In this document: positions 1 to 64,000 of the stretch, in pieces | Position numbering within the stretch: the first letter of the stretch is position 1 | How the letters are laid out: each line of letters opens with the position of its first letter | Source: Candidatus Moraniibacteriota bacterium | GTDB lineage: Bacteria; Patescibacteriota; Minisyncoccia; Moranbacterales; GWC2-37-73 | Direction of reading: 5' to 3' | DNA length: 64,000 bases | Assembly: GCA_035390125.1 (NCBI GenBank) | Contig: DAOOTD010000002.1 | Location: 105,908 to 169,907, forward strand | Made by a program: the position numbers and the translations under genes | Notes under the pieces: generated by a model | What the model was told of the DNA's origin: nothing | What the model saw: the letters and a program-made list of their open reading frames with translations, nothing else | Database searches by the model: none

Positions 1-253
1 AAAACCGAGATGGTCATTATCCGGAACAAGCAATACTCTGGCAAATGCGCAGAGCAGTGTGCGAATTTCGCCGAAGGCAAATGCAATTCTTGCCTCGGTC
101 GTCGCACGAAAGACTTGACCAATGAGAACTTGTTGGCCAAGGGTGCAGTTGAAACAATCGGTTGCTGGAACTTTCGCAAGAAAGTCTAGCAGCTGACATA
201 GGGCAGAGCGATAAAATCATTCTGCCCTTTTCTTATATAAAAATTTTTTTATT

Positions 254-1075
254 TTATCCCCGAAGTTTTTTGATAAGTTCAATATCTTCTTTGACTTTTT
301 CATGTTCTGTTTCCAGAATCATGTCGATATTTTTTTCTTGAGCGAGCTTTACTATTTTTTGAAAAATTTCTGCGCCGATTTTTCCTTGGCCGATGTGTTC
401 GTGGCGATCTTTTTTAGAATTAAATTCTGTTATAGAATCATTGGCGTGGATAAGTTTGATATTTTCAAGTCCTATTTCAGTATTGATTTTTTTAATAGTG
501 TTTTCAAAATTATGCCAATCATAGCCGGACGCAAAAGAATGCTGTGTGTCGAGACATATGCCAACCAGTTTTGAATGATTTACTTTTTTAATTATTTTTG
601 CAATTTCTAAAAAAGAATCACCAATTATCTTTCCGGCACCAGCACTATTTTCAATTAAAAGTTTTGCAGATCCAGTATAGCCGTCCAAAGTTTTTTTGAG
701 CATTTCAATTATCTTTTCGCTTGCTTCATTTTCAGAAAGTTCGCCAGCGCTGCCTAGATGTGTCATGACATATTTTGCGCCTAAAAGAGAAGCACGCTCA
801 AGTTCATCACGCACAACACTCACGCTGCCATAGCGGATACGGTTATTGGCAGAAGCAAAATTAATATAATATGGAGTATGAACAACAACAGCTTTTAGCT
901 TATAGTTTTTAGCTTTTAACTTAAAGTCGCTGATAATTTCAGAAGTAAGTTTAGGGGCTGGTCCGCCCTGAGGAGAGCGGGTAAAAATCTGCATGGTCTC
1001 ACAGCCAAGATTATGTGCGCGCTCAGGTGCGTTTTGGATTCCGCCTGCAATAGAAACATGACAACCTATGTGCAT
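254..1075 (-). CDS. nfo: Endonuclease IV (AP endonuclease family 2)
   Basis: 273 aa; N-terminal MHIGCHVSIAGG plus conserved His/Glu/Asp metal-ligand pattern of the xylose-isomerase-like TIM barrel Nfo family; ATG start at 1075. Confidence 0.85.
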   Translation of the reverse strand: MHIGCHVSIAGGIQNAPERAHNLGCETMQIFTRSPQGGPAPKLTSEIISDFKLKAKNYKLKAVVVHTPYYINFASANNRIRYGSVSVVRDELERASLLGAKYVMTHLGSAGELSENEASEKIIEMLKKTLDGYTGSAKLLIENSAGAGKIIGDSFLEIAKIIKKVNHSKLVGICLDTQHSFASGYDWHNFENTIKKINTEIGLENIKLIHANDSITEFNSKKDRHEHIGQGKIGAEIFQKIVKLAQEKNIDMILETEHEKVKEDIELIKKLRG

Positions 1076-1146
1076 AGTATTTAGTAGCTATTTTTTAGTG
1101 TCTTGTATATATACAAAATACCACATACTAAATACAAGATACAATG

Positions 1147-2106
1147 CTAAACTATTTCCCAGCCATTCTCAGTTTCTACAATTTTTCCTTTAATTTCGAA
1201 ACCCGAAGCCAGCTTATGTCCGCCACCGCCAAAAAGATGAGCGATTTCAGAAACATTAATACCTTTATATTCCTCACTTCTGAGGCTGCCTTTTATAATC
1301 CCATCTTCTCGTTCTGAAAGAACCAGAGATAATTTTGTTCCTGGAACAGTATTTAAAATAGAAGCTACTTGCCCAATGTCTTCAGTTGTGGCATTGCATG
1401 ATTCAATATCTTCTTTTGTCAAAACAGTAGTTATAAGCCCATTGGCCGGATTTATTTTTGCTTTTTCAAAAGCACGTCCCCATAATTTTAAAGTGGATAA
1501 TTTTTTGTTGGCAAAAGTAGCTTTAATGATTTTCGGTACGGAAGCTCCTTTTTTTAATAAATCAGCGGAAATTTCCATGACTCGACTAGTTGTATTTGAA
1601 TGTTGAAAGTTACCCGTATCTGATAGGATCCCTACCATAAGAAAGGTGGCAATATTTTTTGAAATAATGATATTTTGGGAAATAAAATATTCATAAATTA
1701 TTTCGCAGACGGAAGAGCTTTTTGAATCTATAATCACAACATCTGCAGTTAGATTGATATCTGGATGGTGGTCTATTATAACTGTGACTGTGTTTTCATT
1801 AATTGATGAAAGAACTGATTGAAAACCACGTTCAACACTGTCGCAGCCAATAATAATATCATAAGATTTAAAATCTAGATGTTCAGGGAATTCAAATTTT
1901 TGTTCGGTCAGCATTTCTAGGAAGGAAGGGATAGGATCGAAACAGGCAATATCTGCGGTCTTGTTTAAAGAGGTGATATATTCTTTCATGGCCAAAACAG
2001 AACCCGAAGTATCTCCGTCAGGATTAGTATGCGCGAAAAGAAGAATTTTTTTAGAATTCTTTATTATATAGGAAAGGGTTTTAAATTCTGTGTCTAGGTT
2101 TTTCAT
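1147..2106 (-). CDS. nrnA: DHH/DHHA1 phosphoesterase (NrnA-like nanoRNase/pAp phosphatase)
   Basis: 319 aa; DHH motif (IIDHHPD), Asp-rich N-terminal metal site (NPDGDTSGS), C-terminal GGGGH DHHA1 motif. Confidence 0.75.
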   Translation of the reverse strand: MKNLDTEFKTLSYIIKNSKKILLFAHTNPDGDTSGSVLAMKEYITSLNKTADIACFDPIPSFLEMLTEQKFEFPEHLDFKSYDIIIGCDSVERGFQSVLSSINENTVTVIIDHHPDINLTADVVIIDSKSSSVCEIIYEYFISQNIIISKNIATFLMVGILSDTGNFQHSNTTSRVMEISADLLKKGASVPKIIKATFANKKLSTLKLWGRAFEKAKINPANGLITTVLTKEDIESCNATTEDIGQVASILNTVPGTKLSLVLSEREDGIIKGSLRSEEYKGINVSEIAHLFGGGGHKLASGFEIKGKIVETENGWEIV

Positions 2107-2188
2107 GGTAATTATGTAGATCCAAGAAATAAAAATCTTAAATCCGGAAGATTTAAGAAGTTATAAAGATACTTTTTGTTTTTTTATT

Positions 2189-2518
2189 CTATAAATTCAT
2201 CAGTATTTTTTCGATTTCATCAGCTTTTTCTTCAGTCGAATCCAAGTGAAAGGTTATTTTAGGAAGAGGACGCATAGCTAATTTTTTATTTAGTAAACCC
2301 TGGATGAAATAAATTTCTTTCGATAGGGTTTTCATTGCATATCCCCCTTCTTTATAGGGAAAAACGCTTACGAACACTTGAGTATATCGAAGATCGGGAG
2401 TTGTGTCAACTTTTGAAATAGTCAAAAAAAGCCCTGGCTTCAGGCTTAATTCTTTTAAGAATATTTCTCCCAAGTGGCGCTTTATAAGTTTGTTTACCTT
2501 TTGAATTCTTTCTGACAT
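2189..2518 (-). CDS. rbfA: Ribosome-binding factor A
   Basis: Size and sequence (…RIQKVNKLIKRHLGEIF…) fit RbfA. Sits immediately downstream of infB as in the canonical operon. The ORF track starts at a TTG (2551); the internal ATG at 2518 is more plausible. Confidence 0.75.
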   Translation of the reverse strand: MSERIQKVNKLIKRHLGEIFLKELSLKPGLFLTISKVDTTPDLRYTQVFVSVFPYKEGGYAMKTLSKEIYFIQGLLNKKLAMRPLPKITFHLDSTEEKADEIEKILMNL

Positions 2519-2551
2519 ATACCAATATAAATTATATTGCAAAATATCCAA

Positions 2552-4333
2552 CTAAATTGTTCTAGTTTTTTCTTCCTCAGCATAGGCTATCAATGTGTCC
2601 CCTTCTTTTATCTTGATATTCCCCTGAAAAACTATTCCACATTCATTGCCTTTGCCTACCTCATTAGTAACATTTTTATTTTGTTGTAAACCTTCAAGCT
2701 TTCCCTTGCCTATAATTTCACCTTCCCTTTTCACTTCGATCAAAGCTCCCTTGATTATTTTTCCATCATTAACTCTTCCTCCGACAATCATGTCATGTTT
2801 TCCTGTTTTAAAAACAGCTAATATGCTGACTGTACCAATGTCTGTGCGGACTATTTCTGGCGGTAGCATTTCAATAATCATCCTTTTAACCTCTTCTACC
2901 AGCTCATAGATTATTTTAAATGTTTTTATTTTCATGTCATTCATTTCAGCCAAGCGTTTAGCAACGGGAGTTGTTTCAACATTGAAACCAAGCACAAAAG
3001 CCTTAGACGGAGCTCCCATTTTTATGTCTGATTCGGTTATATTTCCAACTCCTGTTTCAATAAGATTTATTTTTATTTCCTCGACTTTTATAGTTGAGAG
3101 AATTTGTTCAATTGCTTCGAGGGAGCCCTGAACGTCTGATTTAATGATCAGGTTTAATTTTTGTTTTTCATCACTTTCTATAATGCGTGTCATTTTTTGC
3201 AAAACATTCTTTTCTTTCTGTCCAATTATTCCTTCTGAAAATTCTTTTGATTTGATGCGCGCAAGAGATTTTCCATCAACAACCTGAAGGACATCGTTGG
3301 TGTTGGGATTGCTATTAAGACCCATTATTGTTACTGGTGTTGATGGAGAAGCACTTGCAAGACTTTTTCCTGTGAAATCTTCCATTTTTCTTATGCGTCC
3401 ATAAGTCGTTCCAGCTGTTACATCTTGACCAACTTTTAATGTTCCTGTCTTGATAAGAACAGTGGCTACAGGTCCTTTCTGGGGGTCAAGGTTAGATTCT
3501 AGCACAATAGCCAATCCATTGCGTTTATCATCCGATTTGAAATCTTCAACTTCAGCTACAAGTAAAATCGAATCAAGCAATTCATCAATCCCTATGTTTT
3601 CTTTTGCACTTACATTTACGCTGATGATATCCCCGCCCCATTGTTCAATGAGAATTCCATTTTCAGCTAATTCCTGTTTTACGCGTTGTGGATTTGCCTC
3701 TGGCTTATCTATTTTATTTATAGCCACAACCGTAGGTATTTTCTTGTCCTTTAAGTATTCAATGACTTCCTTTGTTTGCGGTCTTACTCCATCATCTGCA
3801 GCGACAACTAAAACTGCTATATCCGCGATGCTTACTCCTCTTTCTCTCATTCCAGAAAATGCTTCATGGCCGGGAGTATCCACAAAAGTTATTATTTTGC
3901 CCTTTTTTTTGACCTGGTAAGCACTTATATGCTGAGTAATACCACCCGCTTCCCTGGCTGCAACACTGGCTTTACGAATGGTATCAAGTAGGGTTGTCTT
4001 CCCATGATCTACGTGTCCTAAAATAGTTACGATTGGAGGGCGTGGTCTGAGATTTTTTCCTGACTCCTTTTCTTTTTTGCATATATCTACAAGCTTTTCA
4101 ACATCTATTGCTTTGTTGTCAGAAATTTCTAGGTCAACTTCAGTTTCAAATCCTAGATCCTGAGCAATAATAGTTGCGGTATCGAAATCAATCTCTTCAT
4201 TTATAGTAGCTAGAATTTTATTTTTTAAAAGTTCTGTAATTATTTGAGAAACAGGCAAGTCTAAAAGCTCACTGAACTTTTTAACAGTAATACTTGCTGG
4301 AATCTTTATTATTTTTTTCTCTGATTGTTCCAT
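2552..4333 (-). CDS. infB: Translation initiation factor IF-2
   Basis: 593 aa; G-domain motifs GHVDHGKTTLLD, DTPGH, NKID; C-terminal beta-barrel domains; followed by rbfA. Confidence 0.95.
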   Translation of the reverse strand: MEQSEKKIIKIPASITVKKFSELLDLPVSQIITELLKNKILATINEEIDFDTATIIAQDLGFETEVDLEISDNKAIDVEKLVDICKKEKESGKNLRPRPPIVTILGHVDHGKTTLLDTIRKASVAAREAGGITQHISAYQVKKKGKIITFVDTPGHEAFSGMRERGVSIADIAVLVVAADDGVRPQTKEVIEYLKDKKIPTVVAINKIDKPEANPQRVKQELAENGILIEQWGGDIISVNVSAKENIGIDELLDSILLVAEVEDFKSDDKRNGLAIVLESNLDPQKGPVATVLIKTGTLKVGQDVTAGTTYGRIRKMEDFTGKSLASASPSTPVTIMGLNSNPNTNDVLQVVDGKSLARIKSKEFSEGIIGQKEKNVLQKMTRIIESDEKQKLNLIIKSDVQGSLEAIEQILSTIKVEEIKINLIETGVGNITESDIKMGAPSKAFVLGFNVETTPVAKRLAEMNDMKIKTFKIIYELVEEVKRMIIEMLPPEIVRTDIGTVSILAVFKTGKHDMIVGGRVNDGKIIKGALIEVKREGEIIGKGKLEGLQQNKNVTNEVGKGNECGIVFQGNIKIKEGDTLIAYAEEEKTRTI

Positions 4334-4348
4334 TGTTGAATATTAGAC

Positions 4349-4852
4349 TTACATTTTTATAGGTTTTAATGCTGTAGCTGTTTTTATAGCCTGCTTTTCT
4401 TCTTCAGTTAGTTTATACTTTTCTGAATCACCTTTTATTATGGGTTTTGAATAGATACGTGTGCCTTCCCTAGTATGCAGAGAAGAAATTACGATGCCTG
4501 AATTTTTTCCGTCTAACAGGGCTAAAGCGAAACTCTGGTCCCCGCCGATATCCTTGAATGGGTTAAAGCGTATAATTCCAATTTTATGTATGCTTTTTTG
4601 TCCCAAGGCGTATAATTTATTTGAAATTTCAAACAACTCCTGAATTTCTTTGTCTAGTGTGGAAATTTCTTTTGTTTGAGATAATAAAATAGACTCAAGG
4701 TCTTTTGCCTGTTTTCCTGAAAAAAATATTTCGAGATTTTTATTCGTTTTTCTAATTTTGATAAGTGCTATAATAACAAATATTAAGCTTAATAAAGCCA
4801 AAAAAGCTCCGGAAACAGAAATAATAGTTAAAATTTGTGGCGTTAGTATCAT
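4349..4852 (-). CDS. Hypothetical membrane-anchored protein (N-terminal TM helix, coiled-coil-like middle)
   Basis: 167 aa ORF, clean ATG. Hydrophobic N-terminus followed by a charged K/E-rich segment. Immediately upstream of infB where nusA/ylxR usually sit. No recognisable motif. Confidence 0.45.
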   Translation of the reverse strand: MILTPQILTIISVSGAFLALLSLIFVIIALIKIRKTNKNLEIFFSGKQAKDLESILLSQTKEISTLDKEIQELFEISNKLYALGQKSIHKIGIIRFNPFKDIGGDQSFALALLDGKNSGIVISSLHTREGTRIYSKPIIKGDSEKYKLTEEEKQAIKTATALKPIKM

Positions 4853-5446
4853 AAAAGCTTCATATAAGATACATGGCTTATTTTAGCATCTGTTTTGCTG
4901 GATGTAAAGAAAAAATGAGAGGGATAACCTTTGTGATTATCCCTCTAAATTTTTCTGCGTATCGTTACAGCCAAGGGGATTTAGCCCTTGGGAATGCATG
5001 TATAATGCACTCTAGATAAGAATATTTTCAAAGAGAAAAAATCTTATCTTAGATTTGGAGATCACCCCCTTTCATGCCAATTCTGTAACAATAAGAAGGA
5101 ACTAAAAATTAAAAAATTTTTCATAATAGTACCTCCTACTCAGTAATAACAAATCATTTTCCAGCAGTTCTTGTTTGTGCGAATTATTACCATTGTATAC
5201 CGCACATTAATTTTGTTCCGCATTCTCCCCCGGAAATGGGGATGATGTCTATCGTAATAATTTTGAATATTGCATTTCCTCCTTTCGAAAAATTTTTTAA
5301 TAACAATTTCTTTATTCTATTTTATATTTTTCAAGAAATACTGTCAAAATTTTTTATAAAAGCAGGCACTAAAAGCCTATTTCTATAAGTATCTGCAAAT
5401 ATCTTATGTAATAGAGGATTCTCGTTCTATGCTAGACTATGAAAAT

Positions 5447-5537
5447 TGGCGGAAGAGGTGAGATTCGAACTCACGAGAGCATTTCTGCTCCGCGGCTTTT
5501 CGAGAGCCGTGCCTTCAGCCAACTCGGCCACTCTTCC
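5447..5537 (-). tRNA. tRNA-Ser (anticodon CGA)
   Basis: Reverse complement reads GGAAGAG…GTTCGAATC…CTCTTCCGCCA. 7-bp acceptor stem, T-loop GTTCGAATC, anticodon stem CGGCT/AGCCG with loop CTCGAAA (anticodon CGA), long variable arm typical of Ser, encoded CCA. Confidence 0.85.
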
Positions 5538-5713
5538 TAATTTATTCGCTTTTTGAAATTTATTGCGGAGTATGCTTCTGGGGAAATAGCTTTCTCGCCA
5601 CATTTCAAATGCAGCTCATTGAGCTAATCCAGAAACTATGCCAGTTAGCGTATACATTTTGTCATTTTTTGTTTTTGTTGTAAACTATATATATAAAAAA
5701 AGATATAAAAAAT

Positions 5714-6268
5714 ATGGAATATAATAAAAATGAGTTAGGAAAATTTCTTGATCCTGGTGCGATTGTAAAACAGTTAGAAATAAAACGGGGCAGTATAGTA
5801 GCTGACTTTGGATGTGGTCCTGGATATTTTTCAATACCCTTTGCAAAAATAATAGGAGAAGATGGAAAAGTTTATGCGTTGGATGTTCTGCCTCAAGCAT
5901 TGGAGGCTGTTGCGGCTAAGGCGAAAAATTACGGAATTAACAATATTATAACCAGTCGCGTTAACCTGGAAAAAGAAAACGGATCGAAAATGGAAGCTAA
6001 TTCTCTAGATTGGGTTATTTTGAAAGATATGTTATTTCAAAATCAAAAAAAGGATATAATTATAAAAGAAGCATACAGAGTTCTTAAAAATAATGGTCAA
6101 ATAATGGTGGTTGAATGGAACCAGAATGACTCAACTGTTGGTCCTGAATCTGAATTAAGGATTGCTGAAAATGATTTGAAAAAAATGTTTTCAGATCATG
6201 GATTTTTAATAGGCAAAAACATTAATGCGGGAGATTTTCATTATGCATTTGTTGCAATAAAAAAATAA
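5714..6268 (+). CDS. Class I SAM-dependent methyltransferase
   Basis: 184 aa; motif I VADFGCGPGYFS, acidic motif II (YALDV), Rossmann-like order. Confidence 0.7.
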   Translation: MEYNKNELGKFLDPGAIVKQLEIKRGSIVADFGCGPGYFSIPFAKIIGEDGKVYALDVLPQALEAVAAKAKNYGINNIITSRVNLEKENGSKMEANSLDWVILKDMLFQNQKKDIIIKEAYRVLKNNGQIMVVEWNQNDSTVGPESELRIAENDLKKMFSDHGFLIGKNINAGDFHYAFVAIKK

Positions 6269-6313
6269 TTTATTTCCGGGTATTTATATAAGAAAATTTA
6301 ATGAATTACAAAT

Positions 6314-7762
6314 ATGGAAATAATAAAAAAATACAAAAAAAATAAAATGAAAATAGTAATGGCTTTTCTTTCTTTTGCTATGATACCATTTTTTTCCGGC
6401 TGCGGGAGTTCTTCGTCAGCCGGATATCTAGTTCCACTTGAAATATGGGGACCACTCGATGATTCATTGGTATATAGTGATATTGTAGACCAATATAAAA
6501 AAATAAATCCATATGCCGGTGAAATAAAATATAAAAAATTTAGCCAAGATACCTATAGAGACGAACTTATTGATGCACTTGCCAGCGGGCAAGGCCCCGA
6601 TATATTCATGATAAACAACTCATGGTTTCCGTATTTTGAGAATAAAACATACCCTGCGCCAGCGCATCTTGTTAGTGAAATTGATGTGCAAAACAATTTT
6701 CCCGATGTCGTTTCCTCGGATTTTGTAAGTAACAAGAAAGTATATGCAGTTCCGCTAAGCATAGATTCTCTGCAGATGTATTATAATAAGGATATGTTTA
6801 ATGCAGCAGGTATTTCTTATCCGCCTAGAACTTGGGATGAATTTAAAGAAGATGTTCGTATTCTTGTATCAATAGACAATAGCGGAAACATAGTCAGATC
6901 GGGAGCGGCAATTGGAACCGCTAAGAATGTAAACAGATTTTCAGATATTTTCAGTATGTTGCTATTACAGAATGGGGTCAAAATGCCCATGAAAAATGGT
7001 GATGCAATAAATTTTGATGAAGGAATAGTTGGGCCTGATGGAAAAGTTATAAAAGCAGGAGAAAAATCACTAGAAATGTATACACAATTTGCAAGAATAA
7101 ATAATCCTGACGGTACAACAAATCCTTTTTATACATGGAATTCACAGCAGGATAATTCGATAGAAGCATTCGCTTCTGGATCAACAGCCATGATGCTTAA
7201 CTACTCATGGCAGAATGACGGAATCAAGAATAAAAATTCCAAATTGAACTACTCGATAGCTCCTGTTCCGCAGGTAGATCCAAACAAGCCCATTACAATA
7301 GCAAATTACTGGGGATATGCAGTTTCTTTGAATAAAATACCTACCAATACATCTAGAAATAGTGCGCAAAAAACAGCAGTTGTTTCTAATGATGTGCGCG
7401 CTCATGAAGCATGGCAATTCTTGAAATTTTTGACTCTAAAAAATTCAGGTAAAGTTACGCTCTATAATGCAAACACAAAAAACAGCAAAGACTTCGCAGT
7501 AAATTTTGATCCAGCAAATAATTATCTGGAGAGAACTAAAAAACCTGCCGCGCGTCGTGATATAATTGAATCACAAAAAGCAGATGCGTTGCTTGGAACT
7601 TTTGCAACCGGAAACCTTATAGCAAAAAATTGGTACAAAAAAGACGCAAATGCTGTAGAATCGGTTTTTTTGGAGATGATAAATTCAGTTAACAGCGGCA
7701 AGGCTCTGGATGAAAGTTTATCCATAGCGAAGAATAGAATAAATCAAATGCCAATCAATTAA
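6314..7762 (+). CDS. Extracellular solute-binding lipoprotein (ABC transporter substrate-binding protein, family 1-like)
   Basis: 482 aa; lipoprotein signal (…FFSGCGSSS), size and aromatic-rich periplasmic binding-protein-like sequence. Confidence 0.65.
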   Translation: MEIIKKYKKNKMKIVMAFLSFAMIPFFSGCGSSSSAGYLVPLEIWGPLDDSLVYSDIVDQYKKINPYAGEIKYKKFSQDTYRDELIDALASGQGPDIFMINNSWFPYFENKTYPAPAHLVSEIDVQNNFPDVVSSDFVSNKKVYAVPLSIDSLQMYYNKDMFNAAGISYPPRTWDEFKEDVRILVSIDNSGNIVRSGAAIGTAKNVNRFSDIFSMLLLQNGVKMPMKNGDAINFDEGIVGPDGKVIKAGEKSLEMYTQFARINNPDGTTNPFYTWNSQQDNSIEAFASGSTAMMLNYSWQNDGIKNKNSKLNYSIAPVPQVDPNKPITIANYWGYAVSLNKIPTNTSRNSAQKTAVVSNDVRAHEAWQFLKFLTLKNSGKVTLYNANTKNSKDFAVNFDPANNYLERTKKPAARRDIIESQKADALLGTFATGNLIAKNWYKKDANAVESVFLEMINSVNSGKALDESLSIAKNRINQMPIN

Positions 7763-7767
7763 TTTTT

Positions 7768-8211
7768 ATGATCAGAAATAAAACAAAAACTATGGGTAAA
7801 ATATTATTTATTTGCATAACTTTTGTTTTTGCACTTTTTCTTTTGTTTTCACCTGTTGCACATGCAGCTATTATTACTTGCGGAGCAACCTCAGATGACA
7901 TGTGCACTTTGTGTGATATGGTTGCAGGATTCAATACTATTATCCAGTATCTAATGAAAATTTCAATCGGTGTTGCGCTGCTGGCCATATCCATAGGAGG
8001 GATTTTGTATGTTGTTTCTGCCGGTGAACCTGGAGCTGTTGAAACGGCAAAAAAAGCAATCAAAAACGGAATCATCGGATTTGTTATTGTTTTTTCAGCC
8101 TTTATTATAATCGGTACAGTGATAAGTTATTTAGGAGTACAGGAAGGAATGGGAATACGTTCAGGAGTAACCTGGGGGACATTTGACTGTACAGCAGCAG
8201 GTGTTCGATAG
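7768..8211 (+). CDS. VirB2/TrbC-like T4SS pilin-family protein (CPR-type pilin)
   Basis: Signal peptide (…SPVAHA), Cys-containing mature N-terminus, then TM helix – VSAGEPGAVETAKKAIKNG – TM helix. Same architecture as the paralogs at 8264, 24506, 24852, 25323 and 25730. Confidence 0.55.
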   Translation: MIRNKTKTMGKILFICITFVFALFLLFSPVAHAAIITCGATSDDMCTLCDMVAGFNTIIQYLMKISIGVALLAISIGGILYVVSAGEPGAVETAKKAIKNGIIGFVIVFSAFIIIGTVISYLGVQEGMGIRSGVTWGTFDCTAAGVR

Positions 8212-8263
8212 TAAACCAAAAAGTAATTTATCGTTAGATTTTATTAATAATTTTTTTAAAAAA

Positions 8264-8896
8264 ATGATAAAATTTAAAAAAAATAAACTATTTTTAATGG
8301 CCGTTTTTGTTTTTTTGGCAATGATTTTTTTAAACCCCGTTAACGTATTTGCAGAAGATGCGGTAGTGAACTTTACTAACCCTCTAGGAGATATTACTAC
8401 TCTAGAAGGACTTGTATCTAATTTACTGTCAGCCGTTCAAAAAATAATAGTCTCATTGGCTTTGGTTTTTATTGTGGTGGGTGCGATAATGGTCCTTGTT
8501 TCAGCGGGAAGTCCGGAAACTGTGGAAAAAGGGAAAAAAGCTATTACTATGGCAATAGTAGGTCTCACAATTGGAATTGCAGCCCCATCGATATTAAAAG
8601 AAATCGCGAATGCTGTCGGTTGGAATTGTCCTGAAGGAGCTACAGATTGTGGAACTCTTACTGATGCACTTAATTTTTCCGATATTGCACTAAATGTTCT
8701 TAGTTTTCTTTTAGGTATAGCGGGAATACTAGCCATGATAATGCTGGTCATTGGAGGTATCATGTATTTGACTTCTGCTGGAGATGAAGAAAGAGTAGAG
8801 CAGGGCAAGAAAACATTCAAGTATTCCGTAATCGGAATCATAGTCATTATGAGTTCCATGATAATAGTAAGACAAATTGCTAATCTTTTTTTATAA
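8264..8896 (+). CDS. Tandem double-domain VirB2/TrbC-like pilin
   Basis: Signal peptide (MIKFKKNKLFLMAVFVFLAMIFLNPVNVFA), then two consecutive pilin units (…VSAGSPETVEKGKKAITMAIVG… and …LTSAGDEERVEQGKKTFKYSVIG…). The ORF track begins at an upstream TTG (8183) overlapping the previous gene; the ATG at 8264 is preferred. Confidence 0.55.
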   Translation: MIKFKKNKLFLMAVFVFLAMIFLNPVNVFAEDAVVNFTNPLGDITTLEGLVSNLLSAVQKIIVSLALVFIVVGAIMVLVSAGSPETVEKGKKAITMAIVGLTIGIAAPSILKEIANAVGWNCPEGATDCGTLTDALNFSDIALNVLSFLLGIAGILAMIMLVIGGIMYLTSAGDEERVEQGKKTFKYSVIGIIVIMSSMIIVRQIANLFL

Positions 8897-8934
8897 TCAA
8901 ATTACGCCCTTAAAAAATAAAAAAGAAAAATAAA

Positions 8935-9387
8935 ATGCTTATAAATGTTCCACAATATATAGATGTCGAAGATAAAATTGCAGGTCCGCTCACAGCTAAG
9001 CAGCTGGGGTGGGTTATAGGGCTAGGCATTACTCTTTTGGTAATGTGGAATATGTTGCCTAAGGTTTTGTTTTTTATTATAGGCATACCACTGTCCATTG
9101 CATTTTTAGCCTTTGCTTTTTACAAGCCATATGGTCAGCCACTGGGTAATTTTGTCATTTTTGGGATACTATATTTTTTCCGTCCAAAAATATATTTCTG
9201 GCAAAGAACTCCTCAGAAAAATATTCCCAGCAAGCAAAAAACAAAAACTGAAGAGTCCCGTCCGCCAGAAAAAAAACTTGATACTGAATCAATAATGGAT
9301 TTAGCAAGGGTCATGGACAGCGGTGGTTCTGAACGCAATGAAAGGATAGAAGAACTTTTAAAAAACGTTCCAATTAAAAAGAAATAA
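8935..9387 (+). CDS. PrgI/VirB3-like small conjugation membrane protein
   Basis: 150 aa; N-terminal VPQYIDVEDKIAGPLTAKQ motif then two TM helices and a K/E-rich tail. Directly upstream of the VirB4-family ATPase, as PrgI precedes PrgJ in Gram-positive T4SS. Confidence 0.45.
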   Translation: MLINVPQYIDVEDKIAGPLTAKQLGWVIGLGITLLVMWNMLPKVLFFIIGIPLSIAFLAFAFYKPYGQPLGNFVIFGILYFFRPKIYFWQRTPQKNIPSKQKTKTEESRPPEKKLDTESIMDLARVMDSGGSERNERIEELLKNVPIKKK

Positions 9388-9397
9388 CAAAAAAACC

Positions 9398-10087
9398 ATG
9401 GAATTATTGCACTCAAAAAATCTAACCAAAGGAACTTCCGGAGGAGGAAGTACCCAAAAATATGTCGACGTTGAAGAAGTCCGTGATGGGGTAGTTATAC
9501 TGAAAGATGGATCTATGCGCTCAGTACTTTTGGTTTCTTCAATTAATTTTGACTTAAAAGCTACAGAAGAACAAGATTCTATTATTAATCAATATCAAAA
9601 CTTTCTTAATTCACTAGATTTTCCAATTCAAATAGTGATAAGTTCGCGTAAACTGAATATTGCTCCTTATTTGGAATATCTTAAAAAAAAGGAAACACAA
9701 CTGACTAATGAATTGCTGATTTTACAGCTGGAAGAATATCGTAACTTCATAAAAAGCCTTACCGATGTTTCAAGTATAATGTCTAAATTCTTTTATGTGG
9801 TGGTGCCTTTCTACCCAGTTGAAAATGTTAAAACAAGTGTTTTTGACAGATTTTTCGGAGCTGCAAATACCCAGATGTCTGCTATGCGGAGAAGAGAACT
9901 TTTTGAAACTTACAAAAATCAGCTTTGGCAAAGAATAGAACATGTCAGTTCTGGTTTAAGCAGTACTGGCGTAAAAGCTGTTCCGCTTAAAACTGAAGAG
10001 CTTATAGAACTTTTGTATAATTCATATAATGCTACGACACATAATAATGCAATAATAAGAGATGTAGACAAGATTGAACTCAAATAA
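9398..10087 (+). CDS. VirB4/TraC-family ATPase, N-terminal domain (separate ORF)
   Basis: 229 aa; sequence (…VDVEEVRDGVVILKDGSMRSVLLVSSINFDLKATEEQDSIINQYQNFLNSL…) resembles the N-terminal domain of Gram-positive VirB4 homologues (TcpF/PrgJ type). Ends 72 nt before the ATPase ORF in a different frame. Confidence 0.5.
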   Translation: MELLHSKNLTKGTSGGGSTQKYVDVEEVRDGVVILKDGSMRSVLLVSSINFDLKATEEQDSIINQYQNFLNSLDFPIQIVISSRKLNIAPYLEYLKKKETQLTNELLILQLEEYRNFIKSLTDVSSIMSKFFYVVVPFYPVENVKTSVFDRFFGAANTQMSAMRRRELFETYKNQLWQRIEHVSSGLSSTGVKAVPLKTEELIELLYNSYNATTHNNAIIRDVDKIELK

Positions 10088-10158
10088 AAAAATAATCCAA
10101 ATTAATTTAAAATAAGTAGCTTCTCAGAAAGAGATTCAAATCTTATTTAATACTATAA

Positions 10159-11982
10159 ATGCTTGGAATAAACAAAAAAAATGACAAAAAACAAACTGTA
10201 AAAAGGGATCCGATTTTAGAAAGTGAGGAATTATATCAGCGTGGTGTTGCAACTATAAAAGATCTTATCGCCCCTTCTGCAATGAAGGTAAGTTCAAATT
10301 ACTTGCAAATAGGCGAAACGTTTGCCAGAACCGTTTTTGTTGTTGCCTATCCTAGATATTTGCATACAAACTGGTTTTCTCCGATTATAAACATTGATTT
10401 TTCCATGGATACTGCGATGTTTATACATCCTATTGATACAGTTGAAATATTAAAAACCCTCAGGAAAACATCAACCCAAGTGCAATCGCAGATTCACATG
10501 GAAGAACAGTCGGGAAAAATCCGAAATCCAATTTTGGAAACAGCCATTGAAGATATAGAAGATTTGCGCGATAAGCTCCAGCAAGGAACTGAAAAATTTT
10601 TCCGCTTCGGGCTCTACATGACTTTATATGCAAATAATTTGGAAGAACTTGAAAAAATACATTTGCAAATAGAAGCACTTCTCGAGGCGCAAATGGTTTA
10701 CATCAAGCCAGCGGTGTTAAAAGCTGAACAAGGTTTTTCCTCTACTTTGCCATTGGGAAATGATGAAATAGATATTGCTAATAATCTCAATACAGCACCA
10801 CTTTCTACGACATTTCCTTTTGTATCTTCAGATCTTTCATCTAATGAGGGTATTCTTTATGGGATTAATCGACACAATAACAGCCTTATTCTTTTTGACA
10901 GATTCCAAATGGAAAATGCCAATATGGTAGTTTTTTCTAAATCTGGCGGAGGGAAAAGCTATACTGTGAAACTCGAAATATTCCGTTCGCTGATGGTTGG
11001 AACCAATGTTGTTGTCATTGATCCAGAAAATGAGTACAAATATTTGTGTGAAACAGTAGGGGGAACTTTCATAAAACTTTCACTTAATTCTCCATATCAT
11101 TTGAATCCATTCGATCTTCCTAAAATTGGCGATGAAGAAGATCCTGAAGATGTTCTTAGGAGCAACATAGCCAGTCTTATAGGACTGCTTCATCTTATGC
11201 TTGGCAATGTAACTCCCGAAGAAGATTCAATTCTGGATATAGCTATTCGTGAAACATATGCGATGCGTGATATTACTGCCCGAAGCAATTTTAAGGCTCT
11301 TAATTCATCTTCTTTTCCGACCATGTCGGACCTTTATGCTGTTATTCGAAATTCAGAAGGCGGAGAATCAATAGCAAAAAGATTGGAAAAATACACAGAG
11401 GGTATTTTTGCTGGGGTGCTTAATCATACAACAAATGTACAGGTTGATAATCAAATGGTTGTCTTTAATATACGCGATCTTGAAGAACAGCTTAGGCCCA
11501 TTGCCATGTATACAGTCTTGCAGTTTATCTGGAATGAAATGCGGTCTTCACTTAAAAAAAGAATTGTAGTTGTGGATGAAGCTTGGGTTATGATGCAAAA
11601 TGATGATGCAGCATCTTTTTTATTTGGTATTGCAAAGCGTTGCAGAAAATATTATACAGGCTTAACAACAATAACTCAGGACATAGCAGATTTTATGACC
11701 TCGCGCTATGGAAAGCCGGTAGTAACTAATTCGTCATTGCAGCTGCTATTGCGTCAGTCTCCGGCAGCTATAGAAACAATTTCTGACACCTTTTTTCTAA
11801 CTGATCAGGAAAAGTTTCTCTTATTGGAAAGTGGGGTTGGAGAAGGAATTCTTTTTGCGGGAGCAAAGCATGTTGCAATAAAAGTTATTGCTTCATATCC
11901 TGAAGATCAAATCATAACATCTGATCCGCGCCAATTGATTGAAATTGAACAAGCCAAAAAAGAATTGGAAGAAGATGAATAA
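10159..11982 (+). CDS. VirB4/TraC/TrbE-family type IV secretion ATPase (ATPase-domain ORF)
   Basis: 607 aa; Walker A FSKSGGGKSY, Walker B VVVDEAW, overall CagE/TrbE/VirB4 domain order. Confidence 0.8.
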   Translation: MLGINKKNDKKQTVKRDPILESEELYQRGVATIKDLIAPSAMKVSSNYLQIGETFARTVFVVAYPRYLHTNWFSPIINIDFSMDTAMFIHPIDTVEILKTLRKTSTQVQSQIHMEEQSGKIRNPILETAIEDIEDLRDKLQQGTEKFFRFGLYMTLYANNLEELEKIHLQIEALLEAQMVYIKPAVLKAEQGFSSTLPLGNDEIDIANNLNTAPLSTTFPFVSSDLSSNEGILYGINRHNNSLILFDRFQMENANMVVFSKSGGGKSYTVKLEIFRSLMVGTNVVVIDPENEYKYLCETVGGTFIKLSLNSPYHLNPFDLPKIGDEEDPEDVLRSNIASLIGLLHLMLGNVTPEEDSILDIAIRETYAMRDITARSNFKALNSSSFPTMSDLYAVIRNSEGGESIAKRLEKYTEGIFAGVLNHTTNVQVDNQMVVFNIRDLEEQLRPIAMYTVLQFIWNEMRSSLKKRIVVVDEAWVMMQNDDAASFLFGIAKRCRKYYTGLTTITQDIADFMTSRYGKPVVTNSSLQLLLRQSPAAIETISDTFFLTDQEKFLLLESGVGEGILFAGAKHVAIKVIASYPEDQIITSDPRQLIEIEQAKKELEEDE

Positions 11983-12015
11983 AAAATAGAATCTTTATTG
12001 AATTAACAATTTATT

Positions 12016-12519
12016 ATGCCTGAAGATATTGCAAGAAATTTTAAAAACAACAGCGATAACCTTGATAGAGCTAGGCGAGAAAGGCCCAGCTCTTTTAGCA
12101 ATGGAAATCCTGTTGATATGACAAAAAATATTTCTAAAGCGGCTATAGCTAAAGGTTTTTTCCCTTTACTGAAAGAAATAGATCTTTCCAAAGATATGCC
12201 ATTTGTAGCTGCGCTTCTGGGTGCTTTAGGAAAAGATGTCTCTGACTTTGTTTTTGCTGAAACAATAATACTTTCCATGCTTACCTCAATTCTTTGTTCT
12301 ATATTTATTTTCATGATGTTAATTCTTGCTGGTTCTGGGCGAAGAAATAAGTCGGCAAGAGGCTTTGCTAAAAAAGCACTTACATTAATAGGAGGCGGAG
12401 CAGCTGATTCATTGCCCGGAGTAGATTTTTTACCAATTGAAACACTTACTGTCGGAATGATATATATTATGGTGTTGGCAGAAAGAGCAAGTGAAAAAAA
12501 TAATAAATTCAAACTCTAA
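12016..12519 (+). CDS. Hypothetical membrane protein (T4SS-cluster associated)
   Basis: 167 aa ORF with ATG on the same strand as the flanking operon. Charged N-terminus plus two hydrophobic segments. The overlapping minus-strand ORF looks low-complexity and was not chosen. Confidence 0.3.
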   Translation: MPEDIARNFKNNSDNLDRARRERPSSFSNGNPVDMTKNISKAAIAKGFFPLLKEIDLSKDMPFVAALLGALGKDVSDFVFAETIILSMLTSILCSIFIFMMLILAGSGRRNKSARGFAKKALTLIGGGAADSLPGVDFLPIETLTVGMIYIMVLAERASEKNNKFKL

Positions 12520-12609
12520 ATAATATATAGGCTTCACAATTAATTTTATAGCTGATCAGCTAATAATTAAGCACAAAAAAGTGTCAAGCTGATCTTTTCT
12601 TTTTTATTT

Positions 12610-14136
12610 ATGTCTTCTAAAATATATTCTGCCGCAACTATAGGTCTGGACGGAGAAATTGTAGAAGTTGAAGTTGATATTCTAGGATCCGGCCTGCACA
12701 ATTTTTCAATCGTTGGTCTCCCGGATATTGCAATCAAGGAGTCGCGTGATCGTGTTTCGAGTGCTATAAAAAATAGCGGATTTAAGCCACCACATCAGTG
12801 CGGTCGCATTACGGTGAATCTAGCTCCGGCAGACTTGCCAAAGGCCAGCCCTATTTATGATCTTCCTATCGCTATGGGATTTTTGCTTGCGACCAAACAA
12901 TTGCAATTTGATTTTAATGGCAGGATGATTGTAGGAGAACTTTCTCTTGACGGGCGCATACGTCCTATACAGGGAACTTTACCTATAGCTCTCTTGGCAA
13001 AAGAAAAGGGGTTTAATGAATTATATGTTCCATTAGAAAATGCAGCTGAAGCCAGTGTAGTTAAGGGAATAAATATTGTACCTGTAGATACTCTTTATTC
13101 TTTGGCTGATCATTTTTCTGGCAATAGAAAAATTGATTATTTCCCATCATTAGACGGGGATGTCCTATTTTCAACAGCAGATTATGAAATAGATATGGCT
13201 CATATTAAAGGTCAACAACATGCCAAGCGTGCTCTGGAAATTGCAGCAGCTGGTGGGCACAATGTTATTTTAAACGGACCTCCAGGATCAGGAAAGACTT
13301 TATTGGCTAAGGCTATTCCTACTATTCTCCCCCAGTTAACATTGGAAGAAGCATTGGAAATAACAAAAATATTTTCAGTTTCCGGAAAACTTAGGAAAGG
13401 ACAACCTCTAGTTACTTCAAGGCCATACAGAAATCCACATCATAGTGCCAGTAGTGTTTCTTTGATTGGTGGGGGGAGTTATCCAAAGCCTGGAGAAATA
13501 AGCTTAGCGCACAGGGGAGTTTTGTTTTTGGATGAGTTTGCTGAGTTTCCTAAAAGTGTTTTAGAGAATTTGCGCCAGCCACTTGAGGATGGTATGATAA
13601 CAATCTCAAGAGCCAAAGGATCTTTATATTTTCCAGCCCGGTTTATTTTGGTGGCCGCTATGAATCCCTGTTTTTGCGGGAACGCTACTGATCCGGAAAA
13701 AATATGCACATGTACGCCAGCACAGATTTCCCGGTATAAGCAAAAAATTTCTGGACCAATTATGGACCGCATTGATCTGCACATTGAAGTGCCACGTTTA
13801 AGTTTTGACAAGCTTCAAGAAGGAATAAGTGAAGAAAAAAGCGAGCAGATACGTGCCAGAGTGGAAGCAGCCAGAAAAATACAAGCTAAAAGATTTGAAA
13901 ATTTGTCGGTAATTTCTAACAGCGAAATGTCTTCTGATCAAATAAGACAATTTTGTCCTTTAGACGAAGAGTGCAAACAGCTTTTAAGAAATGCTGTATC
14001 AGCTCTAAAGCTTAGTGCCCGAGCTTATCACCGTATAATAAAAATCGCGCGTACTATTGCAGATCTTTCAAATAGTGAAAATATTCAGCCGGCACATATT
14101 GCCGAAGCCATTCAATACAGATTCAAAATGGAATGA
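12610..14136 (+). CDS. comM: YifB/ComM-family Mg-chelatase-like AAA+ ATPase
   Basis: 508 aa; N-terminal Lon-like domain (MSSKIYSAATIGLDGEIVEVEVDI), Walker A GPPGSGKT, Walker B LFLDEF, C-terminal ChlI/MoxR-like region. Confidence 0.85.
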   Translation: MSSKIYSAATIGLDGEIVEVEVDILGSGLHNFSIVGLPDIAIKESRDRVSSAIKNSGFKPPHQCGRITVNLAPADLPKASPIYDLPIAMGFLLATKQLQFDFNGRMIVGELSLDGRIRPIQGTLPIALLAKEKGFNELYVPLENAAEASVVKGINIVPVDTLYSLADHFSGNRKIDYFPSLDGDVLFSTADYEIDMAHIKGQQHAKRALEIAAAGGHNVILNGPPGSGKTLLAKAIPTILPQLTLEEALEITKIFSVSGKLRKGQPLVTSRPYRNPHHSASSVSLIGGGSYPKPGEISLAHRGVLFLDEFAEFPKSVLENLRQPLEDGMITISRAKGSLYFPARFILVAAMNPCFCGNATDPEKICTCTPAQISRYKQKISGPIMDRIDLHIEVPRLSFDKLQEGISEEKSEQIRARVEAARKIQAKRFENLSVISNSEMSSDQIRQFCPLDEECKQLLRNAVSALKLSARAYHRIIKIARTIADLSNSENIQPAHIAEAIQYRFKME

Positions 14137-15089
14137 TAAGAATTTCAAAAAAACTAAAATACATCTTTTTTTTAACTGGACTGGCAATCCTTTTTTTCTT
14201 TATATTCAATAAAGATAAAAATGATATTGCTATAAACTTTAATTCTGAAAAAAAGAAAATTGAATTGACTGATAGCAATATCACTTTTGAATTAATGTCT
14301 GCGGCCAAAACTGTAGAAGATTTTATGAACGAGCAAAAAATAGTCCTGGAAGAAAATGATTTAATTGTGCCTGATAAAAATAAAGAAATTTTTTCTGGTA
14401 CTCATATAATCATCAAACGAGCAAAAAACATAACAATTAAAGAAGCGGATAAAAAAACTAAAACGCATACTCTTTTGGATACTATCGAGCAAGCTGTTTG
14501 GGAGAATAAAGAAATAACTTTGTCCGATGATGATATTACGAATCCATCAAGGCGAGTATTGGTCAAAGAAGAAATGACAATTATTGTTACACATGTTGTC
14601 ATAAAAGAAGAAATAAAAAAGCAGGATATCGATTTCAAAACAATTTCTAATGAAGATGATAAATTAGGTTGGCGCGTTAAAAAAGTCACCCAAAAAGGAA
14701 TAAAAGGCACGCGTGAAATAAAATATAAAGTAGTTTATCATGACAATAAGGAAATATCGCGCAAAATTCTGGAAAGCAATGTTACAAAAGAACCAATTGA
14801 AGAAATTGTTACGCAAGGAACATATATGAAATTAGGCAAGGCTAATAAAGGACAGGGTACCTGGTATGCCTGGAAAGGGGGACTTTTTGCTGCCAGCACG
14901 ACTCTTCCGCGCGGCGCATATGCCAAGGTGACCAATGCGGAAAATGGCAAATCGGTCGTTGTCCAAATCAATGATTATGGCCCGCAAGGTAAAGGACGCA
15001 TTATTGATTTGGACAAAGTTGCTTTTGAAAAAATAGCTTCATTAGGTGCGGGAGTTATTGGAGTCAAAGTGGAGCAAGTACTCAATTAG
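14133..15089 (+). CDS. RlpA-like double-psi beta-barrel (DPBB) domain protein, secreted/anchored
   Basis: 318 aa; N-terminal TM/signal anchor. C-terminal GTWYAWKGGLFAAS…VVVQINDYGPQGKGRIIDLDKVAFEKI matches the RlpA/expansin-like DPBB fold motif. Start overlaps the comM stop (ATGGAATGA). Confidence 0.55.
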   Translation: MIRISKKLKYIFFLTGLAILFFFIFNKDKNDIAINFNSEKKKIELTDSNITFELMSAAKTVEDFMNEQKIVLEENDLIVPDKNKEIFSGTHIIIKRAKNITIKEADKKTKTHTLLDTIEQAVWENKEITLSDDDITNPSRRVLVKEEMTIIVTHVVIKEEIKKQDIDFKTISNEDDKLGWRVKKVTQKGIKGTREIKYKVVYHDNKEISRKILESNVTKEPIEEIVTQGTYMKLGKANKGQGTWYAWKGGLFAASTTLPRGAYAKVTNAENGKSVVVQINDYGPQGKGRIIDLDKVAFEKIASLGAGVIGVKVEQVLN

Positions 15090-15133
15090 TTTATAAAGTT
15101 ATAAAGTTCATAAGGTTCATAAGGTTCATAAAG
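15089..15133. repeat. Short tandem repeat, about 5 copies of GTT(C)ATAA(A/G)
   Basis: gtttataaa gttataaa gttcataag gttcataag gttcataaa read directly in the sequence, ending at the ksgA start. Confidence 0.7.
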
Positions 15134-15135
15134 TT

Positions 15136-15969
15136 ATGGAAATCAAAGCGAAAAAATCTTTAGGACAGAATTTTTTGAAAGACGAGGCAATTTTGCAACG
15201 GATTATTGAAAGTGCGAAACTTTCTGCTGATGATGTTGTCATTGAAATCGGGCCGGGGCAAGGAGTGCTGACGGAACTGCTGACTGAGGTTGCCAAAAAA
15301 GTCATGGCGATTGAATTGGATGACCGACTGGTTGAAATGTTAAATAACAAGTTGCGTAACAAAGAAAATATTGAAATTATCCATGATGATATACTAAAAA
15401 TAAATCTTCCAGAGCTTATTTTTAACAAGCTGAAGAAGCTGAAAGCTAAGGAAGTTAAATATAAAGTTGTCGCTAATATTCCATATTACATTACTGCTCC
15501 AATTATTAAATTATTTTTAGAAACCAAATTTCCACCGAGTGAAATGATTCTGATGGTGCAGAAAGAAGTAGCGGAAAGAATCTGTGCCAAGGCAGGAAAA
15601 ATGAGCATTTTGGCAGTGTCGGTGCAATACTATGCTCAGCCGGAATATTTATTCACTGTGTCGAAAGAATCTTTTGAGCCGATGCCGAAAGTGGATAGTG
15701 CAGTAATTAGAATCATAAGAAACAAAAAACCTGCTTCGCCGGCAGGCAGACGAGAAACAAGAAACAAGCAGGACGTTAAAAAATTTTTTAGAATTGTGCG
15801 GGCGGGATTTTCAGCCAAAAGAAAAACTTTAGCTAATAATCTTTCTAATGGATTTCAAATAGACAAAAAAACTTCTGAAGAAAAATTAATCGCGCTTGGT
15901 TTTTCGAAAAATACTCGCGCTCAGGAACTGACAGTGGAAGATTGGAGGAAAATAGAGAATATTTTATAA
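15136..15969 (+). CDS. rsmA: 16S rRNA (adenine1518/1519-N6)-dimethyltransferase
   Basis: 277 aa; N-terminal KKSLGQNFL motif, SAM-binding VIEIGPGQG, KsgA/Dim1 family. Confidence 0.9.
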   Translation: MEIKAKKSLGQNFLKDEAILQRIIESAKLSADDVVIEIGPGQGVLTELLTEVAKKVMAIELDDRLVEMLNNKLRNKENIEIIHDDILKINLPELIFNKLKKLKAKEVKYKVVANIPYYITAPIIKLFLETKFPPSEMILMVQKEVAERICAKAGKMSILAVSVQYYAQPEYLFTVSKESFEPMPKVDSAVIRIIRNKKPASPAGRRETRNKQDVKKFFRIVRAGFSAKRKTLANNLSNGFQIDKKTSEEKLIALGFSKNTRAQELTVEDWRKIENIL

Positions 15970-15982
15970 AAATAAATTTTAT

Positions 15983-18172
15983 ATGGGCATAGTCTCTGAA
16001 TTAAATGAAAAACAAAAAGAAGCGGTAATGACAACAGATGGACCGCTTTTGATTATTGCCGGAGCGGGGTCGGGCAAAACCAAAACACTGACACATCGGG
16101 TAGCCTATCTGATTAAAAATCACGGAGTCAATCCGCGCAATATTTTGGCAGTGACTTTTACTAACAAGGCGGCGGGGGAAATGTGTGAAAGGATCATGCG
16201 AATTTTATATCCCGAGGCAGACAAAAATTATAAATATAGTTTGTATAACAATTCGAATCTGCCAACCATTGGAACGTTTCATGCAATCTGTTCCAAAATA
16301 CTGCGCAGTGAAATAGAAGTTTTGGGATATGAAAAATCGTTTCACATCATTGATGACCAGGATCAGCAGGCTTTAATGAAAAAAATTCTAAAAGAAATGG
16401 AAATAGATCCACAGCAGTTCAATCCAAGAGCAATTCTATCAACCATAAGTAAGGCTAAAAATGAGCTGATAAGTAGGGAAGAATTTGAAAATCAAGCCCA
16501 TGGATATTACGAAGAAATTGTGGCTAAGTGCTATAAACGCTACCAATCACATCTTAAAGAAAACAACAGTCTGGATTTTGATGATATTCTTGTTTTTATA
16601 GTAAAAATTTTTCAGAATTTTCCTAAAGTGCTGGAAAAATATCAGAAACAATTCAAATATATTTTAGTGGATGAATATCAGGATACCAATCGGGCGCAAT
16701 ATTTATTTATAAATATGTTGGCCGGGAAGCACAGAAATTTATGCGTTGTGGGAGATGATTGGCAAAGTATTTATAAGTTCCGAGGCGCAGACATTAAAAA
16801 TATCCTCAATTTTGAAAATGATTATCCAGAAGCCAAAGTAATACATCTGGAACAGAATTACCGTTCAACCCAGGTTATTCTGGATGCGGCCTATGGTGTT
16901 ATTTCCAAAAACATAAATCGCAAGGATAAGAAACTTTGGACGGAAAAAGAAGCCGGGCATTTGGTAACTTCTTTTGAGGCTGAGGATGAATGCGACGAAG
17001 CTGAGTTTGTCGCAGATGAAATAAAAAAAGGAGGCATGCCTTATAGCAAATACGTAGTTTTATACCGTACCAATGCACAATCACGCGTTATTGAAGAAAC
17101 TTTTCTAAAAAAATCAATACCCTATCGAATTATCGGAGGCATTAAGTTCTACCAGCGAAAGGAAATAAAGGACGTGATTGCTTATCTTAAATTAATTTCA
17201 AATCATAGTGACACAATTTCATTGGAGAGGATAATCAATGAACCAAAAAGAAATCTGGGTCTAGTTACATTCAAAAAGTGGGTAGATATCGCTAAGAAAA
17301 AAAATTTAAATCTTATTGAAGCCGGATTAAAATTTTCAGAATCTGAATTTAAATTTCCAGAAAGTCTGCAACTAGTAAATTCAAAAATTGATGCAATAGC
17401 TAAGCTCTGCGACTTTATAAAAAGAATGAAAGAAATCCAGCCGAGAATAACATTAGCTGATTTTATTGAAAAAGTTTTTAAGGAAAGTGGATACGAAAAA
17501 ATGCTGTTGGATGACGGAGTTGAAGGTGAAATGCGCTGGGAAAACGTAAAAGAACTTATAACCGTGGCGCATAAGTATGATGAAAATAAAGCAGAGTATG
17601 GAGATATTTTAAGAGCGTTTTTAGAAGAGGTTGCACTCACATCTGAAGCAGACAACGTTGACCAAAATCAAGATGCAGTGTATCTTATGACTCTGCATAG
17701 CGCTAAAGGTCTAGAATTCCCTGCGGTTTTTATAGTCGGTTTGGAAGAAGGAATATTGCCGCACTCCAGAAGCATGCTTTCCTATGAAGAAATGGAAGAA
17801 GAAAGGCGTTTGATGTACGTAGGCTTAACTAGAGCCAAGGAAAAAATATATCTTTTATTCACGCGCCAACGCAATTTGTTCGGTTCAACGCAGATGAATT
17901 CTCCTTCCAGATTTTTGGACGATATACCTGAAAAACTTGTAAAACATAACTCATGCCGTGAAACAGAAAAAAAGATATTTGAATCGCTTTTAAAAAAGAA
18001 GAAGAAATCAGAAAAAAAAGCGAATTTTTTCAAAGGGGGAGAGAAAGTCAAACATGAACAATTTGGGGAAGGCATAGTTGTTTCGTCTGTTGGCGACATT
18101 ATTACAGTGGCATTTAAAAAAGCCGGAATCAAAAGATTGTCGGCAGAATTTGCAAAGCTTGAACAAATTTAA
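15983..18172 (+). CDS. uvrD: UvrD/PcrA-family ATP-dependent DNA helicase
   Basis: 729 aa; motif I AGAGSGKTKTLTHR, motif II VDEYQDTN, motif Q and helicase superfamily 1 motif order. Confidence 0.85.
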   Translation: MGIVSELNEKQKEAVMTTDGPLLIIAGAGSGKTKTLTHRVAYLIKNHGVNPRNILAVTFTNKAAGEMCERIMRILYPEADKNYKYSLYNNSNLPTIGTFHAICSKILRSEIEVLGYEKSFHIIDDQDQQALMKKILKEMEIDPQQFNPRAILSTISKAKNELISREEFENQAHGYYEEIVAKCYKRYQSHLKENNSLDFDDILVFIVKIFQNFPKVLEKYQKQFKYILVDEYQDTNRAQYLFINMLAGKHRNLCVVGDDWQSIYKFRGADIKNILNFENDYPEAKVIHLEQNYRSTQVILDAAYGVISKNINRKDKKLWTEKEAGHLVTSFEAEDECDEAEFVADEIKKGGMPYSKYVVLYRTNAQSRVIEETFLKKSIPYRIIGGIKFYQRKEIKDVIAYLKLISNHSDTISLERIINEPKRNLGLVTFKKWVDIAKKKNLNLIEAGLKFSESEFKFPESLQLVNSKIDAIAKLCDFIKRMKEIQPRITLADFIEKVFKESGYEKMLLDDGVEGEMRWENVKELITVAHKYDENKAEYGDILRAFLEEVALTSEADNVDQNQDAVYLMTLHSAKGLEFPAVFIVGLEEGILPHSRSMLSYEEMEEERRLMYVGLTRAKEKIYLLFTRQRNLFGSTQMNSPSRFLDDIPEKLVKHNSCRETEKKIFESLLKKKKKSEKKANFFKGGEKVKHEQFGEGIVVSSVGDIITVAFKKAGIKRLSAEFAKLEQI

Positions 18173-18178
18173 TTTTTT

Positions 18179-19090
18179 TTATTTCTTTTTTCCGTGAAAC
18201 TGCTTGTGTATTTCTTTGAGTTGCTTGTTGGTAATGTGCGTATAAATTTGAGTTGTCGTTATGGAAGAATGTCCCAACATTGTTTGCACGCTTCGGATGT
18301 CAGCTCCATTAGAAAGTAAGTCTGTGGCAAAACTATGCCTTAGCGTGTGCGGATGTACATTTTTCACGATACCTGCTTTGGCTGCATAAAATTTTACTAT
18401 TCTTTGAATTGAACGTGGGGTCAAGCGCTTTGTTTTTTCGTTTCCAATTCCCCCTTTTTCGGATAATCGAATAAATAAAGCCGGATCCAAGTCCATGCGC
18501 TTGCTCAAATATTTTTCCAACGCCTCTTTTGCAGTATCAGAAATGAAAACTATTCTCATTTTATCGCCCTTGCCAATCACGCTAAATTCTTGTCTGGAAA
18601 TGTTCAATTGGTCGCAGTTTATATTTATAAGTTCAGAAACACGAAGTCCTGCCGAAAAAAGAAGCTCCAAGATTGCCCTATCGCGCATGGACTTTATGTC
18701 TGATCCTTCTGCGGCATGCAAAAGGCGGTCAAGCTCACCACTATCAAGAAACTCAATTTCATGTGATGGATTTTTACCAACTTCCAATTTTTCAGCGGCC
18801 AAACTTTTAATATCGCGCTTGGCAAGATATTTCAGAAAACTGCGGATGGCTATTATATGATAATTTTGAGTAACTTTTTTCAGTTCCTTGCCATGGCTAT
18901 CTTTCTGCCGGTTCAGATATAAACGGTAGCTCCTTATAAGCTCAGCAGTGATATCCTTGGGTTCGGATATTTTTGCCCAGGTCAAAAAGCGCTTGAGATA
19001 ATGATGATAATTCTCAATAGTCTTCTGCGAACGGTTACGTTCAATCTCCAAATATTCAAGAAATTCAGTCAGAAGGTTTTTTAATTTCAT
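18179..19090 (-). CDS. xerC: Tyrosine site-specific recombinase (XerC/XerD-like)
   Basis: 303 aa; catalytic R…HxxR…Y pattern (HTLRHSFATDLL, …QIYTHI), N-terminal SAM-like core-binding domain. Confidence 0.8.
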   Translation of the reverse strand: MKLKNLLTEFLEYLEIERNRSQKTIENYHHYLKRFLTWAKISEPKDITAELIRSYRLYLNRQKDSHGKELKKVTQNYHIIAIRSFLKYLAKRDIKSLAAEKLEVGKNPSHEIEFLDSGELDRLLHAAEGSDIKSMRDRAILELLFSAGLRVSELININCDQLNISRQEFSVIGKGDKMRIVFISDTAKEALEKYLSKRMDLDPALFIRLSEKGGIGNEKTKRLTPRSIQRIVKFYAAKAGIVKNVHPHTLRHSFATDLLSNGADIRSVQTMLGHSSITTTQIYTHITNKQLKEIHKQFHGKKK

Positions 19091-19234
19091 AAATTATTTC
19101 CGATTATTCATAAAAAAGCTTTTCATGCCTTTTACGATCTAATTGTACTCTTTTTTTGAAATATAAAAAAGATATAACCCCAAAAAATGGCTTAAAAAAA
19201 GGAAAAAAAATAATTTTAAGACAAAACATCTTTG

Positions 19235-19265
19235 ACAAAAATATCCCTAGGTATATACTTGAAAC
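19235..19265 (+). promoter_or_regulatory. Candidate sigma70-like promoter (TTGACA, about 17 nt, ATACTT/TATATA) for the hydrolase/VirB6 module
   Basis: Perfect TTGACA hexamer at 19235-19240 with an A/T-rich -10-like hexamer about 17 nt downstream; lies in a 415-bp intergenic region. Confidence 0.25.
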
Positions 19266-19505
19266 CAGTTAAAAATTAAGGTTGCGGGTGATGAGTAATG
19301 ACATGAGGCGGTTTTTTATCATTATTCTCTAAGCCTGTCAACCAACCGAAAGGACTTATTTATTAGCAAAAAATCCATTTTTTCTTATATATACGAATCA
19401 ATCAGAAAAATTGACCTCAAGGGCTTAAACACTAAAATTCATCTTAAACAACGCTCAATAGCAAACTTCATAAAGGAGCACAGAACCATAAAACTGCTCC
19501 ACGTT

Positions 19506-20567
19506 TTGCGTAATTATTCAGCCTTTGCAGTGGTGGTATCAAGTTCACTTCTTGTTTCAGCAACAAATGTTGCCTCAGGCAATAATTATGGCAAACTTCT
19601 TTTTGGTTATTGGGATGCATCAGCTGAGACCATTCCAGCGGTGAATGGCAGTAAAATAAGCGGACAGGTAAATAAAAAAAATGATTTAGCTCTTGTTCCC
19701 CTTTCCAAATCAAACACATCCATTGAACCAGAAAAAAAAGAAGATGATTCAAACAGGAGCATTATAAAGGATGACGGAATAATGCTGGTTTCTGGCGGAG
19801 CCAATCCGATGAAAGATCCTGAAGAAGAGGGCGGGGTTAAAATGTATATTGTACAATCCGGTGACACTCTCGGTTCAATCGCTGAAAAAAATGGAGTTTC
19901 GGTTAATACTATTTTGTGGGCAAATGACATCAGTAATGCCGACTCCATAATGCCAGGAGATACTATGTTCATTCTGCCTGTTTCAGGAGTAAAATATGTC
20001 ATAAAATCGGGAGACAATCTTGATGCTATCGCTAATAAATTTAAAGCAGAAAAAGATAAAATAATAGCCTTTAATGATTTGCCAGCGAATGGAGAAATAA
20101 AAGTGGGAGAAGAAATAATTATTCCTGATGGCCAGGGAGAAGCTCCTAAGCCAGCTGTTCCAAGCAGCAGCCAATCCTTAATCAATAAGAGGCAATATGC
20201 GAATACTGCAGGAGGAGTTCCCCAGATTACGGGCAGAATTCTTTCAGGGAAAGCCGGCACTGGTCATAGATTTCCATATGGATATTGCACTTGGTTTGTC
20301 GCCCAGAAACGTTATGTTCCCTGGGGTGGCAACGCTGGAACATGGCTGTACCATGCAAAAGCTGCCGGGTATGCAACCGGAAAAACTCCACGACCAGGAG
20401 CTATCGTAGTGACTACCGAGAACAGATATTATGGTCATGTGGCTTATGTTGAAAAAGTCAGCGGAAACAGTTTTACTGTTTCTGAAATGAATTATGTCGG
20501 TTATGCAAAAACAAGTCGCAGAACAATCTCAACTTCAAGCAGAGTTATTAAAGGTTTCATTTATTAA
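19506..20567 (+). CDS. Secreted peptidoglycan hydrolase with two LysM domains and a C-terminal CHAP amidase/peptidase domain
   Basis: Signal peptide; LysM repeats (YIVQSGDTLGSIAEKNGVS…, YVIKSGDNLDAIANKF…); CHAP Cys (GYCTWFVAQKR) and His (GHVAYVEKV). The ORF-track start is a TTG at 19506; the true start is uncertain. Confidence 0.75.
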   Translation: MRNYSAFAVVVSSSLLVSATNVASGNNYGKLLFGYWDASAETIPAVNGSKISGQVNKKNDLALVPLSKSNTSIEPEKKEDDSNRSIIKDDGIMLVSGGANPMKDPEEEGGVKMYIVQSGDTLGSIAEKNGVSVNTILWANDISNADSIMPGDTMFILPVSGVKYVIKSGDNLDAIANKFKAEKDKIIAFNDLPANGEIKVGEEIIIPDGQGEAPKPAVPSSSQSLINKRQYANTAGGVPQITGRILSGKAGTGHRFPYGYCTWFVAQKRYVPWGGNAGTWLYHAKAAGYATGKTPRPGAIVVTTENRYYGHVAYVEKVSGNSFTVSEMNYVGYAKTSRRTISTSSRVIKGFIY

Positions 20568-20642
20568 AATTGGCTGGTTAAAACAGGTTGAAAAAGTTAA
20601 ATTTTATATATAAATATAAAATATTTTCGTGAAAATAAATAA

Positions 20643-20678
20643 AGCCCCGTTTTTGTTAAAAGGGGCTTTTTATTTTTT
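20643..20678 (+). terminator. Rho-independent terminator
   Basis: AGCCCC-gtttttgttaaaa-GGGGCT stem-loop followed by TTTTTATTTTTT. Confidence 0.6.
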
Positions 20679-20689
20679 GATTAAAGTTA

Positions 20690-20719
20690 TTGCCTGACAT
20701 TACGAAAGTATGCTATAAT
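20690..20719 (+). promoter_or_regulatory. Candidate promoter: TTGCCT -35, 18 nt, extended TGcTATAAT -10
   Basis: Perfect TATAAT at 20714-20719 with TG two bases upstream, 31 nt before the VirB6-like ORF start. Confidence 0.35.
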
Positions 20720-20749
20720 TTTCACATATAGAATTAGATTGGAATCCTA

Positions 20750-22711
20750 ATGAATCTGATCTCGAAAAACAAAAAATTTTTCTGCAAAATCAAATTATTT
20801 TTTGGAATTTCCAGGGTTAAACTGGCAAGTCTTTTGCGGGACAAAAAATTCCAAACTTTTGTGGTCGCCGGATGCATTTTTCTTTGCGTCTTTTTTTTGG
20901 CGGTTCATGGGGTCTTTGCCGCTGACGCTGTTCCTGAAAAACCCGAAGAACCGGGTTTATTAAGTAAATTTTTTGGGGGAATACTTGATGGGGCAAGTGC
21001 AGTTTTTGTCACTGCCATATCCTTTATCTTGAGTGCAATTCAAGGCGTTATGAGTTTTCTAATCGGCGTGGCAGCTTCTCTTTTTTCAGCAGTTATTAAT
21101 CCTGATTTAATTTCCGGAGATAAAGGTTTATTGAACAATAATCCAGTTGTTAAGGATATCTGGATTATGGTGCGGGATACTTTCAATATGTTTTTTATTC
21201 TAGTCCTTCTTTTTTCCGCCTTCTGCACTATTTTCCAGATCGAAAAATGGAACCTTAAAAAAGTCTGGCTCAACATTCTCATCAATGCCCTGCTGGTTAA
21301 TTTCAGTTTTCCAATTGCATGCTTTTTTATTGATGTTGCGAATGTAGCTATGTATTATTTTGTTAATTCTATGTTTGGTGACAATACTGGCGCAGTTACA
21401 GGAAACGCAATTTTTGCCCAGTTGGGGGATGAATCAAGACTTTCGGCATTGTGGGGCCATGATGCTGATGGAACTACGATGCTAATGTATCAGGTTATGA
21501 ATATCATAATGTCTTTTATTTTGGGAATAACACTCTTGGTTTGTGCAGTTCTTTTTGCTATAAGGCTTATAGCCCTGGTAATCCTGGTTATGTTTTCGCC
21601 GATAGGTTTTGTCGGTTACATTTTTCCCGCAACCAGTAAATTTGCAGACGACTGGTGGAAAAATCTTTTCAGCTATTCTTTTTTTGGTCCGATAATGATT
21701 TTTGTCATAGGAGTTGCTGTCAAAATAAACCAATCAATAGGTGAAAATATATTTAAACAGTCGGCCGCTGACAATGCTGCATCGGTTCCTGGCGCAAGCG
21801 AATGGATTGCCAGTGCTTCCATGTTTGCTATTCCCATAATCATTTTGTGGATGGGCATGGGAGTAGCAAAATCATTGGGAATCGCAGGGGCGGATACAGT
21901 GGTTGGGGCAGGACAGAAATTTGCAAAATTTGCCGGTACAGCTACAGCCATGGCAGCTGGCGGAAATTGGGCTGCAAAGAATTGGAAGATGTATAAAGAA
22001 AAGCGTGATGAACGCCAAAAAGAGATTGACAAGAAACGTTTTGGGGGAAGCTTCGCCAAAGGACTCAATAAATGGGAAGATACTGGAATTGGTTTTGCAG
22101 GTGAAAAAATATCAAAAGGTATTGGAAAAGCTACTGGTGGCAAATGGACACCTAAGTTTGGAGAAAATGCTAAGGCAAGAGTCAAAGGATATCAGAACAC
22201 GGAATTTGATGAATTAGCTAAAAAACAGGCTGAGAGAATTAAGAATTCTGAAGACACTGGACATACTGCACAACAAATGAATGATTTTATTAAAAATAAT
22301 AATCAAATAACAGACGAATCAAAAGATTCAGAGGTAAATGATTTCGTTGGCAGATACAAACAAATGAGAGAAGATCCAGGAGCAAAAGCTGCTTTTGAAT
22401 ATAACATTAGAAACAATGCGGACAATATAAGGCAGTCAATTGAACAAGGAAAAATAGAGGCACAAAAATTAGTTGATAATGGTACTTTTGAAGAGGGATC
22501 TAATGAACATAAGGCCGCAATGAATTCTTTCCAAAAATCTCACATGGAGTCAATTGTAAAAAATCACTGGGCTCATTTAGCTCAAGAAAATAAGAACGCC
22601 CAGAAAAGGAAGAAAGGCGAAAAAATTAAGGATGATGAGCATAAGGCACCTCCTCCACCTCCTCTACCTCCTCCACCAAAACCTGCAAAACAGAGAGCTG
22701 GTTTTGTTTAA
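20750..22711 (+). CDS. VirB6/TrbL-like polytopic membrane protein with proline-rich C-terminal tail
   Basis: 653 aa; signal/anchor then about 7 hydrophobic helices over the first 370 aa, then a long hydrophilic K/E/Q-rich C-terminal domain ending KAPPPPPLPPPPKPAKQRAGFV. Call based on topology and neighbourhood only. Confidence 0.4.
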   Translation: MNLISKNKKFFCKIKLFFGISRVKLASLLRDKKFQTFVVAGCIFLCVFFLAVHGVFAADAVPEKPEEPGLLSKFFGGILDGASAVFVTAISFILSAIQGVMSFLIGVAASLFSAVINPDLISGDKGLLNNNPVVKDIWIMVRDTFNMFFILVLLFSAFCTIFQIEKWNLKKVWLNILINALLVNFSFPIACFFIDVANVAMYYFVNSMFGDNTGAVTGNAIFAQLGDESRLSALWGHDADGTTMLMYQVMNIIMSFILGITLLVCAVLFAIRLIALVILVMFSPIGFVGYIFPATSKFADDWWKNLFSYSFFGPIMIFVIGVAVKINQSIGENIFKQSAADNAASVPGASEWIASASMFAIPIIILWMGMGVAKSLGIAGADTVVGAGQKFAKFAGTATAMAAGGNWAAKNWKMYKEKRDERQKEIDKKRFGGSFAKGLNKWEDTGIGFAGEKISKGIGKATGGKWTPKFGENAKARVKGYQNTEFDELAKKQAERIKNSEDTGHTAQQMNDFIKNNNQITDESKDSEVNDFVGRYKQMREDPGAKAAFEYNIRNNADNIRQSIEQGKIEAQKLVDNGTFEEGSNEHKAAMNSFQKSHMESIVKNHWAHLAQENKNAQKRKKGEKIKDDEHKAPPPPPLPPPPKPAKQRAGFV

Positions 22712-22753
22712 TATACAGATAAAAATGTCAAGAATATTTTTTAATAAATTGTT

Positions 22754-23152
22754 ATGGATATAGATGCTATAAAAGACAGACTGACGAATAAATTTTCTTT
22801 GCCGCACGTTTCTTTTGAACAGGACACGATAGAACAAAAGAAATTGCTTGCGCTGTATGTGCTTGCTTCTGATAGCCAGCTTGTGTTGTTGCCGACTTAT
22901 TTTGCTTTTTCTTATCCCGCTTTCATTGCCGGTCTTAATGAAAAACATATTGAATATATAGCCAAAAACGCTCCAGCTGATTACAAAAGAGAGCTTATGA
23001 AAGCAATCAGCCAGAGCTACGTGCTGAAAGAAGTTTTTGAAATTGCAAAATCCATGGATGAAGATTTGGGCAGAAGCAGCACAACTAATCAGGACAGAAT
23101 AAAAAATGTCATGCGGTATATCAGGGATAACAGAGTAATTTTTGAATTCTAA
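22754..23152 (+). CDS. Hypothetical protein (T4SS-cluster associated)
   Basis: 132 aa soluble ORF, ATG start, protein-like composition. The overlapping minus ORF is not protein-like. Confidence 0.4.
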   Translation: MDIDAIKDRLTNKFSLPHVSFEQDTIEQKKLLALYVLASDSQLVLLPTYFAFSYPAFIAGLNEKHIEYIAKNAPADYKRELMKAISQSYVLKEVFEIAKSMDEDLGRSSTTNQDRIKNVMRYIRDNRVIFEF

Positions 23153-23162
23153 AAAACAAAAA

Positions 23163-24500
23163 ATGACAGTCATATATACAAATCAAAACAACATCTCTCC
23201 CAAAAATAATGCCGGCCAGTATGATTTGAATGAGGAAAGGAAAATAGCGGATGAAATAACCGAAGAGATAAAAGAAGACCTTATTGAAAAATGGAGAACA
23301 ACATATGAAAATGCTGAAATTTTTCCGTATAAAATCAGTGCCATGCATTCGGATGTCCTTGATTTTCTCTTGGGATTTGATCTGATTTCCATTTATGACA
23401 ATATAGCCAGACAGGCAGGACTTGATATGAAAGGCAGAAGCATTCTTCCTCAAGTTGTGTGGAGCGTTGCGCAAAGCAAAAAATGGAGTGAGGCAGAACA
23501 GGAATTGCAGAAAAGAATATTGCTTCCCCCGAATACTAAAGCTTTGACTTTGCAGCTTCTTGAACAAAACATAATAAGCAAACTTATCATGCTTTCGGCT
23601 AAGCCTTCGGCCAAAAAAAGTCCTGCCCAGAGCGAAACAGAAAGAAGAATCCAGTTGCCGCTTTCAGAAGCATTGCAAAAATACAAGGAACTGGGAGAAC
23701 AAAACATTACTATCAATCAGCTGAAACTCAAATATTTTCCTACGCCTGTCAGGCCATCTATAAGAAACTGGATTACTGATTTCCATGACAACATGGGAAG
23801 CGGAAAGCATGGTACAGTCGATAGGGCGAATTATTTATTTCACAGCGAAAATGGGAAAAAACTCACGCCCGTAGAAAGGCAGAAACTTTCATTGATTCTT
23901 AAATCACTGGACGAAAAAACTCCTTTAATCATCGATACGGAACTGCAACGGATTATTTTCACAGAAGGCAAGGTTTTTCCAAATGAACAAACTGAAAATT
24001 TGCCAAGCCGGAGCGGACAAACAGCAGAAATAAATATGTATTCAAAAAATGAAGAGTCTAATAGCTTTGCTGCTATAGAAGATAATTATCTGCAAGTTCC
24101 GAAATATCAGCCGCCCCAAGAAAATAAAAAATATTCTCCCAACTTCAAGGACTTGACGGAGCCGAGCGTTTTGCCGGAACAAAAAATAGTAAATTCAAAT
24201 CAGGATGATTCAAGAGGTTCGGTTGTGGATGAAGGCAAGGTAAGTTTTTCTTCTCCGCAAAAGTTTTCAAATGAAAAAGAAAATGAAAAACCAATAAGGC
24301 CTGCTAGTACGATTAGCCAGCAAAAAACATTTATGACCCCAACGCCACAAGCAGATAGAGAAAAAACATTTGGAAATAAAGCATCTGAAATAAAACCGTG
24401 GGTCATCAAGCCGTCTGCTTATTTTAATGAAGAAAAAACGGATGAAGAACAAACTTTACAGGCAAAAATAAGAGGAAACATTGTTGATTTAAAAGGCTGA
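23163..24500 (+). CDS. Hypothetical protein with low-complexity Q/K/E/P-rich C-terminal half
   Basis: Long ORF on the operon strand. The ORF-track start is a TTG at 23142; the ATG at 23163 is preferred. No recognisable motif. Confidence 0.4.
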   Translation: MTVIYTNQNNISPKNNAGQYDLNEERKIADEITEEIKEDLIEKWRTTYENAEIFPYKISAMHSDVLDFLLGFDLISIYDNIARQAGLDMKGRSILPQVVWSVAQSKKWSEAEQELQKRILLPPNTKALTLQLLEQNIISKLIMLSAKPSAKKSPAQSETERRIQLPLSEALQKYKELGEQNITINQLKLKYFPTPVRPSIRNWITDFHDNMGSGKHGTVDRANYLFHSENGKKLTPVERQKLSLILKSLDEKTPLIIDTELQRIIFTEGKVFPNEQTENLPSRSGQTAEINMYSKNEESNSFAAIEDNYLQVPKYQPPQENKKYSPNFKDLTEPSVLPEQKIVNSNQDDSRGSVVDEGKVSFSSPQKFSNEKENEKPIRPASTISQQKTFMTPTPQADREKTFGNKASEIKPWVIKPSAYFNEEKTDEEQTLQAKIRGNIVDLKG

Positions 24501-24505
24501 AAATT

Positions 24506-24778
24506 ATGGATATCATAAATACAGCATATGCAGGAGTTATTACAGACGCTCCTACAGTAAGAGAAATTGGAGCGAATGTTCTGTCTTTTTTATTGTCAAT
24601 AATGGGAATAATTGCTATAATATCATTAGTTGTCTCTGGAATAATGTATTTTTTTTCAGCCGGCGACTATAAAAGAATAGAGATTGCAAAAAAATCCACC
24701 AAATACTCAATACTGGGAATCGTCATTGCCTTAGGAGGAATGATAATAATCAGATTTATCGGCAGTTTTTTAAATTAA
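24506..24778 (+). CDS. VirB2/TrbC-like pilin-family protein (paralog 3)
   Basis: 90 aa; TM – FSAGDYKRIEIAKKSTKYSILG – TM; same motif as the other paralogs. Confidence 0.55.
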   Translation: MDIINTAYAGVITDAPTVREIGANVLSFLLSIMGIIAIISLVVSGIMYFFSAGDYKRIEIAKKSTKYSILGIVIALGGMIIIRFIGSFLN

Positions 24779-24851
24779 TCAGGATTCAAACGAATAAAGG
24801 AAAGTTTAAAATAAATAAAAAAATTTATAAACTAGAATGGGAGGTGTTACT

Positions 24852-25199
24852 ATGCTGAATAAAGTTAAAAAAATTTTTTATGCAATCGCCAGTTTAATCG
24901 CAATTGCTCCATCAGCAGTTTTGGCTATCAATGTGCCTGATGCAGATCTTCCGGATGCAACCCTTACAGATATAATCACTGGTTTTATGAACTGGCTTTT
25001 AGCTATCGTAGGTATTTTAGCAGTTATAGGATTCGTTATCGCTGGAATTATATATCTTACAGCTGCTGGAGATGAAGACCAGATCGCTCGTGGCAAGAAA
25101 ACCATGATTTACTCGTTGGTAGGTATTATCGTGGCTCTTATGGGAGTCATAATAATCAAAGCGGTGCAGTCAATGTTGGGCGGTGGCAGCAGTTTCTAA
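24852..25199 (+). CDS. VirB2/TrbC-like pilin-family protein (paralog 4)
   Basis: GGAGGT Shine-Dalgarno 7 nt upstream of the ATG at 24852 (ORF-track start 24837). Signal peptide …APSAVLA; TM – LTAAGDEDQIARGKKTMIYSLVG – TM. Confidence 0.6.
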   Translation: MLNKVKKIFYAIASLIAIAPSAVLAINVPDADLPDATLTDIITGFMNWLLAIVGILAVIGFVIAGIIYLTAAGDEDQIARGKKTMIYSLVGIIVALMGVIIIKAVQSMLGGGSSF

Positions 25200-25226
25200 A
25201 TTTTTTGTATGCATATAAAAGCAGAA

Positions 25227-25252
25227 GGCGATTCCTCGGAATCGTCTTTTTT
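25227..25252 (+). terminator. Rho-independent terminator
   Basis: GACGATTCC/GGAATCGTC stem (1 mismatch) followed by TTTTTT. Confidence 0.5.
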
Positions 25253-25322
25253 GCAAAGTGTACATAATTTAAGGATTATGATATAATTAAATTATAATAA
25301 TAATTTTTTATACTTTAAAAAA

Positions 25323-25685
25323 ATGAATATCAAAAAGAAAACATTGGGTACTATTATTTCAACAATTCTACTTTTTCCAATGTCTGTTCTGGCCGCAGAT
25401 GGAGAAGGATGGCAAATAGGAGATGATTATGGTCTTCCTACGGGAACCATAAGCGGAATTCTCGAGGGTCTTTTGAATTGGCTTTTGGGAATTTTTGCAG
25501 TCTTAGGAGTTATAGGCTTTATAATTTCAGGAATTATGTATTTAGTGTCCGCAGGTGATGAAGACGGAATTGCACGAGCTAAAAAAGCTATGATTTACTC
25601 GCTGATAGGAATTATTGTCGGCCTTTCCGGTATTATCCTGATAGCAGCTGTGGATAGCTTTTTAATGGGTAGCGGTACATTCTAA
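25323..25685 (+). CDS. VirB2/TrbC-like pilin-family protein (paralog 5)
   Basis: 120 aa; signal peptide …MSVLA; TM – VSAGDEDGIARAKKAMIYSLIG – TM; about 50 percent identical by eye to paralog 4. Confidence 0.6.
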   Translation: MNIKKKTLGTIISTILLFPMSVLAADGEGWQIGDDYGLPTGTISGILEGLLNWLLGIFAVLGVIGFIISGIMYLVSAGDEDGIARAKKAMIYSLIGIIVGLSGIILIAAVDSFLMGSGTF

Positions 25686-25729
25686 AATTCTTAATGACCT
25701 ATTTTTATCACCAATAATCTGCTAAAAAA

Positions 25730-26227
25730 ATGATCAAAACAAGAAAAAATATCTTTCTATTTTTTGTTGCAATATCTTTTGTAAGCTTGTTTTTTGTGAG
25801 TGTTGATATAACAAAAGCTGGGGATGCTGAATATGCTAGTTGTCTACTGGGTTGTTCTCCTACGGATACTGAGTGTACTCGTGCATGCAGAGCTCTTAGA
25901 GGAGATGGTGAAGGAGATTGCGGTGCAGGCTTTACACCTGTCGGCGGGGTTTGTTTCCCTGATGAAACAGGGTTGCCAGACTCTCAGGATATTCCGGGAA
26001 TTCTTTCCAGCGTATTAAAATGGCTATTGGGAATATTTTCAACCATTGCGCTCATCTCATTTGTGATATCCGGCGTGTTATATATTACTTCATCCGGCGA
26101 CACCGACCAGATCGAAAAGGCAAAACGCAATGCTTTGTATTCTATTTTAGGCGTTATCGTGGGTCTTTCTGGGTATATCATAATTGTGGCGATTCAGGCT
26201 GCTCTGGGAGGAAACAGTACGTTTTGA
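25730..26227 (+). CDS. VirB2/TrbC-like pilin-family protein with Cys-rich N-terminal extension (paralog 6)
   Basis: 165 aa; signal anchor, then an 8-Cys module (CLLGCSPTDTECTRACRALRGDGEGDCGAGFTPVGGVCF), then TM – TSSGDTDQIEKAKRNALYSILG – TM. Confidence 0.55.
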   Translation: MIKTRKNIFLFFVAISFVSLFFVSVDITKAGDAEYASCLLGCSPTDTECTRACRALRGDGEGDCGAGFTPVGGVCFPDETGLPDSQDIPGILSSVLKWLLGIFSTIALISFVISGVLYITSSGDTDQIEKAKRNALYSILGVIVGLSGYIIIVAIQAALGGNSTF

Positions 26228-26278
26228 TTGACATTTGCGAGGATTATTGCTAATATTAAAACGGATGGAAAGAAGTGG

Positions 26279-26303
26279 GTTCGCATGGATGCGGACTCTT
26301 TTT
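26279..26303 (+). terminator. Candidate Rho-independent terminator
   Basis: GTTCGCAT-gg-ATGCGGAC imperfect hairpin followed by TCTTTTT. Confidence 0.4.
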
Positions 26304-26339
26304 AATAAGAAATAATAATTTTAAAAATAATTTAATCTT

Positions 26340-27563
26340 ATGCCTAAGCGCAAAAAAATAACAGATGAAAACAAAAACCCAAGCGGCAGGCTGGGGGAAT
26401 TCGGAAGTGCTATAATGCAAATTGCTGAAGAAAAAGGCATACCGAAAAATGTTGTTATTGAAACCATAGAAGCGGCTTTAGCGGCTGCTTATAAAAAAGA
26501 TTACGGCAAGCGCGGACAAAGAATCAGGGCTGAATTCAATGAAGTTTCAGGAGAGGCTAAGTTTTTTTTAGTGAAGGATGTGGTTGATGAAACCTTGAGG
26601 GAATTTATCAAGCCGGGGGAAGAAAATGAGATAAATGAAGAGGAAGTCTCAGGAGAATTGGAAGATGGAGAAAGATTGATGCGCTACAATCCAGAGAGGG
26701 ATATTGTGCTTGAAGACGCAAAAAAAATAAAAAAGAACGCAAAAGTCGGAGATGTTATTGAAATAAAACTTGAAGATAAAAGCGAATATGGACGTGTTGC
26801 TGCCCAAACTGCCAAACAAGTCATCATACAAAGAATACGCGAAGCAGAAAGAGATTCGATGTTTTCTGAATATAAAGAAAAAGAAGGCGAAGTTATAAGC
26901 GGGACGGTACAGCGCATCGAAGGCAGAAATGTTTACATAGACCTCGGCAAGTCTGTGGGAGTTTTGTTTCCTTCAGAACAAGTTCATGGAGAAATATTCA
27001 GAATCGGGCAAAGAGTCAAGGTATATTTATATAAAGTAGAATCTGATCCTAAAGGACCCGGAATTACACTTAGCCGAACTCATGCAGATATGGTGAAAAA
27101 ACTTTTTGAGCTGGAAGTTCCTGAAATTTTTGCCGGTACAGTTGAAGTAAAATCAATCGCCCGTGAAGCTGGATCACGCACAAAAATAGCAGTTGCTTCA
27201 ACTGAAGAAGGAATAGATCCGATTGGTTCCTGTGTCGGTCAAAAGGGAATACGTGTGCAAGCTGTAATCGAAGAGCTGGGTGGAGAAAAAATAGATATTA
27301 TCGAATGGAGCGAAAAACCGGAAAAATTTATTGCAGCGTCAATCAGCCCGGCAAAAGTTATTTCTGTGGATATCGATGAGAATAAAAAAGAAGCCAAAGT
27401 TTTAGTTCCTGAAGACCAACTATCCTTGGCTATAGGAAAGCAGGGGCAAAACGTGCGCTTGGCTGCAAAATTAACCGGATGGAAAATAGATGTAATTGGG
27501 CAAGCCACTCAAAACAACGAAGAAGAACAGGAAAATATTGAAGAAGGACAGGTTGAAGAATAA
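26340..27563 (+). CDS. nusA: Transcription termination/antitermination factor NusA
   Basis: 407 aa; N-terminal NusA domain, S1 domain (…VISGTVQRIEGRNVYIDLG…), two KH domains (…GSCVGQKGIRVQAV…, …LAIGKQGQNVRLAAKLTGWKIDV), acidic C-terminus. Confidence 0.9.
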   Translation: MPKRKKITDENKNPSGRLGEFGSAIMQIAEEKGIPKNVVIETIEAALAAAYKKDYGKRGQRIRAEFNEVSGEAKFFLVKDVVDETLREFIKPGEENEINEEEVSGELEDGERLMRYNPERDIVLEDAKKIKKNAKVGDVIEIKLEDKSEYGRVAAQTAKQVIIQRIREAERDSMFSEYKEKEGEVISGTVQRIEGRNVYIDLGKSVGVLFPSEQVHGEIFRIGQRVKVYLYKVESDPKGPGITLSRTHADMVKKLFELEVPEIFAGTVEVKSIAREAGSRTKIAVASTEEGIDPIGSCVGQKGIRVQAVIEELGGEKIDIIEWSEKPEKFIAASISPAKVISVDIDENKKEAKVLVPEDQLSLAIGKQGQNVRLAAKLTGWKIDVIGQATQNNEEEQENIEEGQVEE

Positions 27564-27652
27564 ATTTTTTAGTTTATTAATTTTTTAAATAAATTCTATT
27601 TCTATTTTGTCTTGCATGTATCAAAAAAGACAATGGGAATAAGATAAAAATT

Positions 27653-29659
27653 ATGTCAGTAGAAATCTATGCGATTATCGCAGCAATGCTTTCGATCATT
27701 TTTGCTCTTTATCTCAGCTGGTTAGTCGACAAAATGCCGGCCGGAGAAGGAAAAATGGTTGATATAGCAAATGCCATCAAGGAAGGAGCAAAGGCATTCC
27801 TTAACCGCCAGTATAAAACTGTAGCCTATGTGGCAATTGTTGTAGCTGTAGCCCTTTATTATTTTCTGGATTTCAATACCAGTCTCGGTTTCTTGATTGG
27901 AGCTGCTGCTTCAGCTTTAGCTGGATATATAGGCATGAATGTTTCAGTTAAAGGCAATGTCAGGACAACGGAGGCAGCTAAAACGGGACTAAAAAAAGCA
28001 TTGGATGTAGCTTTTAAAGCTGGATCAGTAACTGGTCTTCTGGTTATTGGTTTGGGACTTCTTGTGGTAGCTGGTTTTTATTGGTTTACGAATGGAGATA
28101 TAAAAGCTTTGGTTGGAGTTGGTTTTGGAGGCAGTTTAATCAGCGTGTTTGCGCGGCTTGGAGGAGGTATTTTTACCAAAGCAGCCGATGTCGGAGCTGA
28201 TCTTGTTGGAAAAGTAGAAGCTGGCATTCCTGAAGATGATCCTCGCAATCCTGCAGTTATTGCTGACAATGTTGGTGATAATGTAGGTGACTGTGCCGGA
28301 ATGGCAGCTGACCTTTTTGAAACATATGCAGTTACGGCTATTGCGGCAATGATTCTTGGGTCGTTAACTTTCACAGCATTTGGCGGCGCCGTAGTTTTTC
28401 CTTTAGCGATAGGAGCTGTTTCTATCATAGCTTCAGTTTTAGGCGTATACTTCGTTCGTCTTAGTGATAAGGATAAAGATAATGGAGAAAAAATAATGGG
28501 AGCATTGTATAAAGGCTTGATAGCTTCTTCTGTTTTTGCACTTGTTGGCTTTTATCCAGTAACAAAATATTTAATGGAAGGAAGTGGAACGGATTTTATA
28601 AGTGTTTATTTAACTGCCGTAATCGGAATTTTGGTAACAGCTGGCATGGTTGTCATAACTGAATACTACACTTCAAAAAGCTATCGTCCGGTGAAGGAAA
28701 TAGCCAAGGCTTCAAAATCCGGACATGGAACTAATGTTATTATGGGTTTAGCTATGGGTATGGAATCAACGGCTATGCCAATAATAGTTATTGTAGCTGG
28801 TATTATGGCTTCTTTCTGGCTAGCTGGACTTTACGGAGTGGCAATTGCTGCTATGAGCATGCTTTCTATGGCAGGAATTATTGTAGCTATAGATTCTTTT
28901 GGTCCTGTAACTGACAATGCAGGTGGTATTGCTGAAATGTCAGAGCTTGGTCCTGAAATCAGGAAAGTTACTGATGCTCTTGATTCAGTTGGTAACACAA
29001 CAAAGGCTGTCACTAAAGGATACGCCATTGCTTCAGCTGGGCTGGCTGCTGTAGTACTCTTTGCTTCCTATTCGCAAGAACTTATTGAGAAAGGTGCAAA
29101 AATAACTTTCGGGCTTGATAATGTTAATGTTTTAGCAGGGCTATTGATTGGCGGTATGATACCTTATTTATTTTCCTCTATCAGCATGCGCGCAGTTTCA
29201 AAAGCTGCCGGCTCTGTAGTAGAAGAAGTCCGCAGGCAGTTCCGTGAAATCAAAGGGATCATGGAAGGGACAGCTAAACCTGATTATGCCAGCAGCGTTG
29301 ATATTGTGACTAAAGCAGCCTTGAAAGAAATGGTTATACCGGCAATTCTTCCGGTGGTTGCTCCAATAATAGTAGGTTTTATTCTTGGTCCGGAAGCCCT
29401 CGGAGGTTTATTGGTAGGCTCAATAGTTACAGGAGTTTTTCTGGCTATTTCTATGACTTCTGGCGGGGGTGCTTGGGATAATGCCAAAAAATTCATTGAA
29501 GATGGGGAATATGGTGGCAAAGGATCATTTGCCCATCAAGCTGCAGTGACCGGAGACACTGTCGGAGATCCATACAAAGATACAGCTGGTCCTGCCATCA
29601 ATCCGATGATTAAGATCATGAACATCGTCGCCTTGCTAATTGCTGGATTTATTATCTAA
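27653..29659 (+). CDS. hppA: Membrane-bound H+/Na+-translocating pyrophosphatase
   Basis: 668 aa polytopic protein; signature GGG(I)[16 protein letters not shown] and [19 protein letters not shown] motifs. Confidence 0.9.
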
Positions 29660-29757
29660 AATTTTAATGCGGAGGTTATTTTTTGTTTTTCTTTTTTCTA
29701 GTTTTTTTATTATGAAATTGCAAAAAATAATTTTTTCCCAATTGTTAATATAATATT

Positions 29758-31053
29758 ATGCCTATAACATCAGAAATTAAAAAACTTCCCGATTCTCAAA
29801 ATGAAATCAGGGTCCATGTTCCATGGGATGAATGGAAAAAATATATTGATATGGCGACTGCGGATTTTTCCAAAGAAATAAAAATAGAGGGATTCCGCAA
29901 CGGGAAAGCTCCACGTGATATAGTTGAAAAAAAAGTTGGCAGAGGCGCATTACTTGAAGCTGCTGCCCAACGTGCGATTCAAGAAACGTATCCGAAAGTC
30001 GTAAAAGAAAAAAAGGTTGATGCAATTGGAAAACCGCAGGCTGAAATTTTAAAATTAGCTGAAGAAAATGAATTAGAATACAAGATTATCTGCACAGTTA
30101 TTCCTGAAGTTAAAATGAAACCATGGAAAAGTTCAATTGAAAAAATAAATAAGAAATATGCCGAGAAAAAAGCTGATGTTTCAGAGGATGAAATAAACAA
30201 AGAAATCGATAATATTGCCAAAAGCCGCGTGCAACACATAAAAGTAGAGCGTGAAGCGAAGGACGGAGATAATGTTATTTTAGATTTTCAAATCAAGAAA
30301 GAAGGAGTTCCAATTGAAAACGGTTCTAGTAAAAATCATCCGCTAATTCTTGGAAGAGGGGTTTTCATTCCTGGATTCGAAGAGCAGATAGTAGGTATGA
30401 AAGTTGGGGAAACAAAAGATTTTGAACTTAATTTTCCCAAAGATTATCACGAGAAAAATTTGGCTGGCAGTCCCGCTCAGTTTACGGTGACGGTAAATGA
30501 AGTTCAGGAAAGAAAATATCCTGAATTGTCAGATGAATTTGCTAAGTCATTGGGAAAATTTAAAGATCTGGCAGATATGCGGAAAAGTGTGGCTGAAGGG
30601 ATGAAAGAAGAAAAGCAACATGAACTTAAAAATAAACACCGTGCTGAAATTATAGATATCCTGATAGAATTTGCTGAAGTTGATCTTCCGAATTTGCTTG
30701 TGCATGAAGAACTGCATAAAATGATCAATGAGTTCGACATGCAACTTCAAGGTATGGGCATGTCTTTTGACCAATATTTACAGCAAATAGGAAAAAAAAT
30801 TGAAGAATTAGAGCATGAATGGGAGCCCCAGGCGATTAAGCGCGTGAAAGCCGCATTAGCTCTTGAAGAAATAATTAAAGAAAAAGAAATTAAAGTTGCC
30901 AGTGAAGAAATAGAAGCTGAAATGAATAAAACTCTGGCGCAGTATAAGAAAATTAAAGATGTGGAAAAGAATATTGATTTGGGAAAATTGTATAACTATA
31001 TCAAGGGAATGATGCAAAATGAAAAGGTTTTAGAAATGTTGGAAAAAATATAA
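29758..31053 (+). CDS. tig: Trigger factor
   Basis: 431 aa; N-terminal ribosome-binding domain, central FKBP-type PPIase region (…GFEEQIVGMKVGETKDFELNFP…), immediately upstream of clpP. Confidence 0.85.
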   Translation: MPITSEIKKLPDSQNEIRVHVPWDEWKKYIDMATADFSKEIKIEGFRNGKAPRDIVEKKVGRGALLEAAAQRAIQETYPKVVKEKKVDAIGKPQAEILKLAEENELEYKIICTVIPEVKMKPWKSSIEKINKKYAEKKADVSEDEINKEIDNIAKSRVQHIKVEREAKDGDNVILDFQIKKEGVPIENGSSKNHPLILGRGVFIPGFEEQIVGMKVGETKDFELNFPKDYHEKNLAGSPAQFTVTVNEVQERKYPELSDEFAKSLGKFKDLADMRKSVAEGMKEEKQHELKNKHRAEIIDILIEFAEVDLPNLLVHEELHKMINEFDMQLQGMGMSFDQYLQQIGKKIEELEHEWEPQAIKRVKAALALEEIIKEKEIKVASEEIEAEMNKTLAQYKKIKDVEKNIDLGKLYNYIKGMMQNEKVLEMLEKI

Positions 31054-31107
31054 AATCTTTTTATTTTTTTGTCTTTTGGAATTTATAATTAATAAGGAAC
31101 AATAATT

Positions 31108-31692
31108 ATGAAAAGCCAGTATCTTATCCCCACCGTAATTGAAAAAACTAATTACGGAGAAAGAGTTTATGATATTTATTCCCGTTTGCTTAAGGACAGG
31201 ATAATTTTTTTGGGAACTGCCATTGATGATAATGTTGCGAATTCTGTAATTGCTCAACTTCTCTTTCTTGACCAGCAAAATCCCAAGGAAGATATAAAGC
31301 TATACATAAACTCCCCAGGAGGAATTGTAAGCAGTGCGTTGGCAATTTATGATACTATGCAATATGTCCGTTCTGACGTACAGACAATATGCATTGGAAC
31401 AGCAGCTTCGGCTGCATCCATGCTTCTAGCGGCAGGAAAAAAAGGAAAGCGTTTTATTTTGCCAAATGCTGAAGTTATGATTCACCAAATAATGGGGGGA
31501 GCTCAAGGGCAAGCCTCAGATATTGATATTCATGCCAAACATATTCTTAAAATGAAAAGTTTACTGAATCAGATTTTGGCAAAACATACTGGACAGAAAA
31601 TTGCTAAAGTTGAAGAAGATACTGACCGCGACTATTTTATGAATGCTAAAGAAGCAAAGGAATATGGGATTGTAGATAAGGTGATATCATAA
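31108..31692 (+). CDS. clpP: ATP-dependent Clp protease proteolytic subunit
   Basis: 194 aa; catalytic Ser (TAASAASML), His (MIHQ) and Asp triad context; canonical tig-clpP arrangement. Confidence 0.95.
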
Positions 31693-31717
31693 AAATTATT
31701 GTTTTTCATGAATATAA

Positions 31718-31743
31718 AAATCTCCCATGCGGGAGATTTTTTT
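31718..31743. terminator. Bidirectional Rho-independent terminator between clpP(+) and gpmI(-)
   Basis: AATCTCCC-atgc-GGGAGATT hairpin with A-run upstream and T-run downstream. Confidence 0.6.
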
Positions 31744-31762
31744 AGCACAATTTTTTTAAGTA

Positions 31763-33334
31763 CTATTTTAATATTGACAATAGGCTTTCTCCATTCATTT
31801 CAGGTGGTTTCTCGATATTTAAAATTTCAAGAATAGTAGGTGCAATATCACTAAGAAGTCCACCAACTTCACTTTGTTGGCGCGCTATTTCTTCTGGGCT
31901 TTTTGAGCGATGATTATTGGCTGTTATAAACCATAAAGGGACGGGGTTAGTAGAGTGTTCTGTGTCAACCTGTCCTGTATGGGAATTTTTAATTTCTTCG
32001 ATATTCCCATGGTCAGCTGTTATAAGCAAACATCCTCCATTTTTCAGAACTTCCGGGATTAAACGTGAAAGATTTTCATCTATAGTTTGGACAGCAACCA
32101 TACAAGCTTTCTCATTTCCGGTGTGTCCGACCATGTCAGCGTTGGCATAATTTATAAGCATAAAATCGTATGTATTTTTTTTGATTGCATCTATCACTTT
32201 TTCAGTTATAATTGCAGCACTCATTTCTGGGGCTTCATCAAATTTTGAAACTGCGGGAGACGGTACAAGTATTCTGTCTTCACCTGGCCATGGTTCCTCC
32301 TTTCCTCCATTAAAAAAATATGTAACATGTGCATATTTCTCTGTCTCAGCGATCCTGAGTTGCTTAAGTTTGTTTTTGCTAAGTATTTCCCCGAGGCCTT
32401 TTTCAAGCACTATTGGAGGAAAAGCTATTTCTACCGGAAGATCTGCTTCATATTCTACCATAGTCACAAAATCTATTTTTAACATTTCGCGTTTAAAATT
32501 CTCAAAACCCGGAAGTACAAATGCTTTAGTCAGTTCCCGGGCACGATCTTCGCGAAAATTAAAAAATATAATTGCATCACCATCATTTACTGTAGTTATT
32601 GGTTTTCCATTTTCAATAACTATTGCGGGTTCTATATATTCATCGCTAATTTCTTTAGCGTAAGAATCTTCTAAATAGCTTGTAGGATCAGAAATTTGAA
32701 CACCCTTGCCTTCTGTTATTAATCGATAGGCTTTTTCAACTCTATCCCAATTGTTATTCCTATCCATTGACCAATTTCTTCCACAAAGTGAAGCAATTTT
32801 ACCTATACCTAGCGATTTTATATGATCCTGTATGTCTTTTATTGTTTTCACTCCTGAAGTGGGCGGAGAATCCCGTCCATCAGTAAAGGCGTGGATAAAA
32901 ACCTTGTTATTAAGCTCTTTTTCTTTTGCCATTTCTAAAATAGCAAAGAGATGGTCTAGATAGGAATGAACACTCCCTTGTCCTACAAGTCCCATTATAT
33001 GAAGATTGGAATCATTGTTTTTAACTGATTCCATGGCTTTTAATAATGTAGGATTAGAAAAAAAAGATCTATTTTGCACAGAAAGAGTTATGCGTGGCAG
33101 ATTCTGATAAACAATTTTTCCTGCACCCAAGGTTATGTGTCCGACCTCACTATTTCCGCACTCTCCCCAAAAAAGTCCAGCAGAAATGCCTGATGCTTGG
33201 AGAGTCGTTGTTGGATAATTATTGTTAAGTTTTTCTATAGTAGGGAGTGTTGTTTCCTTTAGGACGTTTCCTTTGGTATTATTACTTATTCCCCATCCGT
33301 CAAGAACGACAAGTACAACTGGTTTCATTGACAT
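31763..33334 (-). CDS. gpmI: 2,3-bisphosphoglycerate-independent phosphoglycerate mutase
   Basis: 523 aa; N-terminal …KPVVLVVLDGWG, metal-binding Asp/His/Ser motifs of the iPGM alkaline-phosphatase superfamily (…ITADHGN…). Confidence 0.9.
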   Translation of the reverse strand: MSMKPVVLVVLDGWGISNNTKGNVLKETTLPTIEKLNNNYPTTTLQASGISAGLFWGECGNSEVGHITLGAGKIVYQNLPRITLSVQNRSFFSNPTLLKAMESVKNNDSNLHIMGLVGQGSVHSYLDHLFAILEMAKEKELNNKVFIHAFTDGRDSPPTSGVKTIKDIQDHIKSLGIGKIASLCGRNWSMDRNNNWDRVEKAYRLITEGKGVQISDPTSYLEDSYAKEISDEYIEPAIVIENGKPITTVNDGDAIIFFNFREDRARELTKAFVLPGFENFKREMLKIDFVTMVEYEADLPVEIAFPPIVLEKGLGEILSKNKLKQLRIAETEKYAHVTYFFNGGKEEPWPGEDRILVPSPAVSKFDEAPEMSAAIITEKVIDAIKKNTYDFMLINYANADMVGHTGNEKACMVAVQTIDENLSRLIPEVLKNGGCLLITADHGNIEEIKNSHTGQVDTEHSTNPVPLWFITANNHRSKSPEEIARQQSEVGGLLSDIAPTILEILNIEKPPEMNGESLLSILK

Positions 33335-33700
33335 ATATTGATTACCAAAATTAAATATTTAATATTTTTTTACATTACTTATAATAGCATTTATAGAATT
33401 TTTTGACAAAAAGTTTATTTTGCGTTAGCATGGTAAAGCATATGGACGCCTTTGCGTCAAAATATATGCGTATCAATCAACTGAATAGTAACGCACTTGT
33501 TGATTGTTAGTTTCTATAATATATAAAAACTTGAACGGCTCGAAATGATTTATAACACAGAATAGACATTAAAGCACGATTTTGCACTATCATGAAGTCT
33601 ATTTTTACTTCAGAAACAAAAAAAACTTGCATTCAGTCGTAAAGCGCATAGCGCTTGCTTTAACTTTGTGTTGCAATTCATTCGTGTCGAATGAAAACTT

Positions 33701-35224
33701 ATGGGAATATCAATATTATTTGCAATTGTCGGCGTAGTAGCCGGTAGTCTTATTGGTTATGTGGGAAGACAGATTATCGCGCGCAAACGTCTAGATACTG
33801 TTGAAGGAAAAATTGAAAAAATGGTCGAAGAAGCTGAGAAAAAATCGCAGGAAACTGTTTTAAATGCCAAAAATAAAGCAGTTGAAATTCTTGAAGAGGC
33901 TAAAAAACAGGAAAAAGAACGTGAAGATCAAATATTAAGAACTGAACAAAGACTGGAAAAACGTGAAACCATAATTGATCAGAAAACCGATGAGATAGAA
34001 AAAAATCATAAAATGCTTGAACAGAAAGTTGAAGAAGTAAGAAAAATAAAACAAGAAGCAGAAGATGCAAGAAAAAAAGAGCTTGATAGGCTTGAAAAGA
34101 TAGCCGGTCTTTCCAAAGAGCAAGCTAAAGCGATACTGCTTCAACTTACAGAAGAGGAAAATCGTGAAGTAATTGCCCAGCGTATTGCAAAAATAGAAAA
34201 AGAAGGGCAAGAAGACATAGAAAAAAGAGCCAAAACTCTAATGACAAGTATTATTCAGAAATATGCCGGATCTCATTCTGCAGAAGTAGTAACTACAACT
34301 GTTTCTATACCTTCAGATGAGGTTAAGGGGAGAATAATTGGAAGAGAGGGGCGCAATATTAAAGCTCTTGAAAAACTTACAGGAGTCGAAATAATTGTTG
34401 ATGATACTCCTGAGGCTGTAGTTATTTCCGGATTTGATCCTGTAAGAAGAGAAATTGCGCGTATAGCCTTGGAAAAACTTATCAATGATGGGCGTATTCA
34501 TCCTACTAGAATTGAGGAAGCTGTAGATTATGCTAAGGAAGAAATTGATACCAAGGTTAAAGAAGCAGGAGAAGCTGCCACTTATGACTTAGGTATAGCT
34601 GGGCTTGATCCAAAAATTGTTAACCTTATTGGTCGCTTAAGATACAGAACAAGTTTTGGACAAAACGTTCTCCTTCATTCATTGGAAGTTGCACATCTTT
34701 CTGGAGCATTAGCTGCAGAACTGGGGGCTGATGTTGCTGTTGCAAAAAAAGCAGGTCTCTTGCACGATATAGGCAAAGCTGTTGATCACGAAATACAGGG
34801 AACCCATGTTGAGATTGGCATAAAAATAATGGAAAAATTTAATATGCCTAAGGAAGTTATTGATGCGGTAAAATCACACCATGAAGATTATCCTTTTGAA
34901 ACTCCAGAATCTTTTATTATTGCTGCAGCTGATGCGATTTCTGCCAGTAGGCCAGGAGCCAGAAAAGATACTTTAGAAAAATATCTTAAAAGACTGGAAG
35001 AACTAGAGTCAACTGCAAATTCATTTGCCGGTGTTGAAAAAACATATGCAATTCAAGCGGGGAGAGAAATAAGGGTTTTTGTTAAACCTGAAGAAATCGA
35101 TGATCTCGGTGCATTAAAATTAGCCAGAGAAATTGCTGATAAAATTGAGCAGGATCTTAAATATCCCGGAGAAATAAAAGTAAACGTACTTAGAGAGACA
35201 AGGAGCGTAGAGTATGCTAGATAG
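33701..35224 (+). CDS. rny: Ribonuclease Y
   Basis: 507 aa; N-terminal TM anchor, long coiled-coil (K/E-rich), KH domain (…GRIIGREGRNIKALEKLTGVEIIV…), HD domain (…LHSLEVAHL…HDIGKA…). Confidence 0.9.
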   Translation: MGISILFAIVGVVAGSLIGYVGRQIIARKRLDTVEGKIEKMVEEAEKKSQETVLNAKNKAVEILEEAKKQEKEREDQILRTEQRLEKRETIIDQKTDEIEKNHKMLEQKVEEVRKIKQEAEDARKKELDRLEKIAGLSKEQAKAILLQLTEEENREVIAQRIAKIEKEGQEDIEKRAKTLMTSIIQKYAGSHSAEVVTTTVSIPSDEVKGRIIGREGRNIKALEKLTGVEIIVDDTPEAVVISGFDPVRREIARIALEKLINDGRIHPTRIEEAVDYAKEEIDTKVKEAGEAATYDLGIAGLDPKIVNLIGRLRYRTSFGQNVLLHSLEVAHLSGALAAELGADVAVAKKAGLLHDIGKAVDHEIQGTHVEIGIKIMEKFNMPKEVIDAVKSHHEDYPFETPESFIIAAADAISASRPGARKDTLEKYLKRLEELESTANSFAGVEKTYAIQAGREIRVFVKPEEIDDLGALKLAREIADKIEQDLKYPGEIKVNVLRETRSVEYAR

Positions 35225-35272
35225 AAATTTATAATCTAGAATCCGCTTTTTTGTAATGTGTATAACATTATT

Positions 35273-35302
35273 TGCTTTATTTGCGGGATAAATAGTATAA
35301 TA
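35273..35302 (+). promoter_or_regulatory. Candidate promoter for hup: TTGCTT, 18 nt, TATAAT
   Basis: Perfect TATAAT at 35297-35302 with TTGCTT 18 nt upstream, about 110 nt before the hup start. Confidence 0.35.
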
Positions 35303-35411
35303 ATGTAAGCTGAATAACCAATAAATAAAATAAACCCTGTTAAATATCTAATGGATTAGTGACTATGCAGTATAATTTAATAAGGGTAAAAATAGAAAGG
35401 ATGGTGATAAT

Positions 35412-35693
35412 ATGGCAAATATAAACAAAGATGCTCTTATAGACTCAATTGCGGCTAAAACTGACCTTTCAAAAAAGGCAGTAGAAAGCTTTTTAGAAGC
35501 TCTTGAAGAAAAAATCACCAACGAAATCCGCCAGGGAAACAAGGTAACTTTGACAGGATTCGGAACTTTCCGCGTTTCTAAGCGAGCTGCCCGTGAAGGA
35601 ATCAATCCTCAGACAAAAGAAAAAATACAAATTCCAGCCATGACAGTTCCTAAATTCACTGCCGGTAAATCTCTTAAAGAAGCTGTTAAATAA
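35412..35693 (+). CDS. hup: HU-family nucleoid DNA-binding protein
   Basis: 93 aa; …GFGTFRVSKRAAREGINPQTKEKIQIPA… arm region typical of HU/IHF. Confidence 0.9.
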   Translation: MANINKDALIDSIAAKTDLSKKAVESFLEALEEKITNEIRQGNKVTLTGFGTFRVSKRAAREGINPQTKEKIQIPAMTVPKFTAGKSLKEAVK

Positions 35694-35730
35694 ATCTGTC
35701 TTTTTTAAATGTAAATTCAAAAGATGGAAA

Positions 35731-35760
35731 TAAAATCCCCTTATGGGGATTTTATTGTAA
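35731..35760 (+). terminator. Rho-independent terminator after hup
   Basis: AAAATCCCC-tta-GGGGATTTT perfect 9-bp hairpin then ATTGTAAAAAAA. Confidence 0.6.
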
Positions 35761-35882
35761 AAAAATGCGACTATTGCCAAAAGATAATTATTATGTTAAT
35801 AATGTAAGAAGTTTTGTAATTAATAATTTTTGTAAATTTCGCCCTCCTAATGCTCTCAGGATGCGAAATTTCATAAACTGAA

Positions 35883-36155
35883 GTGCCAATCAAAAAATCA
35901 GCCAAAAAATACATGCGCGTAACTGAAAGAAAGACACTCAAAAACAGGAAAATTAAAGGTGTCCTAAAAAATGCTGTGAAACAAACCAAAGAATATCTTT
36001 CAGCGGGAAAAATAGATGAGGCGCAAGCATCTCTTAAGGTTGCAATCAAGGCCATCGATAAAGCTGCGCAAAAAAAGGTAATTAAAAAAAACACAGCCGC
36101 CAGAAAGAAATCCAGACTTAATGCCTTAGTTAAAAAAGTCGCTCTCAAAAAATAA
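35883..36155 (+). CDS. rpsT: 30S ribosomal protein S20
   Basis: 90 aa, GTG start; (M)PIKKSAKKYMRVTERK… matches the S20 N-terminus (ANIKSAKKRA…); basic, helical. Confidence 0.8.
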   Translation: MPIKKSAKKYMRVTERKTLKNRKIKGVLKNAVKQTKEYLSAGKIDEAQASLKVAIKAIDKAAQKKVIKKNTAARKKSRLNALVKKVALKK

Positions 36156-36173
36156 TCTTCAAAATATTAAAAA

Positions 36174-36200
36174 CATCCCGATTAAGTGGGATGTTTTTAA
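36174..36200. terminator. Bidirectional terminator between rpsT(+) and holA(-)
   Basis: ACATCCC-gattaagt-GGGATGT hairpin followed by TTTT. Confidence 0.55.
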
Positions 36201-36262
36201 ATTTCTCTGTCAAATCGTGACACCTCTATTTAATCAGGAGAGAAGAATAAAGAAGAAAACTT

Positions 36263-37228
36263 TTACAGGGAAACAATAAAAATATCTAAAGCTAGAACAG
36301 GGTCAATTTTTCCGATTTTGGCGTCCTGATCTATTTGAGCAAGGTCACAAAATATTTGTTTAGCTTTTTTTTCACCTAAAACCTTGGCTTGTGGAAGTGT
36401 TTTTCGGACAACATAAGGGTGAAGTTTAGAGGTCTTGGCTATATCATAAGTATTGGAGATCCCTTGCCACAAAAAATCGCCAATTTTCAAAATAGTTCTC
36501 AGTTGGTAGGCGTACATAGAAAGAATATAAAAAATATCCTCCCCTTTTTCCAATTGTTCATGCAGGAGTGCTAAGGCACGATTCTTATCTCCACTGCAAA
36601 GCGCTTCAATTGTTTCAAATATAGTTGAATCAATTTTGGATTTTACCAAAAGCTCGATATCTTCTTCTTTTATAATTCCGCTGCCCTTATAATTTATAAG
36701 TTTTGTAATCTCATTGCTTAAAACATACAAATCATTTCCAGTAGCGGCTAAAAGCATATTAAGAGCATTTCTGGAAAAAGAAACATCAGAGGATATTTTT
36801 TTGGCGTAAGCCAATACCCAGTTTGCGAGATGTGCTCCGTCATAGGGAGAGAATTCCTGACTTTTAGCATGGGCAGATAAGAATTTAAACAAGGAACTAT
36901 TTTTCTTCGGGCTGTCTTTCTCAAAAAAAACAATTATCGCATCATTATCATTTTCTAATTCATCTCGTGATTTTAAAAATTCTAAAACATCTTTTTGTTT
37001 CTCAATTGATCCGCTGAGCAAAATATTTTTAACTATTATTAATTGCTTAGTGGAAAAAAGTCCCTGTGCCGACAGGATATCAGATAAGTTTTTAATTGCA
37101 GAAGCATTGTCATAGTCAAGAACGCTCAGGTCAGTACCTGAGCTGTTCTTTTCCAGATATTTATTTTTAAGGGCGCTTAATTTTTCTAATGAACGGAAAG
37201 TATCAGCGCCGTATAGAAAAATAAACAT
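36263..37228 (-). CDS. holA: DNA polymerase III delta subunit
   Basis: Starts MFIFLYGADTF…, the typical HolA N-terminus. Size and helical C-terminal domain fit. ORF-track start 37249 is a GTG; the ATG at 37228 is preferred. Confidence 0.65.
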   Translation of the reverse strand: MFIFLYGADTFRSLEKLSALKNKYLEKNSSGTDLSVLDYDNASAIKNLSDILSAQGLFSTKQLIIVKNILLSGSIEKQKDVLEFLKSRDELENDNDAIIVFFEKDSPKKNSSLFKFLSAHAKSQEFSPYDGAHLANWVLAYAKKISSDVSFSRNALNMLLAATGNDLYVLSNEITKLINYKGSGIIKEEDIELLVKSKIDSTIFETIEALCSGDKNRALALLHEQLEKGEDIFYILSMYAYQLRTILKIGDFLWQGISNTYDIAKTSKLHPYVVRKTLPQAKVLGEKKAKQIFCDLAQIDQDAKIGKIDPVLALDIFIVSL

Positions 37229-37230
37229 AT

Positions 37231-38334
37231 TTACGCAGAAGGAGTCCACCTTAATGATTGTCCCGGGTCTATAATGTTAACCCAAATTTGTCCGGGAACG
37301 AATCTTATTTCTTGTCCTGATTCATCATAAAACATGAGTTTGCTTTCAACTTTGCTTCTATCTTTTTTCCAAGTGCCTTTGTATTGTTGGCCGTTCATGT
37401 AGTAGAAAGCAGAGCCTGAATCAATAGTGTCAAACCATGGGTCTCCAACTTGAACATTAACATATTGTTCTCCAACCTTGATTGGAGCAGCATCGGCGAT
37501 CATAACTACCACGTTTTTTGGTGCAATTCTTTCTTTAGTGTTGCGATCAGTATCAGCCACATCTCCCCAGGTTCTAAGATATGAATTGCTGGCTTTGTCA
37601 TAATCATATTCAACATCATAAGGTTTAGCGTAGGCAACCCTAAGATTGCCGCCATTTGGTCTTTGGTCTAAAGCAATCTCTGTTTGGTGCGGATATCCTA
37701 CAAATTTATTCTCTGTGCTATATCCAAAAGATTTAGCTCCAACTAAAATTTCCGAAAATTTTGCATAGCCGGAATCAACTCCTCTTTCCATTCCTTCTTT
37801 TCTGAAGCAGTATTGTCCTGCTGATTTTCCGGCATCATTATTGCAATTCATGTTATCAATAATTCCATTATTAAGCACATCCCTGAATTGCTCTATATCA
37901 GCTCTTCCCCAATGCACATAAATTGAATCTAGGCTTTTAGCGATATGCACAAAATCGTGTCTTGCACTCCTGAGAGAGCCAACTTCTTCCGGTAAAGTGC
38001 ATCCATATACTCCCATGAGACGCGTGATACTGCCATAAACAGCTTGCATTTCGATCACCATATCAGCTTGTGACAGTCCGGCTAGAGGACGGGCAGGAAC
38101 GTCAGCTGGTTGCATTACAGCAAATGTCCTTTTATTCCAGTTATCGCAGCCAATCCCTGTGATGGGACTGACATCGCCTTGATTTGATGGCTCGGTGGAT
38201 TCGGGAACATTGGTTATTTGGATTTGTTTACCTTTTTTGCTTCTTAACATTTGCCGACCCTTAGCAAAATAAAAAACTCCGCCAACGATAATTGCGGCAA
38301 TAAGCACTATAATGGCTATTTGTTTCCTGTCCAT
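37231..38334 (-). CDS. DUF3048-like secreted/anchored protein (YerB-like)
   Basis: 367 aa; N-terminal TM anchor; …ARPLAGLSQADMVIEMQ… and W/Y-rich C-terminal half resemble the DUF3048 family. Stop abuts the holA start. Confidence 0.4.
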   Translation of the reverse strand: MDRKQIAIIVLIAAIIVGGVFYFAKGRQMLRSKKGKQIQITNVPESTEPSNQGDVSPITGIGCDNWNKRTFAVMQPADVPARPLAGLSQADMVIEMQAVYGSITRLMGVYGCTLPEEVGSLRSARHDFVHIAKSLDSIYVHWGRADIEQFRDVLNNGIIDNMNCNNDAGKSAGQYCFRKEGMERGVDSGYAKFSEILVGAKSFGYSTENKFVGYPHQTEIALDQRPNGGNLRVAYAKPYDVEYDYDKASNSYLRTWGDVADTDRNTKERIAPKNVVVMIADAAPIKVGEQYVNVQVGDPWFDTIDSGSAFYYMNGQQYKGTWKKDRSKVESKLMFYDESGQEIRFVPGQIWVNIIDPGQSLRWTPSA

Positions 38335-38355
38335 TTTATTTTTTTTGTTAAATTA

Positions 38356-39234
38356 TTAATTTTGACACTTTGGACAATAAAAAGCACTTCTTTGGCCCAA
38401 AGTCATTCGCTTGATTATTGTAGCACACTTAATACAATTTTTTCCAGCTCGACGGTAGACTCTTAATGCTTTTTGGAATTTTCCCGGAGCCCCGTCTGTA
38501 TCTCTATAATCACTGTCAGATGTTCCACGCATTTTTATGGCTTTTTTAAGCACAATTAAAGTGGCTTTATATATCTTATTAATTTCATTTTTTGATAAGG
38601 ATGCAATTTTTCTTTGCGGTAAAATTCCGGCTGAATATAAAATTTCACTGCGGTAGATATTGCCTATTCCTGCAATAAGTTCCTGTTCCATAAGCACTAA
38701 ACCAATTGACTTATTTTTCCTTTTATCTAGAATTTCATTAAATTTTTTCAGAGCGAATTCTTTGCTGGTTGCATCTACGCCAAGTTTATTTATTTCTTTA
38801 AGGTTGTTGATTCTATCTGTATCTTCTAAAACAATTTTAGCGAATTTTCGAACATCAGAAAATTCCAAATTAATTTTATTTTTATTTTTTTTAATTTTCC
38901 AAATATGATGAATATAGCTGTTTACCTTATCATTAAAATAATTTTTGTCTTTCGTCTTTTGTCTCTTGTTTCTTTCTTCTGGTTTTACCAGCAGGTGTCC
39001 GGTCATTTTAAGATGAATGTATAAAGTTTTTCTATCTGATAAATCAATAAAAATATTTTTTCCAATTCTTCGCACTCCCAATATTTTTCTATTTTTTATT
39101 TCTTTTTTAAAATTGGCTAACGTCTTATTTCTGATGGCCTTTGGCCAGTCACTCCAAAAATCAGCTATCGTATAGCCGACAATTTTTTTATTCAGATCCG
39201 AAACAATTGTTTGTACTTCGGGTAGTTCTGGCAT
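38356..39234 (-). CDS. mutM: Formamidopyrimidine-DNA glycosylase / endonuclease VIII family
   Basis: 292 aa; N-terminal MPELPEV (catalytic Pro2/Glu3), H2TH region, C-terminal CxxC…CxxC zinc finger (CIKC…CPKCQ). Confidence 0.8.
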   Translation of the reverse strand: MPELPEVQTIVSDLNKKIVGYTIADFWSDWPKAIRNKTLANFKKEIKNRKILGVRRIGKNIFIDLSDRKTLYIHLKMTGHLLVKPEERNKRQKTKDKNYFNDKVNSYIHHIWKIKKNKNKINLEFSDVRKFAKIVLEDTDRINNLKEINKLGVDATSKEFALKKFNEILDKRKNKSIGLVLMEQELIAGIGNIYRSEILYSAGILPQRKIASLSKNEINKIYKATLIVLKKAIKMRGTSDSDYRDTDGAPGKFQKALRVYRRAGKNCIKCATIIKRMTLGQRSAFYCPKCQN

Positions 39235-39352
39235 AAATCAGTTTTTAGTTGGTCGTTTATGGTTTTTAGAGATATACAAAGTATAACACTTATATAAAAA
39301 ATAAAAAAAGTGGGCAGTCATAAGTTCTGACTGCCCACGAGAGGGGTTGAAA

Positions 39353-40057
39353 TTAGAAGGCGATAATCAGACCTAACCGAATTTTATCAGTTATATCTGT
39401 TTCCCTTTCCATTGTGGTCACTGTTGTTGATTCCGCTATTGTTTCTACCGCAACTTTTTTAACATTCCATTCGCGAGAAACTCGAATGTAAATGCTTACA
39501 TCTTTGGTTATTTGGTAGACTGCCCTCGGGCCGAAGAAATACCAATTGTGTTCGTTTCCTTCCCACCAATGATCATAACCGAAATCAATTCCAGCCGAAA
39601 GCTTATCGGTAATAGGATACATAACTCGCACAAAATTATCGATGTATCCATTTTCCTGACTTGTTATGCTGAAGTAATTTCGGGCATCCACTAAAACCTT
39701 GAATTTCCCGAAACTATCTGCATACCAAATTCCTACCTGGAAAAAATCACTGCCTGTATCGTTAGTGGACAATCCTACTAAAGCCGACAACGGTCCTTTG
39801 GAAAACTGGATTGAGGGCTTAATTGTGAACGAGTGACTTTCGCTGATATAACTGGTTTCCAGCAAACCGGAATACTGTTTGTATTTCCAGAAAGCGTTCA
39901 AAGATTGGCCAGTTATATTTTCTCCTTTCTCCGGATAGACAAAGTCACTAATTCTAATATCGATTGATCCGGAAATTTTTTCGGAATTTGCATCCTGGGC
40001 GAGAGCTGAACCTGCCGTCAAAAACATTACACATATCCAAATGAAAAACTTTTTCAT
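39353..40057 (-). CDS. Secreted beta-strand-rich protein, outer-membrane beta-barrel-like
   Basis: 234 aa; strong AGGAGG RBS; signal peptide …SALAQD; alternating hydrophobic/polar dyads throughout; C-terminal …LGLIIAF with terminal Phe. Confidence 0.45.
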   Translation of the reverse strand: MKKFFIWICVMFLTAGSALAQDANSEKISGSIDIRISDFVYPEKGENITGQSLNAFWKYKQYSGLLETSYISESHSFTIKPSIQFSKGPLSALVGLSTNDTGSDFFQVGIWYADSFGKFKVLVDARNYFSITSQENGYIDNFVRVMYPITDKLSAGIDFGYDHWWEGNEHNWYFFGPRAVYQITKDVSIYIRVSREWNVKKVAVETIAESTTVTTMERETDITDKIRLGLIIAF

Positions 40058-40061
40058 ATTT

Positions 40062-40080
40062 TCCTCCTTTACCGGAGGAA
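40062..40080. other. Perfect hairpin CCGGAGG-aaa/ttt-CCTCCGG between two co-directional genes
   Basis: 7-bp GC-rich palindromic stem just 5' of the AGGAGG RBS of the 39353-40057 gene. Confidence 0.4.
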
Positions 40081-40088
40081 ACCTCCGG

Positions 40089-41282
40089 TTATTCAGTAAT
40101 TAAATTTAATACTTTAACTTTGCACTGAATAACCGAAAAAATTGGAACATGATCGATTTGACGGCAGAATTCTTTCAGCCGCAATAAATTTTTCTGAATC
40201 TTATTAATACTACAAGATAAAACAACTTGCAGATTAAAAGTTTCAACAATCAGTGAATTAACATCTTGCTGGCCAACATTTTTTTGACTTTGGTTATCGC
40301 TAGATATACTCATCCGCGCTAAGTGCTGACCTTGATCCGCAATTTGTTCCCAAGCAGTTTCGGGCAAAAAGTTTTTGGCTTTTGCTTTTGTTTCCGCCTG
40401 CACTAAATTCGGAATGAAACTGATCAGTAATGTGGCAATTAATGCCAGAGCCAATCCGTGTCGCGGTGTTAAACCTGCTTCTGCCAGCTGGTTTCTCCAA
40501 GAACGTAGAGATAAAGCATTTTCTCTGAACTCTTTTATTTTTTGAATTTCTTCATTTGATAAATAAGTAAAGAGATTTTGCTTGGTTCTTCTGTACTCGG
40601 CTTCAACCAAATAATGCCGTTCCTTTTTCTTCACCCACTGGATAAAAATATAACCAATTACTGCTGGGTAAGAAATCAGCATCAGCAAAAATCTCAACGG
40701 TCTAGGGAACATGCTTTTTTCTTTGTCCTTATTTTCGCTCGCCCAAATAACGAACAGCATGAAAGCAAATGGCATAAATCTAAAATAAACAAACAAAAAC
40801 CATTTTAAAACTCCGCGCCAGCCAAGAGCCTTCAATTCATCTTGAGCTTTTTCTCTTGGAATTCGAGCAGGATCAATAAATTCCTTGTAATCTTCCCGTG
40901 CTTTTTCCAAGGCGACATAATCTTTTTTAGTTTTTAAACTATCTCGGCTGATCTGATTCAATTCTGATACACCAGAAACTGTCCCAAGACCATCTATGCC
41001 CATCTCTTTACCTTTTCGGGAAAAATCTTTTAGATCGCTAAAATAATCAGTGACTGTATAAACTTCTCCACGAGATTTTTTTTCTTTTGCCTTGGTTACT
41101 TTTTCTTCCATGTATTTATGAAGAATTTGTTGTCTTTTAAAAAGTTCCTCTCTCGGTATATCTGGGACTTTAGCCTCATTCTCTTTATGAAGTTGCCAGC
41201 AAGATTGCGGCAATCCTGTAAAGAAAATGAACAAAAACAGCAAACCCAGCTTCATAAACCACGGTTTACGGATAATACGCAT
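40089..41282 (-). CDS. Hypothetical membrane protein
   Basis: Signal/anchor (MRIIRKPWFMKLGLLFLFIFF), charged middle, two to three TM helices, charged C-terminus. The ATG at 41282 is preferred over the GTG at 41294. Confidence 0.45.
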   Translation of the reverse strand: MRIIRKPWFMKLGLLFLFIFFTGLPQSCWQLHKENEAKVPDIPREELFKRQQILHKYMEEKVTKAKEKKSRGEVYTVTDYFSDLKDFSRKGKEMGIDGLGTVSGVSELNQISRDSLKTKKDYVALEKAREDYKEFIDPARIPREKAQDELKALGWRGVLKWFLFVYFRFMPFAFMLFVIWASENKDKEKSMFPRPLRFLLMLISYPAVIGYIFIQWVKKKERHYLVEAEYRRTKQNLFTYLSNEEIQKIKEFRENALSLRSWRNQLAEAGLTPRHGLALALIATLLISFIPNLVQAETKAKAKNFLPETAWEQIADQGQHLARMSISSDNQSQKNVGQQDVNSLIVETFNLQVVLSCSINKIQKNLLRLKEFCRQIDHVPIFSVIQCKVKVLNLITE

Positions 41283-41410
41283 CTTGCTCACCACCTTTCA
41301 TATTTTATTTTGTTCTTAAAGAACAAGAACAAATAAACATAGCATAAAATACTATGTTTGTCAATATCTAAATGATTTATTGGTAGTTGTAAAAAGTATT
41401 GATTTTAAAG

Positions 41411-44137
41411 TTATATTTCTCCCCAATTATCTCCAATTTTGACATCGGCAACGAGAGGAACTTCGAGCTTGATGATATTTTCCAAAATTTCTTTAACTTT
41501 TTTAGCAACTTCTTCAGCAATAGCTTCTTTAACTTCAAGAATTATTTCATCGTGAATTTGCAGAATTATTTTAACACTATCATTTTTAGAAAATTCATTA
41601 TGAACACCTATCATGGCTATTTTCATTATATCGGCAGCTAATCCCTGGATTGGCATATTGATAGCCATGCGTTCAGCAGCATTGGCAACTTGCATGTTAG
41701 GTGAATTGATTTCCGGAATATTTCGGCGTCGTCCCAGCAATGTTTCCACATAACCATTTTTTCTGGCAAATTCGCGAGTATTTTTCATGTACCTAGCTAC
41801 ATCCCCAAACTTTTCCATATAAGTGTTTATAAATCTTTGCGCTTCTTCCCTTGAAATCCCAGCTGACTGTGAAAAACCATAGGCGCTCATACCATAGATA
41901 ATTCCAAAATTAAGAGCTTTAGCGCCTGAACGCATTTTCTCAGTAACTTGCGAAAGAGTTACTTTATTAATTTCTGCTGCAGTCAGCTTGTGAATATCAT
42001 CTCCGCGATGAAAGGCCTCAATAAGTTTTTTATCATTGCTAACATGAGCTACACAACGAAGATCTATTTGAGAATAATCAGCGCTGATTAATTTATACCC
42101 GTCTCTGGCAACAAAAGCAGTTCTAAGCAACTGACCCAATTCTGTCTTAATCGGAATATTCTGTAAATTTGGTTCGGCTGAAGAAAGTCGGCCGGTAGCA
42201 GTCACTGCCTGATTGAAGGTGGTGTGGATACGAGAATTTTTATCAACAAGTTTAGGTATTGTGTCTAGGTAGGTTGTCTTTAATTTGAAAAGTTCCCGAT
42301 ATTCTTCGATCTTTTTTATAATCTTATGACTGTCTTTTAATTTTTCCAGTTCATCTGCTGCAGTAGAAAAACCGGTCTTACCTTTTTTTATATTAAAAGT
42401 CGGAAGTTTTAATTTAACAAAAAGAACTTCTGCTAGCTGTTGTGGTGAATTAATATTGAATTCTTTACCAGCCAAAGCATAAATTGATTTTTCAAGATTT
42501 TGGAGAGTACCTGATATTTTTTCTGAAATGCCTTTGAAAATAGTAGTATTTATTTCAATGCCTTCGAGTTCCATTTTGTCCAGTATTTTCACCAGTGGCA
42601 TCTCAATATTATAAAAAACATTCTCTAAATTTCCTGGCACATGTTTATTTTTTTTCTGTTCTTCGCTGATGCGAGCCATTTCTTTTTCCATAGAAAGCTT
42701 AAGCTTCAAGGCATAGTCAGCTTTTTTGCATGTTTCCATGGCAGCATTTTCCTTATCTTCTTCACTGGCAACCAGTGACAACTGAATTTTTTGTTTTTTC
42801 CCAAAATCAATTTCTTCTCCCAATTCTGACATCGCAAGCTTTTCCAGTGTTATTTTTTCTCCCGGGTTCAGGACATAGGCGGCAATCATCACGTCCCAAT
42901 AAATATTTTGCAGATTTATATTTGCGCTAGATAATTGTTTGAATATGGATTTCAAATCAAAGCCAATTTTTTTTATGGCAGGATTTTCCAAGATGTTTTT
43001 TATCTCCGGATTTATATTATCAATAGGGAAATAAGCCGAGCGTCCGGTTTTGTAGGAAAGGGCGATGTCATTTAAAATTCCATTATTAATTTCTGTGGCA
43101 ATGGTAATTTCTTTGACATCTTTCAGTTCGGAAATAATCTCGGCGATATTTTTTTCATCAGCAATAAAATATTTGAAATCTTTTACTCCGGTATTTCCAT
43201 TTGCATATTCAGGTTTAATCTGCTTGCCAGAATCAGGAAGTCTCTTAATAAGGCTGTAAAAATTAAGCTCGCTGAAAAGTTTTACTATTTTGTCGCGGTC
43301 AAAATCATGCAGCCTGGATTTTTCCAAATCAAATTTTATTGGCGCATCCAGGGTTATGGTGGCCAATTCTTTGCTTAGAATAGCGTTGGACTTATCTCTT
43401 TCCAGTTTTTCTTTAACTGCACCCTTAATTTCATTGATATTTTTATAAACCCCATTAATGTCTTTGTATTTTTTAAGCAGATCAACAGCCGTTTTTTCGC
43501 CTATGCCTTTGACGCCCGGGATATTGTCTGATGGATCACCCCTAAGTCCCTTGTAATCAATAAGCTGCTCTGGTTTTAAGCCATAACGCTCGAAAACTTT
43601 TTCCTCGTCATATATAACAGCATCGCTTAGGCCGCGTTTCATAGTATATACTTTTGTTTTGTCATCGATAAGCTGCAACGTGTCCATGTCGCCGGTCACG
43701 ATAATTGTTTCAATTTGCTCTTCATTATTTTCAACTTGTTTTGCAACAGTTCCAATAATGTCATCGGCTTCAAATCCAGCTTTTTCATAAATGGGAATAT
43801 TGAATTTTTCCACGACCTCTTTTACTCGTGGGATTTGGGCATAAAGCTCATCATCGGCTTTTACACGGTTAGCTTTATATTTCTCAAATTTTTCATGGCG
43901 GAAAGTCGGTCCTGCCAGGTCAAAAGAAGCAGCCACATAATCCGGCTTGAATTTTTCTATGACACTAAGGAGGGTCGAAGAAAATCCGTAAACAGCATTG
44001 ACTAGTTCGCCTTTTTTGGTGGAAAGAGGTGGCAAAGCGTGATAGGAACGATGAATAATCGCATTCCCATCAATTAAAATAAGTTTTTTCCCGCCTTGGG
44101 ATAATTTTGTCTTTTTTTCCATATATTCATTATACAT
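41411..44137 (-). CDS. polA: DNA polymerase I
   Basis: 908 aa; N-terminal 5'-3' exonuclease (…LILIDGNAIIHRSYHAL…), C-terminal polymerase motifs A (…DYSQIDLR…), B (…RRRNIPEIN… / KALNFGIIYG) and C (…QIHDE…). Confidence 0.9.
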   Translation of the reverse strand: MYNEYMEKKTKLSQGGKKLILIDGNAIIHRSYHALPPLSTKKGELVNAVYGFSSTLLSVIEKFKPDYVAASFDLAGPTFRHEKFEKYKANRVKADDELYAQIPRVKEVVEKFNIPIYEKAGFEADDIIGTVAKQVENNEEQIETIIVTGDMDTLQLIDDKTKVYTMKRGLSDAVIYDEEKVFERYGLKPEQLIDYKGLRGDPSDNIPGVKGIGEKTAVDLLKKYKDINGVYKNINEIKGAVKEKLERDKSNAILSKELATITLDAPIKFDLEKSRLHDFDRDKIVKLFSELNFYSLIKRLPDSGKQIKPEYANGNTGVKDFKYFIADEKNIAEIISELKDVKEITIATEINNGILNDIALSYKTGRSAYFPIDNINPEIKNILENPAIKKIGFDLKSIFKQLSSANINLQNIYWDVMIAAYVLNPGEKITLEKLAMSELGEEIDFGKKQKIQLSLVASEEDKENAAMETCKKADYALKLKLSMEKEMARISEEQKKNKHVPGNLENVFYNIEMPLVKILDKMELEGIEINTTIFKGISEKISGTLQNLEKSIYALAGKEFNINSPQQLAEVLFVKLKLPTFNIKKGKTGFSTAADELEKLKDSHKIIKKIEEYRELFKLKTTYLDTIPKLVDKNSRIHTTFNQAVTATGRLSSAEPNLQNIPIKTELGQLLRTAFVARDGYKLISADYSQIDLRCVAHVSNDKKLIEAFHRGDDIHKLTAAEINKVTLSQVTEKMRSGAKALNFGIIYGMSAYGFSQSAGISREEAQRFINTYMEKFGDVARYMKNTREFARKNGYVETLLGRRRNIPEINSPNMQVANAAERMAINMPIQGLAADIMKIAMIGVHNEFSKNDSVKIILQIHDEIILEVKEAIAEEVAKKVKEILENIIKLEVPLVADVKIGDNWGEI

Positions 44138-44215
44138 TCAAAAGAAGCTTTTTCAAACAAAAAACGGGCTGTGCAAACACTTAACCCGCTTCAAGTTTTA
44201 GATCAATTTATTTTT

Positions 44216-44407
44216 TTATTGTCTGTCCCAATTTTCTATTTTTTCAATCTGTTCCTTGATACTCTTTGATTCTATAATTGTCCCATCAGGACCAATGGTC
44301 CTTATTTTTTCCTTTTTTTCCGCCTCGTTTTTCTCTTTGATATCTAAATCATCAAAATCATTTAAATCTGGTGGAATAGGTTTTAAAAACATGTCTTCTT
44401 TTCCCAT
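44216..44407 (-). CDS. Small acidic hypothetical protein
   Basis: 63 aa ORF, protein-like composition. Separated from the upstream gene by a strong minus-strand terminator, so it would need its own promoter. Confidence 0.25.
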   Translation of the reverse strand: MGKEDMFLKPIPPDLNDFDDLDIKEKNEAEKKEKIRTIGPDGTIIESKSIKEQIEKIENWDRQ

Positions 44408-44446
44408 ATTAGTTTTTTTTGGTTTTTGCCAAAATAGTTAATTATT

Positions 44447-44483
44447 ATAAATAAAAAAGAACGGGGAAAACTCACCCGTTCTT
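44447..44483 (-). terminator. Rho-independent terminator (minus strand) after the 44521-44988 gene
   Basis: AAGAACGGG/CCCGTTCTT 9-bp stem followed on the minus strand by TTTTTATTTAT. Confidence 0.6.
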
Positions 44484-44520
44484 GTCTATGCTACCATTGT
44501 AGCATACTTTTTGAAAAAAA

Positions 44521-44988
44521 TCAAGTTTTTAAAGCATTACGCCTTCTTTTGGCAAGAGAAATTGTCATTTCCTTTTCTCTTTTTGTGGCGTTGCTTTCCA
44601 GAGATTTTTTTTCTGCATAATTAATTTGTTTTAACAAAACTTCTTTTGGGTTTTTATATATCTTGCCCAAAAGCACTAGTGCTTTTTTGTCTGCTTCTAT
44701 GCAACTGGTTTCATGTGATTCACGATCTTTTATTACATGTCCGATCTCATGTGAAAGCATTGCATATACAATTTCAACAGCCGCTTCTTCACAAATCATT
44801 TCTTTAACTTTTATGTTTATAAGAATGAAATGTTTTCCCAACCCTTCGTTAAAAATGGTGTATCCTAAAAAAGGAACATCAGTGACAAAAATAAAATTTA
44901 TCATCCCTTCTTCCATAGGATCAATCAATTTTAAAATCATTTCTTGTATTTTTTCGCTTAAATCAGAATCATTGACTCTTTCAAGCAT
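44521..44988 (-). CDS. ImmA/IrrE-like small metallopeptidase (HEXXH)
   Basis: 155 aa; YAMLSHEIGHVIKDRESHE zinc-binding HExxH plus downstream His/Glu, size typical of the DUF955/ImmA family. Confidence 0.45.
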   Translation of the reverse strand: MLERVNDSDLSEKIQEMILKLIDPMEEGMINFIFVTDVPFLGYTIFNEGLGKHFILINIKVKEMICEEAAVEIVYAMLSHEIGHVIKDRESHETSCIEADKKALVLLGKIYKNPKEVLLKQINYAEKKSLESNATKREKEMTISLAKRRRNALKT

Positions 44989-45082
44989 TGCGCATCACTT
45001 CCTTTCTTGATTTATTTTATTTTTAAAGAAGACCATAAACATTAGCACTATTCATGCTTTTTGTCAATGGGTGTGGCAAACT

Positions 45083-45505
45083 CTATTCATTTAGGGATAT
45101 TTTTCTTTCCTTATCTCTTATCCATTTAAAATTAATCCAAAGAGAATTTTTGGGGATTATTTTTTTTACTCTTTCCGCCCATTCGATAATGACGATAGAG
45201 TTTGGTTTCCCAGCGAAATCTTTCCAGCCTAATTCTAATAAATCCTTAGCTTCAATACGGTAAGCATCAATATGATAAATAATTTTTGATTTAATTTTAT
45301 ATGTTTTTATTATATTAAAAGTTGGGCTGGTAAAAGGGCCTTTAATTTTAAGTCCTTTTAAAATTCCTTGTGTGAAAGTAGTTTTGCCGGAACCTAAGTC
45401 TCCGGAAAGGCAGATTATTTCTCCGCCACGAAGTTCCTTAGCTAATATTTCGCCAATCTTTTTAGTCTGAACTGATGAAGTTGTAACAAATGATGTAATG
45501 GCCAT
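45083..45505 (-). CDS. tsaE: tRNA threonylcarbamoyladenosine biosynthesis protein TsaE
   Basis: 140 aa; P-loop LSGDLGSGKTTFTQG and overall YjeE family layout. Confidence 0.8.
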   Translation of the reverse strand: MAITSFVTTSSVQTKKIGEILAKELRGGEIICLSGDLGSGKTTFTQGILKGLKIKGPFTSPTFNIIKTYKIKSKIIYHIDAYRIEAKDLLELGWKDFAGKPNSIVIIEWAERVKKIIPKNSLWINFKWIRDKERKISLNE

Positions 45506-45595
45506 ATAGCAAAAACATATAACATAAAAGAAAAATAAGCAATAAAAAACGGCAGCTAAGACAAATTTTTGTCAAAGCTGCCGTGGCAGGTTCCT

Positions 45596-45850
45596 TTAAT
45601 ACCTATAGTGTCTATAATAACGTCCCTGATGATGTGTATATGGATAACTATATGAATGATGAAAAAAAACATCATTAACAGCACCAAGGAACAGTAACGC
45701 GGCAACAGCACCAACCACCGAAGGATCAATAGTCAAAACGGCCTGTTGCCTGACGCCGTACGAGTCAGTTACATATCTGTTTTGTACGGCACAGCCGCTA
45801 ATCGCATTGAATAATAAAACTGCCAGCAAAATAGTAAAAAGTTTTTTCAT
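45596..45850 (-). CDS. Small secreted/lipoprotein-like protein with Tyr/His/Arg-rich tail
   Basis: 84 aa; signal peptide with lipobox-like …AISGC; C-terminus HHSYSYPYTHHQGRYYRHYRY. Confidence 0.35.
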   Translation of the reverse strand: MKKLFTILLAVLLFNAISGCAVQNRYVTDSYGVRQQAVLTIDPSVVGAVAALLFLGAVNDVFFHHSYSYPYTHHQGRYYRHYRY

Positions 45851-46020
45851 TGCCCAAACCTCCTTATATTTTAAAAAACTTGTGATTTTCTATTAAACTC
45901 AAAAATTAATATTTTGTCAAGACTAGAAGTTTTTTATTGACATTATCGAATAAGCTTGCTAATTTATATTACCATGCTAATTTAATCAGCAACTATCGTT
46001 TTATATAAAAAGTTCAACAT

Positions 46021-47166
46021 ATGAGTCTTGATAGCGCGCAACAACTTAATAATGTTTTGAATAATGCCAAGAACATCTTAATTTTTATGGGACGTGGTTC
46101 AGAAGGTGACTCGATAGGATCAGCTTGGGCAATATATTTCTTTCTGAAAAAAATGGGAATTCAGTCAACTGTAGTAACTCCTGATATTAAAAATAATTTT
46201 GACCGTTTTTCTTTCTTAACAAAACCAGAAGAAACGATAAGCAGTCTAGCTGGTGCGCGTGATTTTGTACTTTCATTCAATACTGAATTCAATAAAATAA
46301 CTAACGTACGTACTGAGCGCAATAATCAACAATTAAATATTTTTATTACTCCGGAAAAAGGCTCTATTGATCCGCGTGATTTTTCTTTCATTCCTGCAAA
46401 ATTCAAATATGATCTTGTGATCGTGCTAAATAGCCCAGACAAAGAATCTTTAGGAAAAGTTTACGAAGAAAATCCAGACATTTTTTATGAAGTTCCGGTT
46501 ATAAATATAGATTATCATGCCGATAATGATAATTTTGGACAGCTTAATATAGTTGATATAACCGCTTCTTCAACTTCTGAGATAGTGGCTGACCTAATAC
46601 AAAAAATTAACGCGGAAAATTTGGATGAAACTATAGCAGAAAGCCTGTTGACCGGAATCATTGATGCGACAAACAGTTTTCAGAAGAAAAACACTACTCC
46701 GAAATCATTACAGATATCTGCGGCCTTGATGGCTAAAGGCGCAAACCAACAAAAGATAATTCGCTATTTATACAAAACCCAGCCATTGCATCTTTTGAAG
46801 CTCTGGGGAAGAATAATGGCACGTTTATATTGGGAAGATGATATTAGTCTGGCTTGGGCACCTGTATATATAGAAGATTTTGTACAGAGTCGCAGTAATC
46901 CGGATGATATTACATTTATTCTTGATAAAATTAAAGACAATTACTCTGCAGGTAAAATTTTTATGGTTCTTTACAATGAAATGCCTGGAGAAGTTTGCGG
47001 AATTATAAAATGTAACAATGCAGAACAATTAAAAAAGATAGCTGAAACATTAGAAATATCTGCTAACGGTGACACATGTCAATTTAAGCAGGAGGCTGTC
47101 GATACAGTAGAAGCTGGCCAACGCATAGTTGAAAAGATAAGAATGCAAATAGCAGATCAGCAATAA
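46021..47166 (+). CDS. DHH-superfamily phosphoesterase-like protein (degenerate DHH motif)
   Basis: 381 aa; N-terminal layout like NrnA (…ILIFMGRGSEGDSIGSAWA…), but the DHH triad reads DYH (NIDYHADN) and no GGGH motif. Confidence 0.45.
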   Translation: MSLDSAQQLNNVLNNAKNILIFMGRGSEGDSIGSAWAIYFFLKKMGIQSTVVTPDIKNNFDRFSFLTKPEETISSLAGARDFVLSFNTEFNKITNVRTERNNQQLNIFITPEKGSIDPRDFSFIPAKFKYDLVIVLNSPDKESLGKVYEENPDIFYEVPVINIDYHADNDNFGQLNIVDITASSTSEIVADLIQKINAENLDETIAESLLTGIIDATNSFQKKNTTPKSLQISAALMAKGANQQKIIRYLYKTQPLHLLKLWGRIMARLYWEDDISLAWAPVYIEDFVQSRSNPDDITFILDKIKDNYSAGKIFMVLYNEMPGEVCGIIKCNNAEQLKKIAETLEISANGDTCQFKQEAVDTVEAGQRIVEKIRMQIADQQ

Positions 47167-47343
47167 AAATACTTAAAGGACTTTTTCCTGGTTAATGATT
47201 TTTTAATTGATAATAGATGTCTCTTGGATTAATCCTACTTGTGGTAGGTTTTTTATTATGATTATTTTTTGTAATTTTTGTCTATTTATAGTACAATTAC
47301 ACTAAACTTGAACGGAATAGGAATATTTAAACAAAAAATAATT

Positions 47344-50300
47344 ATGGTAAAAGTTTCTGATAAACAATTAATTAGAGACAAGGAAAAAGAAACACAAACC
47401 GGGAAGCTTCTGAAAAAAATGAGTGGCCAGTCAGAAGAGGAAATCGCATCCCAGCTAGCTGCTGAATGTGGGCTTGCTTATGTCGATTTGAATATTTTTC
47501 CAGTGAGCTCAGATGACATGCGTTCTATTAGTGAAGAAGAATCAAGGAGGTACAAAATGATAGTTTTTCAGAAAGCTGGCAAAGAACACAGAATCGGGGT
47601 TGTCAATCCTACGAGTCAAGAAACCATATCTTTTATAGAAAAACTTAAAAATGAAAACGGATGGTTAATTCATTTGTATGTTATTTCGAATTCTTCTTTT
47701 AATAAAATATGGAAAAGATATGCTGCTATACCTTTTCTGGAAAACCTGGAATCAATGCAGATATCTCTCAGTGGCAAAGATTTAGATGATTTTGATAAAG
47801 AATTTGGAAATTTACTCGAATTAAAGAAACGTATAAATGAAATTCCCACTTCTCAGATAATTTCTATAATCATGGCAGGGTCCGTAAAGATGAAGGCAAG
47901 TGACATACATTTTGAACCGGGTGAACAAGAAGTACGTATGAGATTTCGCATAGATGGAGAACTTCAGGATATAGCTAGTTTTCCATTAGACACTTATCAT
48001 TTCATTTTGTCACGTATAAAAATGATGGGTAAAATGAAAATAAATGTACGTGATATTGCACAAGATGGCCATTTTTCTGTTGATATAGAAAATGGCAAAA
48101 TAAATGTAAGAACCAATATAATTCCCGGAAATCACGGAGAGTCAATAGTTATGCGTATTTTGAGTCAGGCTGACATAATGTTGGGAATTGAAGATTTGGG
48201 ATTGAGGGGATTAGCCTATGAACGGTTACAAAAGGAAGTTTCAAAACCGCATGGCATGATTTTAACAACAGGGCCTACTGGCAGTGGAAAGACTACGACC
48301 CTTTATGCTCTTGTTAATAAGCTCAACACCGCAGGAGTTAAAATTATAACAATCGAGGATCCAATTGAATATGAAGTTAAAAATATCTCTCAAACTCAGG
48401 TTGAAAAAGGAAGAAGCTATACTTTCGCAGAAGGGCTCAGAGCCATTGTACGTCAAGATCCAGACGTTATTTTAGTAGGTGAAATCCGTGATGATGAAAC
48501 AGCAGATATAGCTGTTAATGCAGCTTTAACCGGTCACCTTGTTCTTTCTACATTGCATACAAACAATGCCCCGGCATCAATACCAAGGTTTGTAGAGCTT
48601 GGTATAAAACCTAATTTAATATCACCTTCAGTGAATGCATTTATTGCGCAAAGGCTTGTACGCAAGCTTTGTCCACATTGCAGAGAAGAATATGCTCCGG
48701 CGCGTGAAACAATCGATTCTATTAAAAAGATTCTTTCTATAATTTCACCTAAGGCAAAAGTAGAAATACCAAAAACAGTTGAAAAACTATATCGTCCAGT
48801 CGGATGTTCTAAATGCCACAATATTGGATTTAAAGGACGCATTGGAATCTTCGAGATCTTAACGATAACCGAACCAATAGAAAAACTTATTTTGGAAATG
48901 GGTAGTGAAAGGGAAATAACACAGGCTGCGCTGGAAGATGGAATGATAACAATGGCGCAGGATGGAATTTTAAAAGCTATCGAAGGACTGACTTCCATGG
49001 AAGAGGTTTGGCATGCAACAGGCCAGACAGAATTTCTTGAAGAAATATATACAAAATTAATGGAGCAGTCGCTATCCAGGTCAGTTGAAATTCACGAAGA
49101 AGATCTGAAACTAGTTTCAGAAAACATGACCTCAATTGAATCTTTAGGTAAATTCTTACAAAACTCCAATCAAAAAGAAGTGGCTAATTATATTTTTGCT
49201 AGCAGTTTATTACTTAATGTTGGAGATATACACATAGAACCCGAAGAAAAAGTAGTAAAAATAAGATACAGAATGGACGGAATTTTGCAAACAATTGCAG
49301 AAATTCCAATTAACGAGTATCCCAGTTTGTTGGGAAATATAAAATTTTTAAGCGGATTCTCTTCTGAAATAAGGGGAGGAGTCATGGATAGTCGTTTTAC
49401 TATTGCATTAGAAAAACCATATAAAAATATAACTGAAACAAAAGTAGATGTTCGTGTATCAATAATACTTGGGGGGTATGGAGAGACAGTCGTTATGAGG
49501 CTTCTAAATAAATCATCTGTTGCTCTTGATTTAGAGAAACTCGGTATTCGCAAGCAAAACATGGAAAAAATAATTGAAGAGACGAGAAAACCAAACGGAA
49601 TATTTTTAAACACAGGGCCTACAGGATCCGGCAAGACCACGACACTTTATAGCATTATGAAGATTTTAAATAAACCTGAAGTGAAAATAATAAGCGTTGA
49701 AGATCCGATTGAATATCAGCTAGAAGGTATACTTCAAACTTCTGTTAATGATAATGAAGGATATACTTTTGGCACCGCTTTGCGCGCGCTTCTGCGTCAA
49801 AATCCCGACATTATGATGATTGGTGAAATTCGCGATGAAGAAACAGCCAATATAGCAGTTCAAGCTGCTCTGACTGGGCACTCTATCCTTTCTACTCTAC
49901 ATACAAATAATGCGGCTGGTTCTATACAACGTTTAATTAATATGGGAGTACGTAGTGATGATTTAGCAACAGCTGTCAATGCTTTGATGGCGCAAAGGCT
50001 TGTGCGTAAGCTTTGTGATTGCAAAACAAAAAGACAAATGACGGAAGAAGAAAAGAATAAAGTCAAAAAAATACTTCAGAACGTGTCTGACAAATCTGGA
50101 GTGGCTATTCCACCAATAGAAAGTGTTTATGAACCAAAAGGCTGTGATAAATGTAATGGCGTAGGATATAAAGGCAGAACAACAATAAGCGAGGTTTTTG
50201 TAATCGATCGAGACATAGAAGAATTGATTATGCAAAGCGCTTCCGCCACACAGCTTCAAGATAAAGCAGTGGAAAATGGAATGATAACAATGGAACAAGA

Positions 50301-50361
50301 TGGAATTTTAAAAGTTCTGGAAGGCGAAACAACTTTTGATGAAGTGGACAGGGTAGTATAG
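47344..50361 (+). CDS. Tandem-fused double GspE/PilB-family secretion ATPase (two complete ATPase units)
   Basis: Two successive units, each with a GspE N-terminal-like domain, Walker A (GPTGSGKTTTLY twice), Asp/His boxes, Walker B (…VGEIRDDETA… / …IGEIRDEETA…) and a CxxC…CxxC zinc module. ORF-track start 47278 is a TTG; the ATG at 47344 is preferred. Confidence 0.8.
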   Translation: MVKVSDKQLIRDKEKETQTGKLLKKMSGQSEEEIASQLAAECGLAYVDLNIFPVSSDDMRSISEEESRRYKMIVFQKAGKEHRIGVVNPTSQETISFIEKLKNENGWLIHLYVISNSSFNKIWKRYAAIPFLENLESMQISLSGKDLDDFDKEFGNLLELKKRINEIPTSQIISIIMAGSVKMKASDIHFEPGEQEVRMRFRIDGELQDIASFPLDTYHFILSRIKMMGKMKINVRDIAQDGHFSVDIENGKINVRTNIIPGNHGESIVMRILSQADIMLGIEDLGLRGLAYERLQKEVSKPHGMILTTGPTGSGKTTTLYALVNKLNTAGVKIITIEDPIEYEVKNISQTQVEKGRSYTFAEGLRAIVRQDPDVILVGEIRDDETADIAVNAALTGHLVLSTLHTNNAPASIPRFVELGIKPNLISPSVNAFIAQRLVRKLCPHCREEYAPARETIDSIKKILSIISPKAKVEIPKTVEKLYRPVGCSKCHNIGFKGRIGIFEILTITEPIEKLILEMGSEREITQAALEDGMITMAQDGILKAIEGLTSMEEVWHATGQTEFLEEIYTKLMEQSLSRSVEIHEEDLKLVSENMTSIESLGKFLQNSNQKEVANYIFASSLLLNVGDIHIEPEEKVVKIRYRMDGILQTIAEIPINEYPSLLGNIKFLSGFSSEIRGGVMDSRFTIALEKPYKNITETKVDVRVSIILGGYGETVVMRLLNKSSVALDLEKLGIRKQNMEKIIEETRKPNGIFLNTGPTGSGKTTTLYSIMKILNKPEVKIISVEDPIEYQLEGILQTSVNDNEGYTFGTALRALLRQNPDIMMIGEIRDEETANIAVQAALTGHSILSTLHTNNAAGSIQRLINMGVRSDDLATAVNALMAQRLVRKLCDCKTKRQMTEEEKNKVKKILQNVSDKSGVAIPPIESVYEPKGCDKCNGVGYKGRTTISEVFVIDRDIEELIMQSASATQLQDKAVENGMITMEQDGILKVLEGETTFDEVDRVV

Positions 50362-50433
50362 ATAGCTTTTTAGGCGTTAGCTTCATTAGCTTTTTAGAAA
50401 ATATAAAATACAATTTTTTCGACAATTTTAAAA

Positions 50434-50507
50434 GGCAGGGATTTTTCAATCATCTGCCTTTTTTAAGCATAAAAGATTTAAGGCAGGGCGAATATCTCGC
50501 TCTGCCT
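50434..50507. terminator. Two hairpins between convergent genes (likely bidirectional terminators)
   Basis: GGCAG…CTGCC + TTTTTT (50434-50464) and AGGCAGGGCGA-atatc-TCGCTCTGCCT, an 11-bp stem with 1 mismatch (50481-50507). Confidence 0.4.
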
Positions 50508-50512
50508 TTGTT

Positions 50513-50833
50513 CTACTTGGTAGGTTCAGCCCAGGTTGGGTTAAATGATCCTCTCCGTTCGACAAATTGGATATATCCAGACTTGCCGATGGATTTTATG
50601 GTCATTGGAGATTTCTCTCCTTTGATATTTACTTTCATTCCGGGAGCCAGAGCTTTCTCCTTGACGGAAGAGAGTCTGAAATTTTCTCCTTTTTCTTTTC
50701 TCTCTCGGTCTATTTTCACGTCAATGATCCTCCTAATTGAGTTCATCTCCTTTCGACTCCGTTCTTTCTTAAAATCAAATCCGGGCATGAACTTCCGGAT
50801 TATATTTTTGTATCCCTCATTTGTAAATATCAT
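50513..50833 (-). CDS. Hypothetical basic protein
   Basis: 106 aa; very strong SD (AAGGGAGGGGGAG) upstream of the ATG; K/R-rich; no recognisable motif. Confidence 0.45.
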   Translation of the reverse strand: MIFTNEGYKNIIRKFMPGFDFKKERSRKEMNSIRRIIDVKIDRERKEKGENFRLSSVKEKALAPGMKVNIKGEKSPMTIKSIGKSGYIQFVERRGSFNPTWAEPTK

Positions 50834-50854
50834 TTTCTCCCCCTCCCTTGTTTT

Positions 50855-51027
50855 TTGTTTTTATTGATCTGTAGACAAGTCCCAAAAGACGGATCCTTCG
50901 GGGAAGGAACAGTGTCGAGGAACTCCGCAGCCGAAACCGCAAAGCCCATATCTTGGCAAAAAAGTTCCCAAATTGAGGACAAAAGATAGAAGCCCCCAAC
51001 TGCCTACAGGTCAATAAAAACAACAAG
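50855..51027. other. GC-rich ~125-bp core closed by a ~24-bp imperfect inverted repeat; candidate structured RNA leader or MITE-like insertion
   Basis: Left arm TTGTTTTTATTGATCTGTAGACAAG, right arm CTGCCTACAGGTCAATAAAAACAA (2 mismatches). Core has internal hairpins (TCCTT-cgggg-AAGGA) and is much more GC-rich than its surroundings. Confidence 0.35.
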
Positions 51028-51264
51028 AGATAAGTATTTTTTCGTTGATTTTAGAGTTTAGCACAGCTTTGTTTTTTTGTCAACTCCACGCTAAATTTTG
51101 TAATCATGGTATAATATTAACGGAAATGTCGAAAACTTGGTTTAGGGGTCAAGCCGTGCTAAAATAAACTTATAGAAAGCGAAAATTAGCGTAAAAGGCA
51201 ATAAGATAGCTTACTATAACTATACTATATAATACGCCAGAATAAGTGATTTTTTTCAAAATAT

Positions 51265-52275
51265 ATGATTACAACCTCAAATGAGCAGGAAGAGGACAAA
51301 AATTTAGATACGACACTTCGTCCACAGAGACTTTCGGAATATGTAGGACAACAGAAAATTCGCAAAAATCTGCAAATGTTCCTTGATGCTGCCAAGAAAA
51401 GAGGAGAACCAATCGAACATGTTTTATTATATGGACCAGCTGGGTTAGGAAAAACTACTTTGGCGCATATTATTGCCAATGAAATGGGAGTAAAAATAAG
51501 AGTAACATCTGGTCCTGCTATTGAAAAAGTAGGAGACTTAGGATCAATACTGACAAATTTACAGGATGGCGACGTTCTTTTCATTGATGAAATACACAGG
51601 TTAAATAAGCTTATCGAAGAAGTTCTTTATCCTGCTATGGAAGACTATAAGCTGGATGTGATTATTGGTAAGGGTCCTTCTGCCAGGACATTGCAGCTTG
51701 ATCTTCCAAAATTCACTCTTATCGGAGCAACAACTAAGCTTGGATCAATTTCGAATCCACTCCGAAACAGATTTGGAGCTATCCATCGCTTGGAATTTTA
51801 CGACGAAGATGAGATGAAGCAGATTATTAATCGTAGCGGAAAAATATTGGGTGTGAACATAGATGAAAGCGGTGCTAAAGAAATAGCTAAATCCAGCCGC
51901 CGGACGCCACGTGTAGGCAACAGGATGATAAAAAGAGTGCGTGACTTTGCCCAAATAAAAGATCATAAAATAATAGATTCAATTGTGGCAAGAAAGGCTT
52001 TAGCTATGATGGAAATAGATGAATTGGGTTTGGAACCGACCGACCGTCACATCTTAGAAACTATCATAAAAAAATTTAACGGTGGCCCGGTAGGCATACA
52101 AACAATTGCAGCGGCTACATCTGAAGAAATTGAAACTATAGAAGATGTTTATGAACCATTTTTAATCCAGCTAGGATTTTTAGCCCGTACGCCCAGAGGA
52201 AGGATAGCAACTAATCTGGCTTATGAACATTTAGGTTTTCCTATCCCAAAAGATAGTCAAGAAAAATTGCTTTAA
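51265..52275 (+). CDS. ruvB: Holliday junction branch-migration ATPase RuvB
   Basis: 336 aa; Walker [15 protein letters not shown], Walker [10 protein letters not shown], sensor motifs, C-terminal winged helix. Confidence 0.95.
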
Positions 52276-52330
52276 TTTTCTTTATTTTTGGTGAAAAATA
52301 ATATATAATAACTTTATAAATTGTTAAATT

Positions 52331-52552
52331 ATGATTGCAATTTTTCAGATATTATATTTTCTTGTCTTTTTCGTTATGTTTTTAATGAGTATTTTTATCG
52401 TTTTTCATATTGTTTTTTATTCATATACCCAGGTCTCTAAAATAATAACACTTGTAATATTTGTTCCAGTGTCAGCGGTCCTTTTATTTACAAATCTTGC
52501 ATTGTTTTTTTCAATACCGCTCGAAAATGTTTTTTCAGATATTATAAAATAG
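52331..52552 (+). CDS. Small hydrophobic membrane protein (hypothetical)
   Basis: 73 aa, two predicted TM helices, upstream of a membrane PH-domain protein. Confidence 0.3.
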   Translation: MIAIFQILYFLVFFVMFLMSIFIVFHIVFYSYTQVSKIITLVIFVPVSAVLLFTNLALFFSIPLENVFSDIIK

Positions 52553-52594
52553 TTTTTTATTCAAATTAACAAATATTTTTTTAAATTTTCCATT

Positions 52595-53164
52595 ATGGAT
52601 GGATTTCCAAAATATAATTTTAAAGATTTACGTCAAGATGAAAAAATTATCAAAGTTCTTCACCGCAACTGGTTTTATCTTTTTCAGCAATTCTTCATTT
52701 TAATTCTAGTAGCGTCTGCTTTTGTGGCTAGTTCTTTTTTTGCTCCTGTTTTTTTTCCAAACTTTCTTGAAAAAGTTGACAAATCAGTCATTCTTTTTGC
52801 TCAAAATTTTTTTATACTTGCAATTTGGCTTTATGGATTCATGATTTGGATAGATTATTATTTCGATATTTGGATAATAACATCTGAGCGGATTATAAAT
52901 ATAGAACAAAAAGGGATGTTTTCCCGTGAAGTTAGTGAACTTAGATTCCAAAAAATCCAGGATGTTACCACGAAAGTTGTTGGATTCATACCTACTGTTC
53001 TTAATTACGGTGATGTAAGAGTTCAAACAGCAGGAGAAGAAAGGGAATTTATTTTTCTTACGATTTCTAATCCATATGATATTAAAAATCTTATAATGAG
53101 CTTGCAAAAGCAGTGTGAAGAACATTCCAAAAATGAAATAGAGGAAATGCTCAAAGCAAATTAG
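52595..53164 (+). CDS. Membrane protein with bacterial PH domain (YdbS/YdbT-like, bPH_2)
   Basis: 189 aa; two TM helices followed by …ITSERIINIEQKGMFSREVSELRFQKIQDVTTKV…GDVRVQTAGEE… typical of bPH_2/DUF304. Confidence 0.5.
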   Translation: MDGFPKYNFKDLRQDEKIIKVLHRNWFYLFQQFFILILVASAFVASSFFAPVFFPNFLEKVDKSVILFAQNFFILAIWLYGFMIWIDYYFDIWIITSERIINIEQKGMFSREVSELRFQKIQDVTTKVVGFIPTVLNYGDVRVQTAGEEREFIFLTISNPYDIKNLIMSLQKQCEEHSKNEIEEMLKAN

Positions 53165-53188
53165 GAAAGTAAACTGAATAAAATTCGG

Positions 53189-55132
53189 GTGAAAACAAAA
53201 AGAAAAATAAAAATAGCATATTTTTTTTGCATACTGCTAATTATACCGGCAGCTTTTTTTGTTTTTAATTATTCATGTTTTGCCAACGAAAATCCTATAA
53301 TAAGCGCTGTGCAAACTAAAGGAAATAATGCCAACGATGATTTCATAGAAATATATAATCCAAGTTGTAATGACATTAATATCTCCGATTGGAAAATAAT
53401 AAAAAGAACGGCTTCTGGAACCGAATCATCAATAAAGGTTATAAGTCATGGAACAGTTATTAAAGCAAAAAGCTATTTTCTCTGGAGCAATTCAGGATTT
53501 TCTGAAACAGTACGAGCTGATCAGTCAACAGTATCTATCTTATCGGATAACTATAGCATTGCCTTATTTAATGACGATAAAATTACTGATTCAATAACCT
53601 GGGGAATTAATTCAAATCCATTTTTTGGGAGCTATTTTTATTCTGAAAACTTACTTAAATCCCAAGTTCTTAAAAAAGATGCGGATGGTGATTTTTCAAC
53701 GGAGATAAATTATTTACCTAAAAACTCTTCAATTGTAAATGAAGCAGAATTGTCTTTATGCAAAAAAGAAGATCCTGTGTCTGTTGAATATTCAAATAAG
53801 CTTCAAATTAGTGAGTTATTGCCTAATCCAGAAGACGGTGATGAAGAATATATTGAATTTTACAATAATTCGGATGAAAAAATTAATCTTAAGGGTTGGT
53901 CTTTACATGACGCATCAAAATCAGGCGAATATGTTTTTTTATCAGCCGATTACATGGAGCCGGAAGAATATTTTGTAATTTATAAATCAGATTTTAAATT
54001 TGCGCTAAACAATAGTGGAGATGAAAATTTAGTGCTTTTTGACCCAAATAAAAAAGATATTTTTGAAGTCTCGTATTCTGGCAGTAAAAAGGGTATTTCA
54101 TATAGCTTTGATGGGAATGAATGGCATTGGAGCAAGTTTCTGACTCCGGGAGAAGAAAATAAATTTGAAAAAATTCACAAGGGAAAGCCGGATATTGACG
54201 AAAATATATATGTGAATGTGTATGCTAATTTTAAAATTGGTAGACTTTCCAAAAAAGCTAAAGTGACATGGGACTTTGGAGACGGACATAAGAGCTATCT
54301 TAAAAAAACAAAACATAAATATAAAAAAGCTGGAAAATATGAAGGCAGTGTAAAATATTCAGAGGGCAGCGAAGACAGGATAGAAAAATTTACTATAGAA
54401 GTCGTGAAAATGAAACATCCGGAAGTTAAAATTATTTCGGTTAATGCTAATCCCATAGGTAGCGATACGGAAAATGAAACTATTACGGTAGAGAACAAAT
54501 CTAAGAAGAAAATAAACCTCAATGGCTGGAGTATAGCGACGGGCTGGAAAAAACTCATTAATCATCCTATTTCGATCGATTTTGAAATTAAAGCTGGAAA
54601 AAGCAGAGAAATTACCCGTGAAATTTCCAAATTTACTTTGAATAATACGAAAAACGAAATAGAACTTCGCTATCCGGACGGAAAAGTTGCCTATGATTTA
54701 AAATATAAAAAGAAAAATGACTCTATTAAGGAAGGAGAAATTTATACAAAAAGTAAAGGCGGATGGATATGGGTTGGTAGTAATAAGCAGGTAGAAAGCA
54801 GTAATCAGGAAGCAATAAATAGCGAGCAGGAAGATATAAATATAAATGGAAGTGATGATATGGAAAATATTTCAGAAGCAGATATTATTTCAAAGCCGAT
54901 GTTTGAAAGAGAAAATAAATTGGTTTCAAACAATAAAAAAATATTCAAAATAGAATTATCAAATAATTATCCGCGTGTTTTAGGCGAAGAAACAGTCAGA
55001 GAAATTGATGGTACTTATTTTTTCACGGCAGAACTACCAAGGCAATCTCATTACATGATTATTTTTATAAAAGATTTATTTACGGTAATAAATTTAAAAT
55101 TAAATTTTATAATAAACTTTTTCCTAAACTGA
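53189..55132 (+). CDS. Secreted lamin-tail-domain (LTD) repeat protein with PKD-like segment
   Basis: 647 aa, GTG start, signal anchor. Three LTD-like units (NPIISAVQTKGNNANDDFIEIYNPS…DWKI; ISELLPNPEDGDEEYIEFYNNSDEKINLKGWSL; KIISVNANPIGSDTENETITVENKSKKKINLNGWSI) and a PKD-like WDFGDGH motif. Confidence 0.55.
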   Translation: MKTKRKIKIAYFFCILLIIPAAFFVFNYSCFANENPIISAVQTKGNNANDDFIEIYNPSCNDINISDWKIIKRTASGTESSIKVISHGTVIKAKSYFLWSNSGFSETVRADQSTVSILSDNYSIALFNDDKITDSITWGINSNPFFGSYFYSENLLKSQVLKKDADGDFSTEINYLPKNSSIVNEAELSLCKKEDPVSVEYSNKLQISELLPNPEDGDEEYIEFYNNSDEKINLKGWSLHDASKSGEYVFLSADYMEPEEYFVIYKSDFKFALNNSGDENLVLFDPNKKDIFEVSYSGSKKGISYSFDGNEWHWSKFLTPGEENKFEKIHKGKPDIDENIYVNVYANFKIGRLSKKAKVTWDFGDGHKSYLKKTKHKYKKAGKYEGSVKYSEGSEDRIEKFTIEVVKMKHPEVKIISVNANPIGSDTENETITVENKSKKKINLNGWSIATGWKKLINHPISIDFEIKAGKSREITREISKFTLNNTKNEIELRYPDGKVAYDLKYKKKNDSIKEGEIYTKSKGGWIWVGSNKQVESSNQEAINSEQEDININGSDDMENISEADIISKPMFERENKLVSNNKKIFKIELSNNYPRVLGEETVREIDGTYFFTAELPRQSHYMIIFIKDLFTVINLKLNFIINFFLN

Positions 55133-55275
55133 AAAAAGCTTATCTAAAAAAGATGCTTTTATTTTCTCTAAGTAAAAATCATAAATAATTACGAGCTTTA
55201 CAAAAAAGCCCACCTTCACTTGCATAAGCTATGGCGGGCAGGACAATAGAAGTTACGCTAAACCTTCTTGCCATA

Positions 55276-55509
55276 TTACGTGGTTATTTCATCTACTATT
55301 CTGATAAGTTCTCCAATTGAGTGCCAATTATCTTTGGGTATGTAATCGTGAGCTTTTTGGGCAAAAGAATATAAATTCATTTTTTCTCCAAAATTAAGAA
55401 ACCTTGCTTCTGAAGGCAGAAGTTTTTCGTATTCAGGCTTGATGTCATTGGGAATCCATTTAATAATTGAGTTTAAAATAGATCTTAGTCTTTCCAATTT
55501 TTCTCTCAT
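55276..55509 (-). CDS. Small hypothetical protein
   Basis: 77 aa ORF with ATG on the opposite strand to its neighbours; helical, charged. Confidence 0.3.
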   Translation of the reverse strand: MREKLERLRSILNSIIKWIPNDIKPEYEKLLPSEARFLNFGEKMNLYSFAQKAHDYIPKDNWHSIGELIRIVDEITT

Positions 55510-55675
55510 TTTTCAACTCCTTTCTCTTTAAAATTAAAAGAACTTTTCTATTTATGTCCGTTTTAGCTTAATACAATATTTAAAACAGATTATTACAAAA
55601 TTATAAGATGTTTACCTTGAAATAGATTTTTATGAGTGATAATATTAGTTTGTATAAAATATAAAAAATAAATCT

Positions 55676-56392
55676 ATGTCCGGACATTCGCATTGGGCAG
55701 GAATCAAACAAAGAAAGGGCGTTAACGATGCCAAGAAAGCGAACGTATTTACCAAATATGGACGGCTTATTTCTATTGCCGCCAAACAAGGTGGCGGCAA
55801 TCCGGATCATAATTTTTCCTTGCGTTTAGCTATTGATCAGGCGCGGTCGGTCAATATGCCAAAAGACACCATCGAACGTGCTATTAAAAAAGGCACAGGC
55901 GAACTCAAAGATGGATCGGAAATTGAAGAAGTAATTTATGAAGGCTATGGACCAGGCAATGTGGCAATGCTGATCAAGACGGCTACTGATAATCGCAATC
56001 GGACCTTCAGTGAAATTAAAAGTTTATTCACTAAAGGGGGAGGTAAACTAGGCAGTGAAGGCAGTGTCAAATTTATGTTCAAACAAGTAGGCAGTATTGA
56101 AATCTTAAATGAAAATAGAAATTCAGATGAAATTGAAATAGCAGCTATTGAAGCTGGAGCAGAAGACATGGCTTATGAAAAAGATTTTATTATTATTTAT
56201 ACGGCCACAACGGAATTACAAAATGTCAAAGAAAGCTTAGAAAAGAATGGGATTAAAATAGAAGGTGCTGGATTGATCTATGTGCCGTTGCAAAAAATAG
56301 AACTTCTTCCTGAGGCTAAGACAGCTTATGAAAATCTTTGGGAAAAATTGGATGAGCATGATGATGTACAAGAAATTTTTGACAATCTTTAA
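55676..56392 (+). CDS. yebC: YebC/PmpR-family transcriptional regulator
   Basis: 238 aa; N-terminal MSGHSHWAGIKQRKG and conserved YebC layout; immediately upstream of ruvC. Confidence 0.9.
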   Translation: MSGHSHWAGIKQRKGVNDAKKANVFTKYGRLISIAAKQGGGNPDHNFSLRLAIDQARSVNMPKDTIERAIKKGTGELKDGSEIEEVIYEGYGPGNVAMLIKTATDNRNRTFSEIKSLFTKGGGKLGSEGSVKFMFKQVGSIEILNENRNSDEIEIAAIEAGAEDMAYEKDFIIIYTATTELQNVKESLEKNGIKIEGAGLIYVPLQKIELLPEAKTAYENLWEKLDEHDDVQEIFDNL

Positions 56393-56403
56393 TTGTTTAT
56401 CAG

Positions 56404-56925
56404 ATGAAAAAAAAATCAAAAAATATTGAGAAATTAAGAGTTCTCGGTATCGATCCCGGATCAGCAACTGTTGGTTGGGCAGTTTTAGACGAAAAAAATG
56501 GGAATGTAGAATCTGTGGCTTATGGACACATTTCAACTTCACCCAAAAATAATACCGCAGAAAGACTTCTTGAGGTTTCTAGCGACTTAGAGCAGATAAT
56601 AAAAAAATATAAACCAGATGAAGCGTCTGTAGAAGAATTGTTTTTCTTTAAAAATGTAAAAACAGTCATGAAAGTCAGCCAGGCCAGAGGAGCTATACTC
56701 TTGACTTTGGAAAAAAATCGTGTTAACGTATGCGGTTATACTCCGCTCCAAGTCAAGCAGGCTTTAACAGGATATGGACGGGCGGAAAAAAAGCAGGTTC
56801 AATCGATGGTTAAAGAGGTATTAAAGCTTAAGAACATTCCTAAGCCAGATGATACAGCCGATGCAATTGCAATTGCTCTCTGTCATTTGAATAGTAGAAA
56901 AATGAAATCAATAAAATGTAAATAA
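56404..56925 (+). CDS. ruvC: Crossover junction endodeoxyribonuclease RuvC
   Basis: 173 aa; …VLGIDPGSATVGWAVL… RNase-H-fold catalytic Asp, …DAADAIAIA… C-terminal acidic motif. Confidence 0.9.
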   Translation: MKKKSKNIEKLRVLGIDPGSATVGWAVLDEKNGNVESVAYGHISTSPKNNTAERLLEVSSDLEQIIKKYKPDEASVEELFFFKNVKTVMKVSQARGAILLTLEKNRVNVCGYTPLQVKQALTGYGRAEKKQVQSMVKEVLKLKNIPKPDDTADAIAIALCHLNSRKMKSIKCK

Positions 56926-56978
56926 ATACGAATTTGAATTTAAAATTAATTCAAATTCCTAGAAATTAGAATAAAATT

Positions 56979-57635
56979 ATGCAAAACATAAATCCTTTTA
57001 TAAGCTACCTTGTTAATCAAGGGGTGCCTCTTGATACTGTCATCTTATTATTAATGCTGCCTATCGTTGTCACTCTCATAGCTTTTTTTCGTCAAGTTAT
57101 TGGTATTAAGGCATTTGGAATTTATACGCCAGCTATTATAACATTTGCTTTTTTAGCTATGCCACAACTCAGGTATGGCCTCGTAATTTTCATAAGTGTT
57201 ATCTTAATGGGTATGCTTATGCGCTTCATGCTTAAAAAACTGCGTATATTATATCTGCCAAGAGTTGCCATAATGCTTAGCATAATTGCTGTTGCAATTT
57301 TGATAATGCTTGGTTTTGGAGGCTCTATGCACAGAACAGGCTTAGCTTCTGTTTCAATTTTTCCTATATTGATAATGATTACAATTGTAGAAAAATTTGT
57401 TGCTACCCAAATAGAAAAAGGAAATAAAGTCGCCTTAATTCTTGCTGCAGAAACTTTAATAATTTCAATAGCCGGTTACTATTTAGCAAGCTGGCCATTT
57501 CTTATAAAAAGCATAGTAGCATTTCCGTGGTTAGTTCTTTTTACGATACCGGTCAATATATTACTTGGCAAATGGAATGGTTTAAGAATAAGCGAGTATA
57601 TAAGATTTAGAGAAGTTTTAAAAAACATAAAGTAG
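56979..57635 (+). CDS. Seven-TM membrane protein (partner of alpha-L-glutamate-ligase-like ATP-grasp)
   Basis: 218 aa with about 6-7 hydrophobic helices; stop 4 nt before the start of the ATP-grasp gene. Confidence 0.5.
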   Translation: MQNINPFISYLVNQGVPLDTVILLLMLPIVVTLIAFFRQVIGIKAFGIYTPAIITFAFLAMPQLRYGLVIFISVILMGMLMRFMLKKLRILYLPRVAIMLSIIAVAILIMLGFGGSMHRTGLASVSIFPILIMITIVEKFVATQIEKGNKVALILAAETLIISIAGYYLASWPFLIKSIVAFPWLVLFTIPVNILLGKWNGLRISEYIRFREVLKNIK

Positions 57636-57639
57636 AAAA

Positions 57640-59049
57640 ATGTTTGATTATATAAAAAATGCACATAAGTTGCTTGGCATGAATGCTCGCAATCTTGAAT
57701 ATATACGTCAATATAATCGCAAAAATGCGAAACGCCTTGCTGATGATAAAATCATGAGCAAGCGTATATTAAAAAAAGCAGGTATTCCCGTGCCAGAACT
57801 TATTGCTAAAATTAAATCAGTTGAGGAATTGGATGATTTTAACTGGGATCAATTGCCAAACTCTTTTGTTTTGAAGCCCAGCCGAGGTTTTGGTGGCGGT
57901 GGAATTTTAATTGTGTATGGAAAAAAGAAAAATAAAAGTGACATTTGGATTAAAGCTGATGGGTCTACAATCACAGTTGAAGATATTAAAAGCCATGTAC
58001 TGAACATATTAGATGGATCATTTTCACTTTCTAATCTTCCTGATGTTGCATTTTTTGAAGAAAGGCTTGCACTTCTTAAACTCTTTAAGCCCTATGCCTA
58101 CAAAGGAGTTCCTGATATTCGTGTAATTGTTTTTAACAGTATTCCTGTAATGGCAATGCTTCGTCTTCCAACCAAAGAATCAAAAGGAAAAGCTAATCTG
58201 CAACAAGGTGGAATAGGAATAGGAATAGACCTGGCATCAGGTATAACAACTACAGCAGTTTTGGGAAAAGGTAAAATTATTGACTATGTTCCAGGAACCA
58301 GACTCCTGCTTTCAGGTATAAAAATTCCTTATTGGAAAGAAATTTTGCTTTTAGCTGTCAAGGCACAGGAAATTTCTGGCATGGGATATTTAGGTGCTGA
58401 TATTGCCATTGATAGAGAAAGAGGACCAGTTTTCTTAGAGATAAATGCACGTCCAGGGCTTTCCATACAGATTGCAAATTTATCAGGATTAAGAGAGCGG
58501 CTGGAAAGAGTAAAAGGAATTAAAATCAAGTCAGCTGAAAGAGGAGTTCGTGTAGGAAGAGACCTATTTGGAGGGGAAGTCGAAGAGGAGTTGGAGGACA
58601 TTTCTGGGAGAAAAGTTATCGGTACTATAGAAAAAATAAAAATTATTTATAAAGACGGAAAAGAAATTGAAGTTGATGCCAAAATAGATACTGGAGCTAA
58701 TTCAACATCTATAGATTATGAGCTAGCAAAAGAAATTGGTTTTGGCGAAACAGTTGATGAATTTTCTAAAATAGATTTATCACAATATCAAATACTTCCA
58801 GAGAATGAATCTGAAATCAAGAAAGATATCCTAGCAAAATATAAAGAAAAAATTACAAGTCTGGAAGATGTCGCAGTTATTTTTTCTTCTAGCGGCTCAT
58901 CAATAAGACCGGTTATTAAAGTAAGTTTTATTATGGATGATATAGAAATAACATCAAAAGCAAATTTAGTAAAAAGAGAAAATCTTAAGTGTCCTGTCAT
59001 TATTGGAAAAAGAGATCTGAAGAAATTTCTAATAGATGTGAATAAATAA
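57640..59049 (+). CDS. RimK-type ATP-grasp amidoligase (alpha-L-glutamate-ligase-like) fused to C-terminal retropepsin-like aspartic peptidase domain
   Basis: 469 aa; N-terminal …MNARNLEYIRQYNRKNAKRLADDKIMSKRIL…FVLKPSRGFGGGGI… ATP-grasp. C-terminal …KIDTGANSTSID… (DTG) and a second …IIGKRDLKKF… flap-like segment of the 'putative ATP-dependent zinc protease'/retropepsin fold. Confidence 0.6.
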   Translation: MFDYIKNAHKLLGMNARNLEYIRQYNRKNAKRLADDKIMSKRILKKAGIPVPELIAKIKSVEELDDFNWDQLPNSFVLKPSRGFGGGGILIVYGKKKNKSDIWIKADGSTITVEDIKSHVLNILDGSFSLSNLPDVAFFEERLALLKLFKPYAYKGVPDIRVIVFNSIPVMAMLRLPTKESKGKANLQQGGIGIGIDLASGITTTAVLGKGKIIDYVPGTRLLLSGIKIPYWKEILLLAVKAQEISGMGYLGADIAIDRERGPVFLEINARPGLSIQIANLSGLRERLERVKGIKIKSAERGVRVGRDLFGGEVEEELEDISGRKVIGTIEKIKIIYKDGKEIEVDAKIDTGANSTSIDYELAKEIGFGETVDEFSKIDLSQYQILPENESEIKKDILAKYKEKITSLEDVAVIFSSSGSSIRPVIKVSFIMDDIEITSKANLVKRENLKCPVIIGKRDLKKFLIDVNK

Positions 59050-59054
59050 ATTAT

Positions 59055-60020
59055 ATGAAAAATAAAAAAATAAAAAATGTAGTAGTTATATATTGGGGAA
59101 ATGATTGGAATTGCAAGATACCTATTTCAAATGAAATTACCCGGCATTCATTTGAAAAATGGCATGAAATGGGCATTAAAAAAGGTATTGAGATGTATCG
59201 AGCTTCAATCAATTGGTATGATTTGCGGAAGAATGTTTTTATAAAATCCTGGGCCTTTCGGAACAAAAAATGGATAAAAATTGAAAAAAACATAAGGCCA
59301 GATCTTGTATATGATAAGGTTGGAGGAAAGCGCGACTTTAAGTCTTTTGAAAAAAAATTGCACATAGCTAAGAATGTTAAAATGTTCAATAACCCATTGT
59401 TTAGAGTGATGGTCAACAGTAAACTTTCTCAGTATGCAATTTTTGGAGAGTTTATGCCAAAATCATTTGTGGCTATGGACAAAAGCGAACTTATTCAAAT
59501 GTTTTCTAAAATAAAATCAAAAAAAATAGTTATAAAACCACTTTATGGATCTGGCGGGCACGGAATTGTTATTGATGAAAAAGAAAAAGCAATAAATAAA
59601 AAATACCAGTACCCAGTGCTTGTGCAGGAATTTATTGTTAGCGAAAAAGGAATTCCCGGTTTTTCAAAAAAGAAAGAGATTTCGGACCTGCGTTTAGTTT
59701 TTATGAATCACAAATTAAGCTATGCTCTTTCACGTATTGCCAAAAAGGGTTCTTTATTCACGAATTTACATCAGGGTGCAAGTGGAACTCTTGTTCCTGT
59801 GAAATATATACCCAAAGAAGTAGTTAAAATTGCAGAGAAAATAATTAAAAAACTAAAAATTTTCCCTGAAGCGCAATATTCCTTGGATTTTATTTTTTCA
59901 AATTCAGGAAAGCCTTATTTTGTTGAAATGAATACTACACCTGGCATAGATCTTATAACGGTTTTAGGTGACGAAAAAATTAAGCGAAAAAGCTTCGAAG
60001 ATATAATTAATTTAGCCTAA
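59055..60020 (+). CDS. Second RimK-like ATP-grasp ligase
   Basis: 321 aa; …VIKPLYGSGGHGIVI…, …VLVQEFI…, …DLRLVFMNHKLSYALSRIAKKGSLFTNLHQGASG…, …YFVEMNTTPGID… follow the ATP-grasp motif order. Confidence 0.55.
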   Translation: MKNKKIKNVVVIYWGNDWNCKIPISNEITRHSFEKWHEMGIKKGIEMYRASINWYDLRKNVFIKSWAFRNKKWIKIEKNIRPDLVYDKVGGKRDFKSFEKKLHIAKNVKMFNNPLFRVMVNSKLSQYAIFGEFMPKSFVAMDKSELIQMFSKIKSKKIVIKPLYGSGGHGIVIDEKEKAINKKYQYPVLVQEFIVSEKGIPGFSKKKEISDLRLVFMNHKLSYALSRIAKKGSLFTNLHQGASGTLVPVKYIPKEVVKIAEKIIKKLKIFPEAQYSLDFIFSNSGKPYFVEMNTTPGIDLITVLGDEKIKRKSFEDIINLA

Positions 60021-61081
60021 TGAAAAAAAACAAGCTATCTGTAGCTATAGTTGCTCCATCTTTTTCGGAAATAGGTGGTCCGGAAGTGGCTACAAAAAAC
60101 ATGGCCCATGCTCTAAAAAAAAAAGGAGTCAATGTTGTACTTTTTGCTCCGAGTGATTGGAAGATCAATACTAAACATATAGCAACATTGGAAAAAAGCA
60201 TTTGCAACATGTCTTTATCAGAAAAAATTGGAAAGGTTGAAGAGCTGAGAATAAAAAGTCAGATGGAAATTATAAATCACCAGCAAAAATTTGACATTAT
60301 ACATCTTAATTCTCAAAAAGACGCTTATTTGGTTTCTAAACATATAAAAAAACCTTGTTTGCTGACATTTCATAATAAGATTACTGAACCTATTCTATCT
60401 CAGATAAAGAAAAACGGTGTTTACGCGGTTGCCTTGTCGTCTTCTCACGGAAATAATTTGCCTGTCGATGCGGTTATAGAAAACGGAATAGAAATAAAAA
60501 AAATAAAACCTTCTTTTAAAAAAGGAAAATACCTTATGACTGTTGGAAGGCTTACTGAACCAAAGGGTATAGATATAGCTATTAAAATAGCAAATAAAGC
60601 AAATAAAAAGCTTTTAATTTTCGGACGTGTTGGGAAGTCTTTGGATAGGAAAAGATATTTTAAGCATAAAATAAAACCTTTTTTAAATGATAGAATTGTA
60701 TTTATGGGTGAAGTTTCTCAGCTTGAAATTTTCAAACATTTAAGAAAAGCTGAGGCACTGCTTTTCCCTATCAGGAGAAACATAAAAGTTTGTCCTTTAA
60801 TTATAGCTGAATCGCTTGCTTGCGGAACGCCTATTATAGGAACACCCATAAACCCAACGCCGAAAATCCTTAATAATCCTAAAATTGCCTGCTTATCTAA
60901 AAATTTAAATGTTATGGTTAAAGCCGCTAAACTAGCCGGAAGATTTGATAGGAAAAAATGCAGAGAAGTTGCAGAAAATATTTTCGACAGTTCTATTATG
61001 GCTGAAAAATATATGTCCCTGTATAAAAAAATTATTAGCAAAAAAAGATTAAGGATAATAGGTGATTTTCTTGAAAAATAA
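60020..61081 (+). CDS. GT4-family (GT-B) glycosyltransferase
   Basis: 353 aa; …LIFGRVG…, E-x7-E-like …FPIRRNIKVCPLIIAESLACGTPIIG… C-terminal nucleotide-sugar-binding motif; start overlaps the previous stop (TAATGA). Confidence 0.6.
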   Translation: MKKNKLSVAIVAPSFSEIGGPEVATKNMAHALKKKGVNVVLFAPSDWKINTKHIATLEKSICNMSLSEKIGKVEELRIKSQMEIINHQQKFDIIHLNSQKDAYLVSKHIKKPCLLTFHNKITEPILSQIKKNGVYAVALSSSHGNNLPVDAVIENGIEIKKIKPSFKKGKYLMTVGRLTEPKGIDIAIKIANKANKKLLIFGRVGKSLDRKRYFKHKIKPFLNDRIVFMGEVSQLEIFKHLRKAEALLFPIRRNIKVCPLIIAESLACGTPIIGTPINPTPKILNNPKIACLSKNLNVMVKAAKLAGRFDRKKCREVAENIFDSSIMAEKYMSLYKKIISKKRLRIIGDFLEK

Positions 61082-61149
61082 GATGCTTTATGTATAATTA
61101 AGTTAATTCGAAAAGCACCTAAATAATAAAATTTTAATTTTTTATTAAA

Positions 61150-63684
61150 ATGATACCTATATTTATACCGAACAAATTTAAAAGTATTTCCTCCCAAAAA
61201 AGATGGAAACTTGCAGGGAAAATTGCCCTCTGTGTTTTTGGGGCAATATTGATTTTTATAGCAAGTATTTTTATATATTTTGCCAAAGACATACCTAGTA
61301 CGACCTCAGTAAAAACGCGTCCTGTTATCGAGTCTACAAAAATATATGATAAAACCGGAGAGCACTTGCTTTATGATATACACGGGGAAGAAAAACGCAC
61401 TATAATACCATTTGAACAAATTCCTGATACAGTAAAATATGCTGCAATTTCTCTCGAAGATCAAGATTTTTATTCTCATCACGGAATAAAAATTTCATCT
61501 ATTGTTCGTAGTGCCCTTAAAGACATTATTAAAGGAAGTGCTGCACAGGGCGGATCTACAATTACTCAACAATTCGTGAAGAAGGCTCTTCTTACAGATG
61601 AAAAGACATTAACTAGAAAAATTAAGGAGGTTATTTTATCCATAGAAATTGAAACTAAATATTCAAAGGATGAAATTTTAGGAATGTATCTAAACCAGAT
61701 TCCTTATGGTTCAAGTGCGTATGGAATTGAAGCAGCGGCTCAAACTTTTTTTAACAAATCAGCTCGAGAAATAAATTTACCGGAAGCTGCTCTTCTTGCT
61801 TCTTTGCCAAATGCGCCGACATATTATTCTCCCTTTGGCCTGCACGTTAATGAATTAAAGGCACGTCAGGAATTGACATTGCAAAAAATGGCTGACCAGG
61901 GCTATATAACAAAAGAGCAAGCTGATGAAGCTAAAGGTGTTGATATCCTTTCGGAAATAAGTCCCAAACAAGACAATATAGCAGCTCCTCATTTTGTTAT
62001 GTATGTTAAAGATTATCTAGTTAATAAATATGGAGAACAAGTTGTTGAACAAGGAGGTTTGAAAGTTTATACAACTTTAGATTGGGATATGCAGCAAGCG
62101 GCCGAATCAGCAATTGCTGAAGGAACCGCAAAAAATATTGGAAATAATGCTTATAACGCGGCATTAGTAGCTGAAGATCCGAAAACAGGGCAAATTTTAG
62201 CTATGGTTGGATCTAAAAACTATTTCGGAAAATCAGAACCACAGGGATGCGTTTCTGGAAAAAACTGTAAATTTGAGCCTCAAGATAATGTGTCAATTCG
62301 TAATCGACAACCAGGTTCATCATTTAAACCCTATGTTTATTTAACAGCCTTTACAAAAGGATACACTCCGGAAACCCTCCTTTATGATACAGAAACAAGT
62401 TTTACTGCCAGTGACTCTTCGCAGGAAGATTATAAGCCGAAAAATTATGATGGAAAATTTCATGGTTCATTGCAAATGAAAAATACGCTAGCTATGTCGC
62501 TTAACATTCCTGCTGTAAAAACTCTTTATCTTGCTGGGGTTAAAAATTCTATACAAATTGCTAAAAACTTAGGAATAACAGGGCTTAATCAGCCAGAACG
62601 GTATGGATTATCGCTAGTATTGGGTGGCGGAGAAGTAAAACTTATCGATCATGTTAATGCCTATGCCTCACTAGCTCGTGGTGGTGTTTATAAAAAGCAG
62701 ACGTTTATAACGCGTGTACATGATAAAAATGGAAAAATTTTGGAGGAATATAAATCATCGGATGGACAACGTATCGTAGAAGAAAAATATATAGGAATGC
62801 TTGATTATATAATGTCAACAAATGATTTGCGTGCCCCGGTTTTCGGTTCAAATAACCCCTTTAGGTTTGATAATCGTCCAGTAGCTGCAAAAACAGGAAC
62901 AACAAATGAATTCAGAGATGGCTGGGCAGTAGGCTATACTCCTTCAATTGCGGTTGGAGTTTGGGCTGGAAATAATGACAATTCACCAATGAAAATGGGA
63001 GCCGATGGTATTATAGTAGCAGCTCCAATATGGAGAAATTTTATGGATAAAGTTCTGGTAAATTATCCTATAGAGCAGTTCCCTAAATATGAAAAAGAAG
63101 ATGCTGGTAAAGATATTTTAAATGGTAAGATTAATGAACAAAAAGACGTTAAAGTTTGTGAAATTCCTGGAAAAGACGATGAATACTGTTTAGCAAGCGA
63201 TGCATGTCCCGAATCATATGTTAAAAAGAAAGATTTTTCTGATGCGCATACCATATTGTATTATGTCAAAAAAGATGATCCTCGCGGAGAATATCCTGAA
63301 AATCCAAAGGATGATCCTCAATTTAAAAATTGGGAAAAAGGAGTTAAAGATTGGCTTAAAAAGAATAGTAAAAACGAGAATGAACCAGCCCCAGAGGAAA
63401 AATGCACAGAAAATGATTTTGCAGAAATAGAGCCGGAAATCTCAATTTCTGTCAGTAGGGATGGGTATGAACTTTCAATTTCAGCAAAAATTGATTCTCC
63501 TTTTAATGTTGATGAGGTAAGGTTCCTAGTGGATGGAGACGAGATTGATTCTATGAAATCAAGTCCATATAAAACATCCTATGATGCTTCCGGTAAGTCG
63601 GGATCAACATTAGAAATAAAGGCTACGGTTAAGGATGAAAAAGGCAAGACAGATTCTGTTTCTAAAAACATATCAATTCCTTAA
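61150..63684 (+). CDS. Class A penicillin-binding protein (transglycosylase + transpeptidase), PBP1A-like
   Basis: 844 aa; N-terminal TM; GT51 motifs (EDQDFYSHHGI, GGSTITQQ); transpeptidase SSFKP (SxxK), SLN, KTGTT; long C-terminal extension. Confidence 0.85.
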   Translation: MIPIFIPNKFKSISSQKRWKLAGKIALCVFGAILIFIASIFIYFAKDIPSTTSVKTRPVIESTKIYDKTGEHLLYDIHGEEKRTIIPFEQIPDTVKYAAISLEDQDFYSHHGIKISSIVRSALKDIIKGSAAQGGSTITQQFVKKALLTDEKTLTRKIKEVILSIEIETKYSKDEILGMYLNQIPYGSSAYGIEAAAQTFFNKSAREINLPEAALLASLPNAPTYYSPFGLHVNELKARQELTLQKMADQGYITKEQADEAKGVDILSEISPKQDNIAAPHFVMYVKDYLVNKYGEQVVEQGGLKVYTTLDWDMQQAAESAIAEGTAKNIGNNAYNAALVAEDPKTGQILAMVGSKNYFGKSEPQGCVSGKNCKFEPQDNVSIRNRQPGSSFKPYVYLTAFTKGYTPETLLYDTETSFTASDSSQEDYKPKNYDGKFHGSLQMKNTLAMSLNIPAVKTLYLAGVKNSIQIAKNLGITGLNQPERYGLSLVLGGGEVKLIDHVNAYASLARGGVYKKQTFITRVHDKNGKILEEYKSSDGQRIVEEKYIGMLDYIMSTNDLRAPVFGSNNPFRFDNRPVAAKTGTTNEFRDGWAVGYTPSIAVGVWAGNNDNSPMKMGADGIIVAAPIWRNFMDKVLVNYPIEQFPKYEKEDAGKDILNGKINEQKDVKVCEIPGKDDEYCLASDACPESYVKKKDFSDAHTILYYVKKDDPRGEYPENPKDDPQFKNWEKGVKDWLKKNSKNENEPAPEEKCTENDFAEIEPEISISVSRDGYELSISAKIDSPFNVDEVRFLVDGDEIDSMKSSPYKTSYDASGKSGSTLEIKATVKDEKGKTDSVSKNISIP

Positions 63685-63699
63685 TTAGTAAATATTATT

Positions 63700-64000
63700 A
63701 TGATTTCTAAGATAAAAGGTACAATTGAATTTTTGCATGACAACTATGTTGTTGTAGATGTCAACGGCATTGGCTATAAAATTTTTGTGACATCACATAC
63801 CCTCGGTATTATTGCAGGGAAAAAAGAAGCAGATTTTTATACACACACCTATGTTCGCGAAGATGCCCTAGCTTTGTATGGTTTTCTTGATATGGAAGAA
63901 CTTGAAATGTTTGAACTTCTTATTTCCATTTCGGGGATCGGTCCGAAGGCAGCTATGGGAATATTAACAATCGCCGATCCAAAAACAATAAAAACAGCTG
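63700..64000 (+). CDS. ruvA: Holliday junction DNA helicase RuvA (5' part, runs off window)
   Basis: MISKIKGTIEFLHDNYVVVDVNGIGYKIFV… OB-fold N-terminus then helix-hairpin-helix (…ISISGIGPKAAMGIL…). Confidence 0.8.
   Translation, partial: MISKIKGTIEFLHDNYVVVDVNGIGYKIFVTSHTLGIIAGKKEADFYTHTYVREDALALYGFLDMEELEMFELLISISGIGPKAAMGILTIADPKTIKTA

Follow-up and report, generated by a model that had tools for sequence, protein, structure and literature searches.

The locus analyzed here is very probably a chromosomal, vertically inherited T4SS of the type typical of Patescibacteria, derived from monoderm MPF_FATA conjugation machinery and carried by a Moranbacterium. In the window (the whole stretch of 64,000 nucleotides analyzed), the genes of this relaxase-less, multi-pilin system are located in two clusters, at positions 7768-12519 and 19506-26227. 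They encode a core in which a split VirB4 (TrsD plus VirB4) is accompanied by the PrgI/VirB3 membrane anchor and by VirB6, an extended channel protein; a LysM-CHAP wall hydrolase; six VirB2-like pilin genes comprising seven pilin domains, most with signal peptides; and two lineage-conserved proteins of unknown function, the membrane protein ORF6 and the soluble protein u452.

The original prediction, made from the sequence alone, described a T4SS or Gram-positive-conjugation-like module among core genes, and this was borne out by profile searches, synteny and the literature. The identification is correct; its statement that the composition was not characterised is out of date, since the system has already been described across Patescibacteria (CPR bacteria) and is not new. 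Of 3,035 Patescibacteria genomes surveyed by Quinonero-Coronel et al. (2025), 2,417 have the same composition: a VirB4 of MPF_FATA (Gram-positive) affinity, TrsD, PrgI, VirB6 and pilin arrays, without a relaxase (PMC12102498). The Saccharibacterial counterpart, including a six-pilin array, was found by Wang et al. (2023) to be essential to epibiotic growth, and the same core order, pilins included, was essential by Tn-seq in S. epibionticum (PMC10633639). The literature on the phylum-wide repertoire reaches the same conclusion as our reading of the locus. The present work adds two accessory genes that are conserved and lack annotation, a double pilin whose fusion is conserved, and homologous pilin-bearing modules in plasmids of Bacillota and Actinomycetota.

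Six genes, all on the plus strand, were found in the first cluster: a pilin, a tandem double pilin, a PrgI/VirB3 gene, a TrsD-like gene, virB4 and a gene for a small membrane protein. Every gene described in the original prediction was present on that strand; five had been counted, the omission being the 229-aa TrsD-like ORF at 9398-10087. The PrgI/VirB3-like protein (8935-9387) matched PF12666 PrgI above cut-off, as predicted (E 2.1e-9, 38.2 bits, cut-off 27), and also TcpE (E 7.5e-4). The protein contains two hydrophobic helices and carries the motif VPQYIDVEDKI at residues 5-15 (nt 8947-8979). Its gene lies directly 5' of TrsD-VirB4 in nearly all of the 80 related loci with DNA reaching that far upstream. 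This protein is the membrane anchor of VirB4.

The VirB4-family ATPase (607 aa, 10159-11982) matched the NCBIfam CD1110-family VirB4 profile with 373 bits (cut-off 325), covering positions 178-734 of 752 and lacking the extreme N-terminal domain. It also matched P-loop_TraG (E 1.3e-27). Both ATPase motifs named in the original prediction were located, Walker A SGGGKS at aa 262-267 (nt 10942-10959) and Walker B VVVDEAW at aa 470-476 (nt 11566-11586). The nearest solved structure was 4AG5, the C-terminal domain of the Thermoanaerobacter VirB4 (E 1.7e-48); TrwK matched with E 1.4e-5. The affinity of the ATPase is Gram-positive: CD1110 is a Gram-positive family, the closest structure is that of a Firmicute VirB4, and the best plasmid relatives are all monoderm, with identities of at most 36%. 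Homologues in the Patescibacteria genomes of Moran-, Portnoy-, Ryan- and Terrybacteria share 53-89% identity.

The TrsD-like protein, encoded between PrgI and VirB4, carries a precomputed assignment to PF26593 TraC-like. Against NCBIfam it matched full-length VirB4 profiles in their N-terminal part: positions 98-233 of 894 of VirB4_plasma (E 3.9e-11) and positions 18-178 of 792 of TIGR00929, in addition to TrsD NF041427 (E 7.5e-8). By BLASTP it aligned to residues 26-142 of an unsplit 831-aa VirB4 from a Bacillus plasmid (E 1e-9), and the ATPase aligned to residues 220-818 of the same protein. Because TrsD and VirB4 are collinear with the unsplit protein, the sequence alignments identify the TrsD-like protein as an N-terminal domain that has become detached from VirB4, the two forming a split VirB4.

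The small membrane protein predicted at the end of this cluster, ORF6 (12016-12519), was confirmed as a polytopic protein and is a conserved, unannotated companion of VirB4. Searches of Pfam, NCBIfam and PHROG gave no match. ORF6 follows VirB4 directly in most Moranbacteria loci, split and unsplit alike, and retains a strongly conserved core, SILCSIFIFMM...GGG.ADS.PG.DFLPIETLT. The AF2 model shows a four-helix core (pLDDT 71), for which fold comparison gave no match.

The coordinates originally given for the module end at 12519. It continues at 19506-26227, also on the plus strand, with the wall hydrolase, VirB6/TrbL, two soluble proteins of unknown function and four pilins, all missed by the original prediction. 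The first gene (19506-20567) encodes a LysM-LysM-CHAP peptidoglycan hydrolase (LysM E 3e-22, CHAP E 7e-19), found directly 5' of VirB6 in several relatives (loci L029, L033, L043, L057 and L059). Its position and the CHAP-bearing hydrolases of Gram-positive T4SSs suggest that it is likely the VirB1-type wall-opening enzyme. The extended VirB6/TrbL-like polytopic membrane protein (653 aa, 20750-22711) matched PF04610 TrbL (E 1.6e-6, 28.5 bits, cut-off 25.9) and, weakly, the CD3337/EF1877 mobilome membrane family. Besides multiple hydrophobic segments, it has a hydrophilic, Lys/Glu-rich, Pro-tailed C-terminus of about 270 aa. Between VirB6 and u452 lies the gene for the small soluble protein u132 (22754-23152), for which family searches gave no match and no hydrophobic segment was found. 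A u132 homologue occupies the same place in one related locus (L075), and position suggests that u132 may belong to the T4SS machine. The soluble protein u452 (23163-24500) is a conserved unannotated member of the cluster; its N-terminal domain, of about 270 aa, is all-helical and conserved, and its tail is variable and probably disordered.

Six pilin paralogs had been predicted, and six genes were found, two in the first cluster and four at 24506-26227, with seven domains in all. The profile searches proposed for them gave significant matches to PF18895 T4SS_pilin. The VirB2/TrbC-like pilin pil1 (7768-8211, or starting at 7792 according to one gene caller; E 2.4e-9, 37.6 bits, cut-off 26.6) has a signal peptide-like N-terminus and a two-helix hydrophobic core with a SAGE-x-KK loop, and is kept 5' of the double pilin in close relatives. 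Both VirB2/TrbC-like pilins predicted in the first cluster matched PF18895; the second, pil2 (210 aa, 8264-8896), is a tandem fusion of two VirB2-like domains (two PF18895 stretches, E 3.4e-24) behind one signal peptide. It also matched TrbC/VirB2 (E 7e-10) and the NCBIfam Mbov_0395 pilin-like family (E 2e-9), and its two-domain architecture is kept in every relative with the same gene layout. The VirB2-like pil3 (90 aa, 24506-24778; E 5.9e-7, above cut-off) has no obvious signal peptide and shares 48% identity with the second pil2 domain. The remaining VirB2-like pilins carry signal peptides: pil4 (24837-25199; E 1.3e-11), pil5 (25323-25685; E 2.2e-8; 53% identical to pil4) and pil6 (25730-26227; E 1.7e-8), the last with a Cys-rich N-terminal extension containing six Cys, at positions 38, 42, 49, 53, 64 and 75.

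About 7 kb, occupied by housekeeping genes, separates the two clusters. VirB6, u452, PrgI, TrsD, VirB4, ORF6 and the pilins are contiguous in about 45 genomes or loci that are more distantly related; both clusters of the window are therefore considered to form one machine, and the split and the adjacency to ComM seen here to be lineage-specific rearrangements. The neighbours are core genes, as predicted (IF2, RbfA, KsgA, PcrA, NusA, Tig and ClpP).

In the mechanism we propose, Sec would bring the pilins into the membrane, where a VirB4/TrsD hexamer docked on PrgI and VirB6 would extract them and build from them, by polymerisation, a short pilus or conduit. The resulting structure would cross the wall through a hole cut by the CHAP hydrolase and contact the host cell that carries the bacterium. 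Its cargo would be protein or other host-derived macromolecules rather than conjugative DNA, and the diverse pilin paralogs probably fit its tip or shaft to differing host surfaces.

Conjugation is probably not the use of this module. Every recognisable part is homologous to Gram-positive conjugation proteins, a tyrosine recombinase gene (18179-19090) lies between the clusters, and in the nearest actinobacterial relative, an Embleya plasmid, a T4CP and a replication-relaxation protein adjoin VirB4. These observations would suit an ICE remnant, or the active part of one, which still conjugates DNA with relaxase, oriT and coupling protein encoded elsewhere. However, dozens of species-level genomes share the synteny of the locus with its housekeeping neighbours, VirB4 identity follows relatedness, and the recombinase is itself part of this conserved context. 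The GC content is uniform, with no anomaly, and no flanking direct repeats were found at the locus. As predicted for the window, no relaxase or coupling protein (T4CP, VirD4) family was found among the precomputed Pfam hits of all genes called in about 81 kb of the 279-kb source contig, comprising the window and flanks of 7-10 kb. VirB8-like components were likewise not seen in these 81 kb. A coupling-protein homologue may be encoded elsewhere in the genome, as T4CP homologues are common in Patescibacteria: they were found in 2,918 of 3,035 genomes, usually a long way from virB4 (PMC12102498). Relaxases were found in only 103 of the 3,035 genomes, and a conjugative element is very improbable.

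A purely adhesive role, in which the machine builds a VirB2-type pilus for host attachment and translocates nothing, is unlikely, though less so than the other alternatives. The pairwise identity of the six pilin genes (23-53%) and the extra extracellular segments of some suggest surface diversification, pilin domains are fused to large extracellular regions in relatives, and a substrate-recruiting coupling protein is absent from the 81 kb. Against this, adhesion in Patescibacteria is already served by type IV pili, a separate PilB-type ATPase is encoded in the window, and Ptl and Brucella VirB secrete protein without a coupling protein. The DNA uptake suggested by the original prediction, on the model of Helicobacter ComB or the Ced system of Crenarchaea, would import DNA from the host or the environment, either to supply nucleotides or for transformation. 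The transformation helicase ComM (12610-14136) starts 90 nt 3' of ORF6, PcrA/UvrD and RuvABC genes are present in the window, CedB was weakly matched, and the 2025 survey hypothesized import of DNA or other macromolecules (PMC12102498). The ComM adjacency is nevertheless confined to close relatives, with VirB4 identity of at least about 77%; ComM is not adjacent in unsplit clusters, and its position here is a product of the rearrangement by which the cluster was split. The CedB match reached 45 bits against a cut-off of 700, and Southlakia epibionticum can dispense with its ComEC-dependent competence but not with its T4SS. This role found no support and is improbable.

The known systems closest to this T4SS are that of Southlakia epibionticum ML1 (SEML1_0006-0019; PMC10633639) and the Patescibacteria-clade T4SS (PMC12102498). 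The comparison with Saccharibacteria and other CPR systems, proposed originally, found a shared order of VirB6-like protein, PrgI, TrsD-position protein and VirB4 of about 610 aa, an array of six divergent PF18895 pilins, a wall hydrolase nearby, and a chromosomal location with KsgA in the neighbourhood and no relaxase or coupling protein nearby. Unlike these systems, the Moranbacterium cluster is split by about 7 kb, one pilin is a fused double domain, and there is no sign of a replication origin near the locus. ORF6, u132 and u452 were found almost only in Moranbacteria and close relatives and are unannotated in both studies.

MPF_FATA systems of the pGO1/pSK41/pIP501 type share the VirB3-like protein, TrsD and short VirB4 in the same order (trsC-trsD-trsE = traC-traD-traE), a monoderm architecture without outer-membrane core proteins, and a CHAP-type hydrolase. 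These plasmids possess relaxase, oriT, coupling protein and VirB8-like proteins, with no pilin reported; the Moranbacterium locus has six pilins and, within 81 kb, none of the other four. The match of its TrsD-like protein to the TrsD/TraD family (32 bits) is far under the NCBIfam cut-off of 200. Mycoplasma ICE profiles matched pil2 (Mbov_0395 pilin-like, E 2e-9), VirB4 (Mbov_0397, E 8.5e-87) and, with the N-terminal part of the VirB4 profile, TrsD (E 3.9e-11), all scores being under the equivalog cut-offs. Mycoplasma ICEs are mobile and carry a DDE transposase and a coupling protein, whereas the Moranbacterium locus is fixed in the chromosome.

The closest VirB4s outside Patescibacteria (30-36% identity) belong to CD1110-family modules on plasmids or megaplasmids of Pontibacillus (NZ_CP062975), Bacillus mycoides (NZ_CP036106) and Embleya (NZ_CP108778), with one or two pilins compared with six in the Moranbacterium. 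The B. mycoides VirB4 is unsplit, and the annotated PrgI-family gene of Embleya includes a TrsD-like region. Both encode a VirD4-like coupling protein, and Embleya also a replication-relaxation protein. In the Bacillus and Embleya modules a PF18895/TrbC-type pilin adjoins the PrgI and VirB4 genes, as in the Moranbacterium, and Pontibacillus has the same order: pilin, pilin, TrbL-like, PrgI-like, TrsD-like, VirB4 and wall hydrolase.

Six plus-strand ORFs were found packed into positions 7768-12519, with gaps of 10-71 nt. The original prediction had placed five genes here: these are present, but it had omitted a sixth, a 229-aa TrsD-like ORF, and the machine reaches into a second cluster at 19506-26227. 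The first gene, pil1 (7768-8211, +), encodes a PF18895 T4SS pilin, and the second, pil2 (8264-8896, +; 210 aa), two pilin domains with one signal peptide, matching TrbC/VirB2 and the NCBIfam 'Mbov_0395 pilin-like' family. They are followed by PrgI (8935-9387, +), which bears the VPQYIDVEDKI motif quoted in the original prediction and scores 38.2 bits against the PF12666 cut-off of 27, and by the TrsD-like ORF (9398-10087, +; precomputed match PF26593 'TraC-like'), 71 nt upstream of virB4. In VirB4 (10159-11982, +; 607 aa) both Walker motifs, A and B, are intact; in an NCBIfam profile search it reached 373 bits against a cut-off of 325 for the CD1110 family (Gram-positive VirB4), and its closest solved structure is the Firmicute VirB4 4AG5. 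The last gene, ORF6 (12016-12519, +), encodes a small polytopic membrane protein without family assignment. The predicted Gram-positive-like character of the T4SS was borne out, PrgI, the pilins and VirB4 all passing profile cut-offs (Pfam PF12666 and PF18895, NCBIfam CD1110 family). A promoter and terminator scan of 5600-12700 was uninformative on operon structure: matches were not clearly above the shuffled expectation and no intergenic terminators were found.

NCBIfam matches of the TrsD-like ORF were confined to the N-terminal part of full-length VirB4 profiles and to the TrsD/TraD family. On profile TIGR00929 this ORF covers positions 18-178 and the neighbouring VirB4 positions 238-724; on profile CD1110 the respective stretches are 3-78 and 178-734. 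With the unsplit 831-aa VirB4 of a Bacillus mycoides plasmid, residues 26-142 align with the TrsD-like ORF and residues 220-818 with the 607-aa VirB4. Because the two proteins align to successive parts of full-length VirB4 profiles and of an unsplit VirB4, they form a split VirB4, of which the TrsD-like ORF is the detached N-terminus. The alternative that this ORF is paralogous to the N-terminal part of the adjacent VirB4 (BLASTP E 0.03) was given up, since there is better support for its being the extreme N-terminal domain that the split VirB4 lacks.

A search with the two pilins of the first cluster retrieved four further pilin genes, pil3-pil6, at 24506-26227. Upstream of these four lie genes for a LysM-LysM-CHAP hydrolase (19506-20567), a 653-aa TrbL/VirB6-like polytopic protein (20750-22711; 28.5 bits against the PF04610 cut-off of 25.9) and two soluble proteins without assigned function, u132 (22754-23152) and u452 (23163-24500). 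Pilin genes thus number six and encode seven PF18895 domains, each scoring above cut-off; pairwise identity is 23-53%, and Sec-type signal peptides occur in all but one of the six. The two clusters are separated by genes for ComM, an RpfB/YabE-like G5-DPBB protein, KsgA, PcrA and a Xer-type recombinase.

The comparison with T4SS-like loci of other CPR genomes, which had been proposed as a check, was made on the best 80 VirB4 loci among GTDB species representatives, and synteny showed a shared machine. All were from Patescibacteria MAGs (53-89% identity in VirB4), the majority named Moranbacteria or Moraniibacteriota. Many MAGs with near-identical Moranbacteria T4SS loci (e.g. the compared loci L007, L008, L025, L050 and L053) carry the submitter labels 'uncultured Bdellovibrionales', 'Micavibrio' or 'Candidatus Saccharibacteria', which probably misstate their taxonomy.

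Where VirB4 was at least about 77% identical, the layout of the window was shared, in the order SBP, pil1, double pilin, PrgI, TrsD, VirB4, ORF6, ComM, Rpf, KsgA, PcrA, Xer, CHAP, and the fused double pilin 5' of PrgI was kept in every genome with this split layout. In more distant relatives (VirB4 56-75% identical) a single contiguous cluster was found, beginning with KsgA, (secreted proteins), VirB6, u452, PrgI, TrsD, VirB4 and ORF6, and continuing after ORF6 with (a CPBP-like protein and a secreted protein of about 900 aa) and then pilin-domain proteins. VirB6, which sits 8.8 kb from virB4 in the window, is contiguous with the core in these relatives, and PrgI adjoins in nearly all related loci having DNA far enough upstream. 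The two clusters of the window are therefore one ancestral machine, parted by rearrangement.

Two neighbours of the first cluster and several genes of the unsplit clusters were also recorded. An orphan SBP_bac_1 solute-binding lipoprotein (6314-7762, +; 482 aa, lipobox-like FFSGCGSS) stops 5 nt short of pil1, with no ABC permease or ATPase nearby, and this adjacency is kept in close relatives only. A ComM/YifB (Mg-chelatase-like) gene (12610-14136, +) lies 90 nt 3' of ORF6, and is adjacent only in genomes with the split T4SS. In three more distant Moranbacteria the unsplit clusters hold extra genes (locus L034, 3511-5697 and 12413-15881; L038, 3019-5235 and 12416-15957; L063, 3526-5617 and 12528-16245), whose products are two secreted proteins, one of about 350 aa and one of 900-1,000 aa, a CPBP/CAAX protease-like membrane protein and a protein bearing thrombospondin-type-3-like Asp repeats; at E below 1e-3 the window has no homologue of any of these.

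By their place in the conserved gene order, u452 and ORF6 are conserved members of the machine. For u452, 158 homologues were found, none with a Pfam domain, and those with a named source were all from Moranbacteria or unclassified bacteria. Its N-terminal domain gave a confident, all-helical AF2 model, for which no convincing PDB neighbour was found. The membrane core of ORF6 is very strongly conserved; its four-helix AF2 model is of moderate confidence (pLDDT 71), and Foldseek returned nothing for it in the PDB with E below 1. Searches of ORF6, u132 and u452 against PHROGs and NCBIfam gave zero matches. No Pfam or NCBIfam match to a VirB8-like protein (PrgL/TraM) was obtained, a search that a divergent sequence could escape, and the ORF6 and u452 models lack an NTF2-like fold.

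The original prediction had remarked that the window encodes no relaxase or VirD4. This held over a wider stretch: among precomputed Pfam matches of every called gene in contig positions 101,819-182,646 (81 kb, the window plus 7-10 kb per side), neither a relaxase family nor a VirD4/TcpA-type coupling ATPase (T4CP) was present. The intergenic regions contain no notable oriT-type inverted repeats, and when 4800-27000 was searched for repeats of att or oriT type, short AT-rich chance matches were all that came up; no such att-like or oriT-like repeats flank or punctuate the clusters. GC content is uniform (0.33-0.39) and synteny with housekeeping genes is kept across species; the locus is chromosomally fixed and conserved, not a mobile element. 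The published tendency of the T4SS to lie near the replication origin in many Patescibacteria (PMC12102498) was not demonstrable here: in the 81 kb the cumulative GC skew climbs almost monotonically, tracking gene orientation, without a minimum, and neither dnaA nor a DnaA-box cluster was found. An Rfam scan of the window returned a tRNA-Ser only.

Of the families that mark a DNA-import T4SS (Ced, ComB), CedB reached 45 bits (cut-off 700) and CedD 22 bits (cut-off 600), and CedA- or ComB-specific families gave no match. The neighbouring comM gene was considered as a sign of DNA uptake; this was rejected, the adjacency being lineage-specific, and from the synteny it is probably a by-product of the rearrangement that split the cluster and not a functional link or clue. 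Nor do the clusters have the marks of a type IV pilus, the pilins being of PF18895/TrbC type with Sec-type signal peptides and not class III prepilins; a PilB-like ATPase (47278-50361), 21 kb away, is part of a separate system. This plus-strand gene encodes about 1,005-1,027 aa with two complete PilB/GspE-type (T2SSE) ATPase modules in tandem, matched in two stretches by TIGR02538 PilB (E 1.7e-262); such a doubled ATPase is unusual, and it presumably serves a type IV pilus system distinct from the T4SS. Elsewhere in the window, 56979-60020 (+) encodes a 7TM_transglut membrane protein, then a pair of ATP-grasp enzymes (RimK/YheCD-like) and then a glycosyltransferase, an arrangement that looks like a peptide-ligase or modification cassette.

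Outside Patescibacteria, the closest VirB4 proteins (36% identity at most) were found on monoderm replicons. In Pontibacillus NZ_CP062975 (locus L087, 7489-17042) the order is pilin, pilin, TrbL-like, PrgI-like, TrsD-like, VirB4 and wall hydrolase. The Bacillus mycoides plasmid NZ_CP036106 (L088, 1434-5670) has pilin, PrgI-like, unsplit VirB4 and hydrolase, with a VirD4-like protein and TrbL elsewhere on the plasmid. Embleya NZ_CP108778 (L092, 4595-15438) has an unannotated pilin-like ORF, a large membrane protein, a PrgI-family gene and VirB4, followed by a T4CP, a replication-relaxation protein and NlpC/P60. The Embleya 'PrgI family protein' (L092 7383-8432, 349 aa) also matches the TrsD of the window (E about 1e-9), which suggests a PrgI-TrsD fusion. 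In all three loci pilins of PF18895/TrbC type adjoin PrgI-like, TrsD-like and VirB4 genes ordered as in Patescibacteria, and some monoderm modules also bear a VirD4-like coupling protein and a relaxase-like gene.

Such pilins beside PrgI and VirB4 conflict with the literature, since Gram-positive T4SSs are described as having no VirB2 homologues (PMC12102498 and a 2025 review). The observation comes from a small sample, four of six inspected loci, and tblastn with individual pilins lacked the sensitivity to find such short, hydrophobic proteins in the plasmid collection. Among the literature searched, no paper describing these pilins in Bacillota or Actinomycetota was found; NCBI annotation models already name them. 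The presence of such pilins beside the core genes suggests that the pilins were inherited with a monoderm module and not co-opted from diderm systems. It is quite possible, if something less than probable for the reading as a whole, that the Patescibacteria T4SS descends from an unrecognised pilin-bearing subclass of monoderm conjugation systems. If so, VirB2-type pili would be neither an innovation of Patescibacteria nor borrowed from diderms, having arrived with the module, and 'Gram-positive conjugative pili' would be more widespread. The Moranbacterium machine would then have lost its DNA-processing parts, multiplied and fused its pilins and recruited the lineage-specific partners ORF6 and u452, becoming an essential contact or import conduit to the host cell.

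By analogy with established T4SS biology, VirB4 and TrsD would dock on PrgI/VirB3 and VirB6, and VirB4 would pull membrane-inserted VirB2-like pilins out and polymerise them. The polymer would pass a wall opening cut by the CHAP hydrolase, and the resulting structure may touch the host cell. In Southlakia epibionticum, Tn-seq by Wang et al. 2023 (PMC10633639) showed the equivalent locus to be essential, with PrgI, the gene in the TrsD position, VirB4 and six pilins among its essential genes, and the authors noted that a coupling protein and relaxase are absent; the requirement for epibiotic growth has been shown in this species only. The 2025 review repeats the published points and speculates that signals, or material taken up from the host, pass through the pilus and T4SS. 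Among effector export, import of host macromolecules, adhesion and DNA uptake, the last is the least supported, given the origin of the comM adjacency, the review and the S. epibionticum work.

Among 3,035 Patescibacteria genomes, Quinonero-Coronel et al. 2025 (PMC12102498) found VirB4 in 2,417, forming a Patescibacteria clade within MPF_FATA. Of the components associated with it, TrsD was the commonest; PrgI/VirB3, VirB6 and arrays of 2-11 VirB2-like pilin genes were widespread, and KsgA was a frequent neighbour; relaxases occurred in only 103 of the genomes, and T4CP homologues were common and encoded far from virB4. The locus of the window combines a VirB4 of MPF_FATA affinity, an adjacent TrsD, PrgI/VirB3, VirB6 and a pilin array, with neither relaxase nor coupling protein near virB4 within 81 kb; by identity, its VirB4 is closest to those of Patescibacteria (53-89%, against at most 36% to the best plasmid relatives). 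The original prediction recognised the system correctly, but it is an instance of the system catalogued in 2025 and no new kind of system, and its composition, thought uncharacterised in the original prediction, had already been described (PMC12102498 and PMC10633639).

The Patescibacteria T4SS is one of few molecular handles on the lifestyle of these ultra-small, host-dependent bacteria. What the comparison with relatives adds is modest: a full Moranbacteria gene set, in which two conserved unannotated proteins and the fused double pilin are candidates for structural and genetic work, and a link to pilin-bearing Gram-positive modules, whose VirB2-like pilins in Bacillota and Actinomycetota bear on the published suggestion of pilin-less monoderm T4SSs. 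The pilin identities of the window match those of published Patescibacteria arrays (mean 25%, maximum 54%), and its PrgI-TrsD-VirB4 triplet mirrors trsC-trsD-trsE of pGO1-type plasmids.

What the first reader, a model, noticed from the sequence alone, without database searches (positions are those of the whole stretch)
9398..11982. VirB4 ATPase encoded as two separate ORFs (N-terminal domain and ATPase domain)
ORF 9398-10087 resembles the N-terminal domain of Gram-positive VirB4 homologues. ORF 10159-11982 begins in the segment that normally follows it (…DLIAPS…) and carries the ATPase motifs. Together they are about 836 aa, the normal VirB4 length. They are separated by 72 nt of AT-rich sequence, sit in different frames, and the second start has an in-frame TAA immediately upstream and no obvious SD. 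This is either a genuinely split two-subunit VirB4, or a pseudogenising frameshift or assembly error.
Basis: partly seen in the sequence, partly recalled or inferred. Interest (0 to 1): 0.6.

Follow-up and report, generated by a model that had tools for sequence, protein, structure and literature searches.

The report
Naturally two-gene VirB4 secretion ATPase
The motor ATPase (VirB4) of this ultra-small bacterium's type IV secretion system really is encoded as two adjacent genes, but this split is conserved, under selection and already described for Patescibacteria, so it is a genuine but ordinary feature, not a broken gene.

Summary
ORF1 (9398-10087, 229 aa) and ORF2 (10159-11982, 607 aa) lie in different frames, separated by 71 nt (not 72) of 18% G+C spacer.

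It is not a frameshift or an assembly error:
- Three independent metagenome assemblies are 100% identical across the whole span.
- A relative 95% identical in DNA has the same layout, with dN/dS of 0.014 (ORF1) and 0.003 (ORF2).
- In 77 of 77 related species genomes with upstream DNA, a separate ORF1 homologue (42-78% identity) sits just upstream of the ATPase. Spacers run from -29 to +206 nt and all three relative frames occur.

ORF1 is a stand-alone TrsD-like / Pfam PF26593 "TraC-like" protein. It corresponds to the first ~200 residues of VirB4, and its model matches only R388 TrwK/VirB4 in the PDB. ORF2 carries the rest of the N-terminal domain plus the ATPase domain.

A sister clade (Ca. 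Colwellbacteria) has the two parts fused in one ~790-aa protein. Both ORFs are colinear with it, and the break falls in a variable linker with nothing missing.

Quiñonero-Coronel et al. 2025 already report TrsD as the most abundant T4SS component of Patescibacteria, usually next to virB4. Verdict: real, functional, already known. Interest is low.

The parts
7768..8211 (+). VirB2-like T4SS pilin gene (147-aa ORF; gene callers start it a little later)
   Evidence: Pfam T4SS_pilin PF18895, E 2.4e-9. NCBIfam Mbov_0395 pilin-like, E 6.7e-7. A tblastn match lies upstream of the ATPase on the same strand in 36 related loci, although pilin paralogues may cross-match.
8183..8896 (+). Second pilin gene with two T4SS_pilin repeats. 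The true start is probably downstream of the TTG at 8183 (callers give 210-231 aa).
   Evidence: Pfam T4SS_pilin E 3.4e-24 in 2 stretches, and TrbC/VirB2 E 7e-10. Gene calls in the identical loci L083 and L084.
8935..9387 (+). PrgI family (VirB3-like) membrane protein, 150 aa, ending 10 nt before ORF1
   Evidence: Pfam PrgI PF12666, E 2.1e-9. Found upstream of the ATPase on the same strand in 73 related loci.
9398..10087 (+). ORF1: stand-alone TrsD-like / PF26593 'TraC-like' protein (229 aa), equivalent to the first ~200 residues of a full-length VirB4
   Evidence: NCBIfam hits to VirB4 N-termini and to TrsD/TraD. 4607 homologues, with the best 120 all 185-243 aa stand-alone proteins and most 226-231 aa. 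149 of the 150 best cluster representatives are short. 40% identity to residues 5-211 of the fused 797-aa P0259. The AF2 model (pLDDT 81.8) matches only TrwK/VirB4 chains in the PDB. dN/dS 0.014.
10088..10158 (.). 71-nt AT-rich intergenic spacer (18% G+C) with stops in all three frames and no terminator-like hairpin
   Evidence: In close relatives the spacer is 4-203 nt of largely unrelated sequence. A short element is shared with L081, L082 and L002.
10159..11982 (+). ORF2: VirB4 ATPase lacking its first ~200 residues (607 aa). It consists of a basic N-terminal tail, the second half of the N-terminal domain, and the RecA-like ATPase domain.
   Evidence: NCBIfam CD1110-family VirB4, 373 bits against a cut-off of 325, positions 178-734 of 752. 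Pfam P-loop_TraG and AAA_10 above their cut-offs, and CagE_TrbE_VirB below its cut-off. PDB 4AG5 VirB4 C-terminal domain, E 1.7e-48 over residues 224-587. Walker A and B intact. 52% identity to residues 226-796 of fused P0259. dN/dS 0.003.
12016..12519 (+). 167-aa ORF with hydrophobic stretches and no family match, conserved just downstream of virB4. A possible further T4SS component.
   Evidence: No Pfam, NCBIfam or PADLOC hit. A homologue lies at the same position on the same strand in 37 related loci. It is called as a gene in L081 and L083-L085.
14133..15089 (+). G5 + DPBB (RlpA-like lytic transglycosylase) protein. Candidate cell-wall hydrolase of the cluster (context only).
   Evidence: Pfam G5 E 2.7e-18 and DPBB_1 E 3.2e-13. 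Syntenic in 26 loci.
19506..20567 (+). LysM + CHAP peptidoglycan hydrolase. Candidate VirB1-like function (context only).
   Evidence: Pfam LysM E 3.1e-22 and CHAP E 7e-19.
20750..22711 (+). TrbL/VirB6-like polytopic membrane protein, 653 aa (context only)
   Evidence: Pfam TrbL PF04610, E 1.6e-6, 28.5 bits against a cut-off of 25.9.

Best explanation
The VirB4 motor of a chromosomal, Patescibacteria-type (monoderm, MPF-FATA-related) type IV secretion system is naturally encoded by two adjacent genes that are probably co-transcribed.

ORF1 makes a ~229-aa soluble TrsD-like / 'TraC-like' protein. It is the first subdomain of the VirB4 N-terminal domain. ORF2 makes the remaining N-terminal subdomain plus the P-loop ATPase domain.

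The most likely mechanism (inferred, not shown) is that the two polypeptides associate non-covalently to rebuild a complete VirB4 protomer. That protomer would oligomerise at the membrane on the PrgI/VirB3-like protein encoded just upstream. It would then power assembly of the VirB2-like pilins and/or substrate transfer.

The cut lies in a poorly conserved linker. Covalent continuity there appears dispensable, and related lineages carry either the split or the fused form.
For: Shown:
1. Both ORFs are intact and reproducible. L083, L084 and L085 come from three different JGI samples and are 100% identical over ORF1, spacer and ORF2. L081 (95% nt identity) has the same layout.
2. Purifying selection acts on both ORFs: dN/dS 0.014 (ORF1) and 0.003 (ORF2) against L081, and about 0.04 for ORF1 against L082.
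3. The split is conserved. 77 of 77 loci from distinct species with upstream DNA have a separate ORF1 homologue (42-78% identity) ending in a stop just before the ATPase gene. Relative frames are 26/19/32, spacers run from -29 to +206 nt, and none is fused.
4. The family is very large and mostly stand-alone: 4607 hits, with the best 120 all 185-243 aa. There are 2277 clusters at 50% identity, and 149 of the 150 best are 102-443 aa.
5. Fused relatives give 'Rosetta stone' evidence. A clade of 775-807-aa proteins (Ca. Colwellbacteria and others) carries PF26593 plus the VirB4 domains in one chain. ORF1 16-214 aligns to P0259 5-211, and ORF2 29-601 to P0259 226-796. A multiple alignment places the break in a variable linker with no conserved block missing.
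6. Fold evidence agrees. The ORF1 model matches only R388 TrwK/VirB4 (top 14 hits, probability 0.99-1.0). The model of the fused relative matches full-length TrwK (E 1e-29, TM 0.66).
7. ATPase motifs are intact. Pilins, PrgI and VirB6 provide T4SS context. There is no terminator-like hairpin in the spacer.
8. Literature: TrsD is the most abundant T4SS component in Patescibacteria, with 1664 of 2272 homologues next to virB4. The homologue in Ca. Southlakia epibionticum is listed as essential (PMC12102498, citing the Tn-seq of PMC10633639).
9. The same PrgI, TrsD-like, short ATPase order occurs on Firmicutes plasmids.
Against: - No direct evidence here that the two proteins bind each other. No complex model could be made, and the tools give no PAE or interface data.
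- ORF1 scores far below the curated cut-off of the TrsD/TraD NCBIfam model (32 against 200 bits), so it is a distant relative of the staphylococcal protein.
- Co-transcription is inferred only from the spacing and the lack of a terminator. In some relatives the spacer exceeds 200 nt.
- The linker of the fused model is only moderately low in confidence (pLDDT 65-68, with a short helix predicted), so it is not clearly disordered.
Confidence: 0.88

Rival explanations
1. Pseudogenising frameshift or nonsense mutation. On this view an originally single ~830-aa virB4 was broken in this lineage, and ORF1 and/or ORF2 are decaying.
For: The ORFs are in different frames, there is an in-frame TAA just before the ORF2 ATG, the spacer is AT-rich, and there is no SD. 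Fused relatives exist in another Patescibacteria clade.
Against: dN/dS is 0.014 and 0.003. Both ORFs are intact in 77 of 77 species, down to 42% identity for ORF1. ORF2's frame has 8 stops upstream between 10027 and 10156, so a single indel cannot explain the layout. Lack of SD is the rule in this genome, at 40 of 43 genes. Walker motifs are intact.
Confidence: 0.01
2. Assembly or sequencing error, meaning an indel or mis-join in the 10080-10160 region of this contig.
For: AT-rich, homopolymer-rich spacer. A real artefact of this kind does occur in the fused clade: the 600-aa P0289 results from a 100-N scaffold gap.
Against: Contigs from three different JGI metagenomes are 100% identical across the span, and a Logan assembly at 95% identity has the same 71-nt spacer layout. 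The exact ORF1 protein is on 14 contigs. The window has no N run there.
Confidence: 0.01
3. The two products are joined during expression, by programmed ribosomal frameshifting, translational bypass or protein splicing, to give a single VirB4 chain.
For: Only the fact that fused homologues exist elsewhere.
Against: The 71-nt spacer has stops in all three frames. The relative frame and spacer length vary freely among relatives (-29 to +206 nt, all three frames), and the spacer sequences are unrelated. No intein-like insertion is present in either ORF, since the alignment to fused forms is colinear without extra domains.
Confidence: 0.01
4. ORF1 is an independent accessory factor that descends from the VirB4 N-terminus but no longer acts as part of the ATPase. 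It could be, for example, an assembly chaperone, an adaptor to the PrgI/VirB6 membrane platform, or a regulator present at a different stoichiometry.
For: TrsD has no assigned function (PMC12102498). In Gracilibacteria the TrsD homologues are not next to virB4 (PMC12102498). Many family members have extra C-terminal extensions of 300-443 aa, and the Firmicutes versions are 318-322 aa. The variable, sometimes long spacers allow independent translation.
Against: ORF2 lacks exactly the segment that ORF1 supplies, and fused relatives show the two as one fold matching full-length TrwK. Adjacency is strict in 77 of 77 loci. This reading overlaps with the best explanation rather than excluding it.
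Confidence: 0.09

Closest known systems
TrsD homologue + VirB4 of the Patescibacteria (CPR) T4SS (Quiñonero-Coronel et al. 2025, Microb Genom, PMC12102498; Ca. Southlakia epibionticum T4SS, Wang et al. 2023, PMC10633639)
   Same: Same phylum-level lineage; the nearest genomes are Ca. Moranbacteria/Paceibacteria. Chromosomal cluster with VirB2-like pilins, PrgI/VirB3, a TrsD-like protein directly upstream of virB4, and a VirB6-like protein nearby. The paper counts 2272 TrsD homologues, 1664 of them next to virB4, and lists the Southlakia one as essential.
   Different: Nothing substantive; this window is one more instance. The sections of the paper read here (section 13 and term searches) describe TrsD only as remotely homologous to the VirB4 N-terminus. 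They do not mention that a sister clade (Colwellbacteria-like) carries the fused form, or that the break lies in a linker.
TrsD/TrsE of Staphylococcus plasmid pGO1/pSK41 and TraD/TraE of pIP501 (NCBIfam NF041427 'TrsD/TraD family conjugative transfer protein'; pGO1 subclass of MPF-FATA)
   Same: A stand-alone ~200-aa protein homologous to the VirB4 N-terminus. ORF1 residues 30-102 match the model at E 7.5e-8. That it precedes a short VirB4-like ATPase in the operon rests on my own knowledge of these plasmids, not on a tool result.
   Different: The score is far below the family cut-off (32 against 200 bits), so this is a distant relative. Those systems are plasmid-borne conjugation machines with relaxase and coupling protein and no pilins. 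This one is chromosomal and has pilins. No relaxase or T4CP domain appeared in the 26 ORFs of the window that were scanned; the smaller ORFs were not scanned.
Full-length monoderm VirB4 proteins: CD1110 family (CTn2), Mycoplasma ICE Mbov_0397 family, PrgJ/TcpF; and the fused PF26593-containing VirB4 of Ca. Colwellbacteria
   Same: ORF1 plus ORF2 are colinear with them (CD1110 3-78 and 178-734; VirB4_plasma 98-233 and 292-892; P0259 5-211 and 226-796). Same Walker motifs and the same fold as TrwK.
   Different: Those are single polypeptides of 750-900 aa. Here there is a stop codon, a 71-nt spacer and a new start in the inter-subdomain linker.
R388 TrwK / VirB4 (PDB 7O41-7O43, 8RTB, 8RTD)
   Same: The only solved structures matched by the ORF1 model (14 chains, probability 0.99-1.0). 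They also match the fused relative end to end (TM 0.66). In R388 the VirB4 N-terminal domain contacts VirB3 and VirB8 tails (established knowledge from those entries and papers).
   Different: Diderm MPF-T system; 12-16% sequence identity; single chain.
CedB/CedD of the crenarchaeal Ced DNA-import system (PMC11868833)
   Same: Another case where the VirB4 N-terminal domain is partitioned between two polypeptides that are proposed to make up one VirB4-like unit together.
   Different: Both Ced proteins carry their own ATPase domain, so they are paralogues rather than a fission product. It is an archaeal system. ORF2 hits the CedB model only weakly (E 4e-12 against a cut-off of 700 bits).

Membership tests
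VirB4/TraC/CagE T4SS ATPase (ORF2) | Score above a curated full-length family cut-off | tested here: met
   NCBIfam NF045971 conju_CD1110: 373.4 bits against a cut-off of 325, model positions 178-734 of 752. It is below the cut-offs of TIGR00929 (124.6 against 643) and VirB4_plasma (292 against 590).
VirB4/TraC/CagE T4SS ATPase (ORF2) | P-loop NTPase with Walker A lysine and Walker B hhhhDE, homologous to the solved VirB4 C-terminal domain | tested here: met
   SKSGGGKS at 260-267 and IVVVDE at 469-474. PDB 4AG5, E 1.7e-48 over residues 224-587. Pfam P-loop_TraG, E 1.3e-27.
VirB4/TraC/CagE T4SS ATPase (ORF2) | Complete N-terminal domain in the same polypeptide | tested here: not met
   ORF2 aligns only from position 178 (CD1110), 238 (TIGR00929) or 292 (VirB4_plasma) onward, and from residue 226 of the fused P0259. 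The missing part is supplied by ORF1.
VirB4/TraC/CagE T4SS ATPase (ORF2) | Encoded with other T4SS components (VirB3-like, VirB6-like, pilin) | tested here: met
   Two T4SS_pilin genes and PrgI lie directly upstream. TrbL/VirB6 lies at 20750-22711.
TrsD/TraD family (NCBIfam NF041427) (ORF1) | Score above the curated cut-off of the family model | tested here: not met
   32.4 bits against a cut-off of 200; E 7.5e-8 over residues 30-102 only. ORF1 is homologous but not a member by NCBI's criterion.
TrsD/TraD family (NCBIfam NF041427) (ORF1) | Stand-alone ~200-aa protein homologous to the VirB4 N-terminus, encoded directly upstream of a VirB4-like ATPase | tested here: met
   229 aa, 71 nt upstream of ORF2. 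VirB4 N-terminal homology. Same arrangement in 77 of 77 related loci and on Geobacillus and C. difficile plasmids.
Pfam PF26593 'TraC-like' (ORF1) | Significant match to the Pfam model | tested here: met
   The precomputed annotation of the identical protein (L083-L085) and of all 120 listed homologues gives PF26593, unmarked, meaning E <= 1e-5. My own hmmscan against the local Pfam copy did not return it, presumably because the model is absent from that copy. This rests on the precomputed hit.
Patescibacteria-type T4SS (Quiñonero-Coronel 2025) | Chromosomal location among housekeeping genes in a Patescibacteria genome | tested here: met
   Neighbours include IF-2, KsgA, UvrD/PcrA, ComM, NusA, PolA, trigger factor and RNase Y. 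The closest loci are Ca. Moranbacteria/Paceibacteria MAGs.
Patescibacteria-type T4SS (Quiñonero-Coronel 2025) | No relaxase or coupling protein in the cluster | tested here: inconclusive
   None of the 26 window ORFs scanned against Pfam showed a relaxase or T4CP/VirD4 domain. Not every ORF of the 64-kb window was scanned, and the rest of the genome is unknown.
Patescibacteria-type T4SS (Quiñonero-Coronel 2025) | VirB4 falls in the Patescibacteria-specific clade sister to MPF-FATA | not tested
   No phylogeny was built. This is supported only indirectly: the best models are monoderm families (CD1110, Mycoplasma), and all 80 closest loci carry Patescibacteria-type record titles or MAG labels.

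The most novel reading that the evidence does not exclude
The split is not neutral. On this reading, separating the first VirB4 subdomain lets the cell control its stoichiometry or its timing of assembly onto PrgI/VirB3, for instance to switch the machine between pilus biogenesis and substrate transfer. Patescibacteria would then have toggled between fused (Colwellbacteria-like) and split (Moranbacteria-like) states as an adaptation. The expandable tails at the cut site, up to ~270 residues of Pro/Ala-rich sequence at the VirB4 N-terminus in some species, would serve as tethers or docking sites. The fused/split dichotomy within the phylum and the linker position do not appear in the parts of the 2025 survey that I read.
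Probability: 0.12. Interest if true: 0.4.

Novelty: already known. Interest (0 to 1): 0.15.

Why it matters
There is little new biology. The main value is for annotation. Pairs of a 229-aa ORF and a 607-aa ORF in Patescibacteria should not be flagged as frameshifted virB4 pseudogenes or 'repaired' by merging. The small ORF should be named a TrsD-like / VirB4 N-terminal-module protein rather than 'hypothetical'.

The T4SS is essential for epibiotic growth in the one Patescibacterium tested (PMC10633639, PMC12102498). Knowing that its motor is a two-chain enzyme therefore matters for any structural or biochemical reconstitution, because both chains would need to be co-expressed. The naturally fused Colwellbacteria-type proteins offer a ready-made single-chain construct and give 'Rosetta stone' support for the interaction.

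Tried and rejected
1. Frameshift or pseudogene: rejected on selection, conservation and stop-codon layout.
2. Assembly error: rejected on three identical independent assemblies. I could not inspect reads.
3. Programmed frameshift or bypass: rejected because relative frame and spacer vary freely.
4. 'No SD' as a sign of a non-functional start: rejected, since only 3 of 43 genes in the window have an SD core.
5. Defence-system reading of the ATPase: PADLOC gave only generic HerA/mad8 P-loop hits for ORF2 and nothing for ORF1. Rejected given the T4SS context.
6. Sequence search of ORF1 against PDB chains found nothing meaningful (best E 0.28, a phage protein). Only the fold search recovered VirB4.
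7. A local Pfam scan of ORF1 gave only noise. The relevant family, PF26593, came from precomputed annotations.
8. A literature search for PF26593 returned nothing. A search for the phrase 'split VirB4' returned no description of this arrangement, only the CedB/CedD parallel. 'TrsD' does not occur in the main text of Guglielmini 2014, although the 2025 paper attributes the TrsD-VirB4 homology to it.
9. The two 600-aa outliers inside the fused clade looked like possible recent re-splits. The one examined (P0289) is a 100-N scaffold gap.
10. Promoter and terminator scan of the spacer: nothing above chance.
Full report
**Observation.**
- ORF1 runs 9398-10087 (229 aa, stop TAA). ORF2 runs 10159-11982 (607 aa). 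Together they make 836 aa.
- They are in different frames. The spacer is 71 nt (10088-10158), not 72. Its G+C is 18%, against 35.5% for the window.
- The codon before the ORF2 ATG is an in-frame TAA, and there is no Shine-Dalgarno core upstream.
- The missing SD means nothing here. Only 3 of 43 long genes in the window have a GGAG/GAGG/AGGA core in the right place.
- Each of the three frames has stops in the junction region. ORF2's frame has 8 stops between 10027 and 10156, so no single indel could join the ORFs.

**What the two proteins are.**
- ORF1 hits the N-terminal ends of full-length VirB4 models: Mycoplasma-ICE VirB4 positions 98-233 of 894 (E 3.9e-11), CD1110 family 3-78, and TIGR00929 18-178. 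It also hits the stand-alone TrsD/TraD family (E 7.5e-8, well below that model's cut-off).
- ORF2 scores above the curated cut-off of the CD1110 VirB4 family (373 against 325 bits), aligned to positions 178-734 of 752.
- ORF2 matches the crystal structure of a VirB4 C-terminal domain (4AG5, E 1.7e-48, residues 224-587). It keeps Walker A (SKSGGGKS, 260-267) and Walker B (IVVVDE, 469-474).
- ORF2 residues ~89-199 also match the end of the Pfam CagE_TrbE_VirB and TraC_F_IV N-terminal-domain models, both below their curated cut-offs. The cut therefore lies inside the VirB4 N-terminal domain, not between that domain and the ATPase domain.
- An AlphaFold2 model of ORF1 (104-sequence alignment, mean pLDDT 81.8) finds only R388 TrwK/VirB4 chains in the PDB. 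These are the top 14 hits, at probability 0.99-1.0. The next hit has probability 0.2.

**Is it an artefact or a pseudogene? No.**
- The exact ORF1 protein is on 14 contigs. Three contigs from different JGI metagenomes (L083-L085) are 100% identical to the window across ORF1, spacer and ORF2.
- A Logan assembly 95% identical in DNA (L081) has the same layout. It gives dN/dS of 0.014 for ORF1 and 0.003 for ORF2. An 88%-identical ORF1 (L082) gives about 0.04, with dS saturated.
- A scan of species-representative genomes with ORF2 returned 80 loci, mainly Ca. Moranbacteria/Moraniibacteriota, with some labelled Portnoy-, Ryan- and Terrybacteria. Several record titles are clearly mislabelled, for example as Bdellovibrionales.
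- In all 77 loci that contain upstream DNA, a separate ORF1 homologue (42-78% identity; about 210-245 aa in most loci) ends in a stop just before the ATPase gene. The other three loci are cut at the contig end.
- In those 77 loci the relative frame is 0, 1 or 2 in 19, 32 and 26 loci respectively. The spacer or overlap ranges from -29 to +206 nt, and none is fused.
- Among close relatives the spacers are 4-203 nt of largely unrelated sequence. The cut is conserved while the spacer is free to vary. That is the opposite of what a recent frameshift, programmed frameshifting or bypass would give.

**Nothing is missing.**
- A search of 1.8 billion cluster representatives with ORF1 found 2277 clusters. 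149 of the best 150 are short proteins (102-443 aa), and one, P0259, is 797 aa.
- P0259 residues 5-211 align to ORF1 16-214 (40% identity). Residues 226-796 align to ORF2 29-601 (52% identity).
- Searching with P0259 revealed a whole clade of fused 775-807-aa proteins, named Ca. Colwellbacteria or Patescibacteria where named. They carry PF26593 together with the VirB4 domains.
- The one 600-aa outlier I checked in that clade is a 100-N scaffold gap, which shows what a real artefact looks like.
- A MAFFT alignment of 14 fused proteins with 18 concatenated split pairs puts every break in the same variable linker, between the conserved '...YNP..EK' and '...DLIAP...' blocks. The fused forms have ~14 residues there. 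The split forms add a short C-terminal tail to ORF1 and a basic N-terminal tail to ORF2.
- In five species the ORF2 tail is expanded by 150-270 residues of Pro/Ala-rich low-complexity sequence.
- The AF2 model of fused P0259 (pLDDT 74.8) superposes on full-length TrwK (8rtd_O, E 1.3e-29, TM 0.66). Confidence dips in the linker (pLDDT 65-68, against 85-93 on either side).

**Context.**
- The pair sits in a chromosomal T4SS cluster. Its order is two VirB2-like pilin genes, PrgI (VirB3-like), ORF1, ORF2, and a conserved 167-aa ORF with hydrophobic stretches.
- A G5-DPBB protein, a LysM-CHAP hydrolase and a TrbL/VirB6-like protein lie within 11 kb, interspersed with housekeeping genes (ComM, KsgA, UvrD, an Xer-like recombinase).
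- No relaxase or coupling-protein domain appeared in the 26 ORFs scanned.
- No terminator-like hairpin lies between ORF1 and ORF2.
- The same PrgI, TrsD-like, short ATPase order is found on Geobacillus and Clostridioides plasmids.

**Mechanism.**
- Shown: there are two intact, selected, always-adjacent genes that together equal one VirB4, and fused homologues adopt the TrwK fold.
- Inferred: the two chains associate to rebuild the VirB4 N-terminal domain. In R388 that domain is the part that contacts VirB3 and VirB8 at the membrane (established knowledge from the 7O41 and 8RTD work). The assembled motor would then drive pilin assembly and/or substrate transfer.
- I put ~0.88 on 'a genuine two-gene VirB4'. 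Within that, I put roughly 0.7 on the 1:1 reconstituted-protomer mechanism rather than a looser accessory role.

**Comparison with what is known.**
- This is the published arrangement. Quiñonero-Coronel et al. 2025 (PMC12102498, section 13) report that TrsD is the most abundant T4SS component in Patescibacteria. [quoted passage not shown]
- They count 2272 homologues in 2221 assemblies, 1664 of them next to virB4. The homologue in Ca. Southlakia epibionticum is listed as essential in the Tn-seq of Wang et al. 2023 (PMC10633639).
- Pfam already has a family for it (PF26593 'TraC-like'), and NCBIfam has NF041427.
- A conceptual parallel is CedB/CedD in Crenarchaea, whose N-terminal domains map to different parts of the VirB4 N-terminal domain (PMC11868833).
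- The only points I did not find in the parts of that literature I read are the fused sister clade within Patescibacteria and the exact linker position of the cut. These are small increments.

**Verdict.** The pseudogene and assembly-error branch is refuted. Novelty: already known. Interest: 0.15.

Noticed in passing
L029, L035, L038, L039, L050 (ATPase genes of 773-881 aa); compare window 10159-10245: In five related species the N-terminal tail of the short VirB4 is expanded by ~150-270 residues of Pro/Ala-rich low-complexity sequence. The insert sits between a conserved N-terminal peptide (MxDRIIFKEDLNKKKSLFGWLGFGKK) and the conserved '...SESEMLYEKGVATL...' start of the fold. The tail at the cut site is thus evolutionarily expandable; its function is unknown.
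   Followed up: partly
P0259 and P0271-P0389; locus L089 544-2937: A whole Patescibacteria clade (Ca. Colwellbacteria-like) carries the fused form (775-807 aa, PF26593 + VirB4 domains). In L089 it lies directly after PrgI and close to rnpA-yidC-dnaA-dnaN. Both fused and split states therefore exist within the phylum. The polarity and number of fission and fusion events were not determined.
   Followed up: partly
window 10112-10158; L081, L082, L002 spacers: The last ~45 nt of the spacer (...AAGTAGCTTCTCAGAAAGAGATTCAAATCTTATTTAATACTATAA-ATG) is conserved in L081, L082 and partly L002, and contains short inverted repeats (TCTC/GAGA, AGATT/AATCT). Other close relatives have quite different spacers. 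Some carry long palindromes: L009 ttccggtagt...actaccggaa, L052 ggcaaatattgttttttt...aaaaaaacaatatttgcc, and L012/L014 gcgcg...cgcgc. These may be small mobile or regulatory inserts.
   Followed up: no
window 12016-12519 (+): A 167-aa ORF with hydrophobic stretches lies directly downstream of virB4. It has no Pfam, NCBIfam or PADLOC match but is conserved at the same position in 37 related loci (23-60% identity). It is a candidate uncharacterised T4SS component.
   Followed up: partly
window 8183-8896 (+): The second pilin gene contains two tandem T4SS_pilin (VirB2-like) repeats in one protein. Its first possible start (TTG 8183) overlaps the upstream pilin gene, and gene callers in identical loci start it later, giving 210-231 aa.
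   Followed up: no
window 47278-50361 (+): A 1027-aa protein has two T2SSE (PilB/GspE-type secretion ATPase) stretches, 758 bits in total. It appears to be a tandem-duplicated or fused type II/IV-pilus ATPase.
   Followed up: no
whole window: Shine-Dalgarno cores are nearly absent: 3 of 43 long genes have GGAG/GAGG/AGGA within -20..-4, and the upstream regions are A/T-rich instead. This matters for start-codon calling in this lineage.
   Followed up: partly
L088 1213-1667 (GCA_964368705.1): The 600-aa 'short' VirB4 (P0289) inside the fused clade is an artefact of a 100-N scaffold gap that removes residues ~90-192. It is a caution against reading every short VirB4 as a natural split.
   Followed up: yes
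L086 4872-5828 and L087 4851-5819 (Geobacillus and C. difficile plasmid records); H17 (Embleya): Firmicutes plasmid records carry 318-322-aa 'hypothetical' proteins homologous to ORF1, between PrgI and a 636-640-aa ATPase. In an Embleya (Actinomycetota) record the ORF1-like match lies under a gene annotated as 'PrgI family protein', which hints at a PrgI-TrsD fusion. A Haloarcula plasmid also has a weak hit.
   Followed up: partly
window 18179-19090 (-): An Xer/phage-integrase-family tyrosine recombinase lies between the virB4 block and the LysM-CHAP and VirB6-like genes. I did not examine whether it is the housekeeping XerC/D or marks an integrated element.
   Followed up: no

Follow-up and report, generated by a model that had tools for sequence, protein, structure and literature searches.

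Does a block of genes that lies between two groups of secretion genes serve the secretion machinery, or does it merely sit there? The question is raised by a window of 64,000 nucleotides, the whole stretch of DNA analysed here, which is chromosomal DNA of Candidatus Moranbacteria (Patescibacteria, CPR), an ultra-small bacterium. Five open reading frames at 12610-19090, among them those for ComM, a PcrA/UvrD helicase and a tyrosine recombinase, are flanked on both sides by T4SS genes, and the original prediction read this neighbourhood as fitting a role of the pilus/ATPase apparatus in DNA uptake or DNA processing. We identified the genes with Pfam domains, NCBIfam models with their cut-offs and PDB matches, and compared the window with 160 related loci. 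The five reading frames lie exactly where they had been placed, and their family assignments were correct. The features are as follows.

7768-11982, + strand: first T4SS half (Pfam T4SS_pilin, PrgI, TraG P-loop/AAA_10)
7768-8211 and 8183-8896 (two pilin domains), + strand: VirB2-like pilins (Pfam T4SS_pilin)
8935-9387, + strand: PrgI/VirB3 (Pfam PrgI)
9398-10087, + strand: TrsD-like VirB4 N-terminal homologue (NCBIfam TrsD and VirB4 N-terminal matches)
10159-11982, + strand: VirB4 ATPase (TraG P-loop/AAA_10; NCBIfam conju_CD1110, 373 bits against a cut-off of 325)
12016-12519, + strand: h167 (family c13/c7), a 167-aa membrane protein, a T4SS accessory protein by its position after VirB4
12610-14136, + strand: ComM/YifB AAA+ branch-migration helicase (Pfam, TIGR00368, PDB 8RXD)
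14133-15089, + strand: predicted membrane-anchored DUF348-G5-DPBB_1 peptidoglycan-binding/lytic protein, RpfB/YabE counterpart (Pfam, PDB); G5/DPBB protein below
15136-15969, + strand: KsgA/RsmA 16S rRNA dimethyltransferase (Pfam; TIGR00755, 256 bits against a cut-off of 171)
15983-18172, + strand: full-length PcrA/UvrD-family SF1 helicase (Pfam UvrD-helicase, UvrD_C and PcrA_UvrD_tudor)
18179-19090, - strand: Xer-type tyrosine recombinase, closest to XerA/XerD (Pfam Phage_integrase and SAM-like N domain, XerA model)
19506-20567 (called start), + strand: predicted LysM-CHAP peptidoglycan hydrolase (Pfam, NCBIfam)
20750-26227, + strand: second T4SS half (domain annotation)
20750-22711, + strand: VirB6/TrbL-like protein of the second half
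22754-23152, + strand: h132 of the second half, no assigned family
23142-24500, + strand: h452 of the second half, no assigned family
24506-26227, + strand: four VirB2-like pilins of the second half

The components by which the relaxase-less T4SS of Patescibacteria has been defined, namely VirB4, TrsD, PrgI/VirB3, VirB6 and arrays of VirB2-like pilins in a relaxase-free neighbourhood (PMC12102498), are all present in the window. The two 'secretion modules' complement rather than duplicate each other, as halves of this described system. Although h167 has no Pfam or NCBIfam match, a homologue directly follows VirB4 in all relatives, in split and contiguous loci alike (77 members in the cluster), and h452 directly precedes PrgI-TrsD-VirB4 in other lineages. 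A conserved sigma70-like promoter-like site (19232-19259) and then a leader stand ahead of the LysM-CHAP gene, which probably starts at an AUU near 19362. Its predicted product could be either a VirB1-like or a housekeeping hydrolase; in several relatives the gene travels with UvrD-Xer rather than with VirB6. About 2.2 kb upstream of the 7.7-26.2 kb region lies a tRNA-Ser gene (5447-5537).

ComM is complete: its ChlI (PF13541, E 1e-40), Mg_chelatase (PF01078, E 2.7e-94) and Mg_chelatase_C (PF13335, E 4.4e-35) domains span residues 20-504, TIGR00368 gives 615 bits (cut-off 362), and the Legionella ComM structure 8RXD matches the protein over its whole length (E 1.8e-124, residues 8-505). As had been predicted, comM and the helicase gene share the strand of VirB4 and lie downstream of it, but not directly, since the h167 gene intervenes. 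The ATG of the G5/DPBB gene overlaps the comM stop codon (ATGA), as was also foreseen. The accompanying name, 'RlpA-like', suits the C-terminal fold only (DPBB_1, Pfam E 3.2e-13; PDB 4AVR, PA4485, E 7e-12), and the predicted architecture as a whole is of the RpfB/YabE type, with an N-terminal membrane anchor followed by DUF348 (53-82, E 6.5e-8), G5 (158-230, E 2.7e-18) and DPBB_1. RlpA was rejected as the identity of the whole protein, because TIGR00413 reaches 61 bits, short of its cut-off of 82, and matches only the DPBB segment 251-315, and because a SPOR domain is lacking and the N-terminus is a membrane anchor and then DUF348-G5. One DUF348 repeat was detected, where RpfB/YabE proteins have two to three. 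After a gap of 46 nt, this wall-protein gene is immediately followed by ksgA. The helicase matches positions 2-724 of 725 of TIGR01073 (PcrA) with 859 bits, below the equivalog cut-off of 911, so we leave the choice between the names PcrA and UvrD undecided. The Xer gene is convergent with it at the far end of the block, as originally described, the stop codons being 6 nt apart. The best PDB matches of the recombinase are XerA (4A8E and 5HXY) and XerD (1A0P), and alignment to 4A8E reveals the RDR, GKG.K.R, HxLRHSFAT, LGHS and IYT motifs (catalytic R-K-H-R-H-Y). The conserved blocks of the spacer between Xer and LysM-CHAP are the promoter-like site and leader, with no obvious dif palindrome among them.

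We infer the individual biochemical roles of these proteins from family membership. ComM has been described as a branch-migration helicase partnered with the nuclease YraN (PMC6158740; bioRxiv 10.1101/2024.02.06.579203); the protein encoded here would likewise form a hexamer and act with RecA, DprA and YraN on incoming single-stranded DNA, and may serve the recombination of transforming DNA. PcrA/UvrD would be an SF1 helicase of repair and replication, and Xer presumably resolves chromosome dimers.

If the block served the secretion machinery, its position next to VirB4 should recur, and conserved VirB4-comM synteny across relatives had been named beforehand as a check on the prediction. We used 80 ComM-anchored loci, all from CPR MAGs and mostly labelled Moranbacteria/Moraniibacteriota, and binned them by ComM identity into close (>=77%), intermediate (66-77%) and distant (<66%) relatives. 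The VirB4-h167-ComM adjacency is present in 16/16 close, 5/18 intermediate and 0/27 distant loci, so the synteny fades as ComM identity falls and the DNA-uptake reading does not withstand this check. Within the subclade, every species has the adjacency, down to a ComM identity of about 68%. In a neighbour-joining tree of 95 VirB4 sequences, all split loci form one nested clade, outside which fall L107, then L020 and all deeper branches; the contiguous arrangement occurs in L107 and in every deeper branch whose arrangement was readable. The split is thus the derived state. Loci whose VirB4 is <=76% identical have the contiguous order (KsgA-UbiA or UvrD-Xer-LysM-CHAP)-VirB6-h452-PrgI-TrsD-VirB4-h167-c24-c25-pilins, and VirB4 is found beyond VirB6 in the sister lineage and in those that branch off deeper.

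The block itself has a different history. Outside the subclade, its usual order is S15-NYN-PNPase-hyp-YraN-DksA/TraR-LspA-ComM-G5/DPBB-KsgA-UbiA(-)-UvrD-Xer(-)-LysM-CHAP, which in most other Moranbacteria loci puts the gene for YraN (UPF0102) three genes upstream of comM. ComM-G5/DPBB-KsgA persists there, and 22 of the 24 informative ComM loci lack any T4SS core gene within 10 kb. T4SS clusters also occur with no UvrD/Xer beside them. In the most distant group, the G5/DPBB gene is downstream of ComM in 24/27 loci and KsgA in 24/26; the G5/DPBB-KsgA pair is found in 15/15 close, 11/20 intermediate and 24/26 distant informative loci. It is therefore very probable that the block consists of independent, vertically inherited housekeeping genes that came to lie between the T4SS halves through one rearrangement. 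In one subclade, the PrgI-TrsD-VirB4-h167 half would have moved from downstream of VirB6-h452 to upstream of ComM, displacing ComM's ancestral upstream genes (S15, NYN, PNPase, YraN, DksA-like and LspA). This account is built on the distribution of arrangements and the VirB4 tree, and concerns neither the breakpoints nor the source of the MTase-SBP-pilin genes upstream of PrgI. A looser, older linkage does exist, since in many lineages KsgA or UvrD-Xer precedes the T4SS cluster by only a few genes: KsgA, G5/DPBB, UvrD or Xer is upstream in 9 of the 17 informative VirB4-anchored loci, and three more reach only UbiA.

Such a linkage could reflect selection on position without a shared pathway, the T4SS gaining in dosage or expression from a place among strongly expressed growth-phase housekeeping genes (the KsgA region), as has been proposed for origin-proximal T4SS loci. 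KsgA, DnaA, DnaN and RpmH are abundant near virB4 (PMC12102498), the T4SS cluster is downstream of KsgA in many Moranbacteria lineages, and, apart from Xer, all genes of the region point the same way, with a positive GC skew. We nevertheless consider this explanation unlikely, since the window holds neither dnaA/dnaN nor an origin signature, and in many Moranbacteria no T4SS adjoins KsgA.

Less probable still is the functional coupling that the original prediction favoured, in which the pilus/VirB4 machine imports host or environmental DNA, ComM, PcrA/UvrD and Xer process it, and the genes are linked for co-expression. In its favour, neither a relaxase nor a coupling protein is encoded near the system, which in this resembles ComB, a system for DNA uptake; import of DNA or macromolecules has been proposed, and comF, recG and radA occur near the T4SS in class ABY1 (PMC12102498). 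Besides the strict VirB4-h167-ComM conservation inside the subclade and the recurrent T4SS position behind KsgA or UvrD-Xer, no terminator-like site was found on the + strand between VirB4 and ComM, which, with co-directional genes and short gaps, makes read-through transcription possible. DNA-acting genes make up 3/5 of the block, nominally above the window background (six replication, repair and recombination genes in the rest of the window: AP endonuclease, HolA, Fpg, PolA, RuvB and RuvC), a post hoc comparison in that the block was chosen for containing them. However, the adjacency is a single derived event, found in none of the 27 distant relatives and in no contiguous-type locus, and the older and wider neighbours of ComM include its real partner YraN and not T4SS genes. 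ComM-G5/DPBB-KsgA also occurs away from any T4SS, T4SS clusters occur with no UvrD/Xer at their side, and two of the five block genes (KsgA and the wall hydrolase) are unrelated to DNA. Judging by the layout, the second T4SS half cannot be co-transcribed with ComM-UvrD and should be a separate transcription unit, because the Xer gene between them runs on the opposite strand and a conserved promoter-like site of its own precedes the LysM-CHAP/VirB6 unit. Moreover, in Saccharibacteria competence needs type IV pili and ComEC, the T4SS being essential independently of ComEC (PMC12857230). The neighbourhood thus does not bear out a DNA-uptake role, and we infer that block and T4SS are not functionally coupled.

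The broader proposal that the Patescibacteria T4SS is a DNA importer, and that ComM(-YraN), PcrA/UvrD and Xer nearby form a unit acquiring and recombining host DNA, tightened in the subclade by the placement of VirB4 upstream of ComM, appears very improbable as well. DNA import by this T4SS is already a published hypothesis on other grounds (PMC12102498), to which the locus adds no real support: the position of the block genes says little about DNA uptake, because they lie between the T4SS halves only through the rearrangement of the cluster in one lineage.

Finally, an integrated conjugative or mobilisable element that spans 7.7-26.2 kb, and whose integrase would be the Xer-like recombinase, is scarcely credible, for although VirB4 most resembles the ICE-type VirB4 of Firmicutes (CD1110 family), a tyrosine recombinase lies within the region and a tRNA gene upstream, there are no att-like direct repeats flanking 5-27 kb (only short AT-rich chance matches), GC is flat (0.33-0.39) without an island, no relaxase or coupling protein (T4CP) is found among the window's annotated ORFs, the core genes ksgA, comM and pcrA lie inside, the recombinase is of Xer type, 59-85% identical in relatives and fixed beside UvrD whatever the T4SS arrangement, and the same chromosomal position is inherited in dozens of species-level MAGs. 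An integrative conjugative element, as recognized by relaxase, coupling protein, integrase with att repeats and compositional island, was accordingly rejected. The earlier view that this is not a mobile-element layout, which had relied on ksgA, is better supported by the repeat, GC, relaxase and inheritance evidence, and the lack of att-like repeats leaves no signature of recent integration.

The vertically inherited block beside a rearranged T4SS is an ordinary finding, made up of core genes and an already described secretion system. Where genomes are as small, gene-dense and rich in information-processing genes as those of the CPR, finding a competence or repair gene beside a secretion ATPase says little for a common pathway; the comparison of synteny identifies this juxtaposition as a lineage-specific rearrangement, and its main value is as a caution. 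The comparison also shows that a Patescibacteria T4SS cluster can split and persist, implying separate transcription units for the two halves.

Compared with known systems, the window agrees with the chromosomal Patescibacteria T4SS in its VirB4 of monoderm (MPF-FATA-like) type, separate TrsD ORF, PrgI/VirB3, VirB6, CHAP/LysM VirB1-like hydrolase and divergent VirB2-like pilin arrays, and in its chromosomal location, with no relaxase nearby and KsgA close; the same gene set, missing relaxase and KsgA proximity have been described for Patescibacteria (Quinonero-Coronel et al. 2025, PMC12102498), and in Ca. Southlakia epibionticum the system is essential (PMC12857230). It differs in the split of the cluster by a 6.5-8 kb housekeeping block, seen only in one Moranbacteria subclade, in the methyltransferase and solute-binding protein ahead of the first half and, relative to contiguous Moranbacteria clusters, in the missing accessory genes c24, c25 and c27-c29. 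ComB of Helicobacter pylori is a T4SS used for DNA uptake, and archaeal Ced is a DNA importer. Both are, like the present system, T4SS-derived machineries without a relaxase and are earlier examples of VirB4-type systems that import DNA, and the window's VirB4 has weak CedB/CedD similarity (NCBIfam, far below cut-offs). In contrast to them, the system here has a monoderm-type gene set and is known from its genes, comEC, comEA, comH and dprA are not among the annotated ORFs of the window, and the link to the ComM neighbourhood is lineage-specific and derived. With the ComM-YraN pair of natural transformation the window shares a full-length, three-domain ComM; in its subclade YraN has lost its place near ComM, and a homologue search found none in the 64 kb, whereas the proximity of the two genes in most Moranbacteria is consistent with a working transformation-recombination pathway in the group. 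The recombinase, a single copy in the window, has the Phage_integrase and SAM-like N-terminal domains and the catalytic motifs of single-recombinase Xer systems (XerA of archaea, XerS, XerH) and of XerC/D, and exceeds the cut-off for the XerA model only (244.5 bits against 220), with XerC (258, below 335) and XerD (257, below 330) under theirs. The closest parallel to the block is the string tatD-rpfB/yabE-(rnmV)-ksgA, conserved in Actinobacteria and Firmicutes, of which rpfB-ksgA is co-transcribed in mycobacteria (PMC1084345, PMC6009663). Here too, a membrane-/secretion-targeted DUF348 and G5 protein that ends in a small domain of muralytic type is encoded directly upstream of ksgA, and almost every Moranbacteria locus examined retains the pair. 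The differences are that comM and not tatD lies upstream, that rnmV and ispE are absent, and that the C-terminal domain is DPBB_1, with no match to an Rpf or Sps (3D) catalytic domain. The link of RpfB/YabE to ksgA known from monoderm bacteria thus reaches into the CPR, where a third kind of wall-active domain forms the C-terminus.

The gene coordinates in the original prediction agree exactly with our ORF map of this chromosome segment, which comes from a reduced-genome bacterium (~35% GC) and carries core genes throughout (infB, rbfA, nusA, H+-PPase, tig, clpP, gpmI, rny, holA, fpg, polA, tsaE, ruvB, yebC, ruvC and a class A PBP). The genes at issue are as follows.

7768-11982: T4SS half 1, with VirB2-like pilins, PrgI/VirB3, a TrsD-like ORF and the VirB4 ATPase
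12016-12519: h167, a 167-aa membrane ORF between VirB4 and ComM
12610-14136, + strand: full-length ComM/YifB AAA+ protein (ChlI, Mg_chelatase and Mg_chelatase_C domains)
14133-15089, + strand: DUF348-G5-DPBB_1 protein (N-terminal membrane anchor, then DUF348, G5 and DPBB_1)
15136-15969, + strand: KsgA/RsmA
15983-18172, + strand: full-length PcrA/UvrD-family helicase
18179-19090, - strand: Xer-type tyrosine recombinase, catalytic motifs all aligned
19506-20567: LysM-CHAP hydrolase gene, preceding half 2
20750-26227: T4SS half 2, with a VirB6/TrbL-like protein, two unknown proteins and four further pilins

On sequence grounds, the family assignments of the block from ComM to Xer are unambiguous. 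ComM scores 615 bits against the TIGR00368 model (cut-off 362) and matches the Legionella ComM structure 8RXD over its whole length (E 1.8e-124); the recombinase is closest to archaeal XerA and E. coli XerD. The secretion modules complement each other as two halves, with no duplication; the TrsD-like ORF is homologous to the VirB4 N-terminus, and VirB4 itself is of the Firmicutes CD1110 type. The window holds seven VirB2-like pilin domains (7768-8211, 8183-8896, 24506-26227; mutual identity 28-56% where aligned), two of them T4SS_pilin/TrbC domains in a single ORF, a tandem pilin fusion (8183-8896). Further along, a 1027-aa ORF (47278-50361) with two T2SSE (PilB/PilT-type) ATPase domains and an MshEN domain has the appearance of a type IV pilus ATPase fused in tandem. 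A protein of 647 aa (53189-55132), encoded after a bacterial PH-domain protein, combines three lamin-tail domains with a PKD domain and is probably a surface protein.

A scan with ComM, taking one genome per species, gave 80 loci, all from CPR MAGs (61-89% identity) and mostly labelled Moranbacteria or Moraniibacteriota. Several MAGs with the Moranbacteria-type locus (among these loci, L001-L080) are titled 'uncultured Bdellovibrionales', 'Micavibrio sp.' or 'Candidatus Fimivivens sp.', and probably represent CPR contigs that were wrongly labelled or binned. Gene order around ComM varies with identity.

Synteny around ComM, by ComM identity to the window (informative loci only)
At least 77%: VirB4 directly upstream 16/16; G5/DPBB downstream 18/18; KsgA downstream 15/15
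66-77%: VirB4 directly upstream 5/18; G5/DPBB downstream 18/26; KsgA downstream 11/20
Below 66%: VirB4 directly upstream 0/27; G5/DPBB downstream 24/27; KsgA downstream 24/26

Outside the window's subclade, the usual order upstream of ComM is S15, NYN, PNPase, a membrane protein, YraN (UPF0102), a DksA/TraR zinc-finger protein and LspA; the 64 kb window encodes no homologue of any of these. ComM is usually followed there by G5/DPBB, KsgA, a UbiA-family membrane protein on the opposite strand and often UvrD, Xer (- strand) and LysM-CHAP. YraN is a nuclease reported to co-evolve and interact with ComM, resolving transformation D-loops (bioRxiv 10.1101/2024.02.06.579203). Since the gene context outside the subclade contains YraN, the older neighbourhood of ComM already included its true partner, the rest being housekeeping genes. 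Relatives show a hot spot for insertions at the KsgA/UvrD junction (15969-15983, 13 nt in the window), which can hold as much as 4.8 kb of variable genes, TrmB-like regulators and small unknown ORFs among them (e.g. locus L005, 13541-16001, and locus L014, 13660-18479).

A metagenome scan with VirB4 gave 80 more loci. Where VirB4 is at least 81% identical, the order of the window is repeated from infB to Xer; at 76% or below, every informative locus has a contiguous cluster, in the order VirB6, (h132), h452, PrgI, TrsD, VirB4, h167, c24, c25 (conserved), pilins, preceded by KsgA-UbiA(-)-c27-c28 or by UvrD-Xer(-)-LysM-CHAP. The families c24, c25, c27, c28 and c29 are conserved extras of contiguous clusters (L107, L110, L113, L118, L121 and others, at ~11.8-16 kb in locus coordinates) and have no homologue in the 64 kb window; c24 is a polytopic membrane protein, c25 is secreted (~970 aa) and c27 has Asp-rich thrombospondin-type-3-like repeats. 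In the split clade, a methyltransferase and an SBP_bac_1 protein (5714-7762) lie upstream of the pilins. The genes infB, rbfA and nusA usually form one operon. In the window, infB-rbfA (2189-4333, - strand) and nusA (26340-27563, + strand) point away from each other across 22 kb that hold the T4SS halves and the block; one ComM-anchored locus (L022) reads ComM-LysM-CHAP-NusA-Tig-ClpP, without intervening T4SS genes.

In a neighbour-joining tree of 95 VirB4 sequences, the split loci, including the window, form one nested clade, outside which fall L107, then L020, then all deeper branches; L107 and every deeper branch with a readable arrangement are contiguous. Monoderm conjugation systems have the order VirB6-VirB3-VirB4, as in prgH-prgI-prgJ of pCF10. 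Because the split is nested in a single VirB4 clade and the monoderm order is contiguous, the sandwich arrangement is a single derived rearrangement, in which the PrgI-TrsD-VirB4-h167 half left its place after h452 and came to lie upstream of ComM. Gene orders alone do not discriminate between duplication-loss, transposition and double inversion as its path.

We consider it very probable that each block gene does the ordinary job of its family, and that the block lies between T4SS halves as a by-product of this one rearrangement. ComM, a driver of branch migration on RecA-paired incoming DNA (PMC6158740), would act in that step; PcrA/UvrD would serve repair and replication, Xer chromosome dimer resolution, the DUF348-G5-DPBB protein wall remodelling and KsgA 16S rRNA maturation. 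The neighbourhood had been taken to fit a role of the pilus/ATPase apparatus in DNA uptake or processing, a reading not supported by the synteny, since the VirB4-ComM adjacency is a derived state, absent from all 27 loci in the lowest identity class. That adjacency is the sole footing for a functional tie between the T4SS and the block genes, which we regard as quite improbable. DNA import as a general proposal for this T4SS is already in print (PMC12102498). Saccharibacteria achieve competence via type IV pili and ComEC, whereas the essential role of their T4SS does not depend on ComEC (PMC12857230). Among the ORFs annotated in the window, we found no relaxase, coupling protein, comEC, comEA or dprA.

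Outside the split clade, 22 of 24 ComM-anchored loci that extend 9 kb or more in both directions lack any T4SS core gene, and UvrD, Xer and LysM-CHAP do not adjoin T4SS clusters of the KsgA-UbiA-c27-c28 type. There is nonetheless a real, looser linkage: KsgA, G5/DPBB, UvrD or Xer lies within 10 kb upstream in 9 of the 17 informative VirB4-anchored contiguous loci (in 3 more, the sequence reaches the UbiA gene only), in agreement with the published observation that KsgA is common near virB4 (PMC12102498). It most simply reflects vertical inheritance of chromosomal position, given highly syntenic genomes. That the layout is not that of a mobile element was borne out, and an ICE is effectively excluded: candidate att-like repeats around 5-27 kb are just short, imperfect AT-rich matches, the window has no compositional island or GC shift, relaxase and T4CP are missing among the annotated ORFs, and the recombinase is Xer-type and stays beside UvrD in lineages of either T4SS arrangement.

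Because the opposite-strand Xer gene intervenes, half 2 cannot share a transcript with ComM-UvrD. A promoter-like site (19232-19259, TTGACA-16-TATACT) precedes the LysM-CHAP/VirB6 unit, and this site and the following CAGTTAAAAATTAAGG motif align in 22 of 24 relatives. The LysM-CHAP frame extends upstream to 19302 without a stop codon, and the called TTG at 19506 is its first ATG, GTG or TTG; its leader (within 19232-19520) has a conserved GAAAGGA, 7 nt and then ATT-AGC/AGT-AAA-AAA, which suggests a putative AUU start codon near 19362; some genomes have a mini-ORF of 13 codons ahead of it. Rfam at gathering thresholds found nothing but tRNA-Ser in the window, and in the Xer/LysM-CHAP spacer even permissive settings yielded matches at chance level only. 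The 90-nt h167-ComM spacer contains a perfect 12-bp palindrome, AGCTGATCAGCT (12553-12564), with an extra AGCTGATC copy 25 nt downstream. A structured element or terminator was rejected there, as the fold is no better than shuffles (z = -1.4); in relatives, the spacer is 0-228 nt and unconserved, and the palindrome is not kept. No terminator-like site was found from VirB4 to ComM, and read-through between them is possible.

The start ATG of the gene at 14133-15089 overlaps the ComM stop codon. The description of its product as RlpA-like holds for the last 65 residues only; as a whole, it scores below the RlpA family cut-off, and the only solved relative of its DPBB segment is PA4485, a small DPBB protein. 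RpfB of Actinobacteria and YabE/SpsB of Firmicutes have a common DUF348-G5 region and unlike C-terminal muralytic domains, and rpfB/yabE sits in a conserved string, tatD-rpfB/yabE-(rnmV)-ksgA (PMC1084345). The Moranbacteria protein resembles them in N-terminal architecture and in its place upstream of ksgA, whereas its C-terminal domain is DPBB_1. It is thus RpfB/YabE-like in predicted working and position; membership in either family proper was rejected on the C-terminal domain.

Chromosomal T4SSs with this gene set have been described across Patescibacteria and derive from monoderm conjugation systems (PMC12102498). ComM, YifB and UvrD did not appear in the supplements of that study, whose available text may be incomplete, so that this is no evidence of absence. 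Our system has in common with those described the separate TrsD ORF, the pilin arrays, the lack of a relaxase and a KsgA gene that is often close (PMC12102498), and the contiguous Moranbacteria cluster resembles monoderm conjugation systems in its VirB6-VirB3-VirB4 order. The families are known, as is this kind of locus, whose only unusual feature here is the clade-specific split of the cluster.
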